A DNA stretch of 64,000 bases. Origin: a virus. Positions 1-64,000 of this stretch are shown one piece after another. The stretch lies in IMG/VR virus record IMGVR_UViG_3300035670_013228, positions 1 to 64,000 of that record, one strand, 5' to 3'. Position numbers and translations under genes: made by a program. Under the pieces are notes generated by a model that had not been told where the DNA came from, did not search any database, and saw only the letters and a program-made list of their open reading frames with translations. Numbering within the stretch: the stretch's first letter is position 1; every line of letters begins with the position of its first letter.

Positions 1-202
1 CCTTATGTAGCAACACTTTACAACATTCTCATTTTGAGACGGGGGTGTGCCGAGGTGAGGCATTTTGCTACAGGTGACGCATTTTGCTACAGCATTTTGC
101 TACACCACCTTTGGGGTCGCCGTAAGTGCTTGAATCATAAGGAGTTACGTCGAGCGGGGCGGGCCGATTTTGCCGTAAGTCCTTATGGCACAATGGTTTG
201 CG
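1..202. repeat. Structured repeat unit, copy A (left end cut by the window)
   Basis: Colinear with 1065-1272 at an offset of 1070-1071. Contains CATTCTCAtTTTGAGAC at 24-40, three GCATTTTGC copies, a 28-nt block AGCATTTTGCTACACCACCTTTGGGGTC at 91-118 identical to 1161-1188, and two 11-7-11 imperfect palindromes (121-149, 174-202) separated by 24 nt. Confidence 0.9.
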
Positions 203-210
203 TCGAATTC

Positions 211-360
211 TTAGAGGATCGTACCATCCCCCCTTATGCGGTACAGTATGCCGCCTATGCTGTACAGATATATACCCCCGCCCATATGTTGTACAAACAT
301 AGCCGAATAACCATGATGAGCAACAAGGCGGTGAAGTGTATTGTATACCTGATTCGTCAT
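211..360 (-). CDS. Small hypothetical protein (49 aa, MTNQVYNTLHRLVAHHGYSAMFVQHMGGGIYLYSIGGILYRIRGDGTIL); not in ORF track
   Basis: Translated by hand. The ATG lies 1 nt after the TGA of 362-547, suggesting coupling, and the ORF ends just before the repeat unit. Confidence 0.65.
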   Translation of the reverse strand: MTNQVYNTLHRLVAHHGYSAMFVQHMGGGIYLYSIGGILYRIRGDGTIL

Positions 361-361
361 A

Positions 362-547
362 TCAAGCATTCTCCACGATCACGCTCACAACCTTGTCGGT
401 ATACATGGACCGATAGCCCACAGTATCATCGTTGACCAGAATCAACGTTCCCTTGTTCGGAATCTCACGAACGCTAACCAGTTCACCGGTGAACGATTCG
501 CCAGTACTATAGACCACGCTCAACCTATCGCCAACATTGAAAACCAT
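362..547 (-). CDS. Small hypothetical protein, SH3-like beta-barrel (FNVGDRL...)
   Basis: Preceded by the leader AGAAAGAGAGAAAAAG shared with the neighbouring gene; alternating beta-strand pattern. Confidence 0.75.
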   Translation of the reverse strand: MVFNVGDRLSVVYSTGESFTGELVSVREIPNKGTLILVNDDTVGYRSMYTDKVVSVIVENA

Positions 548-562
548 CTTTTTCTCTCTTTC

Positions 563-724
563 TCAGGATACCTTTGCGGATTCTGCCTTGTAAATCGGAT
601 AAAACTGTTCGAATGAAAGGTTAGTATACTTCAGCACACCGGCCACGTACAGGTCATACCGATCATGCGTACCTTCGGTCACCGTCCAAACGATATACCG
701 ATAGTCCTGAGTCCAACGCTTCAT
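563..724 (-). CDS. Small hypothetical protein (53 aa, MKRWTQDYRY...)
   Basis: Start moved from 778 to the ATG at 724 because it directly follows the shared 16-nt leader. Confidence 0.7.
   Translation of the reverse strand: MKRWTQDYRYIVWTVTEGTHDRYDLYVAGVLKYTNLSFEQFYPIYKAESAKVS
565..594 (-). promoter_or_regulatory. Possible sigma70-type promoter TTTACA-N18-TATCCT
   Basis: Minus-strand hexamers at 594-589 and 570-565, directly upstream of the shared leader of 362-547. Confidence 0.4.
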
Positions 725-749
725 CTTTTTCTCTCTTTCTTGTGTCTTG

Positions 750-778
750 ATTCTACCAAACTTTTCTGGCCGCATCAA
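750..778 (-). promoter_or_regulatory. Sigma70-type promoter TTGATG-N17-TAGAAT
   Basis: Near-consensus hexamers with a 17-nt spacer, upstream of the leader and ATG at 724. Confidence 0.6.
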
Positions 779-794
779 CCCCCTTTATAGGGGA

Positions 795-989
795 TCAGTG
801 AGAAAACTGAGCGTCATATTCCGATTCGAGCATCGCGTCATCCGCATGAATCGTTGCACGACCATCGGAACATTCGACCACCATCCGATCACCAAAGACC
901 TCGACCACCACACCACAGTATTCGGGCTGATCGAAAACAAACTCCCACACCACACGATCACCAACCGCGAACCCGTTTCCGTTTTCCAT
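795..989 (-). CDS. Small hypothetical protein, SH3-like beta-barrel (MENGNGFAVGDRVVW...)
   Basis: Start moved from 1067 to 989, after a leader variant AGAAAGAGAGAGCGAAAA. Shares F.VGDR with 362-547. Confidence 0.7.
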   Translation of the reverse strand: MENGNGFAVGDRVVWEFVFDQPEYCGVVVEVFGDRMVVECSDGRATIHADDAMLESEYDAQFSH

Positions 990-1024
990 TTTTCGCTCTC
1001 TCTTTCTTTGTTGTCCTATATATA

Positions 1025-1040
1025 TGCACACGCCGTGCCA
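1025..1040 (-). promoter_or_regulatory. Sigma54-like -24/-12 motif TGGCACGGCGTGTGCA
   Basis: One mismatch to TGGCACG-N4-TTGCW with correct GG/GC spacing; about 35 nt upstream of the ATG at 989. Confidence 0.45.
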
Positions 1041-1064
1041 TTCGAGAAAAAAAATACGATTTTC

Positions 1065-1272
1065 CATAACCCCTTGAAAAATATAGGGTTACAGCATTCT
1101 CAATTTGAGACGCGGTAAGGATCACTGTAGCATTTTGCGTCACACTGTAGCATTTTGCACAGCATTTTGCTACACCACCTTTGGGGTCATCATAAGTCGT
1201 TACAGAGTAAGCACTTACGTCGAGCGGGGCGGATCAATGTTGTCACAAGTCTAGTCCCCATAAACACTTAGG
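1065..1272. repeat. Structured repeat unit, copy B
   Basis: Three 11-7-11 imperfect palindromes (1065-1093, 1191-1219, 1244-1272), CATTCTCAaTTTGAGAC at 1095-1111, three GCATTTTGC copies, and a 24-nt spacer starting TCGAGCGGGGCGG as in copy A. Confidence 0.9.
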
Positions 1273-1366
1273 GGGTTTTTTCATTTTCTCGTGGTTTTAC
1301 AACACAGTCTCAAAAATCCCCAGGACATTCATAAGCAATACGGACTCAAAAATTTAAATGTATCAC

Positions 1367-2485
1367 CTAAACTTTCTTATTAGCCCGTAGATTCTTTCTG
1401 CTTCTACCTCTCTTTTGATACGATATGCTAAATCTTCTGTCTCTATTAGAGTCTAAAATTTCTGGATATTTTTTTCTAAGATCTAACTTTCTTTCCCAGC
1501 TATATACAGCATAAGATATTTTTGTATCTTTCCATTTTTGATTAGCTTTCCATCTGTCAGAGAAGTATTCACTTAGCTTTACTGGATCAGCATGAAATTC
1601 CAACCATTTCTTCTCAAATAATTGTGGAAAATTCCCCCTTTTATCAAAAGCATTGTCTCTATGATTTCCTTTTTCTAGATGATCAGGATTTTTACACTTA
1701 GAGTTACCACACTTGTGTCGTATTAATTCAGGATATTCTCCATACTTCTCCCAATAAGCCACTCTGTGCGCATAAAAATATTTCTTTTCACCAGGCCCCC
1801 AATCTCTAAAAGCTACCACCTTTAGCTTAGCATATCCATACTTATCCACATATCTACTTTCCCAACAACCGTTATTCGTTAAGATACGATCTTTATACGA
1901 ATTAAGAGTTATAGCTTTTTCTAGCCATGGTAATATATCTTCTTCTTTAGTAGGTTTCCACGAATTTATCAAACAAGATTCATTAAATTTTGCTAATACT
2001 TTAGATTCATGTTCCAACACATCTTTATCATCACATTCCTGCACAATTCCCATATGCATAGTATAGTTATTATTTGTAAAAAATTCTAATAACTTAGAAG
2101 ACGAATGTTTTTTTAATTTTAATGTACGTATATGGTCATTTAATCTTTTTTTAATATTCGCACTACTGCCTATATATAATTGAATATTATTAAAATTTGT
2201 TTTACTAATAAAATATATAGCATAAACACCACTAATATTATTTTTTATATTATCCAGATTCTGTATCTTATTCCATTTAGCTATATGAGAATGATTTACT
2301 CTGCATTTAATATTTCTAATTTTCATAATCAAACTTAATGTACTTTTAGATACATTATAATATTTAGATAAATAGTTTAAACTTAATCCTTCTCTATATT
2401 TATCTACGAATTGTATTTCTTCTTGAGATGTTAAAAACTTTTTTAACTTTCGTTTTTTACTATCTTTAGATTCTTTTGGTCTCAT
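1367..2485 (-). CDS. Homing-endonuclease-like protein: N-terminal HTH-like region + GIY-YIG + HNH (His-Me finger)
   Basis: SGVYAI...LYIGSS.NIKKRLNDH...LEHE...LIN (GIY-YIG) and CWE...GYA...AHRVAY...RHKCGNSKCKNPDHL..GNHRDN (HNH_3 type). Confidence 0.85.
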   Translation of the reverse strand: MRPKESKDSKKRKLKKFLTSQEEIQFVDKYREGLSLNYLSKYYNVSKSTLSLIMKIRNIKCRVNHSHIAKWNKIQNLDNIKNNISGVYAIYFISKTNFNNIQLYIGSSANIKKRLNDHIRTLKLKKHSSSKLLEFFTNNNYTMHMGIVQECDDKDVLEHESKVLAKFNESCLINSWKPTKEEDILPWLEKAITLNSYKDRILTNNGCWESRYVDKYGYAKLKVVAFRDWGPGEKKYFYAHRVAYWEKYGEYPELIRHKCGNSKCKNPDHLEKGNHRDNAFDKRGNFPQLFEKKWLEFHADPVKLSEYFSDRWKANQKWKDTKISYAVYSWERKLDLRKKYPEILDSNRDRRFSISYQKRGRSRKNLRANKKV

Positions 2486-2503
2486 AATTTTATGTATGTA
2501 TAT

Positions 2504-2530
2504 AATAAAAGGAGCAGAAAAATCTACTCC
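2504..2530 (-). terminator. Rho-independent terminator after the 75-aa gene
   Basis: Minus strand GGAGTAGA-TTTT-TCTGCTCC (8-bp stem, one G-U pair) followed by TTTTATT. Confidence 0.6.
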
Positions 2531-2567
2531 TCTTACTACCTAGTCTTTGTTGAAAATTTATATACCA

Positions 2568-2795
2568 TCAAGAAAAATGTAGCTGCTCAACACTAGTAAT
2601 ATTTTTATTTTTAGACGGACGACCTCGTGGTTTGTTGAGTTTTAATTTTCTGCGTTGTCTTCTGATCATAGCAGTATTAATATTAGAATTAGTTAATTGA
2701 CTTAATTTAGCAGCTAATTCTTCATCATTGGTGGTTTGATAATTATTAGTGATAAAATCTAGCTCTTGTGCGGTCCATTTTTTATAATTAGCCAT
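2568..2795 (-). CDS. Small DNA-binding protein (Myb/HTH-like with AT-hook-like KPRGRP)
   Basis: KKWTAQELDFI...DEELAAKL pattern; C-terminal PRGRP. Confidence 0.7.
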   Translation of the reverse strand: MANYKKWTAQELDFITNNYQTTNDEELAAKLSQLTNSNINTAMIRRQRRKLKLNKPRGRPSKNKNITSVEQLHFS

Positions 2796-2816
2796 AATAG
2801 TAGTTCCTTGTAAAAG

Positions 2817-2844
2817 TTGACAAATTGTAACACAATGTTATTAT
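2817..2844 (+). promoter_or_regulatory. Sigma70-type promoter TTGACA-N16-TATTAT upstream of the sigma/packaging operon
   Basis: Perfect -35 at 2817-2822 and near-consensus -10 at 2839-2844, in a divergent intergenic region. Confidence 0.5.
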
Positions 2845-2879
2845 ATTAACGTTTGACCAATTTAACGCAAGGTGTTTAC

Positions 2880-3035
2880 ATGAAAAATAACCCACAACCA
2901 ACTCCCGTAGATTCTGTGTTAGTAGCCAAAGCTTCAGGATGTTTGAATATAAATAATGATTTACAAATGTCTGATGGTAAAAGTATAGCACAATTAATAT
3001 ATGAAGAAGAAAAAAACCAACAAACTACAAAATAA
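2880..3035 (+). CDS. Small hypothetical protein (51 aa)
   Basis: ATG at 2880 after AAGGTG; overlaps the start of the sigma gene. Confidence 0.5.
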   Translation: MKNNPQPTPVDSVLVAKASGCLNINNDLQMSDGKSIAQLIYEEEKNQQTTK

Positions 3036-3633
3036 TGTAACTGAAGAAGAATTTTTACAAGTTTTAGATAATATATCAAAAAGACTTGCTCATAAATTTA
3101 AATTCGGATATCACAGCTACGAAGATATGAAGCAACAAGCTGCTATATTTGCTCTAGAAGGCTTAGAGAAGTATGACAATTCTAGACCTCTTGAAAATTT
3201 TTTATGGACCCACGTAAGAAACAGACTATTTAATTACAAAAGAGACAACTTTCAAAGACCAGATAAACCATGTTTAACTTGTCCATTTTACGATCCATCA
3301 AATAAACAATCATTTAATCAGTGTGCTAAATTTTCAGATAAAAATGACTGTGCAGAATATTCGTCTTGGTTTAAACGTAATAATAATAAAAAAAATATTA
3401 TGAAACCAATAGGCATAGAGGATCTTACAAATCAGAATATTTCTACAGAACAATCCATTCCCGATATGGTAGCCAACGAACAAATTATTCAAATACTAGA
3501 CAAAGAGATTCCTGCACAATTCCGCGCATCATATCTCAAATTAAAATACGGAGAAAAAATTTACAAACAAGATCTTACTAAACTAATTAATTGTATCAAA
3601 GCTATTCTAACAAATTATAATTACGATGTCTAA
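3001..3633 (+). CDS. Phage sigma70/ECF-like sigma factor with a 4-Cys insertion
   Basis: Region-2 motif EDMKQQAAIFALEGLEKYDNSRPLENFLWTHVRNRLFNYKR; CLTC...C...C at 3271-3351. Confidence 0.75.
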   Translation: MKKKKTNKLQNNVTEEEFLQVLDNISKRLAHKFKFGYHSYEDMKQQAAIFALEGLEKYDNSRPLENFLWTHVRNRLFNYKRDNFQRPDKPCLTCPFYDPSNKQSFNQCAKFSDKNDCAEYSSWFKRNNNKKNIMKPIGIEDLTNQNISTEQSIPDMVANEQIIQILDKEIPAQFRASYLKLKYGEKIYKQDLTKLINCIKAILTNYNYDV

Positions 3634-4444
3634 TTCAATACCTAAAAAAAGAGGCCAATTAAGTCTTGAAGAAGAAAAATATATACGAGATAATATTAGC
3701 ACACTAACTATTGAAAATATTGCTAATCATTTAAATCGCAGCATAGCCCCCATAGAAAAATATATTCAACAAACTAAATTAACGCATACATCATCAGATG
3801 ATCAAATATTAAAACAAAAATTATATCTAAAAACTTTTTGGAGCGAGATAGAAAAACAATTTGACAAAGAGACCGGAGAACTAGAATACTTCGAAAATAC
3901 ATGGGTCGGACTAATTAAACAATTTAGGGAAGATGTTCTTCCTGCTGAAGAATTACAAATCAAACAATTTATTACTATTGATATTCTTATTAATCGGAGT
4001 ATGAAAGAACGTAAAAGACACATAGCAGATACTGAAAAACTACAAAACGAGGTTGATAAAGAATATGCTAAACCAGAGGATCAAAGAGATATTCCGAAAT
4101 TGGCCAACCTGGAAACGCAATTATCGTTCGCCCGTAACAGCATCGCTAATTATACTAATGAATATACCAAGCTTCTTAACGAACAACAAAAAATTAGTAA
4201 AGATCTTAAAGCTACTCGTGAACAAAGGATCAAAAGAATAGAGGACGGCAAAAGTTCTTGGGTAGGACTTATACGAATGCTTGAAGATGAAGAAATAAGA
4301 GAAAAAGAGGGCAAAGAGATGGAAATTTTGGCTATAGCAGCAAATCAAGTAAAAAACAAACTATCCGATTACCATTCATATGCTGATAATACTTTGGACA
4401 GTCCATTTTTAACACCAGAAACTATTTTACAACGAGAGGACTAA
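3626..4444 (+). CDS. HTH + coiled-coil protein (possible terminase small subunit)
   Basis: N-terminal HTH-like LSLEEEKYI...IANHLNRS and a long helical region; located upstream of terL. Function is positional inference. Confidence 0.5.
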   Translation: MSNSIPKKRGQLSLEEEKYIRDNISTLTIENIANHLNRSIAPIEKYIQQTKLTHTSSDDQILKQKLYLKTFWSEIEKQFDKETGELEYFENTWVGLIKQFREDVLPAEELQIKQFITIDILINRSMKERKRHIADTEKLQNEVDKEYAKPEDQRDIPKLANLETQLSFARNSIANYTNEYTKLLNEQQKISKDLKATREQRIKRIEDGKSSWVGLIRMLEDEEIREKEGKEMEILAIAANQVKNKLSDYHSYADNTLDSPFLTPETILQRED

Positions 4445-4445
4445 A

Positions 4446-5435
4446 ATGCAAACGGCCATTATCACCGGCATCACAGGACAAGACGGTAGCTATCTAGCTG
4501 AACTACTACTAGAAAAAGACTATAAAGTTGTTGGAATGTATAGAAGAAGCAGTATTAATAATTTTGATAGAATTCATCATCTAATAAAATCGCCCCATTT
4601 AATTTTAGAAGAATGCGATTTAACGGACCCGTCCGGTATATGTTCTTTAGTAGACAAATACAAACCAGATGAAATTTACAACCTTGCTGCTCAAAGTCAT
4701 GTTGGATCATCTTTTAAAAATCCATCAACCACAATAGAAATTGATACTGTAGGAGTTGTTAATCTTTTAGAAGCTATTAGAACACGTTCCTCATCTACCA
4801 AGTTTTACCAGGCTAGCACTAGCGAAATGTACGGTAAAAATTACGACACATCCAAATACGACGAACCTTATCAGGACGAAGACACCACTTTTCTGCCTCA
4901 GAGTCCTTATGGTGTTGCAAAATTAGCTAGTCATAGACTAGTAGGTATTTATCGTGAAGCTTATGGATTATTTGGTTGCTGTGGCATACTATTTAATCAT
5001 GAAAGTCCACGACGTGGTGAAAATTTTGTTACTCGTAAAATCACTAAATATATTGGAGATCTAGTTAATAATCGAACAACCTCAAATCTACAATTAGGTA
5101 ATCTTAGTGCTAAAAGAGACTGGGGACATGCTAAAGACTATGTTAAAGCTATGTATTTAATGATGCAGTATGATAATCCAGATGATTATGTTATAGCTAC
5201 AGGTAATACATATAGCGTATACGATTTTCTTAAACTATCTTTTAATAAGATAAATATGGATTATAAGAATTATGTTACTATAGATGAAAATTTATACAGA
5301 CCAGCAGAAGTACAGTATCTTAGAGGTATTTCATCAAAAGCACAAAAAACACTAAACTGGGTTCCAGAATATTCTTTTCAGGAATTGGTTTATGAAATGG
5401 TAGACAATGATGTGGGAATACTAGATCATGTTTAG
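4446..5435 (+). CDS. gmd: GDP-mannose 4,6-dehydratase
   Basis: GITGQDGSYL, YNLAAQSHV, FYQASTSEMYG, SPYGVAKL, GILFNHESPRRGENFVTRKIT, LGNLSAKRDWGHAKDYV. Confidence 0.97.
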   Translation: MQTAIITGITGQDGSYLAELLLEKDYKVVGMYRRSSINNFDRIHHLIKSPHLILEECDLTDPSGICSLVDKYKPDEIYNLAAQSHVGSSFKNPSTTIEIDTVGVVNLLEAIRTRSSSTKFYQASTSEMYGKNYDTSKYDEPYQDEDTTFLPQSPYGVAKLASHRLVGIYREAYGLFGCCGILFNHESPRRGENFVTRKITKYIGDLVNNRTTSNLQLGNLSAKRDWGHAKDYVKAMYLMMQYDNPDDYVIATGNTYSVYDFLKLSFNKINMDYKNYVTIDENLYRPAEVQYLRGISSKAQKTLNWVPEYSFQELVYEMVDNDVGILDHV

Positions 5436-5697
5436 AAATTTTAGAGATCCCAAATACAAAGAGTGGCGTAACAGTGTATATTCTAGGGATAATTTTAGGT
5501 GCAGATGGCCTAATTGCGATAAAAACAGAAAACTTAATGCTCATCATATAAAAACTTGGTCTGATTATCCATCTTTAAGATTTAATGTTAATAATGGTAT
5601 TACTCTGTGTAAATATCATCATGATCTTATTAAGGGTATGGAAGAAATTTATGCAGCCGTTTTTTTAAAGATATTAGCAGATGATAGACTTCAGTAA
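5428..5697 (+). CDS. HNH endonuclease
   Basis: WRNSVYSRDNFRC...C...LNAHHIK...NNGITLCKYHH. Confidence 0.85.
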   Translation: MFRNFRDPKYKEWRNSVYSRDNFRCRWPNCDKNRKLNAHHIKTWSDYPSLRFNVNNGITLCKYHHDLIKGMEEIYAAVFLKILADDRLQ

Positions 5698-6160
5698 TTT
5701 TCATATAATAATAGATACCAGAGAACAACATCCATGGACTTTTGAGCACATGACTAAAAGCGTATCTAAATTAGATACTGGAGACTATTCGCTACAAGGA
5801 TTAGAGCACCTATTTTGCATAGAGCGTAAAGGTAGCGTAAGCGAGTTTGCAAATAATATAACGGAAAAAAGATTTAAAGATGTTATTGATAGAATGAATA
5901 AAATTCCTCATGCTTTTCTGTTATTGGAATTTGAACTACAAGATGTTCTCGTTTATCCAGTAGGATCAAATGTTCCTAAAAGAATGTGGGATAAATTAAA
6001 AATAACACCAAAATTTATTTTAAAACATATAAATGAACTACAATTGCTCCATAATATTAAGGTACTTTTTTGTGGCGATGCGAGCAATGCTGAACAAATG
6101 GCTATTAGTTTAATGAGAAAAATATATGAACTCCACGGACAACCAAAAAAAGATATTTAG
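5681..6160 (+). CDS. ERCC4/XPF-family nuclease
   Basis: IIIDTREQ, LDTGDYS, IERKGS motifs. Confidence 0.85.
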   Translation: MIDFSNFHIIIDTREQHPWTFEHMTKSVSKLDTGDYSLQGLEHLFCIERKGSVSEFANNITEKRFKDVIDRMNKIPHAFLLLEFELQDVLVYPVGSNVPKRMWDKLKITPKFILKHINELQLLHNIKVLFCGDASNAEQMAISLMRKIYELHGQPKKDI

Positions 6161-8162
6161 TGATGCATGGTTAGGTCTTGGAGATTTATCCAAGGTAATT
6201 ATTTCTTCTAATCCTATGATTAATAGGAACGAAAGCGAAATAGAAAATCCCGATCTTCATCTGTTAAAAATATTAAAACAAACCAAATACATAGGGTCAA
6301 CATGTAAATTATTATTTGATATAGAGCTTCATCCGATACAAATAGCGATTCTACAAGAATTCTGGATTAGACCATTCCCAATGTTTGTTGCTAGTCGTGG
6401 TTTCGGCAAATCATTTTTAATGAGCTTATATTGTATACTAAAATGTATTTTTGTTCCTGGTACCAAAATAGTAGTAGTTGGTGCGGGTTTTAGACAAAGC
6501 AAAATACTTTTTGAATACATGGAAAATATCTGGCGTACGAGTCCTATATTACGTAGTATTTTTAATGGTAATGATGATGGTCCACGACGAGATGTAGACA
6601 GATGCACATTACGATTAGGAGATAGTTGGGTTATTGCTATTCCTATGGGTGACGGCTCAAAGATTAGAGGCTTAAGAGCTCATATTATTATAGCAGACGA
6701 ATTTGCCTCTATGTCCTCGGAAATTTATGAAACAGTAGTCTCCGGTTTCGCTGCTGTATCTGCTAGTCCTATAGAGAATGTAAAACAGGAAGCTAAGAAA
6801 GCAGCAATGATAAAAGCTGGTTTATGGAATGATCAATTAGAAACACTATCTTATAAACCCAGTAATCAGGCTATTATTAGCGGAACAGCAGACTATGGAT
6901 TCAAACATTTTGCTAGTTATTGGAAAAGATATAAGAGCATTATAGAAAGTAAAGGCGATATCAATAAACTCAAAGAAATTTTTAATGGAGAAATTCCAGA
7001 TAATTTTAATTGGAAAGACTATAGTATTATAAGAATACCATACGAATTAATTCCAAAAGGATTTATGGATGATAAACAAGTAGCACGAGCAAAAGCAACA
7101 ATCCATACCGGCATATATAATATGGAATATGCTGCGTGTTTTATTAATGATAGTGAAGGATTTTTTAGAAGAAGTCTAATAGAAAGTTGTGTTGTTAGCG
7201 ACACAAATCCTATCTCTATTAATAATAGAAACATTTCTTTTGATGCTACTATAGCAGGCAATACTAATCATGAATATATTTATGGAGTTGATCCGGCTAG
7301 TGAAAGAGATAATTTTAGTATAGTAATACTAGAAATACATCCCGATCACTCCAGAGTCGTATACTGCTGGACAACTAATAGAAATAATTTTAAAGAAAGA
7401 CAAAAAACAGGATTAGTACAAGAACATGACTTTTATGGATTTTGTGCAAGAAAAATTAGAAATCTAATGAAAACCTTTCCTCCCAAAATAATAGGCATGG
7501 ACGCTCAGGGTGGTGGCGTAGCTATAGAGGAAGCTTTACATGATCCATACAAAATAGAGCAAGGCGAACAATTAATCTGGCCAACTATTAACTATGAGAA
7601 AAGCAAAGATACGGATAATCAATCTGGTTTGCACATACTTGAACTCGTTCAATTTGTTAAAACAGAATGGACAAGTCAAGCTAATCACGGATTACGCAAA
7701 GACTTAGAGGATAAATTATTATTATTTCCTCGTTTTGATAATCTAACACTAGGTCTAGCCTTAGACAAGGAAGGTAAAGATATATTATCTACTAATTTAA
7801 ACTCTCCTATTTATGATAGTTTAAGCGAATGTATTCTAGAAATAGAAGATTTAAAAGACGAATTAACAACTATAGTAATGACACAAACAAGTTCCAGCGC
7901 TGGCGCTAGAGACAGATGGGACACTCCAGAAATTAAAATGAATAATGGCAAGAAAGGACGATTACGTAAAGACCGTTATAGTGCTTTATTAATCGCTAAT
8001 ATGTTAGCTAGACAAATCAGAAACACTTTGTCTCAACCATCTTATGATATTATCGGAGGCAACAGAAATACTATTGTGGACCAAAAGGGAGATATGTATA
8101 AAGGACCAGAGTGGTTTACCAACGAAGCAAATAACGATATTTATTTAGGAATTTACAAATAA
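6126..8162 (+). CDS. terL: Terminase large subunit
   Basis: Walker A ASRGFGKS, Walker B IIIADEF, RNase H-like YGVDPA and a late DRYSAL motif; directly upstream of the portal. Confidence 0.9.
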   Translation: MNSTDNQKKIFSDAWLGLGDLSKVIISSNPMINRNESEIENPDLHLLKILKQTKYIGSTCKLLFDIELHPIQIAILQEFWIRPFPMFVASRGFGKSFLMSLYCILKCIFVPGTKIVVVGAGFRQSKILFEYMENIWRTSPILRSIFNGNDDGPRRDVDRCTLRLGDSWVIAIPMGDGSKIRGLRAHIIIADEFASMSSEIYETVVSGFAAVSASPIENVKQEAKKAAMIKAGLWNDQLETLSYKPSNQAIISGTADYGFKHFASYWKRYKSIIESKGDINKLKEIFNGEIPDNFNWKDYSIIRIPYELIPKGFMDDKQVARAKATIHTGIYNMEYAACFINDSEGFFRRSLIESCVVSDTNPISINNRNISFDATIAGNTNHEYIYGVDPASERDNFSIVILEIHPDHSRVVYCWTTNRNNFKERQKTGLVQEHDFYGFCARKIRNLMKTFPPKIIGMDAQGGGVAIEEALHDPYKIEQGEQLIWPTINYEKSKDTDNQSGLHILELVQFVKTEWTSQANHGLRKDLEDKLLLFPRFDNLTLGLALDKEGKDILSTNLNSPIYDSLSECILEIEDLKDELTTIVMTQTSSSAGARDRWDTPEIKMNNGKKGRLRKDRYSALLIANMLARQIRNTLSQPSYDIIGGNRNTIVDQKGDMYKGPEWFTNEANNDIYLGIYK

Positions 8163-8163
8163 C

Positions 8164-8169
8164 AGTGTA
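8164..8169 (+). promoter_or_regulatory. Candidate late-promoter box AGTGTA
   Basis: RGTGTA recurs about 34-50 nt upstream of several late gene starts; here upstream of the portal ATG at 8213. Confidence 0.35.
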
Positions 8170-8212
8170 ATTAGAATATAATAACATTACATTACAATTA
8201 AAAAAAAATAAT

Positions 8213-10387
8213 ATGAAAAAATATCCAAAAAGTGATCAAATTCAAGATGCAGAAACTATAGGACAGGAAGCTTATGTAACATGGGGCGATGATCTTAGCT
8301 CCAAACAAGAAGCTTTGAATAAATCCTCAGAATCCATGTCTGAGTATACAATGATAGAAAGAGCTTCTGCGATGAGAAGGTATGGTCTAGATTATTCTAA
8401 TTTAGATACTAATACATCTGGTCGTCCAGGATTAACCAGACTAGATTATGACTTTTTTCGTCCTGACGAGGCCGTTCCTAGGCAAATTAAATTTATATTA
8501 AAAAAAGCAGACGATATTTATCAAAGAGTAGGATTGGTTAAAAATGTAATTGATCTTATGGGAGATTTTGCAGCTCAAGGGATTAGAATTGTACATAAAG
8601 ATAAAAAAATAGAAAAATTTTACAAAAAATGGTTTAATAAAATTAGAGGTAAGGAAAGAAGTGAAAGATTTCTAAATAACTTATACAAGAGTGGAAATGT
8701 TATTATTAATAGGCAAACAGGGAAGTTAAGTCTAAAAGTAGTTAAAGATCTATATAAATCTATAGCAAAACCAGATCTACTTATAGATAGTATAGAAAAT
8801 ATCAAAATAGAAAAAAAAGAAATTCCATGGAGATATACTTTTATAGATCCTATATATGTAGAGGTTGCAGCCGGATCGTTAGCCTCTTTTGTTGAAGATA
8901 AAAGATACGAACTAGTACTACCGGCTACGCTTAGAAAAATTATTAATGCTCCAAAAACAGAATCCGAAAAACAAATTATTGCTCAGTTACCACAACAAAT
9001 TATAGAGGCAGCAAAATTTAAGAAAAATTATCCACTAGATCCGGATAAAACATTGGTATTTCATTATAAAAAAGACGATTGGCAAAGATGGGCTTTTCCC
9101 ATGGTATACTCTATTATGGACGATATTACTGTAATTGAAAAATTAAAATTAGCTGATATGGCAGCTCTTGACGGAGCCATAAGCAATATAAGAATTTTTA
9201 AACTGGGCAGCCTAGAACATAAAATAGCTCCCACCAAAGCAGCAGCAGCTAAACTAGCTCAAATTTTAGGAAACAATGTTGGTGGAGGAACAATGGATCT
9301 TATTTGGGGACCAGACATAGAATTATTGGAAAGTAAAACTAGTGTACATCAATTTCTTGGAGAAGGCAAATATATCCCTCATCTCAATGCTGTTTACGCA
9401 GGACTAGGTATTCCGCCCACTTTAACCGGCACATACGGCGCTGCTGGTACTACTAATAATTTTATTAGTCTCAAAACATTAACTCAAAGACTTCAATATG
9501 GTAGAGATATCCTCACAGAATTTTGGACTAACGAAATCTTACTTGTTCAAAAGGCTATGAATTTTAAACAACCAGCAAAAATAGAATTTGATAGAATGGA
9601 CTTAAGTAATGAAGAAGCTGAAAAAGCTTTACTAATTCAATTAGCAGATAGAAATTTAATTAGTGATGAATTATTACAAACCAGATTCGGTTTAGATCCT
9701 GATATGGAAAAATCAAGACTAGTAAGAGAGAAAAAAGAAAGAAAATCAAGAAAAATGATACCAAAAGCGGGACCGTGGCACGATCCTAATCCAGAAAATG
9801 CTTTGAAAAAAATAGCTTTACAAAGCGGTATAGTAACTCCTAGCGAAGTTGGTTTATCACTAGATCCAAAAAAGAATGGAGAAAAAAATTCTTTGGAACT
9901 CAAGCAAGCTTTAACACCAACAAAGTTGGCAAAAGATTCCTCAGAATCTTTGCCAGGAGAACCGCAGCAAGGCAGACCCAAATTATCTAAGGATTCCACA
10001 AAAAGAAAACCCAAACAATTTTCACCACAAACCGGCGCCAAGCTTATGGTATGGGCAAACCAAGCCCAGGAAGAAATTAATAATATTATTAATCCTATAA
10101 TGCTAGATTTTTTCCAAAAGAAAAATATGAGAAGTTTATCCAATGAACAACACAAAGAATTAGACAGGTTAAAAACCGGAATATTTCTATCTTTAAAACC
10201 TTTCTGCTCAATCTCTAATGAAATAATTATGTCTAATATTAAAAATGTAAATTATCATTTAATTGATCAATATAGTGTATGGTTAAAACAGCTATCCGCA
10301 GATTTTAGTCGAGATCTAACAGTTGAAGATCAAAAACAAGCCAAGGCTTCTTTTTATAGTTATCTCAACCAAGATAAAGGCATATAA
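8213..10387 (+). CDS. Portal protein
   Basis: Lies between terL and the protease; portal-like segments (YQRVGLVKNVIDLMGDF, GLGIPPTL, KIEFDRMDL). Confidence 0.75.
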   Translation: MKKYPKSDQIQDAETIGQEAYVTWGDDLSSKQEALNKSSESMSEYTMIERASAMRRYGLDYSNLDTNTSGRPGLTRLDYDFFRPDEAVPRQIKFILKKADDIYQRVGLVKNVIDLMGDFAAQGIRIVHKDKKIEKFYKKWFNKIRGKERSERFLNNLYKSGNVIINRQTGKLSLKVVKDLYKSIAKPDLLIDSIENIKIEKKEIPWRYTFIDPIYVEVAAGSLASFVEDKRYELVLPATLRKIINAPKTESEKQIIAQLPQQIIEAAKFKKNYPLDPDKTLVFHYKKDDWQRWAFPMVYSIMDDITVIEKLKLADMAALDGAISNIRIFKLGSLEHKIAPTKAAAAKLAQILGNNVGGGTMDLIWGPDIELLESKTSVHQFLGEGKYIPHLNAVYAGLGIPPTLTGTYGAAGTTNNFISLKTLTQRLQYGRDILTEFWTNEILLVQKAMNFKQPAKIEFDRMDLSNEEAEKALLIQLADRNLISDELLQTRFGLDPDMEKSRLVREKKERKSRKMIPKAGPWHDPNPENALKKIALQSGIVTPSEVGLSLDPKKNGEKNSLELKQALTPTKLAKDSSESLPGEPQQGRPKLSKDSTKRKPKQFSPQTGAKLMVWANQAQEEINNIINPIMLDFFQKKNMRSLSNEQHKELDRLKTGIFLSLKPFCSISNEIIMSNIKNVNYHLIDQYSVWLKQLSADFSRDLTVEDQKQAKASFYSYLNQDKGI

Positions 10388-10390
10388 TAT

Positions 10391-11944
10391 ATGATTATAT
10401 ATGAACAAGAAAATAGTGATGGATTATCAGAAAAAATTTCTGGCTCTTTTAGCATAGCATACAATTCATTGTTATCCCCATTTACTGTTGAAAATAATAA
10501 GTTTCAAGATAAAATTGCTGCTTCTTTTAATGATCCGGATCTATATTATGTTCAATCTATTCTTGTTAGTTCTTCCTGGAATCGTAATGATGATATTTTT
10601 GATAAGCAAGAAATATGGGCTGCTAGAAAAACACCAGAAGACAAGCCAACAAATTTAGAACACGATGAGAATACTATAATTGGCCATATAATTTCTAATT
10701 GGACAATCGACGACGAAGGAGAATTATTGCCAGAAACTATTAATATGGATGAACTACCAGATAAATTCCATATAGTTACAGGTTCAGTAATATATAAATC
10801 GTATAGCACCCCAGAACTTAGAGATAGAGCAGCAAAACTTATAGCAGAAATAGAAAATGGCACAAAATATGTTAGTATGGAGTGTTATTTTAATGGTTTT
10901 GATTATGGTTTAATCAATAAGGTTAATGGTCAATATAAAATATTAACAAGAAATAATGACACAGCTTATTTAACAAAATATTTAAGAGCATATGGTGGAC
11001 AAGGCGAACATGATAATTATAAGATTGGTAGGGTATTAAGAAACATCACATTTAGTGGAAAAGGTTTTGTTGACAAACCAGCAAATCCAGATAGTATAAT
11101 TTTTCATAAAGAAATTATAACAAAAGCAAATATAAAAAATGAACATTTGACAAATTTAGGTGTATCAGATATTAATCCAATAATTAATGTAGATATGGAG
11201 AAAAATATTATGAATGAAAATTTAGAAAAAGAAGTTGCCGAGATAAATAAAAAACTTGATACAGTTTCAGCATCGTGTGCTGATCAAGTTGAACAAGCTC
11301 GTTCACTAGCTTCTGAACTTCAACAATCCAACCAAGAATTAGAGGCAGCCATGAAAGAAAAAGACGAAATGGTCAAGAAAGAAAAAACAAAAAGCGAAGA
11401 ACTCCAATCTGCATTCGACAAAGCTCTTTCTGAAAAAACAGTTGAGTTCGAAGAAGCTGCTAAAAAATGGAAAGAAGAAAAATCCATGATGGAAGAAGAT
11501 ATGAAGAAAGTAAAATCAGAACTAGATGTCGCTATGGAAGCCATATCAGCTTACAAAATGAAAGAAGAAGAAATGGCTAAAAAAGATAAGATGTTAAAAC
11601 GTAAAGCATCTTTAGTCGAAGCCGGTTTAGAAGATGATGTAATTGCTTCTACACTAGAAAAATTTGAAAACATAGACGATGAATCTTTTGAAGTTATGGC
11701 ATCTTTATTCATGGCTATGGCCGCTAAAATGAAAAAAGAAGAAAAAGCAATGATGATGAATAAAAAACTAATGTCTTCTGAAGAAGATACATCGCTAGAA
11801 ACAGCTCTTGATACTGTTGAGACAGATGACGCAGTAAGCATTAGTGTTGGTAACGATGAACTAGAAGCAGAATCGTCTCATGCGAGTATTCGTGCAGAAC
11901 TTGTAGAATTTGTAAGCGCTAGACTAGGTAAAACCTCGAAATAA
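10391..11944 (+). CDS. Prohead protease fused to a C-terminal coiled-coil scaffold
   Basis: NRNDDIF, NLEHDE..IIGH, VSMEC, FSGKGFVDKPANPDS, followed by an E/K/M-rich coiled coil. Confidence 0.8.
   Translation: MIIYEQENSDGLSEKISGSFSIAYNSLLSPFTVENNKFQDKIAASFNDPDLYYVQSILVSSSWNRNDDIFDKQEIWAARKTPEDKPTNLEHDENTIIGHIISNWTIDDEGELLPETINMDELPDKFHIVTGSVIYKSYSTPELRDRAAKLIAEIENGTKYVSMECYFNGFDYGLINKVNGQYKILTRNNDTAYLTKYLRAYGGQGEHDNYKIGRVLRNITFSGKGFVDKPANPDSIIFHKEIITKANIKNEHLTNLGVSDINPIINVDMEKNIMNENLEKEVAEINKKLDTVSASCADQVEQARSLASELQQSNQELEAAMKEKDEMVKKEKTKSEELQSAFDKALSEKTVEFEEAAKKWKEEKSMMEEDMKKVKSELDVAMEAISAYKMKEEEMAKKDKMLKRKASLVEAGLEDDVIASTLEKFENIDDESFEVMASLFMAMAAKMKKEEKAMMMNKKLMSSEEDTSLETALDTVETDDAVSISVGNDELEAESSHASIRAELVEFVSARLGKTSK
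11159..11164 (+). promoter_or_regulatory. Candidate late-promoter box GGTGTA inside the protease gene
   Basis: About 46 nt upstream of an in-frame ATG at 11210 that has a GGAG SD at 11197-11200. Confidence 0.35.
11210..11944 (+). CDS. Probable nested in-frame scaffold protein (MNENLEKEVAEI...)
   Basis: In-frame ATG with SD at the protease/coiled-coil boundary. Confidence 0.5.
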   Translation: MNENLEKEVAEINKKLDTVSASCADQVEQARSLASELQQSNQELEAAMKEKDEMVKKEKTKSEELQSAFDKALSEKTVEFEEAAKKWKEEKSMMEEDMKKVKSELDVAMEAISAYKMKEEEMAKKDKMLKRKASLVEAGLEDDVIASTLEKFENIDDESFEVMASLFMAMAAKMKKEEKAMMMNKKLMSSEEDTSLETALDTVETDDAVSISVGNDELEAESSHASIRAELVEFVSARLGKTSK

Positions 11945-11956
11945 GGGAGAAAAAAT

Positions 11957-12427
11957 ATGGCTCTTAAACCAGATCGTGTTGAATTACAAACAGATGTGTC
12001 TTTTTTCATGAATACCACAGCTACCAGAGGCGGTGTCGCTTCGGTATCTACCGGAGGTTCCGGAGTTGCTATGGATGATGCAGCCGCTGTTGTAGCATAT
12101 GCTACATCCACAAGCGGAGCAAAACCAGTTGGTGTTCTTTTAAATGATGTTGTTAATCTAGATTTAACTAGACAACATATTAATTGGCATAAAGATGAGG
12201 TACAAGTAGGTGGCAAAGTTACTTTGCTACAAGTTGGTCAAGTAACAACCAATATGGTTGTTGGTACTCCAAGTGCTGGTGCCACAGCTTATGTAGGCGT
12301 TAGTGGTAATTTCTCTGCCACTCCTCCAACAGATGCTTCTACAGAAGATGAGGCTTACAGAGTTGGTAGATTTTTAAGCTCAAAAGATTCAGATGGTTAT
12401 GTCAAAGTAGCAGTAAATATTGCCTAA
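11957..12427 (+). CDS. Head decoration/cement protein
   Basis: 156 aa, between scaffold and capsid genes, A/G/T/V-rich beta pattern, strong SD AAGGGAG. Confidence 0.65.
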   Translation: MALKPDRVELQTDVSFFMNTTATRGGVASVSTGGSGVAMDDAAAVVAYATSTSGAKPVGVLLNDVVNLDLTRQHINWHKDEVQVGGKVTLLQVGQVTTNMVVGTPSAGATAYVGVSGNFSATPPTDASTEDEAYRVGRFLSSKDSDGYVKVAVNIA

Positions 12428-12452
12428 TAACAAATAAAGGGAGAAAACAAAC

Positions 12453-13469
12453 ATGTCAGCAGTAAATACCAAATCTTTTCAACCAACTCCAGAATTAACT
12501 GATCTTTTGATCAGATCTGGTTCACAGCACAGAGAAACATCTCTTGCTGCTAATTCAGAGTTTGCTAAAGCTTTAGAACAACCATTACGTCAGGGTATTC
12601 TTAACGGCAATATTCTTGATGGTATTTTTGAGCCAATTACACTAGCTCAAAGTGCTACTCCAGAATTTCCATTAGATTTCTTGGCTCCTGGTACAGAAAA
12701 GGACTTTGTGGCATACACAATTCCTAATCATGGTTATATTCCAGAACGTCATGTTGAGGGCGATTATGTTATGGTCCCAACATTCGATATTGGTGCAAGT
12801 ATCGATTATCTTTTAAAGTATGCTAGAGATGCTCGTTGGGATGTTGTTGGTCGTGCTATGGAGGTGCTAGAAGCTTCGTTCGTTAAGAAAATGAACGACG
12901 ATGGCTGGCACACACTATTGGCTGCTGGCGTTGATCGCAATATCGTAGTATACGATAGCGACGCTGCTGCTGGTCAATTTACAAAGCGTCTTGTTAGCTT
13001 AATGAAAACTGTTATGCGTCGTAATGGTGGCGGTAATAGCGCTAGTAATAATCGTGGTATGCTAACAGATCTTTATGTATCCCCTGAAGCTATGGAAGAT
13101 ATCCGTAATTGGGGTGTTGATCAAGTTGACGAAATTACTCGTCGAGAGATCTACACAGCTGCCGATGGTAGTATTAACAGAGTATTTGGCATTAATCTTC
13201 ACGATCTAGACGAACTTGGTGATGGTCAAGAATATCAGCTATTCTATAGCAATACTCTTAGCGCATCAATGCCAACCGGTCATGCTACAGAAATTGTGGT
13301 TGGCCTAGATCTTCGTAAGAGAGATAGTTTCATAATGCCTATTCGTGAACAGGTTCAAATTTTTGAAGATGATTCTCTTCATCGTCAAAAACGAGCCGGA
13401 TTCTATGGTTGGGCAGAACAAGGCTTCGCCGTTCTGGACAATCGCAGAGTCTTACTTGGTTCACTTTGA
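12453..13469 (+). CDS. Major capsid protein
   Basis: 338 aa, canonical position, strong SD, followed by a terminator. Confidence 0.8.
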   Translation: MSAVNTKSFQPTPELTDLLIRSGSQHRETSLAANSEFAKALEQPLRQGILNGNILDGIFEPITLAQSATPEFPLDFLAPGTEKDFVAYTIPNHGYIPERHVEGDYVMVPTFDIGASIDYLLKYARDARWDVVGRAMEVLEASFVKKMNDDGWHTLLAAGVDRNIVVYDSDAAAGQFTKRLVSLMKTVMRRNGGGNSASNNRGMLTDLYVSPEAMEDIRNWGVDQVDEITRREIYTAADGSINRVFGINLHDLDELGDGQEYQLFYSNTLSASMPTGHATEIVVGLDLRKRDSFIMPIREQVQIFEDDSLHRQKRAGFYGWAEQGFAVLDNRRVLLGSL

Positions 13470-13505
13470 TACAATTACTTATTTTTTTAAGTCTTGATAA
13501 GAAAA

Positions 13506-13530
13506 GCCGCTCTTTTGGGCGGCTTTTTTT
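13506..13530 (+). terminator. Rho-independent terminator after the capsid gene
   Basis: GCCGCTC-TTTT-GGGCGGC followed by T7. Confidence 0.85.
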
Positions 13531-13536
13531 ATATAA

Positions 13537-13542
13537 GGTGTA
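13537..13542 (+). promoter_or_regulatory. Candidate late-promoter box GGTGTA
   Basis: Immediately after the terminator and upstream of the ATG at 13576, where re-initiation would be needed. Confidence 0.45.
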
Positions 13543-13575
13543 TCTCTTACTAGATACTCTCAGAGGGGTATAAAT

Positions 13576-14004
13576 ATGTCAGCAAGCCAATATAATTTTT
13601 CTATAGAAAGAGGATCATCTTTTAGATTAGCAGCAACATATAAAGATGCAGATAATAATATTATTGATTTAACAAATTGGTGCGCTAGATTAACTATGTA
13701 TACTCAATATAAAGATATTTCTAAAAGAAATCTATCAACTATTAAAGTTTATTCTACTACTAATATTGATTATACATTATATAAATTTTATATAGATGGT
13801 CCTAATGGTAAAATAGTACTATTATTACCATCTGATACCACCAACAGTTTCGATTTCGATACTGCTAAATATGACCTAGAACTACAATCTCCAGACGATT
13901 TTTATAGTGGTGGTGGAAATTATACTATCAGATTATTGTATGGTGTAATATCTATACATAAGAGATATAGCGAGTCAACAACAGCATTGGATTGTCAAAC
14001 ATGA
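13576..14004 (+). CDS. Ig-like/BppU-N-like virion adaptor (paralog of 31872-32300)
   Basis: YNFSIERGSSF...IDLTNWCARL...YDLELQ...YSGGG shared with the paralog. Confidence 0.65.
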   Translation: MSASQYNFSIERGSSFRLAATYKDADNNIIDLTNWCARLTMYTQYKDISKRNLSTIKVYSTTNIDYTLYKFYIDGPNGKIVLLLPSDTTNSFDFDTAKYDLELQSPDDFYSGGGNYTIRLLYGVISIHKRYSESTTALDCQT

Positions 14005-14222
14005 GCAATATAGTAGTTGTAGAATCTTCTACAGAAGATAATATTATTACTATTGATGAAAATAATGTTTTTATTGAAATAATAAATACAGAAAAAATTT
14101 TAGCAAGCGATCTTCCAGACGACATACCTTTTGCAAAAATTCAATTAGCAAGTTTTGGAAATGGTTTTGATGGTTTAGATAACTATCTCGATCAATATTC
14201 TTTTGATTGTGGTACTCCATAA
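14001..14222 (+). CDS. Small acidic virion-associated protein ending FDCGTP
   Basis: ATGA overlap with the upstream stop; C-terminus resembles the IDGGSP end of the next protein. Confidence 0.6.
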   Translation: MSNIVVVESSTEDNIITIDENNVFIEIINTEKILASDLPDDIPFAKIQLASFGNGFDGLDNYLDQYSFDCGTP

Positions 14223-14253
14223 TATATAACAATTTAAATAGGGGAAATTAATT

Positions 14254-16101
14254 ATGCCTAGAGATACTCTAATACAAATTCGTAGAGGTACAGCGTCTTC
14301 TTGGACATCATCAAATAATAACTTAGGGTCGGTTTTATCAGCCGGAGAACTTGGTTACGAAACAGATACAGGCAGAATAAAAATAGGCGATGGCAGTACC
14401 ATATGGAATAATCTACCATATTCTTTTATCAGATATAATGATATAGTATCCGGTAGCGGGATAGGATTAGAGGATCTTACCAATGCTAGTGGTCAGGTCA
14501 CGGGAGTCAGAGTATATAATAAGATTCTTGCTGGTGCAAATATAACATTAACAGCTAGTGATGGATCCATAACCATAGCAGGATCATCTCCTGTTACATT
14601 ATCATCTGGTACCGGTATACATATAGTTAAAACTGGAGATGATTATAATATTAATGTTAGTGGACTAACATCTAGTTTAATCAATGACTTTAATAGTGCT
14701 GTTGACGCCAGGATAACAGCAGCTTCTATAGACGAAGAACAAATTCAAGATATTTTAGGTAGTGGAAATCATACTAGTACCGGATTTTTAAGAAATGGTA
14801 GCGGATTAGCATGGACTTATGATGATGCGGGAAATACTCTAAGTATAGGTGTTACAGGAATACCCTCTTCGTTAATTAATGATTTTGCTAATGCGGTTAG
14901 TGATCAGGTTGATACTACCCTCGCTGCTGGTACCGGAGTTATACTAAATTATGATAACGGAACAAATACCTTAACAATACATACTAGTGGTTATTCATAT
15001 CTAGGACATACTCATACGTGGAGTGATGTTACGGACGCTAGTGCAACTGTTTCGTTAAACGAATTAGCATATCTATCCGGTGTTAGTGCTGGTTCTGCTA
15101 GTTCCAATCGAGCTGTTGTATTAGATAGTAATAAAGATATTAGTGGAATTGGTAGTATAGTCACAACCGGTAATATTACCGTTGGTGGAGACTTAGTCGT
15201 TAATGGAACAACAACTACAGTAAATAGTACTATTGTTGATATTGGTGATAATATTATAAGAGTAAATGCATCTGGTTATGCTGGAGATCAATACTTAGCA
15301 GGATTAGAAGTAAATGATCTTGGTCTTAATCAAGTAGTTGCTCAGGCTGTTTATGATAGAATGACATTAACATGGAAACTATTTGGAGGAAATGTTTACA
15401 CCAGTGGTGATTTTATTAGTAACAGTCTACAAGTAACATCCACAGGCTTGGTTACTAATCTAAATGCTGATTTATTAGATGGACAAGATGGTAGTTATTA
15501 TAGAAATTTTGCTAATTTAAGTGGTTTACCCAGTCCAATCTTAACTGGTATTTTAACAGGAGATGTTACCGGTACAGGTAACGTTACTTTCACAGAACTT
15601 GGTAATGGTATTCTAAGTATAAATGCTACAGTAGCTCCAAATAGTGTCGTATTAGGTACAGATACTACGGGCCAGTATGCTAGCACAGTTAGTGTAGTTG
15701 GCACCGGATTGTCCGCTACGGCTGCTAATGTAGACGATGGTACATCGTATACAATCACCAGTAATGCAACACCTGATAATATAACAGGAACTATTGTTGC
15801 TAGAGATAGTAGTGGAGATTTTAATGCTGGACTAATAACAGCTACTGGTTTTAGTGGTAATGGAGCAAGTATTACTAATTTAAATGCTAGTAATATTAAT
15901 GCTGGAACAATTGGAGTCTCATATTTACCAACTAATATTCCAGTTACTAATCTGACTAATAGTGGAGTTACAATAGGTAGTACTACTATTAATTTGGGCG
16001 AAACCAAAACTGCTTTTGCTGGATTAACAGCTTTAAGCGGAGTGAGTACTGGTAGTCCTTTAGTATTAACATACGCCCATATCGATGGCGGATCTCCATA
16101 A
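14254..16101 (+). CDS. Fibre protein with Mtd-N-like domain
   Basis: IQIRRGTASSW...GELGYETDTGRIKIGDGST.WNNLPY; LNADLLDGQDGSYY fibre motif; G/T/S/N-rich. Confidence 0.75.
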   Translation: MPRDTLIQIRRGTASSWTSSNNNLGSVLSAGELGYETDTGRIKIGDGSTIWNNLPYSFIRYNDIVSGSGIGLEDLTNASGQVTGVRVYNKILAGANITLTASDGSITIAGSSPVTLSSGTGIHIVKTGDDYNINVSGLTSSLINDFNSAVDARITAASIDEEQIQDILGSGNHTSTGFLRNGSGLAWTYDDAGNTLSIGVTGIPSSLINDFANAVSDQVDTTLAAGTGVILNYDNGTNTLTIHTSGYSYLGHTHTWSDVTDASATVSLNELAYLSGVSAGSASSNRAVVLDSNKDISGIGSIVTTGNITVGGDLVVNGTTTTVNSTIVDIGDNIIRVNASGYAGDQYLAGLEVNDLGLNQVVAQAVYDRMTLTWKLFGGNVYTSGDFISNSLQVTSTGLVTNLNADLLDGQDGSYYRNFANLSGLPSPILTGILTGDVTGTGNVTFTELGNGILSINATVAPNSVVLGTDTTGQYASTVSVVGTGLSATAANVDDGTSYTITSNATPDNITGTIVARDSSGDFNAGLITATGFSGNGASITNLNASNINAGTIGVSYLPTNIPVTNLTNSGVTIGSTTINLGETKTAFAGLTALSGVSTGSPLVLTYAHIDGGSP

Positions 16102-16166
16102 TTTTACTGGATATTATCATAGTATTCTCTATAATAAAAGGTAAAACTTAATGATATAGGACAACA

Positions 16167-17948
16167 ATGCCAATCAATAATTTAATACAATTTCGCAAAG
16201 GAAATAGTTCAGATTGGCTATCCACTAATCCTATATTAGCAAGCGGCGAACCAGGATATGATTCTACCAATAATATATTAAAAATTGGTGATGGAATTAC
16301 AACCTGGTCATTATTGTCTCAAATATCCTCTTCTGATATTTATGTTTATGCTAAGAACGCTACTGGTGGACCGTTAACCAAAGGACAAGCAGTTTATATC
16401 AGTGGTGCCCAAGGAGATCATCCGGTTTTAGCTCTAGCTTCTGCCGCATCTGAAACTTCTTCTAGTAAAACATTAGGATTATTAAAACAAAACTTAGACA
16501 ACAATGAATTTGGATACGTAGTTACAGAGGGTGTACTTAACGGATTAAATACAGATAGTGCAGGATCTGCTGGAGATAGTGTCTGGCTTTCTCCGTCAAC
16601 GCCGGGTGGATTAGTTTATGGATTAACCAATAAACCGTATGCGCCCAATCATATGGTATTTATTGGTTATGTGTTAAGAAAAAATAGTAATAATGGTAGT
16701 ATTTATATTAAAGTTCAAAATGGTTATGAACTAGAAGAATTACATAATGTTGCTGTTACCGGAGTTTCAAACGGTCAATTTTTACAATATAATAGCTCTA
16801 GTGGACTATGGGTTGGTAGTTCTAGTGGTAATTTTTCTACATTATCTATTAATGGAACTGGCGTTAGCATTAATGGACATACTCATACGGTTTCACAAAT
16901 TACAGATTTCAATAGTGGTGTTAGCGGCTTATTGCCAGTTAAAAATATAGTGGCTGGAACAGGAATTTTCTTATCTTCTTCTGATGGATCTTTTACCATC
17001 AATGCTACCGGCGTAACTGGAGGGTCCAGTTTAAATACAGAAGATGTAATGGATATTATTGGTACGGGCATTATTGGAGGTACAGGAATAAGCGTTAGCT
17101 ATGATGATACTAATGGCAGTGTTAGCGTTAATCTCTACGCTTCTGCGATAACGGGCTATGAAATACTATCAACAACCAAAGATACATTTAGCGTTAGTCC
17201 AAATTATTTAGTTGGTAATTTATCAGTATATTATAATGGTTTTAAATTATTATATGGTGAAGATTATACTGCGACTGATGGATCAACTTTTGTATTATCT
17301 AATCCCGGATCGTCTGGTGATGTTGTAGAGTGGGCAGGTTTGGGCGGTCCTGCTCAGTATGCATCGTTAACTCATTCTCATGGTAATATAACCAATAGTG
17401 GATCTTTAGGATCAACGAGCGGACTAGTTTTAGTAACAAAATCTGGCGGGGCCATAGATGTTGGATCTGGTTTGTATTATGATTCTAATAAATTAGGAAT
17501 TGGTACTAATAGTTTAAGTGGAGTTTTATCATTAAGCAATGGTTATTTTAATAGTGACGGCGATTCTAAGCAGACTTTATTAACTTTGCGTAATACCACT
17601 TCCAATGATTCTACAACAACATTGTATACTGACGGATCTTCCAGCAAACTAGTATTACCAGTTAGCGGAGTTTGGAACTTTAATATTAATTTGACCTGTT
17701 TGAGTATATCTAACAGTGGTGCTGCTGGATGGAATTTTAGAGGGTGTATTAAAAGAAATAGTAGCACTACAGCTCTAGTTGGATCAATTATAGAAGAAAA
17801 CTTTATTGATAGTAGTCTTAATGGAGTAGCAGCAACCGTTGTAGCTAACACCGGAACATCTAGTTTAGATATTAATGTTAATGGATTGGTTAGTAATAAT
17901 ATTCGTTGGACAGCAGCAACTAATTTAGTTCAAACTTATTATGGTTAA
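16167..17948 (+). CDS. Fibre protein with Mtd-N-like domain
   Basis: IQFRKG.SSDW..TNPILASGEPGYD....LKIGDG.T.W at the N-terminus. Confidence 0.75.
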   Translation: MPINNLIQFRKGNSSDWLSTNPILASGEPGYDSTNNILKIGDGITTWSLLSQISSSDIYVYAKNATGGPLTKGQAVYISGAQGDHPVLALASAASETSSSKTLGLLKQNLDNNEFGYVVTEGVLNGLNTDSAGSAGDSVWLSPSTPGGLVYGLTNKPYAPNHMVFIGYVLRKNSNNGSIYIKVQNGYELEELHNVAVTGVSNGQFLQYNSSSGLWVGSSSGNFSTLSINGTGVSINGHTHTVSQITDFNSGVSGLLPVKNIVAGTGIFLSSSDGSFTINATGVTGGSSLNTEDVMDIIGTGIIGGTGISVSYDDTNGSVSVNLYASAITGYEILSTTKDTFSVSPNYLVGNLSVYYNGFKLLYGEDYTATDGSTFVLSNPGSSGDVVEWAGLGGPAQYASLTHSHGNITNSGSLGSTSGLVLVTKSGGAIDVGSGLYYDSNKLGIGTNSLSGVLSLSNGYFNSDGDSKQTLLTLRNTTSNDSTTTLYTDGSSSKLVLPVSGVWNFNINLTCLSISNSGAAGWNFRGCIKRNSSTTALVGSIIEENFIDSSLNGVAATVVANTGTSSLDINVNGLVSNNIRWTAATNLVQTYYG

Positions 17949-17953
17949 TTATT

Positions 17954-20758
17954 ATGAGTATTAATTTTAACGATCATGATATTACTACTAGTGGAATTAT
18001 AACAGCAGCTAGTGGATATTTTACTACCTTAACTATTAATAATAGTAATTTTAATAGTAGTGTTAGTGGATTGCTTCCTACCATAAGTAATAGTGGAGAT
18101 AACAGAATATTAACCAGCACCGGCTCGACGGTTGGAATTAATGCTGAGAGTTATTTAACTTTTTCTGATGGTGTTTTAGACGTTGGTAGCACCGGTAATG
18201 CAATACCTTCACAAATTAACCTATATAATAGTGATTCTAACGATACTGTTGTAAGTTTAAGATTATTTGATACAAATAATAATTTAATGGTTTCTATTGG
18301 TTCAAACGATGACTCCGAATCTAATGATATCACTAGCTCTATTTATCCATTAAATATTACTTCATCTGAAACTTTTACTCTATTCACTAGTAAGAATTTA
18401 GATATTTATGCTACAAGTGGAACCACATTAACTGGTGGAAATTTACGAATAGCTAATCAAACAGCCAGTACCATCGCAAGTTTTGATAGTAATAAAAATG
18501 TTGTTTCTCTTAATACTAGTACTTATCCTAGTCTTACAGAATTGAGTTATGTTAAGGGTGTAACAAGCGCTATTCAAACTCAAATTGACTCTAAAGCAGC
18601 TATTAGTACAACCATTACCGCAGGAAGCGGATTAGCCGGTGGTGGAAGTCTTGCGGCGAATAGAACAATAGATATAGGTCAGGGCGATGGAATAAGTGTT
18701 AGTGCTGATAGCATAGCTGTTGATAGTACTGTTATAAGAACAACCGGTGTTCAAACAATGAGTGGCGCTAAAACATTTACCGCCGCTACAGTTTTCTCAA
18801 CTGGCGTTACAATTAGTTCTAGCGGCACAAATGTTCCACTTACTATTACTAATGATGGCACAGGTAATAGTTTTGTTGTTAATGATGTTACTGGTGATAC
18901 TTCTCCGTTCGTTATTGATAGTTCTGGAAATGTTGGAATTAGTACTAATCCATCTTATCGCTTGCATGTTGCTGGTGGCGGTGATCCATTATTAGTTTTA
19001 AATGCTGATAATAGTCAGACATGTGCTATGTGGTATCAGATTAATGGCAGTAATAAATGGTTTACATACGCTAGAACCACCGATAGTGCTTATTGTATCG
19101 GAAGTCCATCGGCTAATCCTGCAATAACTGTATCATCTACTGGGCGAGTTGGAATTGGTGTCACACCAGCATCTGCTGGTTCGTCTGCCCTACAAGTCAG
19201 AGGCGATCTTGATATATTTGGTAATGGTAGCGACAGATCAATCACATATAATATGGGCGTTGGAGATGATGGTATCACAGGATGGTATAGATCAAAAATC
19301 GCATTTATTCCATCCAGCGATACAAATAAAGTATCTCAACATATTGCATTCTTTAATAAAGATGGTGATCTTGGAGCATCGACGCTTACTGAGAGAATGC
19401 GGATTACTACTGATGGAAATGTTGGAATAGGAACAAGTTCAGTCAGTAGCGGATTTAAAGTTGATATTAGAGGTCGTATATTATCCTATACAACAGCTAG
19501 TGATGGACTGATAACAACCCAAGGTTTACAAACAACAAGTGGTGGTACCGGCAAAGCTGCTATTCAAATTGATGTTAATGGAAAAGGTGGCTTTGCATGG
19601 CAAAACGATGCTTCAAGTGGTACAAGATCTCTAAAATTAATAGAAAATGCTGGTTATGGAGCTAGTGAAACCACATTATGGACAGTACAAAGTGGTGGTA
19701 ATACTGGACTCGGAGCATCTCCCTCTAATGATTATAAATTAGTTATTGGCGGCGGAACAAGAACAGATTCATATACTACAAATCCATCTTTAGTAGCTAT
19801 AAAAGATTTTACCAATACCAATACTGGAGATAATCTATCAAGCGCCACATATAGTTATGCTACAACTAATGGTAATTATGCTATCAGAAATGTAGCTATA
19901 AATACATATTTTAAGATTAATTCTGGAATAACAAATAGTGGTAGTAGTGTTGGTATAGCTAATAATAATCTACGTAATTATGCATTAACTAATGATATTG
20001 GCACATTAAGTGCATTATATGGTATATATAATCAATATGGTCATTATAATACTTCTGCTGTTTCGCCAGTAACCACAACAGCAATTGGAATACAACATAT
20101 ACTATGGAGAGCTACCGGAACAATAACAAATGCTTTTGATATTTATTGTAGCGATGCTAGTTCTGGTGCTACAGTTACTAACAGATGGGGTATATATGTA
20201 GAACATACTGGTAAAAATTATTTTGGTGGTAATACTGGCGTTGGGGTATCGCCAACATATCGTTTTGAGGTAAGAGGATCTGGAGCTACTAGTTCAACAG
20301 TTTCTTTTTATGTTTCGAATAGTAGTGGAGCAGCTCTTTTATATACCAGAGATGATGGGGCCATAAATACTGGTACAGCAGCGGTTTCTCCATACAATAA
20401 TACCACCGCCACTGCTGCTAATATGGTGGTTGGTAGTGATGGATTTTTATATAGATCAACATCATCATTAAGATATAAAACCGATGTAAATGATGCAACT
20501 CATGGACTAAATGAAGTTTTACAATTAAAAAGCGTAACATTTAAAAGCTATAATGATGGCAATACAATATTTGGTGGTTTAATTGCCGAAGAAGTAGATA
20601 AAATAGGATTAACAGAGTTTGTACAATACGATAATGAAAATAGACCAGATTCTATACATTATGGTAATATGGTTTCCCTTTTAATTAAAGCTATACAAGA
20701 ACAACAAATTATGATTAATAACTTAAAAGACCGTTTATCCATACTAGAAGGAAATTAA
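17954..20758 (+). CDS. Fibre protein with C-terminal intramolecular chaperone (peptidase S74)
   Basis: SSLRYKTDV...GLNEVLQLKSVTF...GLIAEEV...LLIKAIQEQQ; GNVGIGT repeats. Confidence 0.85.
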   Translation: MSINFNDHDITTSGIITAASGYFTTLTINNSNFNSSVSGLLPTISNSGDNRILTSTGSTVGINAESYLTFSDGVLDVGSTGNAIPSQINLYNSDSNDTVVSLRLFDTNNNLMVSIGSNDDSESNDITSSIYPLNITSSETFTLFTSKNLDIYATSGTTLTGGNLRIANQTASTIASFDSNKNVVSLNTSTYPSLTELSYVKGVTSAIQTQIDSKAAISTTITAGSGLAGGGSLAANRTIDIGQGDGISVSADSIAVDSTVIRTTGVQTMSGAKTFTAATVFSTGVTISSSGTNVPLTITNDGTGNSFVVNDVTGDTSPFVIDSSGNVGISTNPSYRLHVAGGGDPLLVLNADNSQTCAMWYQINGSNKWFTYARTTDSAYCIGSPSANPAITVSSTGRVGIGVTPASAGSSALQVRGDLDIFGNGSDRSITYNMGVGDDGITGWYRSKIAFIPSSDTNKVSQHIAFFNKDGDLGASTLTERMRITTDGNVGIGTSSVSSGFKVDIRGRILSYTTASDGLITTQGLQTTSGGTGKAAIQIDVNGKGGFAWQNDASSGTRSLKLIENAGYGASETTLWTVQSGGNTGLGASPSNDYKLVIGGGTRTDSYTTNPSLVAIKDFTNTNTGDNLSSATYSYATTNGNYAIRNVAINTYFKINSGITNSGSSVGIANNNLRNYALTNDIGTLSALYGIYNQYGHYNTSAVSPVTTTAIGIQHILWRATGTITNAFDIYCSDASSGATVTNRWGIYVEHTGKNYFGGNTGVGVSPTYRFEVRGSGATSSTVSFYVSNSSGAALLYTRDDGAINTGTAAVSPYNNTTATAANMVVGSDGFLYRSTSSLRYKTDVNDATHGLNEVLQLKSVTFKSYNDGNTIFGGLIAEEVDKIGLTEFVQYDNENRPDSIHYGNMVSLLIKAIQEQQIMINNLKDRLSILEGN

Positions 20759-20759
20759 T

Positions 20760-21083
20760 ATGTTACCAGTTTTAAGCCCAGCAATAGTATCAACAGTTCC
20801 AGCAAAAACATATGATAAATTATGGGTTGAAGAAATAATTATTAGTGCGGGAACTTTGGGCGGTGAGGCTACTGCTAGAGTTCGTTTGAAAAAATTTGGA
20901 GTTTTTGATGGTGTGGCCGAATATATGCCGGGAGATAACGGAACTTGGTTAGTTATTGATAATTTATTAAGTAAAAGTGCAGAAGATAGTGACCTTGCAA
21001 ATATAGTGCAATCATTACTATTATATATAGGAAAAGCTGGAGCAGAACAGGGTGTTATTGCTCCAATTAACAGTCCAGAATAA
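20760..21083 (+). CDS. Hypothetical fibre-associated protein
   Basis: Abuts the fibre gene stop; 107 aa. Confidence 0.6.
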   Translation: MLPVLSPAIVSTVPAKTYDKLWVEEIIISAGTLGGEATARVRLKKFGVFDGVAEYMPGDNGTWLVIDNLLSKSAEDSDLANIVQSLLLYIGKAGAEQGVIAPINSPE

Positions 21084-21094
21084 GGGGAAGAATT

Positions 21095-21265
21095 ATGGAA
21101 TTAAATCAAGGTGATATTCAGAATCTAATGGTGGTTATTGATCTTGCTACTCAAAGGGGCGTTTTTAAGGCCCAAGATTTGGTGGCTATTGGTCAACTTT
21201 ATGAGAAACTAAATACTATTAATAAGAATTTAACAGAACAGAATAAAGATAAAACTACTAGTTAA
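21095..21265 (+). CDS. Small helical protein (56 aa, MELNQGDIQNLMVVIDLATQRGVFKAQDLVAIGQLYEKL...); not in ORF track
   Basis: Translated by hand; SD AAGGGG upstream; fills the gap between co-oriented genes. Confidence 0.7.
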   Translation: MELNQGDIQNLMVVIDLATQRGVFKAQDLVAIGQLYEKLNTINKNLTEQNKDKTTS

Positions 21266-21273
21266 GGATATCT

Positions 21274-24200
21274 ATGGTTAAAATATTAAATTATGCACAA
21301 AATATTACTAGAAGTAGTAATGATAATCTATTAATAAACGGTAATTTTGACGTTTGGCAAAGAGGATCTCCATTTTTTGCTGGTGGATTTACCGCAGACA
21401 GATGGTATATGATTAGTAACGGAGGCAATCAAGCTTCACGGTTAGCTGGTAATATTGGGTTAGACAACGCATCTAATTGTATAAGATTAAGAACATTATC
21501 TTCGGGATCGTATCCGGTTTTAAGTCAAACTATTGATAGTGATACTACAGTAGATATTAGAGGCAAAACTCTCACATTTAGTTTTTATGCTAAAAAACCT
21601 TCTGATAGCAATTGGAGTGGTCCGGTATATGGTAACGTATATTATAGTCCTAATTTTGATAACATAAGCAATGGTAAAATAGAGATTATAGATGCTAAAT
21701 TTAGTGGTTCCTTAACTTCTACCGATTCTTGGACACTGTTTAAAAATTCTTTTAGTGTTCCGTCCAATGCTTCTACTTTACTAGTAGAAATATATCCTAG
21801 TGGTGGATTAGATAATAATTCTATTATTGATATAGGTAGAGCTAAATTGGAAATTGGTAATGTTGTGAGTAATTTTAAGCCTATTACTTATAATGAAGAA
21901 TTAACTAAATGCAAAAGATTTTACCAAAAAGTTGATGCTACTCTTAAAGCTGGTACCGGAGCTGGTAAAAGTAGTAGAAAATTTGGAGTCAACATACCGT
22001 TACCTGTACCACCACGATCATCTAATCCAAAAATTAGTATATCTCAAAATAACAACATTTTAATAGATAGTTTTAGTGCAAGCATTACCCCAAACTCTTA
22101 TCTTAATCTTGTTGCTGACACGAAGAATCTTTACTCTGAACTAAATTTACAATTAATTGTTGATGATGAAATTGTTTATGGAAAAGAACCAGGAGTTATT
22201 ACTAGTGTTAATATTATAAGAGGTACTGGTAAAGTTGATTTAGACTGGAATGCCCCCACTAATAGTGATACTACTATAAGTTATGCTGTATTATATGGTA
22301 ATACTCCGAATAATATTATTAACATATCTACTTTTAGTGATTCATCAGGATCAATAACGGGTCTAACAGATAGTAGTCCCTATTACTTTAAATTATATAG
22401 CGTTAATTCCTACGGCCAATCACCACTGTCTAATATTTTTGAGGTTGCTCCGGCCTATAATGTTCCTTCTGGATTAACATCGTTAACAGGAGTTTGGGGA
22501 TTTGATACAACCTATCTGTCTTGGGATGGACCAAATAATAATGGAGGATCACCGGTAACAGGATATCGAATAGATCGATCAATGTATAGTAATTTTCCTG
22601 ATGTTGAGGATGTTCCAAATTATAATTCTACTTTTTATGTTTCTGGTTCGTTAAGAAACTTTAGTATTAGTAAGTTTAATCCTGAATTAACAACTACTGG
22701 TAATTATTATTTTAGAGTAGCAGCAATGAATTTGGCTGGTACTGGTACTCCATCGTCTTTCACACTAAGCAAAACAACACCGTCCGCTCCAACAGGATTA
22801 TCATCTCTTGTTGGTAATGCTGCTGTTACTCTTAATTATTTACCACCCAGTGGTAATGGCGGATTAATAATAGATCACGTTAGTGTTGAAAAAAGCTCAT
22901 CAAGTTCTTTCACCTCAACAACCGGCTCTTTGCATGTGGCCAACTATGAACCAATTACTCTTAGTGGACTAACAAATAGTGTTAATCACTATTTTAGAAT
23001 CAGAGCACACAATGCTTCCGGATACGGACCGTATTCATCAACAGTATTAGCTATGCCAAACAAACCTGTTACTGTTCCTAATGCCCCTCAAAGCATTAGT
23101 GCTTCATGGGTTGACGACGATACTGTTCAAGTATTAATGTCTGCCCCAACAGATGACGGCGGAACCCCCATAATTAATTATACGGTATACTCATCATCTG
23201 GATCAGGGTTTGCTACAAATTTAACAACTAGTATAACACAAAATAGTGTTCCTAATATAAGTTTTGATGTACCAATAACTGGTAATTATAATACATTTTA
23301 TTTTAGAGGTAAAGCCAATAATAGTGTTGGCTCTAGTTCGTATAGTCCTACTGGTTCGTTAGCTAAACAAAGTCCAAATGCTCCAACATTAACCAATATT
23401 TTACCAGGAGACGCATCTGCTACGCTATTATATTCTCAACCAATATCAAGAGGATCAGCAATAACTGGTTATCTTATTGATTATAGTACAAGTAGTAATT
23501 TCTCTTCTAGTACCACTACAACATCAACAACTCTTAGCAAAGTCATTACAGGATTAACTAACAATACTCTTTACTATAGTAGAGTAAGAGCGGCCAATAT
23601 TATTGGTACTGGTAATTATTCTAATACCATTAGTTTTATACCAGTAAGTCCTTACTCCGCACCCACCGCGCCAGCCAATGTCACCATAACAGAGTTGAAC
23701 TACGGTTCTGCCTCAAACTCTTTACCAGTAAATAAGTCAAGTTTTTATGGTTATGCACTATATGCTGGGTGGATATATTCGGTATTAATAGATAATTCTT
23801 ATCAAACTGCTAATTTTAATTACGGAAACATAGCATTTACTGGACAAGTTTATGGATCTAATCCATACATGAGTTTTTCTGATTTTAGACGAGCAGCTGT
23901 TCATGCTGGAGTATTTTCATCATTATCTTCTACTGGAATATTGTATATTTATGGTGGTATCACTAATGACTTTTTGGTTGGTTCTACTAAAAATAATATC
24001 TCTTCATTAAATTCATTATCAACAATATCTCTACAACAAACATTTAATATTATTGGAGCATCAACCAATACTGGATGTTATTATACTAAAGGAACATCTG
24101 CGGGAATAACCACCAACACCCACGCTCCGGCACTACACTGGTCTGGACCAGTTAATAATGGAGGATTGCCCATTACAGGTTATGAAATTCAATATGCTGC

Positions 24201-25089
24201 TAACAGTTCATTTTCTAGTCAATTAACAACATTATCTGTTCCTGGCAAACTTAATTATCATACTCAATGCATAACCCATAGTGGAGTAGATTTATATGCT
24301 AGAATAAGAGCGTATAATGCTACAGGAGTATCCCCATGGTCGAATACTGCCACAATATTAGGCAAGGGTCTTGGAGCACCACAGCCACCAACCTCTGTGA
24401 TATCATCAGCTGTTGCAACCACAGGAATATCCATATCTTGGACAGCTCCTAGCAATCCTGTTGGTAGTGGTTTTGATAGTCCATCGAACATAGGATATAA
24501 AGTACAATACTATCAACCAGGAAATTTTCCGACCACAAAGCTCACAACATCCACAGCGATTACTGTACCAGTACAGCAAGAAGGTCTTTATCTGATACGG
24601 ATACAAACATATAATAGTACATATAATAGTAATTTTGTAGGATCCGCAGTTAATGTTATTATGGGGAACGCTCCAACAACTTGGGTATTCATTATTAGTG
24701 CCCCCTGTTGCAATGCGGCTAGTTCTGATCAATTAGTAGCTAAACTTAATGATAATTCAAATCAATTGGGTAGTACTTTTAGTAGCTGCGCTGGAGCTAA
24801 TGGCGCTGCTTTTATAATTGCTGATTTTGGTGGAGTTAAAAATGTAACAAATATTTTTATTCGTCCGCATTATGTATACGGAGCATACTATTTAAATCAT
24901 GCATTATTAGAAGGCAGTCAAGACAAAGTAAATTGGACCACGATTCAAAATTTTGCTACTACGAGTCCTGCTCTTTTTACAGATTCTACTACTCAAAAAA
25001 CTATAAGCGGAAACTGGAATTATAGATATATTAGATTAAAATCTGGAAGTGTTTCGTGTATTGATTTATCGGAATTTAAATTCTCATGA
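21274..25089 (+). CDS. Multi-domain adhesin: CBM-like N-terminus, multiple FN3 repeats, LCCL-like insert, C-terminal discoidin/F5-8-like domain
   Basis: LLINGNFDVWQRG; repeated AP..L...L.W..P.NNGG..ITGY; VYGS..Y....RAAVHAGV...GSTKN.ISS; ADFG...LEGSQD..NW...YRYIRL. Confidence 0.75.
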   Translation: MVKILNYAQNITRSSNDNLLINGNFDVWQRGSPFFAGGFTADRWYMISNGGNQASRLAGNIGLDNASNCIRLRTLSSGSYPVLSQTIDSDTTVDIRGKTLTFSFYAKKPSDSNWSGPVYGNVYYSPNFDNISNGKIEIIDAKFSGSLTSTDSWTLFKNSFSVPSNASTLLVEIYPSGGLDNNSIIDIGRAKLEIGNVVSNFKPITYNEELTKCKRFYQKVDATLKAGTGAGKSSRKFGVNIPLPVPPRSSNPKISISQNNNILIDSFSASITPNSYLNLVADTKNLYSELNLQLIVDDEIVYGKEPGVITSVNIIRGTGKVDLDWNAPTNSDTTISYAVLYGNTPNNIINISTFSDSSGSITGLTDSSPYYFKLYSVNSYGQSPLSNIFEVAPAYNVPSGLTSLTGVWGFDTTYLSWDGPNNNGGSPVTGYRIDRSMYSNFPDVEDVPNYNSTFYVSGSLRNFSISKFNPELTTTGNYYFRVAAMNLAGTGTPSSFTLSKTTPSAPTGLSSLVGNAAVTLNYLPPSGNGGLIIDHVSVEKSSSSSFTSTTGSLHVANYEPITLSGLTNSVNHYFRIRAHNASGYGPYSSTVLAMPNKPVTVPNAPQSISASWVDDDTVQVLMSAPTDDGGTPIINYTVYSSSGSGFATNLTTSITQNSVPNISFDVPITGNYNTFYFRGKANNSVGSSSYSPTGSLAKQSPNAPTLTNILPGDASATLLYSQPISRGSAITGYLIDYSTSSNFSSSTTTTSTTLSKVITGLTNNTLYYSRVRAANIIGTGNYSNTISFIPVSPYSAPTAPANVTITELNYGSASNSLPVNKSSFYGYALYAGWIYSVLIDNSYQTANFNYGNIAFTGQVYGSNPYMSFSDFRRAAVHAGVFSSLSSTGILYIYGGITNDFLVGSTKNNISSLNSLSTISLQQTFNIIGASTNTGCYYTKGTSAGITTNTHAPALHWSGPVNNGGLPITGYEIQYAANSSFSSQLTTLSVPGKLNYHTQCITHSGVDLYARIRAYNATGVSPWSNTATILGKGLGAPQPPTSVISSAVATTGISISWTAPSNPVGSGFDSPSNIGYKVQYYQPGNFPTTKLTTSTAITVPVQQEGLYLIRIQTYNSTYNSNFVGSAVNVIMGNAPTTWVFIISAPCCNAASSDQLVAKLNDNSNQLGSTFSSCAGANGAAFIIADFGGVKNVTNIFIRPHYVYGAYYLNHALLEGSQDKVNWTTIQNFATTSPALFTDSTTQKTISGNWNYRYIRLKSGSVSCIDLSEFKFS

Positions 25090-26225
25090 TATGCGATTAT
25101 GCCAATATATACGATTATTGCTGTAATAAATATTCTTATAGTTATACTAGTTTTAGTATAATTGATAACTATGTAGCAGCAAACACTGGATACGACGGAT
25201 CAGTTTACCGAACAGACAAAACTACTAATGAAACAGTTTTATTACAGCCAAATTCATCACTACAAATAAAAACTTGTGATCTTAATGATGAAAACCCTGA
25301 GCTTAATGCGTGGGAATGTTACTTGTGGTACAAAAATAATAATTGTGGACCAGTTAGTGATCCTCCGTTAGAAGATTACCAATTAGCTCAGATCGATCTT
25401 ATTAATAGCAACTATGATAGTACTCTAGATAATGGTTTATTAATCACAATATCTAATTTTGCTACTGATATTAGTTTATCAGTAAACGGAGCATATTCTA
25501 ATACTACCATTTCTGAAACTACAAATTTTAGCATAGTATTACCAGCAAAAAAAGACGACGTTATTAACTTTAGCAATATACTATCACTAGCCACACTACT
25601 AAATGCTAATAATGATTCGTCTCCGTTGCCGCCGTTGATAGACTACTATAATAATGCTCATTTTTTAAACTATTATAATCTAACTAATATTTTGTCCAAC
25701 TATTTTAATAAACTAAAGTCTTATAAGATAATAAAAGATAACTTGATAAATAATGTATTAAACTCTAGTACAATATCCGATATTCAAAAACAAACTTTTG
25801 CTCCGTCTTACACATCAACCTTAACCTCCGATAAAAACACAAACTTATCCAGTAAAAATAGTACTATTGTTAAATTTAGTTCATTAAGTTGTGAAGAAAA
25901 AGAAAACTTGTGCGATCCGCCGTGTGATCCTAGTAGCTGCCAAACTTGTGTAGACGGAAATTGTGAGAGTTTGTGTTCCGAAGGAGAATGCTGTAATAAT
26001 GGCGTATGTGGAGCTTGTGGATGCTGGGTTTGCGGAGAAGATGATCTATGTGATCAAATAAATCTACCTTACACATCAACTGCTAATATTGTATACGATG
26101 AATGTTCCGGCAATATACCAGATGATTTTGGAGATAATCAATATTCTGGTAATTTGTATGCAACAGAATATGATTGCTGTATACAATGCGAATCTTGGAG
26201 AGGTCCTGGAGGATGTTCTCCATGA
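25086..26225 (+). CDS. Cys-rich paralog 1 (DUF4376-like middle region, Cys-rich C-terminus)
   Basis: MICDY..I.DYC start; CDPPCDP..CQ.CV.G.C...C....CCNNGVCG at 25911-26012. Confidence 0.7.
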   Translation: MICDYANIYDYCCNKYSYSYTSFSIIDNYVAANTGYDGSVYRTDKTTNETVLLQPNSSLQIKTCDLNDENPELNAWECYLWYKNNNCGPVSDPPLEDYQLAQIDLINSNYDSTLDNGLLITISNFATDISLSVNGAYSNTTISETTNFSIVLPAKKDDVINFSNILSLATLLNANNDSSPLPPLIDYYNNAHFLNYYNLTNILSNYFNKLKSYKIIKDNLINNVLNSSTISDIQKQTFAPSYTSTLTSDKNTNLSSKNSTIVKFSSLSCEEKENLCDPPCDPSSCQTCVDGNCESLCSEGECCNNGVCGACGCWVCGEDDLCDQINLPYTSTANIVYDECSGNIPDDFGDNQYSGNLYATEYDCCIQCESWRGPGGCSP

Positions 26226-27250
26226 TATGTAATTATCAAAATATAACTGATTATTGTTTAAATAAATTTACTTATCAGTATGCTAGTATTCCCACAGCAA
26301 CTAGCGGAGACTTGACTACTAGTGTTATTCGCACAGATAAAGACTCTGGTGAGGTTGTAACTATTAGCCCAAACACTGATTTGTATGTGCTGCCATGTGA
26401 TAACAACGATTTGGTAGAAGTAATATCAGCATGGGAATGTTATCAAATTTTTATCAACAATAATAATTTAGTTAGTAAAGTTGATACAAGCATTGTTCAG
26501 AACAATAAACAAACAAAAATTACTAATACTTATGATCTTAATCTTCAAGATAGTATAAGTATAAATTTAGATAATTTTAATACTATAATGCTAGACAGTT
26601 CTACTGAAAATCAAATTCATCTGGGTAATATATTTTGTTTAGCTAATATACTATACAACGAAGATACTAATAGTGTTATGCCATATATATTAGACGTTAA
26701 TAATATAGCTTATTATTTTAGTTATAATGATCTAAAAAGCTTACTAAAAACTTATTTTTATCAAGTAGCTAAAGTTAAAAATATAAAAGACGATTTGTTA
26801 TTTCAAGTATCAGCAGATACTAATAGTGAAGATATAAATAGTAAATCATTATGTAAAAATAAAGTAGCTGTCAATATATTTAAAGAAAATAAAAGTATTG
26901 ATATTTCAACATATAAAAATCCAATATTAGTTAGTTTACCACCAGAAATTTGTGATCCTCCGTGTGATCCAGCTAATTGCCAAAGTTGTGTGAATGGAGA
27001 ATGTGTGAGTAATTGCTCAGAAGAACAGTGTTGTAATAATGGCGTATGCGGAGATTGTGATTCATGCGAAGGAACTTGTTTTCACGAAGAGTCTGGCGGT
27101 TTATGGTCTCCGCCCCTTTTTGCGGACTGTGAGGTTTACGATGGTACGCCTATCGAAGCAGAATGTAGATGTAATAGTCCCACTTTCGATCTTGGTCGTC
27201 CACCCAATCCAGGAGAAACTTATACATCAAACTGTTATTCGTGGCCATAA
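26222..27250 (+). CDS. Cys-rich paralog 2
   Basis: Start moved to 26222 (ATGA overlap, MICNYQN matches the paralogs); Cys module at 26951-27052. Confidence 0.7.
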   Translation: MICNYQNITDYCLNKFTYQYASIPTATSGDLTTSVIRTDKDSGEVVTISPNTDLYVLPCDNNDLVEVISAWECYQIFINNNNLVSKVDTSIVQNNKQTKITNTYDLNLQDSISINLDNFNTIMLDSSTENQIHLGNIFCLANILYNEDTNSVMPYILDVNNIAYYFSYNDLKSLLKTYFYQVAKVKNIKDDLLFQVSADTNSEDINSKSLCKNKVAVNIFKENKSIDISTYKNPILVSLPPEICDPPCDPANCQSCVNGECVSNCSEEQCCNNGVCGDCDSCEGTCFHEESGGLWSPPLFADCEVYDGTPIEAECRCNSPTFDLGRPPNPGETYTSNCYSWP

Positions 27251-27271
27251 ATATAAATCTAGAAATATAAT

Positions 27272-28444
27272 ATGATATGTAATTATCAAAACATAAACGA
27301 CTACTGCTTAAATCAATACTCTTATCAATTTATTGGTACAATATCCAATAATGGAGTTGTATCCATAGACAAGTCGGAAACTGCCCCAGTATTACGTACC
27401 GATAAAACTACTGGAGAAAATAAAGTTATCTCACAGTTTTCTAGCAATATTATCAAACCGTGCTCTAGTTCAGACGACAACGAAAGTACCACAGAATGGG
27501 AATGTTACATTATATATAGATACATAGGAAGCGGATATATTAGTGATCCTCCATTAGATACCTTAAAAAACGCTCAAATAGATATTATTAATAACTCTTA
27601 TGACAGTTCTTTAGATGAAGGTATTTTAGTAAATATTAATAATACAAATGTGATATTAGGATCAACTATGGAAGATCAGATATATTATCAAAGTATTTTG
27701 AATTATTCTCAAGCACTATACGACGACGACTCTGATGCTGTTATGCCATCTTTTAGTGATTCTGAAAATAAAGTATATTCAGTATCATACGATACTTTAG
27801 TTTCTATTTTTAAAACCTACTTCAATAAAGTAGTATATTACAAAAATCTTAAAGAATCTCTAGTCTCTCAATGCTTAAGTTGTAACACATTATCAGATAT
27901 AGAAACCTTGAATTGGTGCGACACTAAAGTTTTGGTTAGCAATATACAATCTACAAAAATAGTAACTAATGTAGAAAAAACTAGCGTTCAGAATTGTGAA
28001 GATATCACGGTTAGTGGACCACTGTGCGATCCTCCGTGCGATCCGGACAATTGCCAAAGTTGTGTGAATGGAGAATGTGTTAGCTATTGTGCAGAAGAAG
28101 AGTGTTGTAATAATGGGGTTTGTGGACCTTGTTGCTCTACTGATCAAGATTGTGGATATTGTACCGGAATGATCGGGCCTTTTCAACAATACACACAGTG
28201 CGATCCTCCTACAATTGGTGCCGGATGTCAGGATTGTGAAGAACTAGAATCGCTATGTTTCGAACTGGGCGGATCTTACTCCAGAACCGGAGGAAATCCT
28301 GATTATTGTTCTTGTAACGATGTTGTATTATTAGTAGGAACAGAAGACAACTGCACCGCTGCTAATGTGCAATATAATGGTACATTTACATTTCAACAAG
28401 GATATTGTTGTGATAATCAGTGTCAACCTGTGTCTTGTAATTAG
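27272..28444 (+). CDS. Cys-rich paralog 3
   Basis: MICNYQNINDYC start; Cys module at 28025-28126. Confidence 0.7.
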   Translation: MICNYQNINDYCLNQYSYQFIGTISNNGVVSIDKSETAPVLRTDKTTGENKVISQFSSNIIKPCSSSDDNESTTEWECYIIYRYIGSGYISDPPLDTLKNAQIDIINNSYDSSLDEGILVNINNTNVILGSTMEDQIYYQSILNYSQALYDDDSDAVMPSFSDSENKVYSVSYDTLVSIFKTYFNKVVYYKNLKESLVSQCLSCNTLSDIETLNWCDTKVLVSNIQSTKIVTNVEKTSVQNCEDITVSGPLCDPPCDPDNCQSCVNGECVSYCAEEECCNNGVCGPCCSTDQDCGYCTGMIGPFQQYTQCDPPTIGAGCQDCEELESLCFELGGSYSRTGGNPDYCSCNDVVLLVGTEDNCTAANVQYNGTFTFQQGYCCDNQCQPVSCN

Positions 28445-28450
28445 CGAATA

Positions 28451-29035
28451 TTATATATAGTATTCAAATTTTTTAGCATCAGGCTCCCACCAATTTTTTA
28501 ATTTTTCTATCATTTCAACTGTTAATACATCTTGATATTTTGGGGTGCTAGAGCCTATAGCTGGATCAAACTGATTGCTACTTAATAGCTGTCCTTTGTG
28601 ATGTAATATATCTAGACTAATTAAATGATCTTCTAAAAATTCATTTTTAATAATATAATCATATTCTAAATCTTTAATAATATCACATTGATTAGATCTA
28701 TAAAAATAAAATTCATACCATTCATTTGCTACAGCATCAACAAAATTTTTTAATTGTGTTATTGGTTGAAAAGTCATTACTTGTTCTTTTGCCATATGAG
28801 CCCATAAACTTACTAATCTTTGTAGCGGATGTCTTACCACAACAACCACCTTCCACTTAAATGGCGCTTGTGGTAAAATGATTGAATGATGATCATAATA
28901 TTTTGGATCATTTCCGCTAGGACCAATACAGAAAACTCCCCTATACGGAACTCTACATAACGTTTCAAATAGTGCTGTGCTACCAGTTTTTGGTAAAGTA
29001 ATAATTGCAGTTTGTTGTTGATATAATAATATCAT
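28451..29035 (-). CDS. Sulfotransferase (Sulfotransfer_2-like)
   Basis: 5'-PSB loop LPKTGST, 3'-PB motif VRHPLQRLVSLW, DYIIKNE.L. Confidence 0.8.
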   Translation of the reverse strand: MILLYQQQTAIITLPKTGSTALFETLCRVPYRGVFCIGPSGNDPKYYDHHSIILPQAPFKWKVVVVVRHPLQRLVSLWAHMAKEQVMTFQPITQLKNFVDAVANEWYEFYFYRSNQCDIIKDLEYDYIIKNEFLEDHLISLDILHHKGQLLSSNQFDPAIGSSTPKYQDVLTVEMIEKLKNWWEPDAKKFEYYI

Positions 29036-30630
29036 TATATTATCCTTATATTTTTACGTTTTTCCCACAATGAATGTATAACACTATCGGTATATGTGGT
29101 TTTATTCATTAATTTCATTAGTATCTGAGTTAAATCTTCTTCCCCATTAATACGATCTCTATACAATATACACCCTTGCATAGCAGACCTTACACAGTTA
29201 TCGAATATTTTACAAATAGCCTGATTATGTTCGCTCTTTTTTCGGATAGCTGCTCCATCCCATCCCACCATCTGCCCAAGATCCGGAGGAATATTAAATT
29301 TTTCTAAAGTTGTGCCACAACAGCATTTTAAACCATTTTTAGAAGCTAATCTATTATGATTAAATCTGGTATTTTCTAATGTTTCTGGAAATATTCTATC
29401 AAAACACATTATTAAATTTTTTACATTAATATTTTTAATATTATTGTCAGTATGTTCACTCACAAATAATATTTTTTGCTCCACCCCTTGTTGCTTAAAA
29501 AAATGTCCGGAACTATATCCTGTTCCATGTAAATCCACAATTGTTTTATTATTAGTGATATTTAATACATATTCTTTATACTCGTCACTATATGGATAAT
29601 AGTAACTATTTCTACAAGATTCCAACACTGGCACATTAGTATCAAAAATACTATCATATATTTGTTTCCAAAAATAACAATCTCTATAAGAAAAAACTAT
29701 ATTTTTAGGTAATAAATAACTACTATTAATAAGTAATGGAATATTGTATGATGCTTGCTCTGTCCATAGTATATACTCATCGAATCTAGACGTATTAACA
29801 GGCTGATCGATCCATTGTGCAGACATATCTTTTTTACTATATTCATCTAGCACAGTAATACTATTTTGATTTTTATACAGATAGTAGGCCGTCTCTGAAA
29901 AAATATCTTCTAATATAATTTTTTCATTATTTTCATCAACTTGATTTAGTAAATATATTTCTCCGTTTTTCTCTAGAATCCAGTAAATACCGTAACAGCG
30001 ACTTAATGATCCTTTATCAAATATTATTTCTTTATATGGAATAAAATATGGTTGGGATAGTCTAATATACTTAATCCAATATGCTAAATATGGCGAGTAT
30101 CTCTCTATAATTTTTTCAGTATTTGTTAAATAAGAAGATCCATAATATATAGTATTTATTCCATAATTTCTTGGATTTACAACATCAGAATGTAAATTAT
30201 CTCCTATATGAAAATTTATGTGATATTTTTCTTTTAGTTCATTCCATATGCTACCATCCGCTTTTTTCCCATATGTGGAATATACTTTTACATCCTTGTC
30301 TAAGCCATGATATCTTAAAATATCTAAAATTTCTTCTGATGATAAGTACATATCAGAAACAATAATATCTCCGTCTTGTATCCTATTGAAATTTTCTTTT
30401 ATAGGATAACTATATTTTTTTTCTAGTTCTAATTCTAGCGAGCTATCGCGGCCTGGTAAATGTTTGTATATTCCTTGTAAAGTTTTATTAGTAGCTATTT
30501 TTTCTGAATGAATCCTTTTTTGTACAAAATCACTATCATTGGTATTGTGTGATATAAGTTCAAAAATACTTTTTGGATAATGATAATATCTTGACACTAG
30601 CGTATCAAAACAATCCCACGAAACTATCAT
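29035..30630 (-). CDS. HAD-superfamily hydrolase (type found in polysaccharide loci)
   Basis: SWDCFDTL (motif I), IVSDMY, HIGDN..SD (motif IV). Confidence 0.8.
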   Translation of the reverse strand: MIVSWDCFDTLVSRYYHYPKSIFELISHNTNDSDFVQKRIHSEKIATNKTLQGIYKHLPGRDSSLELELEKKYSYPIKENFNRIQDGDIIVSDMYLSSEEILDILRYHGLDKDVKVYSTYGKKADGSIWNELKEKYHINFHIGDNLHSDVVNPRNYGINTIYYGSSYLTNTEKIIERYSPYLAYWIKYIRLSQPYFIPYKEIIFDKGSLSRCYGIYWILEKNGEIYLLNQVDENNEKIILEDIFSETAYYLYKNQNSITVLDEYSKKDMSAQWIDQPVNTSRFDEYILWTEQASYNIPLLINSSYLLPKNIVFSYRDCYFWKQIYDSIFDTNVPVLESCRNSYYYPYSDEYKEYVLNITNNKTIVDLHGTGYSSGHFFKQQGVEQKILFVSEHTDNNIKNINVKNLIMCFDRIFPETLENTRFNHNRLASKNGLKCCCGTTLEKFNIPPDLGQMVGWDGAAIRKKSEHNQAICKIFDNCVRSAMQGCILYRDRINGEEDLTQILMKLMNKTTYTDSVIHSLWEKRKNIRII

Positions 30631-30655
30631 AAAAAGTTGCCTTTTGTAATTTTAT

Positions 30656-30677
30656 TACTACTATATAGTAGTACACT
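30656..30677. promoter_or_regulatory. Perfect 18-bp palindrome TACTACTATATAGTAGTA overlapping a minus-strand AGTGTA box
   Basis: Palindrome at 30656-30673 in the divergent gap; TACACT at 30672-30677 is about 42 nt upstream of the HAD start. Confidence 0.45.
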
Positions 30678-30692
30678 TATAGGAGACAGCAA

Positions 30693-31265
30693 ATGAATTT
30701 AGATCATCAAATTACTATTCAGCCACCACCTTTTACAGATAATAATGGTAAATTAGTAGAACCAAAACCGTTAGTTTTTAATAGCTTAAACGTAAGCTAT
30801 ATTGATAATCCATCTTCAAAAACAGTATTTGCACACATTCAAAATATACCAAATAGGATTCTATTATTAAATCCAACAGAATACGAAATTTTTGGCGATT
30901 ATACACAAAATCAGATAGAAAATAAATTACGAGAAAAATTAGGTAACAATATAGCTAAAACTTTACGATCACTATTCCCTCAAACACTGGAAGAAAATCC
31001 TAATGGCCCAGGTACTATTCTATCCGGAATGTTTGGTACTCTTGGTATCAAAAGTTCACCAACATGCTCTTGTAAACGACACGCACTAGAAATGAACGCC
31101 AAAGGAAATCAATGGTGCGAAGATAATTTATCTACTATTTTATCGTGGTTAAAAGATGAGAGTTCCAAACGCAAAATTCCTTTCGTAGAGAGTTTAGTTT
31201 CTTTAATAGTTAAAAAAGCTATAAGAAAATCAAAACAATTAGGCTACGAAGTTAATCAAGCCTAA
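30693..31265 (+). CDS. Hypothetical protein with C-terminal GPGT...CSC...WC domain
   Basis: GPGTILSGMFGTLGIKSSPTCSCKRHALEMN..G.QWCE.N..TILSWL.DE...RKIPF; SD AGGAG. Confidence 0.7.
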   Translation: MNLDHQITIQPPPFTDNNGKLVEPKPLVFNSLNVSYIDNPSSKTVFAHIQNIPNRILLLNPTEYEIFGDYTQNQIENKLREKLGNNIAKTLRSLFPQTLEENPNGPGTILSGMFGTLGIKSSPTCSCKRHALEMNAKGNQWCEDNLSTILSWLKDESSKRKIPFVESLVSLIVKKAIRKSKQLGYEVNQA

Positions 31266-31291
31266 TCAATTAAATATACAGGCCGTATTAT

Positions 31292-31297
31292 GGTGTA
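31292..31297 (+). promoter_or_regulatory. Candidate late-promoter box GGTGTA
   Basis: Intergenic, about 41 nt upstream of the ATG at 31338. Confidence 0.45.
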
Positions 31298-31337
31298 TAA
31301 ATATATATTCATTTCATCATAAATAAAAGGCCAAAAT

Positions 31338-31856
31338 ATGTCATGGCAAATAGAAATTCCTATTATAGTTAGAACATTAATTAATGATATTAGCGACTCT
31401 AATCCAACATATTCTGATGATCGCGTCCTACAAGCAATCATTGTAGCCGCTAAATATGTTCAATTTGATGTTAATTTAGAAAAAAAATATACTCTAGACA
31501 TAGCTACTCCAACTATTACTCCTGACCCAACTATGGAAAATGATGATATTTTTATTAGTTTGGTTGCTTTGAAAACAGCCTGTATATTCGATCAAAGCAC
31601 TTTGCGCACCAAAGCTGCTCTAGAAGGTATTAGAGCTGCTCTAGGGCCAGCTAGTTTAAGTGTTGGTGGAAGTTTAGCTGGTTTAAAACTCATTATAGAA
31701 CAAGGTCCGTGTGCTGCTTATGATGAACTAACTTCTCATTGGGATGTTAAAGAGGCTACGGCCATTCGTGCTGTACTTAGTCCATTCGTTGGTAATAATT
31801 TTGATTCTAGATACTTACAGGATTATGCATATAGATCTAGATATTTTTATTCTTAA
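31338..31856 (+). CDS. Putative head-tail connector/adaptor
   Basis: VRTLINDI....PTYSDDRVLQAI helical pattern typical of gp6/gp15-like adaptors; size and context fit. Confidence 0.55.
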   Translation: MSWQIEIPIIVRTLINDISDSNPTYSDDRVLQAIIVAAKYVQFDVNLEKKYTLDIATPTITPDPTMENDDIFISLVALKTACIFDQSTLRTKAALEGIRAALGPASLSVGGSLAGLKLIIEQGPCAAYDELTSHWDVKEATAIRAVLSPFVGNNFDSRYLQDYAYRSRYFYS

Positions 31857-31871
31857 TAATAGGATTTTATT

Positions 31872-32300
31872 ATGGCAGCAGAATATAGTTTTTCTATAGA
31901 AAAAGGAACAGCATTTGTTATTTCTTTTGAATATCAAGATAGTGTAAATAGTCCCATTAATTTAACCAATTGGTGTGCTAGATTAAGATGGAAAGACAAT
32001 AATAATAATATTAAATCTTTTGTGACAAATGTTAGAAATAGTGAATATGAATTTTCTTTAGAGCCATTATTAGGTAGAATAGTATTAAAAATACCAGCTT
32101 CTCAAACGGCGCTTTATAATTTTACTAGTGCTGTTTATGATTTAGAGCTTCAAGAACCTAATGACTTGTATAGCGGAGGCGGTAAAAAAGTTTTTAGAAT
32201 TCTTCAAGGTAATATTACTCTTATAGAAAGAAATGTTCCGGAGGGTAGTGCTTTTTCTTGTAGTTTTGACCAACAAGACGATTGCGGAACCTGTGAATGA
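31872..32300 (+). CDS. Ig-like/BppU-N-like virion adaptor (paralog of 13576-14004)
   Basis: YSFSIEKGTAF...INLTNWCARL...YDLELQ...YSGGG. Confidence 0.65.
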   Translation: MAAEYSFSIEKGTAFVISFEYQDSVNSPINLTNWCARLRWKDNNNNIKSFVTNVRNSEYEFSLEPLLGRIVLKIPASQTALYNFTSAVYDLELQEPNDLYSGGGKKVFRILQGNITLIERNVPEGSAFSCSFDQQDDCGTCE

Positions 32301-35300
32301 ACCAAATAAGTATAAAAGAAATTAGTCCAGAATATAAATATCTATTAATTTCTCAAAAAGATGATTCTGAGACTATTAGCTCAACCAGGCTAGTTATTTC
32401 TGATAATTATACAAATAGAATTAGTTTTGTTAATATATCTCAAGGAGAAAAAGGCGATACTGGTCCTGTAGGCCCTCAAGGACCACCGGGACAAGATGCT
32501 TTATCATTTACTGTTTTATCTATCGGTAGTGGAGGAACCAATAATACTAACTATAGTAGTGGAAATATTTTATTTTTTGATGGTACAAAAATTACTACTA
32601 CAGAATATTCTATACAAGATATTTTAGACGAGGCTCAAACTGGAGCTAATGCTATCACTGGAATTTTGGCTGGTTCTGGTATACATAAAATACAAAATGG
32701 TAATAATGTTACTTTAAATACTAAAATTGGTGATGGTCTTCAAATAGATGCCAATAATGCTATTATTGTAGACAATTCTATAGCACGAATAAGCGATTTA
32801 ACAGCTGGCTCTATAGAGGGCATTATACCCATATCGAAAGGTGGTACTAATAATAATTTTTATACTCAAAATAGATTAATTTATTTTGATGGATTTAGCC
32901 TAAAGTCATTTCCTTTGTCTACTGGTAATTTTTTATTTAGTGGAGTTGCTGTAAATATAGTTGCCGGATCAGGATTAATAGGCGGTGGATCTTTATCTAT
33001 TCCTAGCGGAAGCATAGTAATTAATATTCCACAATCAGCAGATATTCTGGTTGAAGAAAATTCTGTTTCTTTGACCCCAACTGGTACTCCGGGAACATAT
33101 TCGAAAATAGTTACAGACAGTAAAGGAAGAGTAATACAAGGATCAAACCTAACTAATGCCGATATTATACAAATTTTAGGCTATACGCCCTTTCATGCTG
33201 GTAATGATGGAATAGGATCTAATTTAGATGCTGATTTACTAGACGGTCAACACGGATCATTTTATAGAGACGCATCAAATGTTACCGGTATTTTGAACAC
33301 CACAGTACTTCCATCCTCCGTTGAACCTGGAACATATACTAAATTTACTGTAGCATCAAACGGATTAATTTCCGGAGTTTTTTTTGCTAATCAAAATGAT
33401 ATAATATCATCCCTGGGTTTCACTCCTGTGTCTAGTACAGGAACAAAAAATATACTAGGTACAACAAATCTAAATGGCGATGTAAATATAAATGGAGAAT
33501 TATCTATATATGATAATTTACCAATACTATCGACCAATAATTCTTCTATACTACCAGATACTCCAAGAGGTATTAGTTTTATTTATGGGGGATTATTCAC
33601 TACAAAAACCGGTATAATAGCATATTATCCAGCAGAAGATCAACTTAAATTAGTTACTAATATATTTGCGTCCGGTGCCGATACAGATGGCGGTGGTAAC
33701 CAAGATGATCTTAATGGAGGAAATGCAGAATCTATATTCTTACTACAAAATCTTGATGGAGATGCTTCCACAGTATTATTGAGAGAGATTGCTGATAGTT
33801 TATATGTTAAGTTAAATGCTGATGAAGATATCAATGGTATAAAGTTTTTTAATGACAGCATCTTTTTCAGAAAACCACCGGTTCAGATTAGTAATCCTAT
33901 AGGTAATACTAATCCTCCTTTAGTAATAGGTGGAAATACAATCAAGGTTTCGAGTCTTAATGCTGATTTACTAGATGATCAACATGGTTTTTACTATCGC
34001 AACGCATCGAATATTACTGGTGCTTTCAGCTATAATAATGTCACATTCGATCATATAGAAGGTACTCATAATTTTATTCCTAGATTCAATGACACCATCA
34101 ATGATCCGGCCGGTAGAATATCTGATTCAAATTTATATCAAGACAATAGTGGAAATATTAGAACAAATGATGAAATCAATGTCATAATTGGTACGAGTAA
34201 TCCTAAAACTTCTATTAATACACTTACTGTTGGCGTTGGACATATTGTTGATGGAGATAATAACTTAGTTGTTGGAACTAATAATATAGTTTCTGGTAAT
34301 AATTCTATAGCCTTAAATAATTCATGTATAGTAGATGCAAACAATTCTATCGCAGCCCATAGTTATGGCCGAGCGTATGTTTCTAATCAAATGGCTTTAG
34401 GTGCTTTTTTAACTAAAGACGATACTAATAAAGATTTGGAGCATGGTCAAAATACTAGTATCAATATGCATTTACCTGGAACACAAGCGGGCAATACCTG
34501 GTCCGCCCTAACTCCTACAATAACAATTCCAGAAAATAAAACTTTTGCATATAATGTTGATGTTTTAATAAGTAGGGCTTTTGGAACAGGTGTTGCTCAA
34601 TATAGATTCGACAGTGGAATATTTAAAAATGCCACATTCAGAGATTCTAACAATGTTTTTACTGTAGTTAATGTAACTACTCAACCACAACTAGCTAAAA
34701 AGAATGAAGTATTTAATAATTCTCAAATCAGAAATCACTTTCATACTTTCGAACATACCAACGGATCCAGACAGCTTCAAGAAATAAGAACAACACACCC
34801 ACCCCTACAATATAATCCTGTTATTACAGAGAATACTCAATCATCATATTTTTATACAAAGATTCATAAACAATGTTCCGGTACATACTATAAAACTAAT
34901 CATGGAGATCTTGTTTTAGATGTAAATAAACCAATTTATAGTGGAATAGTAAATTTATCTGAAAATACTTATGGTATTAAAATTATATCAAAAAATCATG
35001 GCGTTAGAACAAATTCTAATGTTAATCTACTATTCGAGAATGTTACGGGCTCTCTGCTACCCCTAATAAATGATAATTACAATGTTTTTTCCGTAATCAA
35101 TCAGGATACTTTTTTTGTAGAACAACCGTATTATTCGGGTTATATCACTTATTCTTCTGGACTAAATACGGATTTTGCAACCATCACCGTAGACAACAAA
35201 AGCATATCTGCGATAGATACTAAATATCTTTCTTCAGGAATCAATGCTACTTTAACAAATAATACTATATCAAATTTATCTGATAATAACTTTATTCGTA

Positions 35301-38300
35301 ATTTAAGACTCGATACTCCGATTATTATCCAGTCTGGTTCGTATTTCTTTAATAGATTAGTAAAGAACTATAATTCAAATACTATAGTGATCAACGACCC
35401 TATTGCAACAGGCACAGGATCTCAACAATATGTTATATTAAATGGATTAATGAAAATATATCATATAGATTTTTCTTTTAATCTGTTTAAGAAAAGCAGT
35501 AAGTTTTTAGCAAAAACAAGTGTTGATGGTGATCAGATAATAACAGCCAGTTCCACCGGAGCTATTGCTAATTTTCAAGGATCAAATATATTTGGGGATA
35601 ATATATATAATTTTCCAATTATTGAATCATTCTATACAACTGGCAATGCTTTACTACAAACGTATCAAAATACACACGCTAGAACTGGTTTGGATTACAC
35701 TTCTAAACCCACGATTGTGTTAGAAAATATACCTATTCCAAAAAGATCGTCTTATGGATCCGGAATTCCCGTAAGAATAGCTCCTTTAACTAATAATTCT
35801 GGTTCGGTCTTTCTTTCTCATAAACAAACAATAAATGGTTCTTTTTCATATAATACTACTCAATTTAATCCATATAGATCAGTATATAAAAAATATGATA
35901 ATAATCATATGATGGTTTACTATACTGGTATTGATAAAAGCTTAAATCTTCCATTTACTCCTATCACTTATGAACTAGTTGACGGATTCAATTCCGCTGA
36001 TAATGATTTTTTTAGTCTAGTAAATATAAATGATAAATACTATTTACAAACAACAAATGTATTTAATTATGAAACTAAAAATATATACAATATTAGAATT
36101 AAAGCTATGGATAGGAAGTCCAAAAATTTTCTTGAAAAATCATTTACTATAACTGTTAATAATACAACAAGTCCTTATAGTTTATATAATATTCCTAATC
36201 AAGAAGTTTATATTGATAATTTATTTGATTATACTATTCTTAGTGGTGTGTTTAATGAAGAAGAAAATGGTGGTCCATTAAGTTATTCAGCCAAACTACA
36301 AGATGGTAGAGATTTACCATATTGGTTATTTTTTAACTCGAATACGACAAGATTTACAGGAGTACCTTCGTATTGTGATCTTGGCACATATAATATTAGA
36401 GTATTTGCATCTAATAATGCAGATACTATTTCCAAAGATTTTTTTATTAGGGTAAAAGATCCTACTTTCGAGACATTATCATACGAAAATAATTTTGATA
36501 CTACTATTACAAATATTACTTTAAGTTCTGACAATATTAATGAAAATTTAATTTCTGGAACTATATTTAGTGAGTTAAATGCTATAGGTTCGTATCATCC
36601 TTACATAGAATTTTTAACGGGAGAAAATTCTTTTACGGGAACTTTCTCTCAGAATTCGGATATTGTAGAATGTTTTAACAGATTTGTGTCTTATCCAACA
36701 ACAATAATATCCGGAACAGCAGGACTATTACGTAAGAATTCCTCCATCTCGGTTCCTGCGAATCTTGGACTTTCCGGTCTAATAGCTACTAATGTTTATA
36801 AGCCCTTCGCACTAACCGGCACTCCGGCACTATCAAACGGAAATATTTTTTTAACAAATGCATATAATGATTATACTGACACTTTTTTCTCTGGATTACA
36901 AATACAAACAGATCATCCTTTCCTACCTAGATTTTTTACTACCAAATTTTTTACGGATTACTATGCGAATGTAGGAGCTAGACAAGCACTAGCTTTAGAA
37001 ACGAAAGAAGACGATGTGTGGAGAGATCTTATTTTAGCAGAAAATAATGATGTTATCGTATTAACACATTCTCCATTGACCAATACATTATTATCTACAG
37101 AACTTAGAGAATTACTCGCTACAAACAAAATACCCTTAACAGACGATGAAGAAAACGATATTTTAATAGCTAATGATAGACTAACCCACAATACTATATG
37201 GTCTGTTCCATATACTGGTTGTAATAATGGACTAATAGTTGATGATCAGATTATTTTATCAACTTCTAGAAATTCCTTAATTAATCGTAGTAATATAGAT
37301 AGCTTATTAGAATTACACAATACCAACAATCCATCTGGCCTATCTCTAATGTCTGGTTCTTTTGATATAGAAGTAGAACAATGGTATATAAGAGATTCTA
37401 TATATAATCCAGTTTTATCTTTATATGGTTTTGGTTCTCCTGATTTTTGTACTTTATTAACAGAAGATAATATTGATCTTCTATCCTCAGAATCCGCAGC
37501 ACCAAGTCATATACTATCAAACAACGAAAAAGATCACGGTAGTAGAGTAATACTAGATAATTCTTATGAAATTTTAGATTCTAAATATGCAGTAAAAGAT
37601 AATGGTAAACTATTAGCTAATTCTGTTTTTGATGATCTAATATGTGAAAACCAAGACAATCTTGTTCACGACTATGCTATAGCGTCCAGATCAGGCCACC
37701 TAACCATATTATATCCCGGACATAGACAAAATTACATAACCTTAACTTTTCCAAAAATTGAGTATCATCGATTTTTAACTGAAAATGAGGAATTATTTAA
37801 TGATCAAATTGGAAATATTCTAACTACAGAATCTCGCAAAATCTCTTACGATTTTTCTTATGCTTGGGGCAAACTAATTCCTTTTGATTTATTTAGCAAT
37901 AGATACTTTATTAGAATGAATAAAAAATATTTGGGATCCAATACTACTAGTTTGGTAACATATTCGGAAACACTGCCTATTAATAATAATTATAGTATTA
38001 GCGGCCTAAAACAATACTCATACGTTAGTCAGAGTGGAGATTGTCCAGTAATAACATTTATCACAGGTGTCGGTGGATTCGAATCCACTACCTACTCCAC
38101 TGGTAATTACATCACAGGAGTGGTCGATCTATACACTGAACCCGGAACAGGTACTATTACTCTAAACTTTAATAAAGATATCAATCTAGACAGCAGAGAT
38201 ACCAACAACTTATATCTGTATAATTTTACATCTACCAATAGTAATTTGCAATTACCAGTGATTGGTCAGTATACAGATATTTCTATATTAGATTCTAATA

Positions 38301-41300
38301 CTATTTCTGTCAATAATTTATTTTTTAAGCCCAATAGTGGTATACAATCATCATCTCAAGCCACGGGTTTGTTTAGTTGTAATCTAGACAGAAACCATGA
38401 ATATATTCTAGATAATAATACTATCAATAGGATACCCATAGTTTTTAGAAATACGATTAATAGATTTGGTAATATTGATACATCTGAATCTAACAGACCT
38501 AAAAATTATACTTTCGACATATTGAATATTAGTGGTAATAAAATATATGCTAAAGATAATTTAAACTATTTACTCAAAGAAAATAATAGACCATATTATT
38601 TAGATCAAGATATTAAAAGTAATTATACTACAAATGGTATTGCATTTAGTGGATCATTGTTTAAAAATCATCAATATATATATGATATTAGATATAATCA
38701 ATTTAATTTAGATAATATACAAAAACTAATTAATTTTAGATATAATTATCAAGATCAAAATATAGTACTTACTGTTCCTTCTGGATTTATTGTTCCTTAT
38801 GACTATTTGAAAATATCTTTTCCAACAGGATTTGACTATAGTAATTCTGTAATATCTGGATCTGTCACAAGGTCTTCTGTAATAAATAGTAACAATGTTG
38901 ATCTAGAACCAGACAAAGATCATATTTTATTAGAAACATCTACTAGTATAGATCCGTCTAGTAAGCTTATACAAATAAAATTACCAGCATCACTTCCTGT
39001 GACTTCTTCTAGAGCAGGAACTTGTGTAGTTAATAATAGTCCTATTAATAGACTACAATCCGGCCTATTGATTAATTATCAAAACAGTGACAGATACGGA
39101 TACGAAATAGATTCTATGAAAGATGGTTTTAGTTTTAGTGGTGTGGTTCCCAAAAATCATTCTGTTATATCCACAAATATTACTGGTCTTTTGGATTCTA
39201 ATCATATAGGACATGCTTCTATTTTTACTTCCGGTAATGCTCTATGGTACTCTGGAGCAAGAATTCTGAGACAAGCAAATCATAACGATATTGGATTTAG
39301 TGAATATTATCTTATCAATACAAATATTAGTAATTTAGCACCCGCTAATCTTAGCGGTGTCGGATCGTCTAGTTCTCCGTATTCATATAAAATAGCTTCT
39401 TCTGGTTATAGATATTTAGAATTTTTATACTTAGGACATAATACAAATAATATTAATATTACTGGAATATTAAGTATGGTTTCTGGTGCATTATACATAT
39501 ACCATACTAATCTAACAGAACAATTTAATCAGTATAGATCATTGATTGATCAGGACCTTACGGTTAAAGATACTCTTGTTTATAGTGGAATTAATATTAG
39601 TAATAATATTGGTTTAAGTTTGAACGTTAATAGATTTGATAAAATTAAGATAGAATTATTATCGACTACTGGTATTAGTAATTTTGATTTTAGAACATAT
39701 GTTTCATCTGATATTCTGATTAAACCGTATATATTAGAAAGTTCTGGTACCTTAAATTCTAACTTACCCTTTTATCCTTTCTTTAATCCGGATCCACCCA
39801 CAGTAGTTTATTCTCCACCAACATACTCTCCTATAACAGATCCAAAATATAATATTTTTACAGACACTAATTTTTACATTCTGCCGTATATCAAAGTTAC
39901 AAAACCATATTGTGAAGCAGAATATAATAAAAATCAACAACTATTTTATAACGGTAATATTATTGATTTATATAATTTTGATAGCATTAAATCTTATTTA
40001 TTGATGGGTGATGAGTTGGAAATTATAGATTTTAATAATACTCCTATATCAATCTCGGGAGATGTATGTAAACACATATTTAAGTTTAATCCTTCTAACG
40101 AAGAACTTATTGTTAGTGGATTATCTATAGATGGTGCTTTATCTATATCTCCAAAAATTTCTTCACTCTCAATAGAAAATAATTATAGACATAATATTCC
40201 TTTTGGATTATCTTATAATCAGCTTTTATCTAATACCGGAACAATACGTTTTGTTAAATGTAATTCCGGGAATATAGATGTATATGATTACAATAATTTA
40301 TTCTATCATACTTATGGTGGTACAACAGCGTCTTTCCCATTGGATAGTAGTGGCTCATACGTACAACCTCCACAAACTGGTTCATACAGAGTGATTTATG
40401 ATCCGGATTCTTGCATGTCTGGTACTCTTTGTGTTTTAGTATCGGGATATAGAATTAATGCCTTTAGTGGATTCCCAGATATACGTAATCGATCCAATTT
40501 TTATAAGACCACAAATATTATAGATAGTAATGGAGTAAAAGGAGCTATTAGACCATACGGAACAGATAAAAGAATGTTTTTTGATTTTAATGATGGATTT
40601 CCAGAAATAAGTGACTTTTATTCTGTTGAAGACTTGATACAACCCAATATGCTTTCTATAAAAATACCATATAATAGTAACTACATTAATAAATCTGGTT
40701 TAGTTTTAATTATAGACAGTCATCAGAATATAAAAAGTCATTTAAATCCAAATCTCGACAACTCTTTCGTCACTAGTTCTGCAACATGTAATATAACTCC
40801 TTCAACAATTTTTAATTATTATGATAGAGACGCAAAAAGATGGAAACACACAGTTCATTTACAAGGACAACAACCAGCGTTTGGAGGATATGATCTTTTA
40901 TTATCTGGCAAATCTAGTAAATTGTATTCTATAAATCCAGAACCTATACAAATTTCAGGTATATCATATAGCATAGATGATGGTAATACTTTTTATACTA
41001 TTACTAGCGGATTGACTATTCCGGATAATCTATCCGAATTAACACTTAAAATTACAACATTACAAGGCGACCAACGACTTTTTGAACAAGATCAATTATC
41101 AACTCCTAAAGTTTCTATTTCTGGTTTAAGTAATTACTATGTGGAATTTAATGAACCTGGATTATACGGATGGCATGGCAAGGGTTGGAATATAGGAGTT
41201 AAAATAACAACTCCTCCTCCCAAAATTTATTCCAACAAAGATATTATACTAAGAGTAAAAGATCTTACCGGATTTGATCAAAAGACAATAACCCTAAATA

Positions 41301-44300
41301 AAAGAATTATTCCCGAAGTTAAGCCATTTGCCACAGGATTTGTACTTAATGGTAGCTCATGGCAACTAGGCTTTGATGTTACAAAAATAGATATAGAAGA
41401 TAAATTATTTAACAACGAAATCAGTGTCGATGTAATCGATACTCCTGTCTCCAATAACTATCAAATTTTACATAGTGATAATAAATCAATAGTAGTGGGT
41501 GGTAGTACAGTTGGTGCTACTACCGGTATATATTATCCTAAAATTATTTTGACAGATATTACTACATCTCCGTATACTATACTGTCTAGTGGTTCCGGCG
41601 CTCTAGTTGTTGGATCATCTATTACACAAAAACCACAGTATACTATTCAATTAAATAATTTACAATCCACATACTATTTTGATCTTACTAATCAGTCTGA
41701 TCTTATGTTCGATATTCCTGCGGATCTTGGTCCAGAACCTAATCAGGTACTTAACAATCTAATTATTACATTTAATAATGATATTGCTTACTCCTTAATT
41801 ATTGATTCTTCTTCCTATAATTATGATACCAAAAGAATAGAAGTGGTTGCTACTCCAACAACAACAGGAAATAATCCTGGTTATTATAACCAACCTAATA
41901 AATTTATTAATCAATCTGTTAGTATATCTATCAAGCAGCCAGTATACGATAACTTTGGTAATTATACATATCAAACATATAATAAAACTGCTGGATTTAA
42001 TACTGTATTTTATAAACCGGTTGGTTTTCAGCCAATATCTCAACTATCAACTATTCCTTTTAACATTACTAGTCCTTGGTCTATAGAATTTTATGTATTG
42101 AGTGGTATTTGTCAATTTGATCCTCAATCACAACCTAATGTTAGCATATTTAATACTCCTAATATTGGAAGCTATGAGAATACTCCTATAGAATATAATC
42201 TCGATTATGATTATGATAATATTTTGAAAAAATGGAAAGTTACAGCCTCTTCAACTAAAGATGTTTTTAATAGGTACATAGATCAAACTGGAATATATCC
42301 TATATCTATTTATATAGATGATGATTTTTCTAGTTTTGTAACAAATAATAGTTTTAGTATTAGATATAATCCTGTTACTAAGATGAAAAATATTAATAAT
42401 ACACTATATAGTACTCCTGATAGTATTTTTTATACCAAGGTAGATATCGAAGATACTCTAGAAAATACCACAGATTCTATATCTTTTCCGCCAACGCTTA
42501 AAGAGAGTAGTATTACATTATTATTTAATAAGACAATAAGAAAATATGATACGGATTTAAATATATGGCAAAATTCTTATATTTCAGATAATATGACAGA
42601 TAAATATGATGCTCAGCTTAATATAGAAAATAATATTTTATCTGTTAGCTGTCGAGGCATAGGAAACGATAAAATTATCGCAGTTGCAAAATTAAATACT
42701 ATGGAAATAGAAAGCAACGAACTACAAGGTGTTCCTCTTACTATAACTGGTGTTGCTGGATATTCTCCCGGAGGTGCGATAGAGGTTGAACAAGGAGAAG
42801 ATCCTTGGATACTAACTTTTAAAACAATTGGAGGATTAGCGCATATTAATTATCCACCAACTATTATACTAGAGAATATGCCAACTTTTTGCTCCGGATT
42901 TAATCCTTTAATAGATAATCAATCGCAATGCGCAAAAACACCAGTATGGAATCCTAACGACATGGGTGGTTCGTGGTCTTATATGTTTTCTGGTATACCA
43001 TCTTGTACGCTTCTTGGTCTAAAACCATTCTCTATTACCGCCATAGATACAGATCCGTCCCTACTACCATCTTCACCGTATTTGCCAGACACAGATTACC
43101 TAGAATATGCTTTTGAATATACCGCCGGATCTTTTTCTACGGGCGAACCGCCCCAGATAGTACCTGCTGAAGGAGGTAATGATATTATTAAACCTTTGTG
43201 TAATGTGTTGTATACTAAACAAATTGATTTTGGACCAGTTCTAGAAACATCTTTGTGTGGAGTCGGTCCTACCGGCATCAAACTAATAAATATTAGCGGC
43301 ACACTACCTTCTGGTTTATCATATACAGTATTTTTCCCCGAAGAACTAAATTCTCCTGTGGCCCCATATTCTAATTTGAGTAGTGGATATTTAAGAATAG
43401 AAGGCTACCCATTAACTTTTGCTAGTGGTGGTGCATATTCAGAAAATATAACTCTTAAAATAACAGACGCTAGAAATCTATCAACTTCCTTAAAAATAGA
43501 GTTTACTGATAGTTCTACACCAAATGATCCTGATATTAGTGTCCCTATTTATTTTGATACCGATGAATTACTACTCACCCCATCTACTGGAACAAAAATT
43601 GTTACTGCCAATACAGTTAATGTATGGAGACCATCTCCATCTCCAGAGTCTTTAGTTTGTAGAAGTATATTGCCACACAATAAATGTCAGACTACACAAG
43701 TATTTTATTCTGGTTTTCTCTCTTTAGATACTCGCATATATTTAACTTCTTTGGATCAAAAGGTACCATTGGCTGTTCAGGATGATATTTATATAAGTTT
43801 TGAAACACCAAATGATAATAATAATGGTGCTTATACATTAATGGAAAATGAAAGCGGAATTCATATTCTAGGAAAGGTCAGTTTAATATCTAGTGCTACA
43901 GGCATAGCTAATTTAGTTTTAGCAGACTATAAACAGTTAAATATTTCTAATTTTAATACATTTTTCCAAGGATCTATTATAGATAATACTACTTATTGTT
44001 TACTTGGTGGCGGAAGAGCAAAAATGGACAGCACAGGAAAACGCGGATTAATGGGCTTAATAGGACCGTCTTATAAAGCAAGTATAACAGGATCAACCTT
44101 TTTTGATAGTAGTAATTCTAGACTGAGTGGTCTTGAGCTAACAAGAATAAATACTCAACTGCCACAGTCCTCCTTTGTTTCATGGTCAGACTGTTGGCAA
44201 ACAGGAAGATTATATATAAGTGGTATCGTGCTACCCTCCATAAATGCCGAGATAACGGATCCGCCTCCTGCACAAAATAGATTATTTACATTTAACAATC

Positions 44301-45694
44301 TTGTAGAATCTTTATTTCCTCGTCTTGCTTTTGGCGATACAGAAACACAGAAAAACCTAATAGAGAATCAGAGATCAAAGACACTAAATTATTTCATTAA
44401 AGATCTTATATCCGGAGTTAATATTTCTGAAGGTGCAACCTCGCCAGGCAATCCGTTTTTAACACCAATATTAAATAGAAATTCTGGTACTGTTTATCAA
44501 ATTAAAATATGGAACGATGCAGATATTTTTCCGACATATAATTATCAAGCTATTCCATATTCTGAAAACGAATATATTTGGATTCATAAGGGAGATTTAT
44601 TCAACACTTTACCATCTCAAAAAACCTTTCCCCCTATCATTACGCACGGATTTGATAGTATTTCTGTAATTAATGATTTGGATGATCTTGATCCGAATGG
44701 TACAGTTATGGATCCAGTTTATGGTATAGCTATTGGGGGATATGTTCCAACAGATGATGGTATAGGAATACAAATTCCCTATTCACACACAGGAGTACCG
44801 AACAATGCTTCGCCTTGGTCAGTCACTAATTATAAGCCAATTATTAGTGGTATAATGCAAAAATCTTTATATCCAGCCGGTACAGAGGTAGAAAAAGTAG
44901 ATACTATAAACAATGAATTGGTAATAAAAAATAATAACATTAGTTATAATGTGGATGATCAATGGTGCATAGATAAAAATAATTATATCTCTACGGCATT
45001 GTATTTCTTAGATAATCCTGGAGAAATTTTTGTTTCATCTGGTAATAATACATTTATATATTTACAAAATACCGATTCAGCTACCGGATGGCTTAAAACA
45101 TTTTCCTCTGGAGATATAGTATTTCCATACCAAAATATAGAAGATGATAATATAAAAATTATGCCTTATAATATAGTATATAATGCAGAGGGTAGATTTA
45201 CTTTTCAGATCACCGGCAGATGTAACACTAGAGAAAATGAAGATTTAGTATACAAAATTGCTACTATGGAAAATCCAAACATGCCCATCTTTGATAAGAT
45301 AACATATCCATCATTAGATTTTATACCTAAAAAATATTTTCAAAACTATCCACTTTATGTTAATAAATCAATTCAAATTATTAATAATAGTGTAATAAAA
45401 ACAAATAATTTGTTATCCTTTAATATATTGGGTGGGGAAAGACCCATAAATAAGAATTTTCCAGATATACAGCTAGCCGCTGGTATTAATGGAGATTTCG
45501 GATATTGTGGGTTTTGGCGTAATACCACAGGTACCGGAAATACTATTGTGGATGAATATGATTCAATAAATGATAGACTTAATATTAAACTCATATTAAG
45601 TTCAGATTATGGTATTAATTGGTCTGCTTACGATACGATTAAAATCAAGGTGACAGACAGCACAGGATCAGACACACTGATCTATTCTGTTTAA
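32297..45694 (+). CDS. Giant 4465-aa virion fibre/adhesin
   Basis: Uninterrupted 13.4-kb ORF. Collagen G-X-Y near the N-terminus, two L[DN]ADLLD.QHG.[FY]Y fibre motifs, a cadherin-like repeat (~35960-36160), and a dystroglycan-type cadherin/He_PIG repeat (~36170-36455). Confidence 0.8.
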   Translation: MNQISIKEISPEYKYLLISQKDDSETISSTRLVISDNYTNRISFVNISQGEKGDTGPVGPQGPPGQDALSFTVLSIGSGGTNNTNYSSGNILFFDGTKITTTEYSIQDILDEAQTGANAITGILAGSGIHKIQNGNNVTLNTKIGDGLQIDANNAIIVDNSIARISDLTAGSIEGIIPISKGGTNNNFYTQNRLIYFDGFSLKSFPLSTGNFLFSGVAVNIVAGSGLIGGGSLSIPSGSIVINIPQSADILVEENSVSLTPTGTPGTYSKIVTDSKGRVIQGSNLTNADIIQILGYTPFHAGNDGIGSNLDADLLDGQHGSFYRDASNVTGILNTTVLPSSVEPGTYTKFTVASNGLISGVFFANQNDIISSLGFTPVSSTGTKNILGTTNLNGDVNINGELSIYDNLPILSTNNSSILPDTPRGISFIYGGLFTTKTGIIAYYPAEDQLKLVTNIFASGADTDGGGNQDDLNGGNAESIFLLQNLDGDASTVLLREIADSLYVKLNADEDINGIKFFNDSIFFRKPPVQISNPIGNTNPPLVIGGNTIKVSSLNADLLDDQHGFYYRNASNITGAFSYNNVTFDHIEGTHNFIPRFNDTINDPAGRISDSNLYQDNSGNIRTNDEINVIIGTSNPKTSINTLTVGVGHIVDGDNNLVVGTNNIVSGNNSIALNNSCIVDANNSIAAHSYGRAYVSNQMALGAFLTKDDTNKDLEHGQNTSINMHLPGTQAGNTWSALTPTITIPENKTFAYNVDVLISRAFGTGVAQYRFDSGIFKNATFRDSNNVFTVVNVTTQPQLAKKNEVFNNSQIRNHFHTFEHTNGSRQLQEIRTTHPPLQYNPVITENTQSSYFYTKIHKQCSGTYYKTNHGDLVLDVNKPIYSGIVNLSENTYGIKIISKNHGVRTNSNVNLLFENVTGSLLPLINDNYNVFSVINQDTFFVEQPYYSGYITYSSGLNTDFATITVDNKSISAIDTKYLSSGINATLTNNTISNLSDNNFIRNLRLDTPIIIQSGSYFFNRLVKNYNSNTIVINDPIATGTGSQQYVILNGLMKIYHIDFSFNLFKKSSKFLAKTSVDGDQIITASSTGAIANFQGSNIFGDNIYNFPIIESFYTTGNALLQTYQNTHARTGLDYTSKPTIVLENIPIPKRSSYGSGIPVRIAPLTNNSGSVFLSHKQTINGSFSYNTTQFNPYRSVYKKYDNNHMMVYYTGIDKSLNLPFTPITYELVDGFNSADNDFFSLVNINDKYYLQTTNVFNYETKNIYNIRIKAMDRKSKNFLEKSFTITVNNTTSPYSLYNIPNQEVYIDNLFDYTILSGVFNEEENGGPLSYSAKLQDGRDLPYWLFFNSNTTRFTGVPSYCDLGTYNIRVFASNNADTISKDFFIRVKDPTFETLSYENNFDTTITNITLSSDNINENLISGTIFSELNAIGSYHPYIEFLTGENSFTGTFSQNSDIVECFNRFVSYPTTIISGTAGLLRKNSSISVPANLGLSGLIATNVYKPFALTGTPALSNGNIFLTNAYNDYTDTFFSGLQIQTDHPFLPRFFTTKFFTDYYANVGARQALALETKEDDVWRDLILAENNDVIVLTHSPLTNTLLSTELRELLATNKIPLTDDEENDILIANDRLTHNTIWSVPYTGCNNGLIVDDQIILSTSRNSLINRSNIDSLLELHNTNNPSGLSLMSGSFDIEVEQWYIRDSIYNPVLSLYGFGSPDFCTLLTEDNIDLLSSESAAPSHILSNNEKDHGSRVILDNSYEILDSKYAVKDNGKLLANSVFDDLICENQDNLVHDYAIASRSGHLTILYPGHRQNYITLTFPKIEYHRFLTENEELFNDQIGNILTTESRKISYDFSYAWGKLIPFDLFSNRYFIRMNKKYLGSNTTSLVTYSETLPINNNYSISGLKQYSYVSQSGDCPVITFITGVGGFESTTYSTGNYITGVVDLYTEPGTGTITLNFNKDINLDSRDTNNLYLYNFTSTNSNLQLPVIGQYTDISILDSNTISVNNLFFKPNSGIQSSSQATGLFSCNLDRNHEYILDNNTINRIPIVFRNTINRFGNIDTSESNRPKNYTFDILNISGNKIYAKDNLNYLLKENNRPYYLDQDIKSNYTTNGIAFSGSLFKNHQYIYDIRYNQFNLDNIQKLINFRYNYQDQNIVLTVPSGFIVPYDYLKISFPTGFDYSNSVISGSVTRSSVINSNNVDLEPDKDHILLETSTSIDPSSKLIQIKLPASLPVTSSRAGTCVVNNSPINRLQSGLLINYQNSDRYGYEIDSMKDGFSFSGVVPKNHSVISTNITGLLDSNHIGHASIFTSGNALWYSGARILRQANHNDIGFSEYYLINTNISNLAPANLSGVGSSSSPYSYKIASSGYRYLEFLYLGHNTNNINITGILSMVSGALYIYHTNLTEQFNQYRSLIDQDLTVKDTLVYSGINISNNIGLSLNVNRFDKIKIELLSTTGISNFDFRTYVSSDILIKPYILESSGTLNSNLPFYPFFNPDPPTVVYSPPTYSPITDPKYNIFTDTNFYILPYIKVTKPYCEAEYNKNQQLFYNGNIIDLYNFDSIKSYLLMGDELEIIDFNNTPISISGDVCKHIFKFNPSNEELIVSGLSIDGALSISPKISSLSIENNYRHNIPFGLSYNQLLSNTGTIRFVKCNSGNIDVYDYNNLFYHTYGGTTASFPLDSSGSYVQPPQTGSYRVIYDPDSCMSGTLCVLVSGYRINAFSGFPDIRNRSNFYKTTNIIDSNGVKGAIRPYGTDKRMFFDFNDGFPEISDFYSVEDLIQPNMLSIKIPYNSNYINKSGLVLIIDSHQNIKSHLNPNLDNSFVTSSATCNITPSTIFNYYDRDAKRWKHTVHLQGQQPAFGGYDLLLSGKSSKLYSINPEPIQISGISYSIDDGNTFYTITSGLTIPDNLSELTLKITTLQGDQRLFEQDQLSTPKVSISGLSNYYVEFNEPGLYGWHGKGWNIGVKITTPPPKIYSNKDIILRVKDLTGFDQKTITLNKRIIPEVKPFATGFVLNGSSWQLGFDVTKIDIEDKLFNNEISVDVIDTPVSNNYQILHSDNKSIVVGGSTVGATTGIYYPKIILTDITTSPYTILSSGSGALVVGSSITQKPQYTIQLNNLQSTYYFDLTNQSDLMFDIPADLGPEPNQVLNNLIITFNNDIAYSLIIDSSSYNYDTKRIEVVATPTTTGNNPGYYNQPNKFINQSVSISIKQPVYDNFGNYTYQTYNKTAGFNTVFYKPVGFQPISQLSTIPFNITSPWSIEFYVLSGICQFDPQSQPNVSIFNTPNIGSYENTPIEYNLDYDYDNILKKWKVTASSTKDVFNRYIDQTGIYPISIYIDDDFSSFVTNNSFSIRYNPVTKMKNINNTLYSTPDSIFYTKVDIEDTLENTTDSISFPPTLKESSITLLFNKTIRKYDTDLNIWQNSYISDNMTDKYDAQLNIENNILSVSCRGIGNDKIIAVAKLNTMEIESNELQGVPLTITGVAGYSPGGAIEVEQGEDPWILTFKTIGGLAHINYPPTIILENMPTFCSGFNPLIDNQSQCAKTPVWNPNDMGGSWSYMFSGIPSCTLLGLKPFSITAIDTDPSLLPSSPYLPDTDYLEYAFEYTAGSFSTGEPPQIVPAEGGNDIIKPLCNVLYTKQIDFGPVLETSLCGVGPTGIKLINISGTLPSGLSYTVFFPEELNSPVAPYSNLSSGYLRIEGYPLTFASGGAYSENITLKITDARNLSTSLKIEFTDSSTPNDPDISVPIYFDTDELLLTPSTGTKIVTANTVNVWRPSPSPESLVCRSILPHNKCQTTQVFYSGFLSLDTRIYLTSLDQKVPLAVQDDIYISFETPNDNNNGAYTLMENESGIHILGKVSLISSATGIANLVLADYKQLNISNFNTFFQGSIIDNTTYCLLGGGRAKMDSTGKRGLMGLIGPSYKASITGSTFFDSSNSRLSGLELTRINTQLPQSSFVSWSDCWQTGRLYISGIVLPSINAEITDPPPAQNRLFTFNNLVESLFPRLAFGDTETQKNLIENQRSKTLNYFIKDLISGVNISEGATSPGNPFLTPILNRNSGTVYQIKIWNDADIFPTYNYQAIPYSENEYIWIHKGDLFNTLPSQKTFPPIITHGFDSISVINDLDDLDPNGTVMDPVYGIAIGGYVPTDDGIGIQIPYSHTGVPNNASPWSVTNYKPIISGIMQKSLYPAGTEVEKVDTINNELVIKNNNISYNVDDQWCIDKNNYISTALYFLDNPGEIFVSSGNNTFIYLQNTDSATGWLKTFSSGDIVFPYQNIEDDNIKIMPYNIVYNAEGRFTFQITGRCNTRENEDLVYKIATMENPNMPIFDKITYPSLDFIPKKYFQNYPLYVNKSIQIINNSVIKTNNLLSFNILGGERPINKNFPDIQLAAGINGDFGYCGFWRNTTGTGNTIVDEYDSINDRLNIKLILSSDYGINWSAYDTIKIKVTDSTGSDTLIYSV

Positions 45695-45706
45695 TAGGAT
45701 AATTTT

Positions 45707-46855
45707 ATGGCTACAATAAATATTACAGAATTACCACTAAACAGAATAACTATTAATCAAAATACAGATGATCCTAAATTTATAAGCACAAATGTTGTTA
45801 TTACAGAAAATATTCCTCCTATTACAACTATTATAGCAAATGTTGGTGTTCAGGGACCACCCGGTTCAGGACTGCCCGGGCCAATTGGTCCTCAAGGACC
45901 ACCAGGAACTGGGTTGGTCGGCCCCCAAGGTCCTGCTGGTCCTAAAGGAGATAGCGGCTCCGGCATATTATCTATAGATTTTAGTAATAATACGAATTCT
46001 ATTACCATAAATGAAGACTCTTCTACTTTATATCTAATTGGCGGTGCTGGTATAGATATCGGAATCGACAATGAAACACAAACTATAAATATAGGCAATA
46101 CTCTTGTTGGACACCAGCATATAACTTCCGATATTATTGGCTTTAATGAATTTGTAGACGATAAAGTAGCATCATTATTACAGGCTGGTACAGGCATAGG
46201 TCTAACGTATAATGACGAAGATGCCAATAAACTAATTGTATCTGTTACGGGCTTAACAACAGGAATAGATGTTCAAAGACAAAATTCAAAATTACAAAGT
46301 ATTTCAGATCTAGTAATAGAGTCAGGAAAATTATTACTAGCTAATAGCAGTTCCACATTCGAAGCGATTACATTGTCTAACACCAGTAAGAACTTTTTAA
46401 ATGACCAAACAGCAGCGGAACAAAGAAATACTCTAGGATTAGGATCAATATCCATTTATGATTCTGGAACTTTTGCTAAAATTCAGGGTGGTAATACTTT
46501 TGAGGGTATTCAATCGTTTGGTGATGGTCAGATCAATAGATTTTCCGCATCTATTAATTCGCAAAATAGCAACTCTTATGAGATACAACAATCTGATAAT
46601 GGCAAGATTATAGCATTCACCGCCAATAATAGTAGTGTATCTGTAACTTTAAATAGTAATATTTTACCGGGTTTTAACTGCTTAGCCTTGCAGTTAGGTT
46701 CGGGACAAGTTCGGCTCAGTGGTTCTATCAACAATAGATATGGTCATACAAAATTAGTTGGCCAATATTCTATAGCTACTATTGTTAAAATATCTAGTTC
46801 TCCATATATTGTTGTGCTTTCCGGAGATACGACCAGCGATAATTCTGGACCATGA
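45707..46855 (+). CDS. Collagen-repeat fibre protein
   Basis: GVQGPPGSGLPGPIGPQGPPG...; C-terminal SYEIQQSDNGKII...QLGSGQV...LVGQYS.A domain common at phage fibre ends. Confidence 0.7.
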   Translation: MATINITELPLNRITINQNTDDPKFISTNVVITENIPPITTIIANVGVQGPPGSGLPGPIGPQGPPGTGLVGPQGPAGPKGDSGSGILSIDFSNNTNSITINEDSSTLYLIGGAGIDIGIDNETQTINIGNTLVGHQHITSDIIGFNEFVDDKVASLLQAGTGIGLTYNDEDANKLIVSVTGLTTGIDVQRQNSKLQSISDLVIESGKLLLANSSSTFEAITLSNTSKNFLNDQTAAEQRNTLGLGSISIYDSGTFAKIQGGNTFEGIQSFGDGQINRFSASINSQNSNSYEIQQSDNGKIIAFTANNSSVSVTLNSNILPGFNCLALQLGSGQVRLSGSINNRYGHTKLVGQYSIATIVKISSSPYIVVLSGDTTSDNSGP

Positions 46856-46870
46856 TAATAGGAATAAAGC

Positions 46871-48421
46871 ATGATACTACCACCATTTTTCGGTATATCA
46901 TCTAAATATGATGTAGATTTTATTAAACAATTAATTGTAGACTATTTACAACAAGATAGTATGGTCTACAAGAATCCAGTGTCTTCTAATAGCATTACTT
47001 TTTTACAAGCAGATGGAGTAACGTATGCCATTGTTATTCCTGCATTAAATATCACATATCTAAGTAATGATGTGCTATCTTTACCAAAGCTTAGTGATGG
47101 TTTATCTATTAGTTATAATAGTATAGACATATTATCATATGATCCTCCTCCGGAGTCACCAGAGCAAACTAATTTTATCTTTTGGTTAGAAGAAGACTCT
47201 CAGATAGAATTAGCTTGGAGTGTTCCATATAATAATCGATGCGATATTACAGAATATATATTACAATATGCTAATGTAGAAGAAAAAACTAGCTTCCTAG
47301 ACGAAAACTATGAACAGATTTTGGATGAGCTAGGCAATGCTATAAAGATGGAGTCAAATATAGATTCATATAGATGGTATACTTTTGATAAAGAATATAT
47401 ATTAATTCAAAATAGATTTAAATTACTATACGATACAAATGATTTTTTTGTTTCCGAAAAATCTAATGGAATAGGTCTGGTAAATACGTCTGTTGTGACC
47501 GAATTGACTAATAATGAACCGTATCAGTTCAGAATTGCTGCTAAAAACTGTGTTGGTCTTGGAGACTTTGGATATAGTAATATTCTTTTTCCCTTATCTA
47601 TGTCTCATATATATTGTGATATACTTTTATATTTGAGACCTAATTCAACTACTGATATATTTGCTTCTTTAGCGGATTATTCTTGTTACGACAAGAACTG
47701 TTTACCTATAGCACAGCCGTTAGTATCGTCCGAATCCGCTTTTGGTGCTGGCAGTTTATATTTTAATGGAAATTTGGATTCTTCATTAATTCCATTTACT
47801 TATCCACATATACAATGTATTAAAGATAATTTTAATTCATGGTCATTAAATAATGATTTTACTGTCGAGTTGTGGGTTAAACCAGCAACATCAAACCCTG
47901 TTGGAAATCAGACCATAATATCATCGTATAGTCAAAAACCTGACGCATCTACTAATCCGATTAATAATCATTATTGGAAATTATACTATAATAGTAGTGG
48001 CATTGTTTTTAAAATGGGTATTAGTAATACTAATTTTATAGAATTAACAACCAATTTCCCTTTGTCTTCATCATCTTTTAGTCATGTTGCTATTTGTAGA
48101 TTTAATAATTATATTAGATTATATATAAATGGCAATAAGTATGATAGAAAATATTATGATAAAGATATTATTATAGATAGTGACTATGCTATTCTTGGAG
48201 GAGATCAAACTATCAATTATATAGTTTCTGATACTCAAAATATAGATAGGGGCTTAATAGCAGAACCTTATATTGGTTATATAGATAATGTAATGATTAG
48301 TAAATCAGCCCGATATGCCAAAAACTTTACACCTTCGGAATACACAAATGAATCAGATTGCGATTTGTGTTCGGAACTAGAAGCCCCATCTAACTTAACC
48401 GTATCCTATATTGTAGAATAA
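46871..48421 (+). CDS. FN3 + LamG (ConA-like) virion protein
   Basis: IELAWSVP...YQFRIAAKN.VG; DFTVELWVKP...HVAICR....RLYING...GYIDNVMI...RY..NFTP. Confidence 0.8.
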   Translation: MILPPFFGISSKYDVDFIKQLIVDYLQQDSMVYKNPVSSNSITFLQADGVTYAIVIPALNITYLSNDVLSLPKLSDGLSISYNSIDILSYDPPPESPEQTNFIFWLEEDSQIELAWSVPYNNRCDITEYILQYANVEEKTSFLDENYEQILDELGNAIKMESNIDSYRWYTFDKEYILIQNRFKLLYDTNDFFVSEKSNGIGLVNTSVVTELTNNEPYQFRIAAKNCVGLGDFGYSNILFPLSMSHIYCDILLYLRPNSTTDIFASLADYSCYDKNCLPIAQPLVSSESAFGAGSLYFNGNLDSSLIPFTYPHIQCIKDNFNSWSLNNDFTVELWVKPATSNPVGNQTIISSYSQKPDASTNPINNHYWKLYYNSSGIVFKMGISNTNFIELTTNFPLSSSSFSHVAICRFNNYIRLYINGNKYDRKYYDKDIIIDSDYAILGGDQTINYIVSDTQNIDRGLIAEPYIGYIDNVMISKSARYAKNFTPSEYTNESDCDLCSELEAPSNLTVSYIVE

Positions 48422-49576
48422 CTACATATAGCTAGGAACTATAACACCCGTAGATTGTGGACCTTCTCCGCAATCATTGACCGCATTTATGGTCATTGTG
48501 CCACCATCTATGGACAAATCACCAAAAGACCAATAGAATGCATTACTATCATATGTAATATAGCCATTAGTAAAATCTCCAAGATTTTGATTAAATGGAG
48601 TATTATTTATCTTTATTCCTGTTATATATATATTGTAGCCCGTTGCTGTTGGACCCTGATCTGTCCAGCTAAGAGTATAGTAACCGCCTCCGTTATAAAT
48701 ATTAATATTTGTTGGAGCATCTGGAGTTCCAAAATTACCGGTAATGCTGCTACTATAAGATCCAACTGTTCCGCTAATATTCAGGCCAGCGACACCGAAT
48801 TCGTAAGAGTAACAATTTGTGCCCGTTAGAGAGCCTATAGTGCCAGAATTACTATTGAACAATGTTGATGTTGTCCAGTTTTCTTCTGATGTATTTTTAT
48901 ATCTAACATAATATCCTGATAGCGGAATTTTATTTGTCATATCTAAACTATTCCATGTTATGTTACCCGTTGTGGAGTTAACGGATAAGCTTAAGCCCGT
49001 TGGGGCTTCTAATACCTCAACATATTGAACAGATAGTCCTTGTGGGGCATTTGGTGCTTCTGGAGAGGTTGTGCTGATAATATATCCAGTAGAGTATGGC
49101 CCAATACCCACAGCATTGATGCCGGCGATTCTTATTGTATATTCGGTATCTTCTACTAATCCGGATAATAAGTATTGAGAATTACCGCTAGTTGACAAGC
49201 CAGTTGCTAATGATGAATTTCCAGAATATTCAATATAATTACCAGTAATAGAACATCCACCATTATTAGGCATAATCCAAGAAAGATTAATAGTAGTATC
49301 TGATGGAACACCAGAGATATTTGTTGGAGCATAAGGCAATAGTCCCATTATACCGCTAGCAGAACTACTAAATGGTCCTGTACCAACCAGATTGCTTCCT
49401 GCTACTCTAAAGTAGTAATTTTCACATGTGTCAAGACCGGTTACAAAGCCTGATGAGGCTATAAATTTTTCTATATATTCTGTCCAAGTAGCATTATCTT
49501 GACTATATTCTATTATATATCCGGTGGGTACAGCATTAGTTGGAGCATTCCATGTTAGTAAAAATTTTTTAATCAT
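48422..49576 (-). CDS. Four-FN3-repeat protein, antisense to the surrounding operon
   Basis: Repeats of APT.I......LSW..P.....TGY.IEY...YFRVAG.N.VG.GP.S; own ATG with an in-frame stop 4 codons upstream. Confidence 0.8.
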   Translation of the reverse strand: MIKKFLLTWNAPTNAVPTGYIIEYSQDNATWTEYIEKFIASSGFVTGLDTCENYYFRVAGSNLVGTGPFSSSASGIMGLLPYAPTNISGVPSDTTINLSWIMPNNGGCSITGNYIEYSGNSSLATGLSTSGNSQYLLSGLVEDTEYTIRIAGINAVGIGPYSTGYIISTTSPEAPNAPQGLSVQYVEVLEAPTGLSLSVNSTTGNITWNSLDMTNKIPLSGYYVRYKNTSEENWTTSTLFNSNSGTIGSLTGTNCYSYEFGVAGLNISGTVGSYSSSITGNFGTPDAPTNINIYNGGGYYTLSWTDQGPTATGYNIYITGIKINNTPFNQNLGDFTNGYITYDSNAFYWSFGDLSIDGGTMTINAVNDCGEGPQSTGVIVPSYM

Positions 49577-49625
49577 ATATAAATGCTACTATTAAAAAAG
49601 AGTATAAATAGATTTAAACATTAAA

Positions 49626-49631
49626 TACACC
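49626..49631 (-). promoter_or_regulatory. Candidate late-promoter box GGTGTA (minus strand)
   Basis: About 50 nt upstream of the antisense FN3 gene. A GGGGTA variant at 49664-49669 points toward 49706. Confidence 0.4.
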
Positions 49632-49705
49632 TATTTACGTTATTGGAGCATATTTTTGATTTAGGGGTATTATTAAGATAAGTATGGATTCATAAGGGAG
49701 ATATA

Positions 49706-52078
49706 ATGGCTATTTTATTTTTTGATGGATTCGACAGATATACTATTCTTAAAGATTTTGATCGTAATTATTGGTCATACGAACCATTAGATATTGTAGA
49801 TTATGAAAAATATGCTTTTGGAGGATATTCGTATAATCATAGCGAAGATTCTTATAGTGCTGGATCTTCCGAGTTTATGGAATATATGACCGGATACTAT
49901 TCTTTTTATTCTCCAAACGGAGCCAGATTACCATCTGGTATATTTAGGGATAATATCGAAAATAGTTTTAATGGTATTTATATTAGTGGAAATAGTTATC
50001 CGGGGTTCGGATCACCACCAGGATTTTTATCCTTACACAATCTTAATATAGCAGATCCTAATCTTTTAGCCCCTATAACTTATGTTCAACTTAGTGGTTT
50101 CTCATTACCGTCTAGTGGTCAAAGTTTTTTATCCACTAGAATTCTTGGCATAGAAACTAAGGATAGTTCCTATCATAATTCTGATAAAAATGGAAGATTT
50201 GAATATAAACATCCTTTGGTTGCTTTTTGTAGTGGCAATACAACAGGACTATTATTAAGTATTATTAAAACAACCGGAAATCATTTGTCTCTGATAGAAA
50301 ATAAAAAAATGACTATCGGGTTAGAAGTATTTCAAAATAATGGCATTAGCGGTATTTTTGATTTGAATATAACCAATGACCTAAATAAATATAGAATTAG
50401 ATCGTTATATTCTACCGTTAATGGCTATACATCTGGCATTTTAAATGATAGAATTTTGCTGATAGATAAAAATTTATCAGAAGGATTTGATTACGAATAT
50501 GGATCGGAAAGTGTTCCTATAACGCCCATATCTAGATGGTGTCATTTTCAATTTGGAATTATACAAAGCGGTTCGGATCCATATATCCAAGTAAAATTAG
50601 ACGACATAGATTTATTATCTATTCCTGTCGATACCAACTTATCTGATAAAGATTTATGGGACGATAAAATTTATATAAGTGGATTTGATTTTAACAATAT
50701 TAGATTTTTTAATAGAACATATAATGGATCTATACAGTATGCTACAACTAATACAGAAAATATTGGAATTAGTAGATACTATCTTTATGGAGCTGTAACG
50801 TTATTGGATGATATTGTACTTTCAGACGGTTCTGGTGTTCCTAATACTTTTTTGGGTTCTAATACTAAAGTAATACCATTTACACCCGGCGTAAGTGCTA
50901 ATACTTCTACTAATGGAGTTTATAGTGACGGCTTAACAGAATGGAGTGGCAATACTTCTTCTACTAGATTAGCTTTAAAAAATTTAGATGGAGATAATGG
51001 CAAAATATTTTCTTCTGTTTCTGGTGCCATAGCTGCTGTTAGATATACTAATTCTAATATGATGATACCAGACTCTAATTCGCTCTTTAGAATGCAAACA
51101 GAAGATGCTATAGGTGGAATAAAAGTATATGCACAAGCAAAAAAAGAATTTTTAGATAGTAGATATTCCGTAGTTTTAAGAACAGGCATATCAGATCCAT
51201 ACTCTATTGATAATAAAGTATTTTTAGACTTTGAAACATCATCTAATAATACTATTATAGATTTGTCAAGAAATAGATATGTTTTTACAAAATCTGTACC
51301 AGAAATAGAATTATCTAATATAAATAAATTTGGAGATAAAAGTTTAAGACTACTAAGCGGACAATATCTCTCAACACCTTCTGTGGAATTACAGAATAGT
51401 TTAACTTTAGAATGTTGGATTAAACTTTCTGGATTAAATAATAGCCTAACTCTATTTCACAGATTTGCACCAATAGGTCTAACAACAATTTCACCTAATT
51501 TAGTTGTTAGTACTGGTAGTATAAGTTATAACGCTTTCTATTCCCAGTTCGGCACTGGACAATTAGTATTGCGCTTTCCAAATAGCGGAATACAAGATAC
51601 CGACTGGCATCATGTTGCTTTGGTATCCGATACTTCTAAGGTTGTTGTATTTCTTGACGGAATATCAGGAACTTCATATAGCGTATTTTCTAATGCGGAT
51701 CTATTTGGAAGTAATACATCATTAACTAATTCTTTATATTATTGGTCGTCCACTTCACCATATAATAATTCTATTAAAAACTTTACTAGTAGTGCTAGTT
51801 TAGCATCTTTATTCACATATATTTCTGGTAACGGATATATAGACGAATATAGAATTACAAATACACAAAGATATAATACTAATTTTATTCCTCCAAGTGC
51901 TATTCTTACAGAAAGAGATGATTATATAACAATTGGTGATCCTCAAAATATAACACGTACAAGATATGGTAAAGTATATCAATTTTATGAATATGTGAAT
52001 CCTTCAACAGATAGTCCCTGGACAACCGGTTTAATAGCTAATCCCAGCGGATTTATACTAGGTGTTAAAAAATTATGA
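49706..52078 (+). CDS. Virion protein with C-terminal LamG domain
   Basis: MAILFFDGFD N-terminus; LTLECWIK...DWHHVALV...VFLDG...GYIDEYRITN..RY..NF.PP; NPST.SPWT C-terminus. Confidence 0.75.
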   Translation: MAILFFDGFDRYTILKDFDRNYWSYEPLDIVDYEKYAFGGYSYNHSEDSYSAGSSEFMEYMTGYYSFYSPNGARLPSGIFRDNIENSFNGIYISGNSYPGFGSPPGFLSLHNLNIADPNLLAPITYVQLSGFSLPSSGQSFLSTRILGIETKDSSYHNSDKNGRFEYKHPLVAFCSGNTTGLLLSIIKTTGNHLSLIENKKMTIGLEVFQNNGISGIFDLNITNDLNKYRIRSLYSTVNGYTSGILNDRILLIDKNLSEGFDYEYGSESVPITPISRWCHFQFGIIQSGSDPYIQVKLDDIDLLSIPVDTNLSDKDLWDDKIYISGFDFNNIRFFNRTYNGSIQYATTNTENIGISRYYLYGAVTLLDDIVLSDGSGVPNTFLGSNTKVIPFTPGVSANTSTNGVYSDGLTEWSGNTSSTRLALKNLDGDNGKIFSSVSGAIAAVRYTNSNMMIPDSNSLFRMQTEDAIGGIKVYAQAKKEFLDSRYSVVLRTGISDPYSIDNKVFLDFETSSNNTIIDLSRNRYVFTKSVPEIELSNINKFGDKSLRLLSGQYLSTPSVELQNSLTLECWIKLSGLNNSLTLFHRFAPIGLTTISPNLVVSTGSISYNAFYSQFGTGQLVLRFPNSGIQDTDWHHVALVSDTSKVVVFLDGISGTSYSVFSNADLFGSNTSLTNSLYYWSSTSPYNNSIKNFTSSASLASLFTYISGNGYIDEYRITNTQRYNTNFIPPSAILTERDDYITIGDPQNITRTRYGKVYQFYEYVNPSTDSPWTTGLIANPSGFILGVKKL

Positions 52079-54435
52079 CAGTACTTAGCAAAAGACTACA
52101 ATATTCTAATAATGACTTTTTAATATATCAACACTTTGTAAATACTGAAACAGAAACTTTTTTCTTAGCCAATGAATCACCAAACGAACCGGAATATCCA
52201 CATGTTTATGTTGGTTATTACAGTGGCATACCTCTATCACCATCTTTAGATGAAGATAATAGTATAGCTTCTCTACAATCTGGATACTATTCTGTTGTTT
52301 TATTAAGTAGATTCGGTATACCTAGAAATACTTTGATTGCTTGTAATATAAAAGCTAGTTACGAAAATGATATACTTAATAGAATAAGCTCCAGCAATGT
52401 TATATTAAATATAAAACCATTTGCTCAAAATAATAATAATTATGATATTAATGACTATAGAAGCGCTGATAAAATATCGAATACTATAAATGATAATGTT
52501 TCTAATAAACTTTTTGAAATTTATACTTTAAATTCTTTTACAGGATTGAATTTTAGTTCAGCATGGTCAAAAAATACATACGGGGTTATTCATTTTAATG
52601 CTTCTGGATCGTCATCTGGTATAAAAAATATCATCATTGATTATGTAGATTTAGTTTATAAAGCTAGTTTACCATCAGCACCTATAAATCCAGCAGCATC
52701 CGGATCCGATTCTTCCGCATATCTTAGTTGGTTTGAGCCGCTGGATAATGGTGGAGATAATGTTATATATTATGCAATAAAATATACTGATACTACAACA
52801 AATATTTCTAATACCATTACGACTCCATCTAGTGGAACCAATTTTTTTCTATCGAATTTAACTAATGATAATGCGTATGTTTATAGGGTTGCTGCGGTTA
52901 ATAATGTTGGTACGGGTACTTATTCAACAGAATCCAATATTTTTATTCCAGAAAAAATTCCACTGCTATCCGCATTAAATTATAATAGTGCTAATTATAC
53001 AAGAATCAGACTTCGTAGAGATACATCTGCCAATTGGTCCGATATTGATCCTATATTAGCCTTAGGAGAAGCTGGTTTCGAAACAGATACTAGATATTTA
53101 AAAGTAGGTAATAATGTATCTCCATGGAATAATTTAGATTATATTAGAGTACCAAATAGTTCAATATCTTTTCCGTCTCCTCCACAAATTATTTTACCGA
53201 TAGGTGATTCATTAACAGTTTCTAATCCAAGAATTAATTGTAATTTATCTAATAGTGAACTTTTAAATATTATCGGTATAGATGGTATAAATATAGAGTA
53301 TTTCACAAGTAGCAACTCTATTAGAATTAGTTTAGATAAGTCATTTTCTCCCTTCAACTCCGGTACATTAGCTAGTCCTAATAGCGTTGGAAGACCCGGA
53401 GAAGTATATTATGATGAACAATTTATGTATGTTTGTGTTGGAATAAATTTATGGAAAAGAATTTTATTGGATACTAATTATTGGTTTAATCCAAATAATA
53501 TGGCCATATCTAACAATTCCGGGTTTTATCCCAGCATAACAAATATTACGACTTCTGGTACTAATATACAGTATACTAGCGACGGCGATCCATATCCTGC
53601 TAAATCATCGAACAATATGACTAATGACGGCATATCTCCAAGATCTGCATTCTTTAATAACTATACTATTAGTGATCAGAGCTACACACTATCTTTTAAA
53701 TACAGGGCCGGATATAACTTCTCAGACCCTGAGATAGCCACTTCGGGGTATAATGGAATATTAAATAATGGAGTTCTTGTATCAGCACCTTCGGCTAAAA
53801 ATGAAACTATTGGCCCATTTGTTGCCCCATCCGGATTCAATTTTAATCGAAGTTTTTTTAGTAACTTTTTTGTAATAGATAATTGTGGAGGATATGTTAA
53901 TTCTAGTGGATTATATGCTTATTATGATGGAAGATTTTTAAAGAACTGCTGGAATGATAGTAAAGTATATAATAGTAACACATATTATGCATTATCTTCA
54001 TATAGCGGCGATAACTTTAGACATTCAGACGGTCATTCAAAAATTTTAGGATTTTGTTTTGATGGATATCCAATATATGGTCCATTTGGATACGAAGATC
54101 CAACTGATGATAATAGTTCTATATTATTATTAACCAGTTCATATTTAGTGTACGATAATGATAATCATAGACCAAATAATTGGAAATATAGTAATAGTAT
54201 TACTGTTAATAACTTTAACTATGTATTAGTTGGAGGAGCTTTTATTCAAGATTTTTACTATGCTCAAAATTCTGGTATATTAGATCAATATAATGGTAGA
54301 TATACTATTACTCCAGACTTTCCTCAAGGTACTTATGCATACTTTTTAACATTTACTAACAGCGGTTTGCTAATACCACAATATCCGTATATAGTCGGAA
54401 ACTATAGTCGTAATCAAAAATTAAAGGTATTATAA
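52075..54435 (+). CDS. FN3 + internal Mtd-N-like + degenerate YHYH-domain protein
   Basis: FN3 at about 52670-52940; IRLRRDTSANW..IDPILALGEAGFETDT..LKVG; DGHSKILGFCFDGYPIYGP...LDQYNGR....PDFPQGTYAYF...YPYIVG. Confidence 0.75.
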   Translation: MTVLSKRLQYSNNDFLIYQHFVNTETETFFLANESPNEPEYPHVYVGYYSGIPLSPSLDEDNSIASLQSGYYSVVLLSRFGIPRNTLIACNIKASYENDILNRISSSNVILNIKPFAQNNNNYDINDYRSADKISNTINDNVSNKLFEIYTLNSFTGLNFSSAWSKNTYGVIHFNASGSSSGIKNIIIDYVDLVYKASLPSAPINPAASGSDSSAYLSWFEPLDNGGDNVIYYAIKYTDTTTNISNTITTPSSGTNFFLSNLTNDNAYVYRVAAVNNVGTGTYSTESNIFIPEKIPLLSALNYNSANYTRIRLRRDTSANWSDIDPILALGEAGFETDTRYLKVGNNVSPWNNLDYIRVPNSSISFPSPPQIILPIGDSLTVSNPRINCNLSNSELLNIIGIDGINIEYFTSSNSIRISLDKSFSPFNSGTLASPNSVGRPGEVYYDEQFMYVCVGINLWKRILLDTNYWFNPNNMAISNNSGFYPSITNITTSGTNIQYTSDGDPYPAKSSNNMTNDGISPRSAFFNNYTISDQSYTLSFKYRAGYNFSDPEIATSGYNGILNNGVLVSAPSAKNETIGPFVAPSGFNFNRSFFSNFFVIDNCGGYVNSSGLYAYYDGRFLKNCWNDSKVYNSNTYYALSSYSGDNFRHSDGHSKILGFCFDGYPIYGPFGYEDPTDDNSSILLLTSSYLVYDNDNHRPNNWKYSNSITVNNFNYVLVGGAFIQDFYYAQNSGILDQYNGRYTITPDFPQGTYAYFLTFTNSGLLIPQYPYIVGNYSRNQKLKVL

Positions 54436-54437
54436 AT

Positions 54438-54959
54438 ATGTTTAACAATATTTTAAGCCAACAATTTAAATCTTTGTTTAATGAAGCAATAGATGAGCTT
54501 ATTAGTCAAAATGGATTGTCCGTACCATGCACACTAGTATATGATTCTTTAAAGAAAAGCTTGTGTCCAAATTGTATTTTTGATCCTATTCAAAATAGAT
54601 CCAACAACGAGTATAATAATACCGGACCGGTACCATTTCCTACTCTTGGTATATGTCCGATATGCAATGGTTACGGTATTATTGATATGTCTTCACAGGA
54701 TACAGTATATTTAGCGGTTATTTTTGATAGTAAATATTGGTTCAATTGGGATTATAAGTCTGTTAATATTGGTAATAATATGGCTCAGTCTATAGGTAAA
54801 ATAGAATTACTGCCTAAAATTCAGAATACTAAAGAAATTATTTTAGATACTAATGTTGCAGGATATGGATCTAGAAGATATAGCAGAAGTGGGGATTCTC
54901 AAATTTGTGGATTAGGAAGTAATAGATATATTATAACAATGTGGGAAAAAATAATATGA
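54438..54959 (+). CDS. Putative head-closure/neck protein with CxxC-CxxC
   Basis: CPNC...CPIC; first gene of the neck-tail block. Confidence 0.5.
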   Translation: MFNNILSQQFKSLFNEAIDELISQNGLSVPCTLVYDSLKKSLCPNCIFDPIQNRSNNEYNNTGPVPFPTLGICPICNGYGIIDMSSQDTVYLAVIFDSKYWFNWDYKSVNIGNNMAQSIGKIELLPKIQNTKEIILDTNVAGYGSRRYSRSGDSQICGLGSNRYIITMWEKII

Positions 54960-55603
54960 AAATTTCTTTTAATTTACTAGATAGTTCTTCTAGTATACAA
55001 CAAAAAATATTAGATAGTATTGTTGATTATTTATCTCCAATTATGCAAAAAACAAAAAATTCTTTACAAAACTCTTTACCTCAATACATAGAAGATGCTG
55101 TAACGGGTCAGCCAGAATATATTTCTTTGCTGGGTGGTCAGTTAAGATCAGAACTGGGAGTACCAGATGCTGGATCAAGACTTAATAGTATTTTTTCTGA
55201 GTGGAAAAATAATGCGGTTGTTATATATAATCCTATAGCTACTAAAGGATCATCTATTGTTGGTGGATTTAGTATAGATATGATAAAATCAGATTTTTCA
55301 GACATACTATCACTACCGTCATCAGAAGTAGTAGATAGTATTAGTGGATCCATTATACCGTGGTTAAAATGGCTACTATTAGATGGTGGAAAAATATTGA
55401 TTAGAAATTATAAAGTTCAATTAGGTAATAATCCTAGATCTCGTACCGGCGGGGCTATTATGATACAATCAGATAAAGAAAATTGGAGAGTTCCCGCACA
55501 ATTTGCAGGAACAGCCAATAATAATTGGATTACTAGAGCATTATCAACCTATGATCAGCTTATATTAGATCATATACAAAATACTCTGGAGAATAGTTTA
55601 TGA
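54956..55603 (+). CDS. Putative neck/tail-completion protein
   Basis: ATGA overlap gives a start at 54956; positional inference. Confidence 0.45.
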   Translation: MKISFNLLDSSSSIQQKILDSIVDYLSPIMQKTKNSLQNSLPQYIEDAVTGQPEYISLLGGQLRSELGVPDAGSRLNSIFSEWKNNAVVIYNPIATKGSSIVGGFSIDMIKSDFSDILSLPSSEVVDSISGSIIPWLKWLLLDGGKILIRNYKVQLGNNPRSRTGGAIMIQSDKENWRVPAQFAGTANNNWITRALSTYDQLILDHIQNTLENSL

Positions 55604-56553
55604 GCTGTAATCATACTAATGTATTCAATAACGTAACATCTGTTGGTGATAACTATCTTATTAATCAACTAGAAGATAATATAAAAACATTTTTAGATTA
55701 TGGATTTTTAAATATAGGGGGTTTTATTAATATAGACATCCCAACTTCTGGATTATATGGGGGTTCTTTACATATTTTGAAGCCAACAACTCAACCAGGA
55801 TATCAACCAGGACAAGTTTGGCAAGCATTTAAAAAAGACTGGGTTTATGAAACAGGAATATCCTATAATACTTATTCGCCCACGATAATATCCGGAGTTC
55901 ATCTCAACAACACCTTTTATCCTGCTCCAACTGGATCCGGTAATATTAGTTATACCATTAATTATCCATTAGGACACATTATATTTAATAAAGGTTTACC
56001 ATCTACTAGTAATGTTCAACTAGAGTATTCTTATAGATGGTGTCAAGTTTATAAGAGTAGTTCTACTCAATGGAAAGAATTACAAGAATTATCATATAAG
56101 CCCAATCCTCAGCTTAATTATACTCAATCTGGGGATTATAATATCTATGCGGGTAATAGGATACAAATGCCAGCGATTGTTGTGGAGCCTATAGCTAGAA
56201 GTTTCTCTAAGCCGTATCAGTTAGGTGCTAGTGATTTTGCTATAGACCAAGATATATTATTACATATTTTTACAGAAAATAAGTCCGATAATAATAGAAT
56301 AGTAGATATAGTAAGATTACAAAAAGATAAAACTATTTTACTGTATGATACTAATAAAGTGGCCAAAAGTGGAGTTTATAGTTTAAATTATAACGGATCA
56401 TTAAATTCTAATAGAATTTGCTATTCTGAATTATTAGTAAATTATTATTGGAATAAATGTTATTTTAAAGAAATTAGTGTATTAAATATGGAAAGCTCAA
56501 ATCAAAATTTATTTTGGTGTACAGTAAGAGTAACATCAGAAGTAATCATATAA
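55600..56553 (+). CDS. Putative tail terminator/completion protein
   Basis: Immediately before the tail tube; MPAIVVE...DILLHIFTE...RIVD pattern. Confidence 0.5.
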   Translation: MSCNHTNVFNNVTSVGDNYLINQLEDNIKTFLDYGFLNIGGFINIDIPTSGLYGGSLHILKPTTQPGYQPGQVWQAFKKDWVYETGISYNTYSPTIISGVHLNNTFYPAPTGSGNISYTINYPLGHIIFNKGLPSTSNVQLEYSYRWCQVYKSSSTQWKELQELSYKPNPQLNYTQSGDYNIYAGNRIQMPAIVVEPIARSFSKPYQLGASDFAIDQDILLHIFTENKSDNNRIVDIVRLQKDKTILLYDTNKVAKSGVYSLNYNGSLNSNRICYSELLVNYYWNKCYFKEISVLNMESSNQNLFWCTVRVTSEVII

Positions 56554-56575
56554 ACTATTTTCTGGAGATCAAAAC

Positions 56576-57574
56576 ATGTCAAATAGAATCTACTATGCCT
56601 GCCAAAGCGTTCAACTATATCCTCCTGTTGATATTGATACTACGCTATCATCGGCAACTAATAAGGCCACAATAGAAGGTGATCCTTCAGTTACGATTCA
56701 AGGTTTACAAAGCGTTGGCATGAATACCAACTTTAACCTTGAGCCAGTTTATCAACTAGGACAGCTTAGTTTATATGATAACTATGAAGAAATTCCTGAA
56801 GTAGAAATTTCATTAAATAAAGTTTTGGATGGTAGAGCAACATTATTTCAAAGTGCTATGGGCGAAGGTAGCTTAACAGAACTACAGAATCGTGCTTGTG
56901 GAGTTGTTCTTACCCTATATCCTGATACTGTACAAAAAGCTAGTGGCGTACCAACTGCTAAGGTAAAGTGTACTCCTGCTTATCTAAGTAGTGTAACATA
57001 TACTTTTCCAAGCGAAGGAAACTTTACAGAAGAAGTTCAGTTAGTTAGTAATAATAAAGAATGGGAGGCTAGTCCAGCTAGTGCCGATACTAGTCCAACC
57101 GATGAAGACGCTGGTAATGATCCTGGTATTATGCGTCGTCAACAAATAGATTTGACTTTGAGCACATTACCAACAGGAGCAAGTGGTGGTATTCCAGTTG
57201 GTTATAAAATTCAAAGTATCAATGTTACTGTGAATCTTGGAAGAGAAAGCATATTTAATCTTGGTGAAAGAACTCCAAGTTTCAGATATATCAATTTCCC
57301 CGTAGAAGTTACTTCCGAATTTGAAGTTATTGCTAAGGGCGGAGATCTGGTTGGTGTTGAAGAAGGCGACGGTAGTGCTTGCACAAATCCCAAAGCTTTG
57401 ATGAATAAACCTATTGTGATAGCACTATGCGATGGTACAGTAATCGATCTTGGGGGCAAAAATAAACTTACTAGTGTTAACTATACTGGCGGAGATACTG
57501 GTGGCGGCAATGCTACAATCACATATAGTTATCAAACGTTTAATGATTTTGATTTTACAGGCCCAACCGCCTGA
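56576..57574 (+). CDS. Major tail tube protein
   Basis: IQGLQSVGMNTNFNLEPVYQLGQL..Y...EEIPEVEISLNK; SD GGAG; position before chaperones and TMP. Confidence 0.7.
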   Translation: MSNRIYYACQSVQLYPPVDIDTTLSSATNKATIEGDPSVTIQGLQSVGMNTNFNLEPVYQLGQLSLYDNYEEIPEVEISLNKVLDGRATLFQSAMGEGSLTELQNRACGVVLTLYPDTVQKASGVPTAKVKCTPAYLSSVTYTFPSEGNFTEEVQLVSNNKEWEASPASADTSPTDEDAGNDPGIMRRQQIDLTLSTLPTGASGGIPVGYKIQSINVTVNLGRESIFNLGERTPSFRYINFPVEVTSEFEVIAKGGDLVGVEEGDGSACTNPKALMNKPIVIALCDGTVIDLGGKNKLTSVNYTGGDTGGGNATITYSYQTFNDFDFTGPTA

Positions 57575-57628
57575 TCATAGTAGTTAATCGGCTAAAGACA
57601 CACAGGAAGGAAACTATTATTATTAATA

Positions 57629-58678
57629 GTGGAAATATACAAAATAGAACAGATAACAAACAGAATACTATCTGGTAAACAGATAATAGTATCAGAAAAT
57701 GATATTTATGAATTAAGATCTGCTAGTATAGATCTTAAAATACAAAGTGATATATTATATAATAAAGAATATGAAAATTTATTATTTTCAGAAGATTTTA
57801 TTCATCAAGACGATATAGATTCTTTACTAATAGATCTAGGACTAATATATCCAGAATATAAAATGGACTTAGAATCTATAGAAAAAAAAATAGAGAATTC
57901 AAAAATAGATCTATATTTAAATTTTTTCGATAGAACCAAAAAACAAAAATATAAAAAAGATATAGAATCTCATAGAAAAAGATACAATCAAATTTATCAA
58001 TGGGCTCATTGTTTAGATTCTTTAACGCTAGAGCATTTTCTGTTAGGTATAAAACACGAATTTATTATTAAAAATACTTTATATATTTATCCAACAAATA
58101 ATTTAGTATTTCAAAACATAGAAAATATTAATTATATCTTATTTAATAAAATTACTCAAAATATTACAGATAATATCTTGGATCTTTCTACGCTCAAAAA
58201 GGTTGCTAGAAGTGACTATTGGCGTAACTATTATAGTATTAATAAAAATCATTTATTTTCTTATAGTACTATAGATTTTTCTGATGAGCAAAAGGCTTTA
58301 CTTAGTTTATCACATATGTATGATAAGATATATGAACATCCTGATTGTCCGGATAATGATATTTTAGAAGATGACGATGCTTTGGACGGATGGATGCTTC
58401 ATCAACAAAAAGAAAATAAGAGACTAAAAAAGGAAAAAGGTGTAAATAGTTTATTAGGAAGTAAAAATAGTAAAGCTGACGAAATTTTTCTTATGGCCAA
58501 GAATCAGGATCAAAAGGACGATATTGTGGGACTTAATACTAAAAATAGTGATATGAGAAGACAAAGTAAAATTCAAGAAGTATTATCTGCTAATGATAAA
58601 ATATTAGATTCTAATTTGTCTGATGTGAGAACGGCCATCAGAAATAAAATACAAGAACTTAATACCAGGAAAGGATAG
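57629..58678 (+). CDS. Tail assembly chaperone-like protein (extended paralog of 59007-59876)
   Basis: GTG start; N-terminal half aligns by eye with the 289-aa protein. Confidence 0.5.
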   Translation: MEIYKIEQITNRILSGKQIIVSENDIYELRSASIDLKIQSDILYNKEYENLLFSEDFIHQDDIDSLLIDLGLIYPEYKMDLESIEKKIENSKIDLYLNFFDRTKKQKYKKDIESHRKRYNQIYQWAHCLDSLTLEHFLLGIKHEFIIKNTLYIYPTNNLVFQNIENINYILFNKITQNITDNILDLSTLKKVARSDYWRNYYSINKNHLFSYSTIDFSDEQKALLSLSHMYDKIYEHPDCPDNDILEDDDALDGWMLHQQKENKRLKKEKGVNSLLGSKNSKADEIFLMAKNQDQKDDIVGLNTKNSDMRRQSKIQEVLSANDKILDSNLSDVRTAIRNKIQELNTRKG

Positions 58679-58992
58679 TGTGTTATATGGAGAATCTAGA
58701 AAGACTACGATTTTATATAGAAAAAAGAATACAAACAACTATGATAGGAGCACTAAGCAAATTTGAAAATAATTTTGGATATCTATGGGGACATCATATT
58801 AAAAATGAAGACGACCTGACTCCCCAACAATTAGACTTTGGTGATTTGTGGGAGACCACAAGAAATGAAATTCTTAACCAGGGTAATAATCAAATACGTC
58901 AAGTGAAAGAAGATTTTTACAGATATGGTGGAGGATTCAAACAAAACTACTTTTATAACTTTAGACCACCCCAAGACTCGGATTCCAATTAA
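58678..58992 (+). CDS. Hypothetical protein (start may be ATG 58687)
   Basis: Co-oriented ORF with an upstream AGGAAAGGA. Confidence 0.65.
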   Translation: MCYMENLERLRFYIEKRIQTTMIGALSKFENNFGYLWGHHIKNEDDLTPQQLDFGDLWETTRNEILNQGNNQIRQVKEDFYRYGGGFKQNYFYNFRPPQDSDSN

Positions 58993-59006
58993 GAAAGGAA
59001 CTGCAA

Positions 59007-59876
59007 ATGAAGACAGAAGAATTTAAAGCTACTATTAATAATGAGGAAAAAACTTTTTTGGTAAGATCTCCATCTTTACAAGATCAAAGAGAAGCTCAAA
59101 AAGTTTATAATAGAGCTTTTACAGACGCTATCAAAAGTAATAGCGTTGTTAGAGCCAAGATGGATGATGTATTAGAAGAACAAGGATTATGGAATAAAGA
59201 AAAACAAGCTAAATATACAGAACTTCAAGAAGAACTACTAGCAGGAGAAAAAAAGCTAGCAAAAGGAGGTTTTTCAATAACAGAAGCTAAAAAACTTGCT
59301 CTAAAAATGAGAGATATTAGAGCAGATCTCAGAGATTTGATCAGTGTGCGTACAAGTTTAGATAATCATAGTGCGGAAGGTCAAGCAGATAATGCTAGAT
59401 TTAATTATTTAGTTAGCGTTTGTGTGGTGTATAAAGATAATGAAAAACCATACTTTAAAGATCTTGAAGATTACATGGATCGTGCAACAGATCCTGTGGC
59501 TTTGAGCGGAGCGCAAAAACTTGCTAACTTAATTTATGGTTTAGATAATAATTATGAGAAAAATTTACCCGAAAATAAATTTTTGAAAAAATATAAATTT
59601 GTAAATGATGATTTGAGATTTATAGATAAGAATGGCAGAACAGTAGATAGCGAAGGAAGATTGGTAGATAGTAAAGGTAGATATATTGATACTGATGGTA
59701 ACTATGTAGATAAAGATGGTAACAGAGTAGATGCAGACGGAGAGTATGTTTTTGACACACAACCATTCTTAGACGATAATGGTGTTCCTATTGTGGTAGA
59801 AGAGGATAAGAAACCAAATGAAACACAACCACAGCCACCAGAACCCACAGTTGCAACAAATACGGTTGTTTCATAA
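59007..59876 (+). CDS. Tail assembly chaperone-like protein with six 7-aa [VI]DxxGxx repeats
   Basis: Directly before the TMP; repeats at 59622-59747. Confidence 0.6.
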   Translation: MKTEEFKATINNEEKTFLVRSPSLQDQREAQKVYNRAFTDAIKSNSVVRAKMDDVLEEQGLWNKEKQAKYTELQEELLAGEKKLAKGGFSITEAKKLALKMRDIRADLRDLISVRTSLDNHSAEGQADNARFNYLVSVCVVYKDNEKPYFKDLEDYMDRATDPVALSGAQKLANLIYGLDNNYEKNLPENKFLKKYKFVNDDLRFIDKNGRTVDSEGRLVDSKGRYIDTDGNYVDKDGNRVDADGEYVFDTQPFLDDNGVPIVVEEDKKPNETQPQPPEPTVATNTVVS

Positions 59877-59906
59877 AAATATCTTTACTGATTTTTCTAT
59901 ATATAG

Positions 59907-59944
59907 CGCCATACTAATAGTTGTTAGTGTGGCGTTATTATTTT
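59907..59944 (+). terminator. Terminator-like hairpin just upstream of the TMP
   Basis: CGCCATACTAA-TAGTTG-TTAGTGTGGCG (11-bp stem, one G-U pair) followed by TTATTATTTT. Confidence 0.6.
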
Positions 59945-59958
59945 AATAAGGACGATCT

Positions 59959-62900
59959 ATGGCAAAAGGTTTTAATCTTACGGCCGAAATTAATTTAAGA
60001 GGACCATCCAATATTAGACAAGTTGTCTCTGATATTAGAAGACAACTTGGTACTATAGACACAAATATTAATGTGACTCTTAATGCTCAAACAAATAAGC
60101 AAATATCTACTCTAGATAGAAGTTTTAAAACGTTTAATAATACTTTGTCTCAAACTAGGGCATTAAGTGATTCTACAGCAAGATCATTAAGTCAATTAGG
60201 AAATGCAGCAAAAACCCTAAGTTCATCTTTACAGACCATTCCTCAGACTATGACGCAAATATCTCAAGCCGCAACAAAAGTGGCGACAGATAATAATAAA
60301 GCTAAAGTAGCTACTCAACAAATGTCAACAGAATTTGCTGAATTTGGAAGACAATCAGCATTGGCAGTAAGAAGATTTGCCGCATTTGCTACTGTAACCG
60401 GTGTTATATTCAAAGTTTCAAATGCTATTAATACTGCTACTAAAGATTTTGTGGATTTTAATAAAGCTCTTGTGCAAGTTGCTCAGGTAACAGATGCCCC
60501 GGTCTCCTCTCTTGATTTTTTGGTGAATAATATAACATCTTTATCCACTAAATTGGGAGTAGCATCCAAAGATCTAATAGAGGTTTCTAGAACTCTAAGC
60601 CAGGCAGGATTATCTGCAAAAGATACTTCGGCAGCATTAGAAGCATTGGCGCTGAGTACATTAGCTCCGTCTTTTGATGATCTCAATAATACTGTAGAAG
60701 GTAGTATTGCATTAATGAGACAGTTTAGTATAGGGGCCGGAGATCTTGGAAGCGCATTAGGTAGTATCAATGCTGTTGCCGCTAAGTTTGCTGTAGAAGC
60801 CGGAGATATAGTTACGGCCATTCAGCGTACTGGTGGTGTGTTTGCAAATGCAAGTAAAGGAGTTAGCGAAGGTACGGATGCTCTAAATGAATTTATTGCT
60901 GTTTTTACTAGTGTTCGTGCTACAACACGCGAAAGTGCTGAAACTATCGCTACTGGCTTAAGAACTATTTTTACTCGAATCCAAAGAGAAGAGACAATAA
61001 ATGCTTTAAAGGGATACGGAGTAGCTCTTACTGATCTAGAAGGCAAATTCGTTGGACCATATGAGGCTGTTCGTAGACTAGCTCAGGGACTAAGTCAACT
61101 AGATCCAAGAGAAATTAGATTTAGTAGAATTGTGGAAGAGCTAGGCGGTTTTCGCCAAATTGGTAAAGTTATCCCACTTATTCAACAGTTCTCTACTGCG
61201 CAACAAGCGTTGTCTGTTGCTCAAAGAGGATCTAGCTCTTTAGCTAGAGATGCTGTAACAGCACAATTAAGTTTAGCTAATCAAATAACTAAAGTAAGAG
61301 AAGAATTTACTGCATTAATCAGATCTATAGGACAAACAGAAGGATTTAGAGATATTGTAAGATTAACTTTGGATCTTACTAGTAATTTAATAAGAATAGC
61401 AGATGCGGCCAAGGGTGCTTTGCCAGCACTAACAGCCATATTTGCTATAAAGGGTTTTCAGGCATTAACTCAATTTGGTACTGGATTTTTAAGTGGAATA
61501 CGTAGAGGCAATAATAGAGGATTATCTACTGGCGGTAAAGTACTATCATTTTCTCAAGGAGGAACCGTTCCCGGTAGCGGAAGAGGAGATAAAGTACCAG
61601 CTTTATTAGAACCGGGCGAAGTTGTAATGAGTAATCGGGCTGTTAGACAGTATGGTAGAGGTAATTTAGTAAGAATGAATAAGTATGCTGATGGCGGATT
61701 ACAGTATAATCAAAAAGAATCTACAGTAAGGGCTCATGCTATAGATCCAAAGAGATATGGTAGTAAAATAACTAAAAAAGAATATCTGGCACTATCTGGT
61801 AAGCGTAGTATCGGTAAAAAAATACAAAGCATTATTAATGGACGAGATTTAGAAGTTATTCCAAACTTTACAATAGCTTTGCCAGAATCTTTTAATAGAG
61901 CAATGAGAAGAGGTGGTTCTGGAAAAATACCTTTACCAGAATTTAAAAAGGCTCTTGATTCGCCATACTTATTATACGGTTCTAATGCAGAAAAGCTTAG
62001 TGGTAGAACTAAACGACAAGGTATCGGCAATATTCCTGCTAAAACAGTACAAGAAATTAGAAAGGCTTTCAAAGCAGAGGTGGATAGAACAGCCGAACCA
62101 CCTGCACCAGGATATATTAGTAGAGATGAGCAAATTTATAGATTCGCTGATATCGCTAAAAGCATATTAACTAGAGAAAAATTATGGAAATCAAGACCGC
62201 TGGAAATAATGTCTAGATCTTCCACTAGTACTGGAGGTACTCAATCCAGAGATTTTGTTCCAAAAATGATTGCACAACAATTTAAACCATTTAAGAATGG
62301 TGGAATTGCTAGTCGTCAAATTGGATATATAGATTATGATGTTATAGCTAATCCAGCTAATGAAGCGGTAGTATCTAAAGGAATGGAAGCTACCGGAGTA
62401 ACCGGCCCAAGATTATATGCTGATTACTTAACAAATCTTGCTGTTAAGCGTCGCAAAGAAGCCGGATTAGAAAAACTGCGAGCAATCTATGGAGTTGCCG
62501 GAGCAGGAAAAACTACACTTGCTCGAGGACAAGGCACAGACAAAGCATCATTAAGAGAAACAACAAGATTTCCAATATTAAGTCCAGAAGATATAAATAA
62601 AGCCAGTGAGGTTATAGTATTAAGTAGTAGTGTATCTCAGAAAAAACTTGACGAAATATTTAGTAATGTTGATAGAGCATATACTCTTAGCACAACAACA
62701 GCATCAGAAAAAGAAAGAATTAAATCTCAACGGGAGTCAAGAGATACTACAGGAATAGGATTAGAAGGAAGAAAACCCGGTGGTACAATTGGTATAGAAA
62801 ACGATACTGCAATTAGCGAAGCTTTATTATCAGATAGATTGGGTAAAAAATCTGTAGTATTAGGACGCTCATCTAGTGGCAAACTAAGACGAAAAACCGG

Positions 62901-64000
62901 AAATGAATTAGTAGAAGTTGTTAAGAAAAAAATAGGAGTAGCTTGGGGAGGTTTTGCTCCTATGACATTAGGTCACGAAAGTATTGTTGATAGTGCAAAA
63001 GCTATGGGTATAAGTCCAGAGGACTTCTTGTATATCGTTGGTAGTAATGAGGCAATCAAACTTGGAGACGCATCTTCGTATAGAACAGCAATTTTTAATC
63101 AAGACTCACGAGTACTATTAGCAAAAGCTGGTGCAGGAGCAAAAGGAGCAACAGTTTTACCAAAAGAAAAAGGATTCGAAATACCTTTAGGATTTGATAT
63201 AGGAGAATCTGGTGCTGATAGAAGAAAAGTATTATTACCAGGATCCGGTAGCGTTGCTTTTGTTGGCGACGAAAAATCAGAAGAAATATTACAAAAATAT
63301 AGAGATGCTGGCTACAAAACAAAATCCATAGGACGTATGGGCGATATTAGTGGAACAATGGTTCGAGATCTTATATCTCAGGGTAATTTAGGAGAACTAC
63401 AAAAAGTATTAAGTCCTAATGTTTATGAACTTATTAGTAATAATATTGGACGTATTCAAAATCGTGCTAATATTTTACCCAGTTTGATAGAACAAGTACA
63501 ACAAAGTCAAGCAGTTAAGTTAGCTGACGTTGAAAAACAAATAAAAAGTGTTGGTATTAGCAGAATTGATCAAAAGAAAATGAGCGATCCAGAATATGCC
63601 GCTAAGGCGGAGGCTTTATTAGAATTAAGAGCTCTTAGAGATAAAATTAAAAGCTCAGGATCATTTGAGCCATACAAACTATTAGATAGGTTAGCAGCCG
63701 ATCAACCAGAAAAGTACGGCTTAGACTTTACATTATCTAAACAAACCGAACCAAAACCAATAAGAACTGTTGGTCAACGACAAACTGCTAGTTTAGGAGG
63801 ATTAATTCAAAAATTAGCCGAAGGTGGAACAGTAGAAAGTATCGCTGCTAGAGATCAAAAATCTATTGAAGCTGTAGTGCTGGAACAATTGTCCAGCTTT
63901 GGAAATGCTAGTGGAGTTAAAAAAATATTAGGATTAGGAGCAGGAGACAGAGAGGCTAGCGCCATATTAAATGCTGGTAATATTAAAGCTGGTAAAAATA
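59959..64000 (+). CDS. Tape measure protein with C-terminal enzymatic cargo (at least 1347 aa, truncated by the window; not in ORF track)
   Basis: Translated by hand with no stop to the window end. TP901-type core (TRESAETIATGLRTIFTRIQ), GGTVPGSG.GDKVPALLEPGE.V motif, Walker A GVAGAGKT at aa 845, GGFAPMTLGH at about aa 997-1006, ISGTMVR at aa 1130. Confidence 0.9.
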   Translation, partial: MAKGFNLTAEINLRGPSNIRQVVSDIRRQLGTIDTNINVTLNAQTNKQISTLDRSFKTFNNTLSQTRALSDSTARSLSQLGNAAKTLSSSLQTIPQTMTQISQAATKVATDNNKAKVATQQMSTEFAEFGRQSALAVRRFAAFATVTGVIFKVSNAINTATKDFVDFNKALVQVAQVTDAPVSSLDFLVNNITSLSTKLGVASKDLIEVSRTLSQAGLSAKDTSAALEALALSTLAPSFDDLNNTVEGSIALMRQFSIGAGDLGSALGSINAVAAKFAVEAGDIVTAIQRTGGVFANASKGVSEGTDALNEFIAVFTSVRATTRESAETIATGLRTIFTRIQREETINALKGYGVALTDLEGKFVGPYEAVRRLAQGLSQLDPREIRFSRIVEELGGFRQIGKVIPLIQQFSTAQQALSVAQRGSSSLARDAVTAQLSLANQITKVREEFTALIRSIGQTEGFRDIVRLTLDLTSNLIRIADAAKGALPALTAIFAIKGFQALTQFGTGFLSGIRRGNNRGLSTGGKVLSFSQGGTVPGSGRGDKVPALLEPGEVVMSNRAVRQYGRGNLVRMNKYADGGLQYNQKESTVRAHAIDPKRYGSKITKKEYLALSGKRSIGKKIQSIINGRDLEVIPNFTIALPESFNRAMRRGGSGKIPLPEFKKALDSPYLLYGSNAEKLSGRTKRQGIGNIPAKTVQEIRKAFKAEVDRTAEPPAPGYISRDEQIYRFADIAKSILTREKLWKSRPLEIMSRSSTSTGGTQSRDFVPKMIAQQFKPFKNGGIASRQIGYIDYDVIANPANEAVVSKGMEATGVTGPRLYADYLTNLAVKRRKEAGLEKLRAIYGVAGAGKTTLARGQGTDKASLRETTRFPILSPEDINKASEVIVLSSSVSQKKLDEIFSNVDRAYTLSTTTASEKERIKSQRESRDTTGIGLEGRKPGGTIGIENDTAISEALLSDRLGKKSVVLGRSSSGKLRRKTGNELVEVVKKKIGVAWGGFAPMTLGHESIVDSAKAMGISPEDFLYIVGSNEAIKLGDASSYRTAIFNQDSRVLLAKAGAGAKGATVLPKEKGFEIPLGFDIGESGADRRKVLLPGSGSVAFVGDEKSEEILQKYRDAGYKTKSIGRMGDISGTMVRDLISQGNLGELQKVLSPNVYELISNNIGRIQNRANILPSLIEQVQQSQAVKLADVEKQIKSVGISRIDQKKMSDPEYAAKAEALLELRALRDKIKSSGSFEPYKLLDRLAADQPEKYGLDFTLSKQTEPKPIRTVGQRQTASLGGLIQKLAEGGTVESIAARDQKSIEAVVLEQLSSFGNASGVKKILGLGAGDREASAILNAGNIKAGKN

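Follow-up and report, generated by a model that had tools for sequence, protein, structure and literature searches.

A P-loop kinase-like domain and a HIGH-type nucleotidyltransferase domain form an optional block within a giant phage tape measure protein

The window, i.e., the whole 64,000-nt stretch of viral DNA analysed here, closes with a giant open reading frame that remains open at the end of both the window and its record and encodes at least 3,617 aa (Table 1). Terminase and tail-fibre genes are situated upstream, and a gene pair encoding ~100 aa and ~290 aa, which matches no PHROG family, precedes the giant gene both here and in the relatives L019-L021. The giant product matches PF10145 (aa 192-383, 2.9e-22, 80 bits vs. 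a cut-off of 33.2) and TIGR01760 (aa 153-496, 4.4e-25, 88.4 bits vs. a cut-off of 28.8). By these profile matches, both above the curated cut-offs of the core models, it is a TP901-family tail tape measure protein (TMP), in agreement with the original prediction. TMPs are usually viewed as rulers or channel formers that contain cell-wall hydrolase motifs at most. In this TMP, a block composed of a kinase-like domain, a nucleotidyltransferase domain, and a helical tail is present, and the TP901 core is N-terminal to the kinase and transferase in all 108 relatives that have both.

Table 1. Features of the tape measure gene and its two-enzyme block (positions in the window).
Feature	Position (nt)	Strand	Remarks
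TMP ORF	59959..64000	+	L002:960-11810 in the record; PHROG TMP families 7.7e-23
TP901-type TMP core, aa ~150-500	60406..61458	+	PF10145 and TIGR01760
FKNGG linker closing the preceding cargo block	62290..62304	+	xFxxGG conserved here in the alignment of relatives
Whole block	62305..~63800	+	from after FKNGG to near SLGG
Predicted P-loop kinase-like domain, aa 783-985	62305..62913	+	model mc455ddcfc9fb, pLDDT 86
DxD strand GYIDYDV in the kinase domain	62323-62343	+	DxD in 115/115
Walker A GVAGAGKT, aa 845-852	62491-62514	+	kept in ~105/114
Arg-rich lid region of the kinase domain	within 62305..62913	+	conserved; R928, invariant R938
Predicted HIGH-superfamily nucleotidyltransferase domain, aa 986-1175	62914..63483	+	model m473718bde2b4, pLDDT 87
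TLGH, aa 1003-1006 (H1006)	62965-62976	+	transferase domain
ISGTMVR, aa 1130-1136	63346-63366	+	transferase domain
Helical tail of the block, aa 1176-1281	63484..63801	+	up to the SLGG linker; long helix in the model

The AlphaFold (AF2) model of the block region has a mean pLDDT of 87 and a pTM of 0.82, and the helical tail is conserved in 66 of the 98 long relatives. In the transferase domain, the motifs KIGVAWGG (aa 991), IFNQDSR (aa 1045), and AFVGDEK (aa 1100) accompany those in Table 1. The Walker A, TLGH, IFNQDSR, AFVGDEK, and ISGTMVR motifs quoted in the original prediction all lie where it placed them, its starting point is the first codon after the FKNGG linker, and its numbering of H1006 is correct.

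Structure prediction followed by Foldseek bears out the HIGH Rossmann-like fold proposed for the C-terminal half. With the transferase model, VIA gives a Z of 13.7 for both NadD and the MJ NMNAT (152-155 aa, rmsd 2.5-2.8) and 13.2 for PPAT (144 aa, rmsd 2.5), and NMN/NaMN adenylyltransferases constitute 14 of the 16 best VIA matches (Z 9.9-13.7). Foldseek ranks PPAT first (2.7e-6, TMt 0.67, prob 1.0). At the sequence level, PF01467 reaches 17.4-18 bits against a gathering cut-off of 21, and in five of five related genomes the whole length of the model is covered at 15.3-19.3 bits; this end-to-end coverage, though sub-threshold, marks the domain as an outlying member of the HIGH nucleotidyltransferase superfamily. 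In searches of the PDB with the family profile, only NadR-type NMNATs give full-length matches (9x6f, 0.0022; 6gye, 0.0095). The hhalign alignment with E. coli NadR is weak (score 36.1, 168 columns, E 7e-4, prob 26%), and the scores are 31.4 over 56 columns for CoaD and 19.9 for NadD. The NadR-type model NF005988 gives 11 bits against 201, and the block's matches to NadR-type proteins lie under every curated cut-off. Searched one by one, members score about alike against PPAT, NadD, FAD synthetase, citrate-lyase ligase, and TmcAL-type models, never reaching the cut-offs, and the closest viral look-alikes are cytidylyltransferase-like and NMNAT proteins. Profiles and the predicted model place the C-terminal half among the HIGH/Rossmann-like nucleotidyltransferases, in the NMNAT/PPAT clade, where NMNAT and PPAT tie structurally.

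The RT..ISxTxxR motif is common to the block and NadR-type proteins, the best full-length sequence matches of the domain, and the GxFxPxTxGH and ISxTxxR motifs are shared with CoaD, whose structural score is tied with those of the NMNATs. A TxGH with Thr, not His, is the PPAT form, and a small residue in GxF is PPAT/NadD-like; in the 114 members aligned locally, GxFxPxTxGH with this Thr is kept in 112, and the basic residue of G(K/R)F(x)P is replaced by G, A, N, or S. Such features, along with the first rank of PPAT in Foldseek, are consistent with a rather unlikely reading in which the block makes another ADP-linked cofactor, either as a CoA-synthase-like pair (PPAT yielding dephospho-CoA and the kinase acting on the 3'-OH as DPCK) or by converting FMN to FAD, and in which co-delivered acyl- or acetyl-transferases, or phage metabolism, might draw on the product. 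The eukaryotic CoA synthase (PPAT plus DPCK) likewise joins a HIGH transferase to a P-loop kinase, the two catalysing successive steps, and the matches of the kinase model include dephospho-CoA kinases (Z 5.1-6.1). Of 20 members, 6 match FAD-synthetase models (best E 0.001), and RibF-type chains give a Z of 7.3-9.0. However, the PPAT alignments at the sequence level are limited to the first 25-70 residues, the PPAT equivalog TIGR01510 gives 11.8 bits against a cut-off of 103.3, and the block transferase exceeds CoaD in length by ~30 aa, with a beta-hairpin region as an insertion. The block kinase resembles DPCK detectably in fold only, its hhalign match to CoaE being confined to the P-loop, and we know of no CoA- or FAD-depleting defence that would give a selective reason.

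Another group of matches relates the transferase to enzymes acting on macromolecules. The best single PDB match of the family profile is MJ0951/UPF0348 of the TmcAL family (2.4e-4), of 20 members, 14 match PF16581 (best 4.2e-5) and 4 match Citrate_ly_lig (3.2e-5), and in VIA the alignment with TmcAL chains (Z 9.5-9.8, 174-175 aa) runs through the long C-terminal helix. Simultaneously, polynucleotide kinases match the kinase model (4gp6, Z 6.2-7.4; T4 PNK, Foldseek 2.2e-4), and a HAD-like DxDxT domain is situated ~270 aa downstream of the block in the window's TMP. A TmcAL- or citrate-lyase-ligase-like HIGH domain might thus adenylate a small acid and ligate it to RNA or protein beside a polynucleotide-kinase-like partner, so that at infection the ends of tRNA, RNA or DNA, or else a protein, would be repaired or modified. 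We consider this improbable. The matches to TmcAL/MJ0951 are confined to the surroundings of ISGT and the next helix, with a Z 4 under that of the NMNATs, a search of five related records, including three complete genomes, found no RNA ligase (PF09414), and the HAD-like domain occurs in only 42 of 132 bearers at varying positions and is therefore no fixed partner.

The N-terminal half was said to be P-loop kinase-like, and the Foldseek and VIA matches of its model agree. The same prediction described the kinase region as short and possibly degenerate, which does not hold: the domain spans ~200 aa, and the DxD strand exists in every member examined. The best VIA match is the N. gonorrhoeae zeta toxin 6epg (Z 8.1, 153 aa, rmsd 4.0), which spans the DxD strand and stands 1.8 above the next row (6.3), at a level that VIA flags as possibly a mere common arrangement. 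The same toxin alone obtains prob 1.0 in Foldseek, and AvrRxo1 is among the structural matches (Z 6.2-7.7). NadR chains are absent from the best 50 structural matches of the kinase model, and hhalign against the NadR RNK aligns 17 P-loop columns, with no similarity further out. On the evidence of the model, the N-terminal half folds as a P-loop kinase-like domain that is not detectably NadR-RNK-like; compared with the NadR RNK, it has an extra DxD strand, shares the P-loop alone, and is nearer to zeta toxin.

AvrRxo1 is a zeta-like kinase acting on NAD, and the substrates of the zeta toxin/AvrRxo1 family are nucleotide-sugars and NAD. The resemblance of the block kinase to zeta toxin, N-terminal extension included, and to AvrRxo1, together with the position of the block as accessory cargo of a polyvalent protein, would suit an effector that poisons or hijacks the host. 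In that case, the kinase would phosphorylate an essential nucleotide-sugar or dinucleotide (UDP-GlcNAc, NAD+), the transferase would help to make or modify its substrate, and cell-wall synthesis or metabolism would be shut down at entry. This also seems unlikely to us. Unlike zeta toxin, the block has no antitoxin context, zeta toxins give no match to the kinase domain at the sequence level, and the top Z is modest on the tool's own scale. Furthermore, this reading leaves unexplained why fusion to a transferase is obligate, being found in every member, and a few injected copies would need to act catalytically on large pools.

In 96 clusters (50% identity), kinase and transferase stay together as a unit, and almost all bearers of the block are TMP-like giants of 2,000-7,300 aa. 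Among the 114 aligned members, GxxGxGK[ST] is kept in ~105 and ISxTxxR in nearly all, and the catalytic motifs hardly vary even among members with only ~30% identity. At the level of sequence, the motif set lies far beyond chance and purifying selection acts strongly on both sets of catalytic motifs; with the predicted folds, this suggests a two-enzyme block that is apparently active. Of the 120 closest TMP cores, only 12 contain the block. It is thus an optional, accessory cargo, in line with the earlier idea of a cargo, and such a distribution is what conflict cargo would be expected to show. The domain upstream of the block also differs between relatives, and several unrelated enzymatic domains are found in one giant phage polypeptide whose content varies. 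The same arrangement of disparate enzymatic domains, variable content, and presumed co-delivery with the DNA characterizes the polyvalent proteins (Iyer et al. 2017, PMC5512222). A term search of that article found no mention of tape measure proteins, and the nucleotidyltransferases there are of the Pol-beta superfamily; compared with those polyvalent proteins, the carrier here is a TP901-type TMP and the cargo a metabolic-type enzyme pair. Across a large clade of uncultured phages, whose genomes are about 150-240 kb in size, TMPs serve as carriers of interchangeable enzyme cargo.

Both enzymes require ATP, hence their site of action must be a cytoplasm. The block is probably delivered into the host along with the DNA, and it would then act in the newly infected cell after ejection of the TMP, possibly also in the producer cell while TMP precursors build up. 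A role restricted to the producer cell, for example in tail assembly or as a late metabolic enzyme fused by chance to the TMP, or else trimming or inactivity of the domains in the virion, is very unlikely, although several observations fit it. ATP-dependent enzymes are useless inside the virion, TMP precursors are plentiful late in infection, and the GG-bounded blocks suggest proteolytic processing. In the distant relative L017, moreover, the block is encoded apart from the 666-aa TMP, by a 1,333-aa gene located two genes after it, which indicates that fusion to the tape measure is not obligatory. Against such a role, the catalytic motifs are strictly kept and the block is nearly confined to TMP-like giants, searches for stand-alone forms having given only fragments on contigs under 7 kb; this confinement is hard to explain unless association with the virion matters.

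The leading candidate, to which we give a probability of about 0.3, is that the block is a unit for the synthesis of NAD+ from NMN or NaMN, delivered as cargo of the TMP. As an optional unit of a polyvalent TMP with two apparently intact ATP-using enzymes, it would contain a transferase whose most likely reaction is the transfer of AMP from ATP onto a phosphorylated small molecule, generating an ADP-linked dinucleotide, with NMN (or NaMN) to NAD+ as the leading candidate reaction. The kinase may phosphorylate the precursor, converting a riboside into the mononucleotide according to the logic of NadR, or the product, at a ribose hydroxyl of the dinucleotide according to that of AvrRxo1 and DPCK. 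The resulting NAD+ might be supplied against NAD+-depleting defences or to NAD+-consuming effectors such as the ADP-ribosyltransferase (ART) domains of some relatives. On the favourable side stand the NMNAT-dominated structural matches, the full-length profile matches to NadR-type proteins, the ART neighbour, and AvrRxo1; on the other side stand the tie with PPAT, the missing basic residue in G(K/R)F, a kinase that is not RNK-like, the lack of Nampt and PnuC in relatives, and the rarity of the ART adjacency among bearers. In addition, NADases release nicotinamide and ADP-ribose, which a riboside kinase and an NMNAT alone cannot recycle, and with few TMP copies per virion an injected enzyme alone would hardly refill the NAD+ pool against an active NADase.

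The closest known system is the phage protein Bas30_86 (PDB 9x6f/9x6h), the NAD+-rebuilding enzyme of NARP3, in which K10 of G(K/R)F(x)P was shown to be essential (PMC13464706). Like NadR and Bas30_86, the block fuses a HIGH-type adenylyltransferase to a P-loop kinase in one phage polypeptide, and it shares with Bas30_86 the Thr in TxGH (FAPLTRGH in Bas30_86). Unlike these proteins, in which the RNK is C-terminal to the NMNAT, the block has the kinase first, and in contrast to Bas30_86, a free early enzyme, it forms part of a virion tape measure protein, lacks the GKF lysine, and has relatives without a PnuC partner gene. Nampt, PnuC, and a second PF01467 gene are absent from three complete related genomes, and PF04973 (PnuC) is also absent from two partial records; the window's own record is 47% complete. 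The NadR-like pair of the original prediction thus survives in part. The transferase has its best full-length matches, albeit weak ones (E 7e-4 to 1e-2) and tied by PPAT, among NadR-type NMNATs, and the reversed domain order is seen, while the kinase aligns with NadR over the P-loop only and G, A, or N takes the place of the lysine. The NadR-like NAD+ rescue is tentative rather than demonstrated, and the caution originally attached to substrate, delivery, and anti-defence function was apt.

We regard as rather doubtful the more specific proposal that the virion delivers an NAD+-forming transferase and kinase, with NAD+ supply preceding phage gene expression and blunting defences or fuelling co-injected ADP-ribosyltransferases. 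If it were true, NAD+ reconstitution would be pre-packaged, set apart from NARP1-3 by timing and delivery. Synthesis of NAD+ or another cofactor at entry would represent a new delivery mode for phage counter-defence and demonstrate that virions are able to carry biosynthetic enzymes. Whatever the function, one recurring TMP cargo is a metabolic-type pair needing ATP and hence a cytoplasm, and the block comprises an outlying branch of HIGH nucleotidyltransferases and an unclassified kinase with an invariant DxD strand, both of which are easy to express and assay. Only 11 of 113 bearers (~10%) have an ART domain (PF03496, 1.2e-6) immediately upstream of the block, the window having none at this position, and the modules of these 11 are 44-78% identical to that of the window.

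The tape measure protein (TMP) gene starts at position 59959 on the plus strand, runs out of the window and reaches the end of the source record (70.8 kb, approximately 47% complete, approximately 32% GC) without closing; the window covers the initial 64 kb of that record. The open reading frame encodes at least 3,617 aa, and residues 150–500 form a TP901-type TMP core (PF10145, 2.9e-22; TIGR01760, 4.4e-25; several PHROG tape-measure families). The gene is situated downstream of the terminase and tail-fibre genes and is preceded by a pair of genes encoding approximately 100 and 290 aa, which recurs before the homologous gene in relatives. Among the seven genes before the TMP in the PHROG search, only the first (52075–54435) matches tail and virion-structural families, while the six nearest genes gave zero matches. 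A search of GenBank phages returned nothing but distant matches to the TMP core, hence there is no cultured relative among them.

Downstream of the core, the TMP contains a block of two predicted enzyme domains, a P-loop kinase followed by a HIGH-type nucleotidyltransferase (aa 783–1281). The start originally placed at 62305 is confirmed as the first codon behind an FKNGG linker, and an SLGG linker near nt 63800 closes the block. The motifs quoted in the original prediction were all found at their positions. The kinase region had been regarded as short and possibly degenerate; motif conservation and the AlphaFold2 models instead indicate a full domain of approximately 200 aa with no sign of a remnant. 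Among 114 block members, which diverge to approximately 30% identity, about 105 retain GxxGxGK[ST] and 112 retain GxFxPxTxGH, and ISxTxxR is present in almost every one. Furthermore, a DxD pair lies on a strand approximately 55 residues before Walker A in all 115 members examined, and in the model this strand packs into the P-loop domain. The models, built from an alignment of 18–20 relatives, reach a mean pLDDT of 87 and a pTM of 0.82 for aa 820–1190, and 86 and 0.81 for aa 765–985. Median identity among relatives is 60% for the kinase, 56% for the transferase and 67% for the TMP core, the block thus being nearly as conserved as the core. In addition, D/G-x-V/I-P-A-x-L-x-P-G-E-x-V modules and xxGG linkers repeat at block borders along the TMP open reading frame; both may be processing or packing signals.

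In VIA-align, the transferase model ranks NMN/NaMN adenylyltransferases at the top, with M. tuberculosis NadD (Z 13.7; 152 aa, 2.5 Å), M. jannaschii NMNAT (Z 13.7; 155 aa, 2.8 Å) and NadM (Z 13.4), and PPAT (Z 13.2; 144 aa, 2.5 Å) is statistically tied with them. TmcAL, cytidylyltransferases, FAD synthetase and ATP sulfurylase follow at Z 8–10. Foldseek gives PPAT at 2.7e-6 and an archaeal NMNAT at 1.1e-5. At the sequence level, the match to PF01467 spans the whole model in each of the five related genomes but scores 15–19 bits, just below the cut-off of 21, and the domain is an outlier of this family. A single-sequence search of PDB sequences returned zero matches. The family profile matched MJ0951 locally (2.4e-4), and its only full-length matches among PDB sequences are NadR-type NMNATs (9x6f, 0.0022; 6gye, 0.0095). 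The former is Bas30_86, the NadR-like enzyme with which the phage NARP3 pathway rebuilds NAD+ (PMC13464706). Bas30_86 and the block transferase both have Thr in place of the first His of HxGH, whereas the basic residue of G(K/R)F, essential in Bas30_86 (PMC13464706), is replaced by G, A or N in block members. In hhalign, with single E. coli protein sequences as references, NadR (36.1, 168 columns) precedes CoaD (31.4, 56 columns) and NadD (19.9). When 20 members were put to a subfamily vote using NCBIfam and Pfam models, no winner emerged, the weak matches being scattered across PPAT, NadD, NadM, FAD synthetase, citrate-lyase ligase and TmcAL-associated models. Taken at the level that sequence and model allow, the domain is a predicted adenylyltransferase-type HIGH enzyme of the NMNAT/PPAT clade, with no assignment made at the level of the substrate. 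The PPAT tie and the FAD synthetase matches would suit another ADP-linked cofactor as product, such as CoA or FAD; this is rather unlikely, and the kinase showed no likeness to CoaE beyond the P-loop.

Sequence searches with the kinase (NadR, CoaE, zeta toxins) yielded P-loop similarity at most. The best structural match of its model is the N. gonorrhoeae zeta toxin (VIA: Z 8.1, 153 aa, rmsd 4.0), in an alignment that takes in the DxD strand. The same toxin is the sole Foldseek match with a probability of 1.0, and it leads a crowded group of NMP kinases, polynucleotide kinase, AvrRxo1 and dephospho-CoA kinases (Z 5–6.3) by 1.8 Z units. NadR chains, present in the structure library, are absent from the 50 best matches, and neither the structure matches nor hhalign revealed any likeness to the NadR ribosylnicotinamide kinase beyond the P-loop. 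The proposal of a NadR-like pair in reversed domain order therefore holds at best for the transferase half. A poisoning kinase of the zeta/AvrRxo1 type would accord with the zeta toxin match, with the transferase reduced to an auxiliary role, and seems unlikely. About equally doubtful is a TmcAL/CitC-like ligase joined to a polynucleotide-kinase-like enzyme, with RNA or protein as the target, for which TmcAL and polynucleotide kinase both appear in the structural rankings, each below the leading matches.

Run exhaustively against 1.84 billion cluster representatives, phmmer matched 96 clusters, nearly all of them proteins of 2,000–7,300 aa, and the matches span kinase and transferase together as a single unit. 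No stand-alone or cellular homologue was found in this search or in a profile search (183–1,047 aa), which returned just TMP-like giants or fragments (contigs <7 kb). Searching with the TMP core retrieved 1,785 related giants. The block is present in 12 of the 120 closest cores (58–77% core identity) and lacking in the other 108, which rules it out as a core part of the tape measure. Where both occur, the block is downstream of the core in 108 of 108 relatives. In a distant relative (locus L017:5251-12002), the core is a separate 666-aa gene and the block is part of a 1,333-aa gene found two genes further on, so that the architecture is split there.

The upstream neighbour of the block varies among bearers. 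An ADP-ribosyltransferase (ART) domain directly abuts it in 11 of 113, beside modules 44–78% identical to that of the window, with PF03496 scores of 1.2e-6 in the best case (protein P0113) and 0.013 in L004. At this frequency ART is ruled out as a regular neighbour, and in the window's TMP a different, rare block occupies the upstream slot. Approximately 270 aa downstream of the block, the same open reading frame contains a HAD-like DxDxT domain (IDFDETL at aa 1460, ILTARP at aa 1523), a segment with zero Pfam matches. Only 42 of 132 bearers have it, sometimes before and sometimes after the module and with variable spacing, and a fixed kinase–transferase–HAD triad is thereby ruled out. A further cargo block holds a zincin-like YHELTHQ (HExxH), with a similar segment in 31 of 132 relatives. 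In three complete related genomes (150–238 kb), Nampt/NAPRTase (PF04095), PnuC (PF04973) and RNA ligase (PF09414) are all absent, as is a second PF01467 gene.

Both enzymes need ATP, and the site of action would therefore be a cytoplasm. That they work solely in the producer cell, or are inert, is improbable; the accessory and shuffled occurrence of the block within a virion protein is consistent with cargo that would enter the cell along with the DNA, an idea put forward for polyvalent proteins (PMC5512222). Formation of NAD+ is ranked first among the functional readings, tentatively and with a probability of about 0.3, because the closest sequence kin are NadR-type NMNATs, one of them a phage enzyme proven to rebuild NAD+, NMNATs dominate the structural ranking, ART domains turn up repeatedly as neighbours, and strong selection for NAD+ restoration is known in phages (10.1101/2024.02.11.579819; PMC13464706). 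Should NAD+ indeed be the product, a local supply for co-injected effectors, or many unassembled precursors active late in infection, may outweigh rescue at entry. A TMP is present in few copies per virion, and for this reason the amount injected would hardly suffice by itself to restore a millimolar pool while an NADase is active. Polyvalent proteins (PMC5512222) and NadR-like phage enzymes (PMC13464706) are already known; a literature search found no paper on a tape measure protein with an adenylyltransferase or such an enzyme pair.

Coordinates of repeated modules, neighbouring domains and further features (L002, the window's own record with the TMP open reading frame; L004, locus in a related record; P numbers, related block-bearing proteins)
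Feature	Position	Remark
D/G-x-V/I-P-A-x-L-x-P-G-E-x-V module	window 61588; record nt 66967; record nt 70318	aa 544; aa 2337; aa 3454
ART-like domain before block	L004:2281-3000; P0113, P0026, P0003, P0005, P0023, P0028, P0013, P0062, P0043, P0055, P0081	PF03496
HAD-like motif set	L002:5337-5360 and ~5526	record nt 64336 onward, just past window end
Zincin-like motif	L002, record nt ~65788	aa 1944 of the ORF
Tail-fibre/tailspike anchor motif	window 14254-14430; 16167-16330; 53000-53150	third = aa ~310-360 of ORF 52075-54435; PHROG matches
Second giant ORF	window 32297-45694 (+)	4,465 aa
GC-rich start	window 1-2000	minus-strand ORF 1367-2485

Elsewhere in the window, the second giant open reading frame is located within the structural region, with tail-fibre-like genes on one side and the tail module on the other. 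The anchor motif, an N-terminal stretch of approximately 50 aa (phrog_697, phrog_38417, phrog_27786 and others), is common to three different structural proteins. The first 2,000 nt have a GC content of 42%, compared with approximately 31% in the rest of the window.
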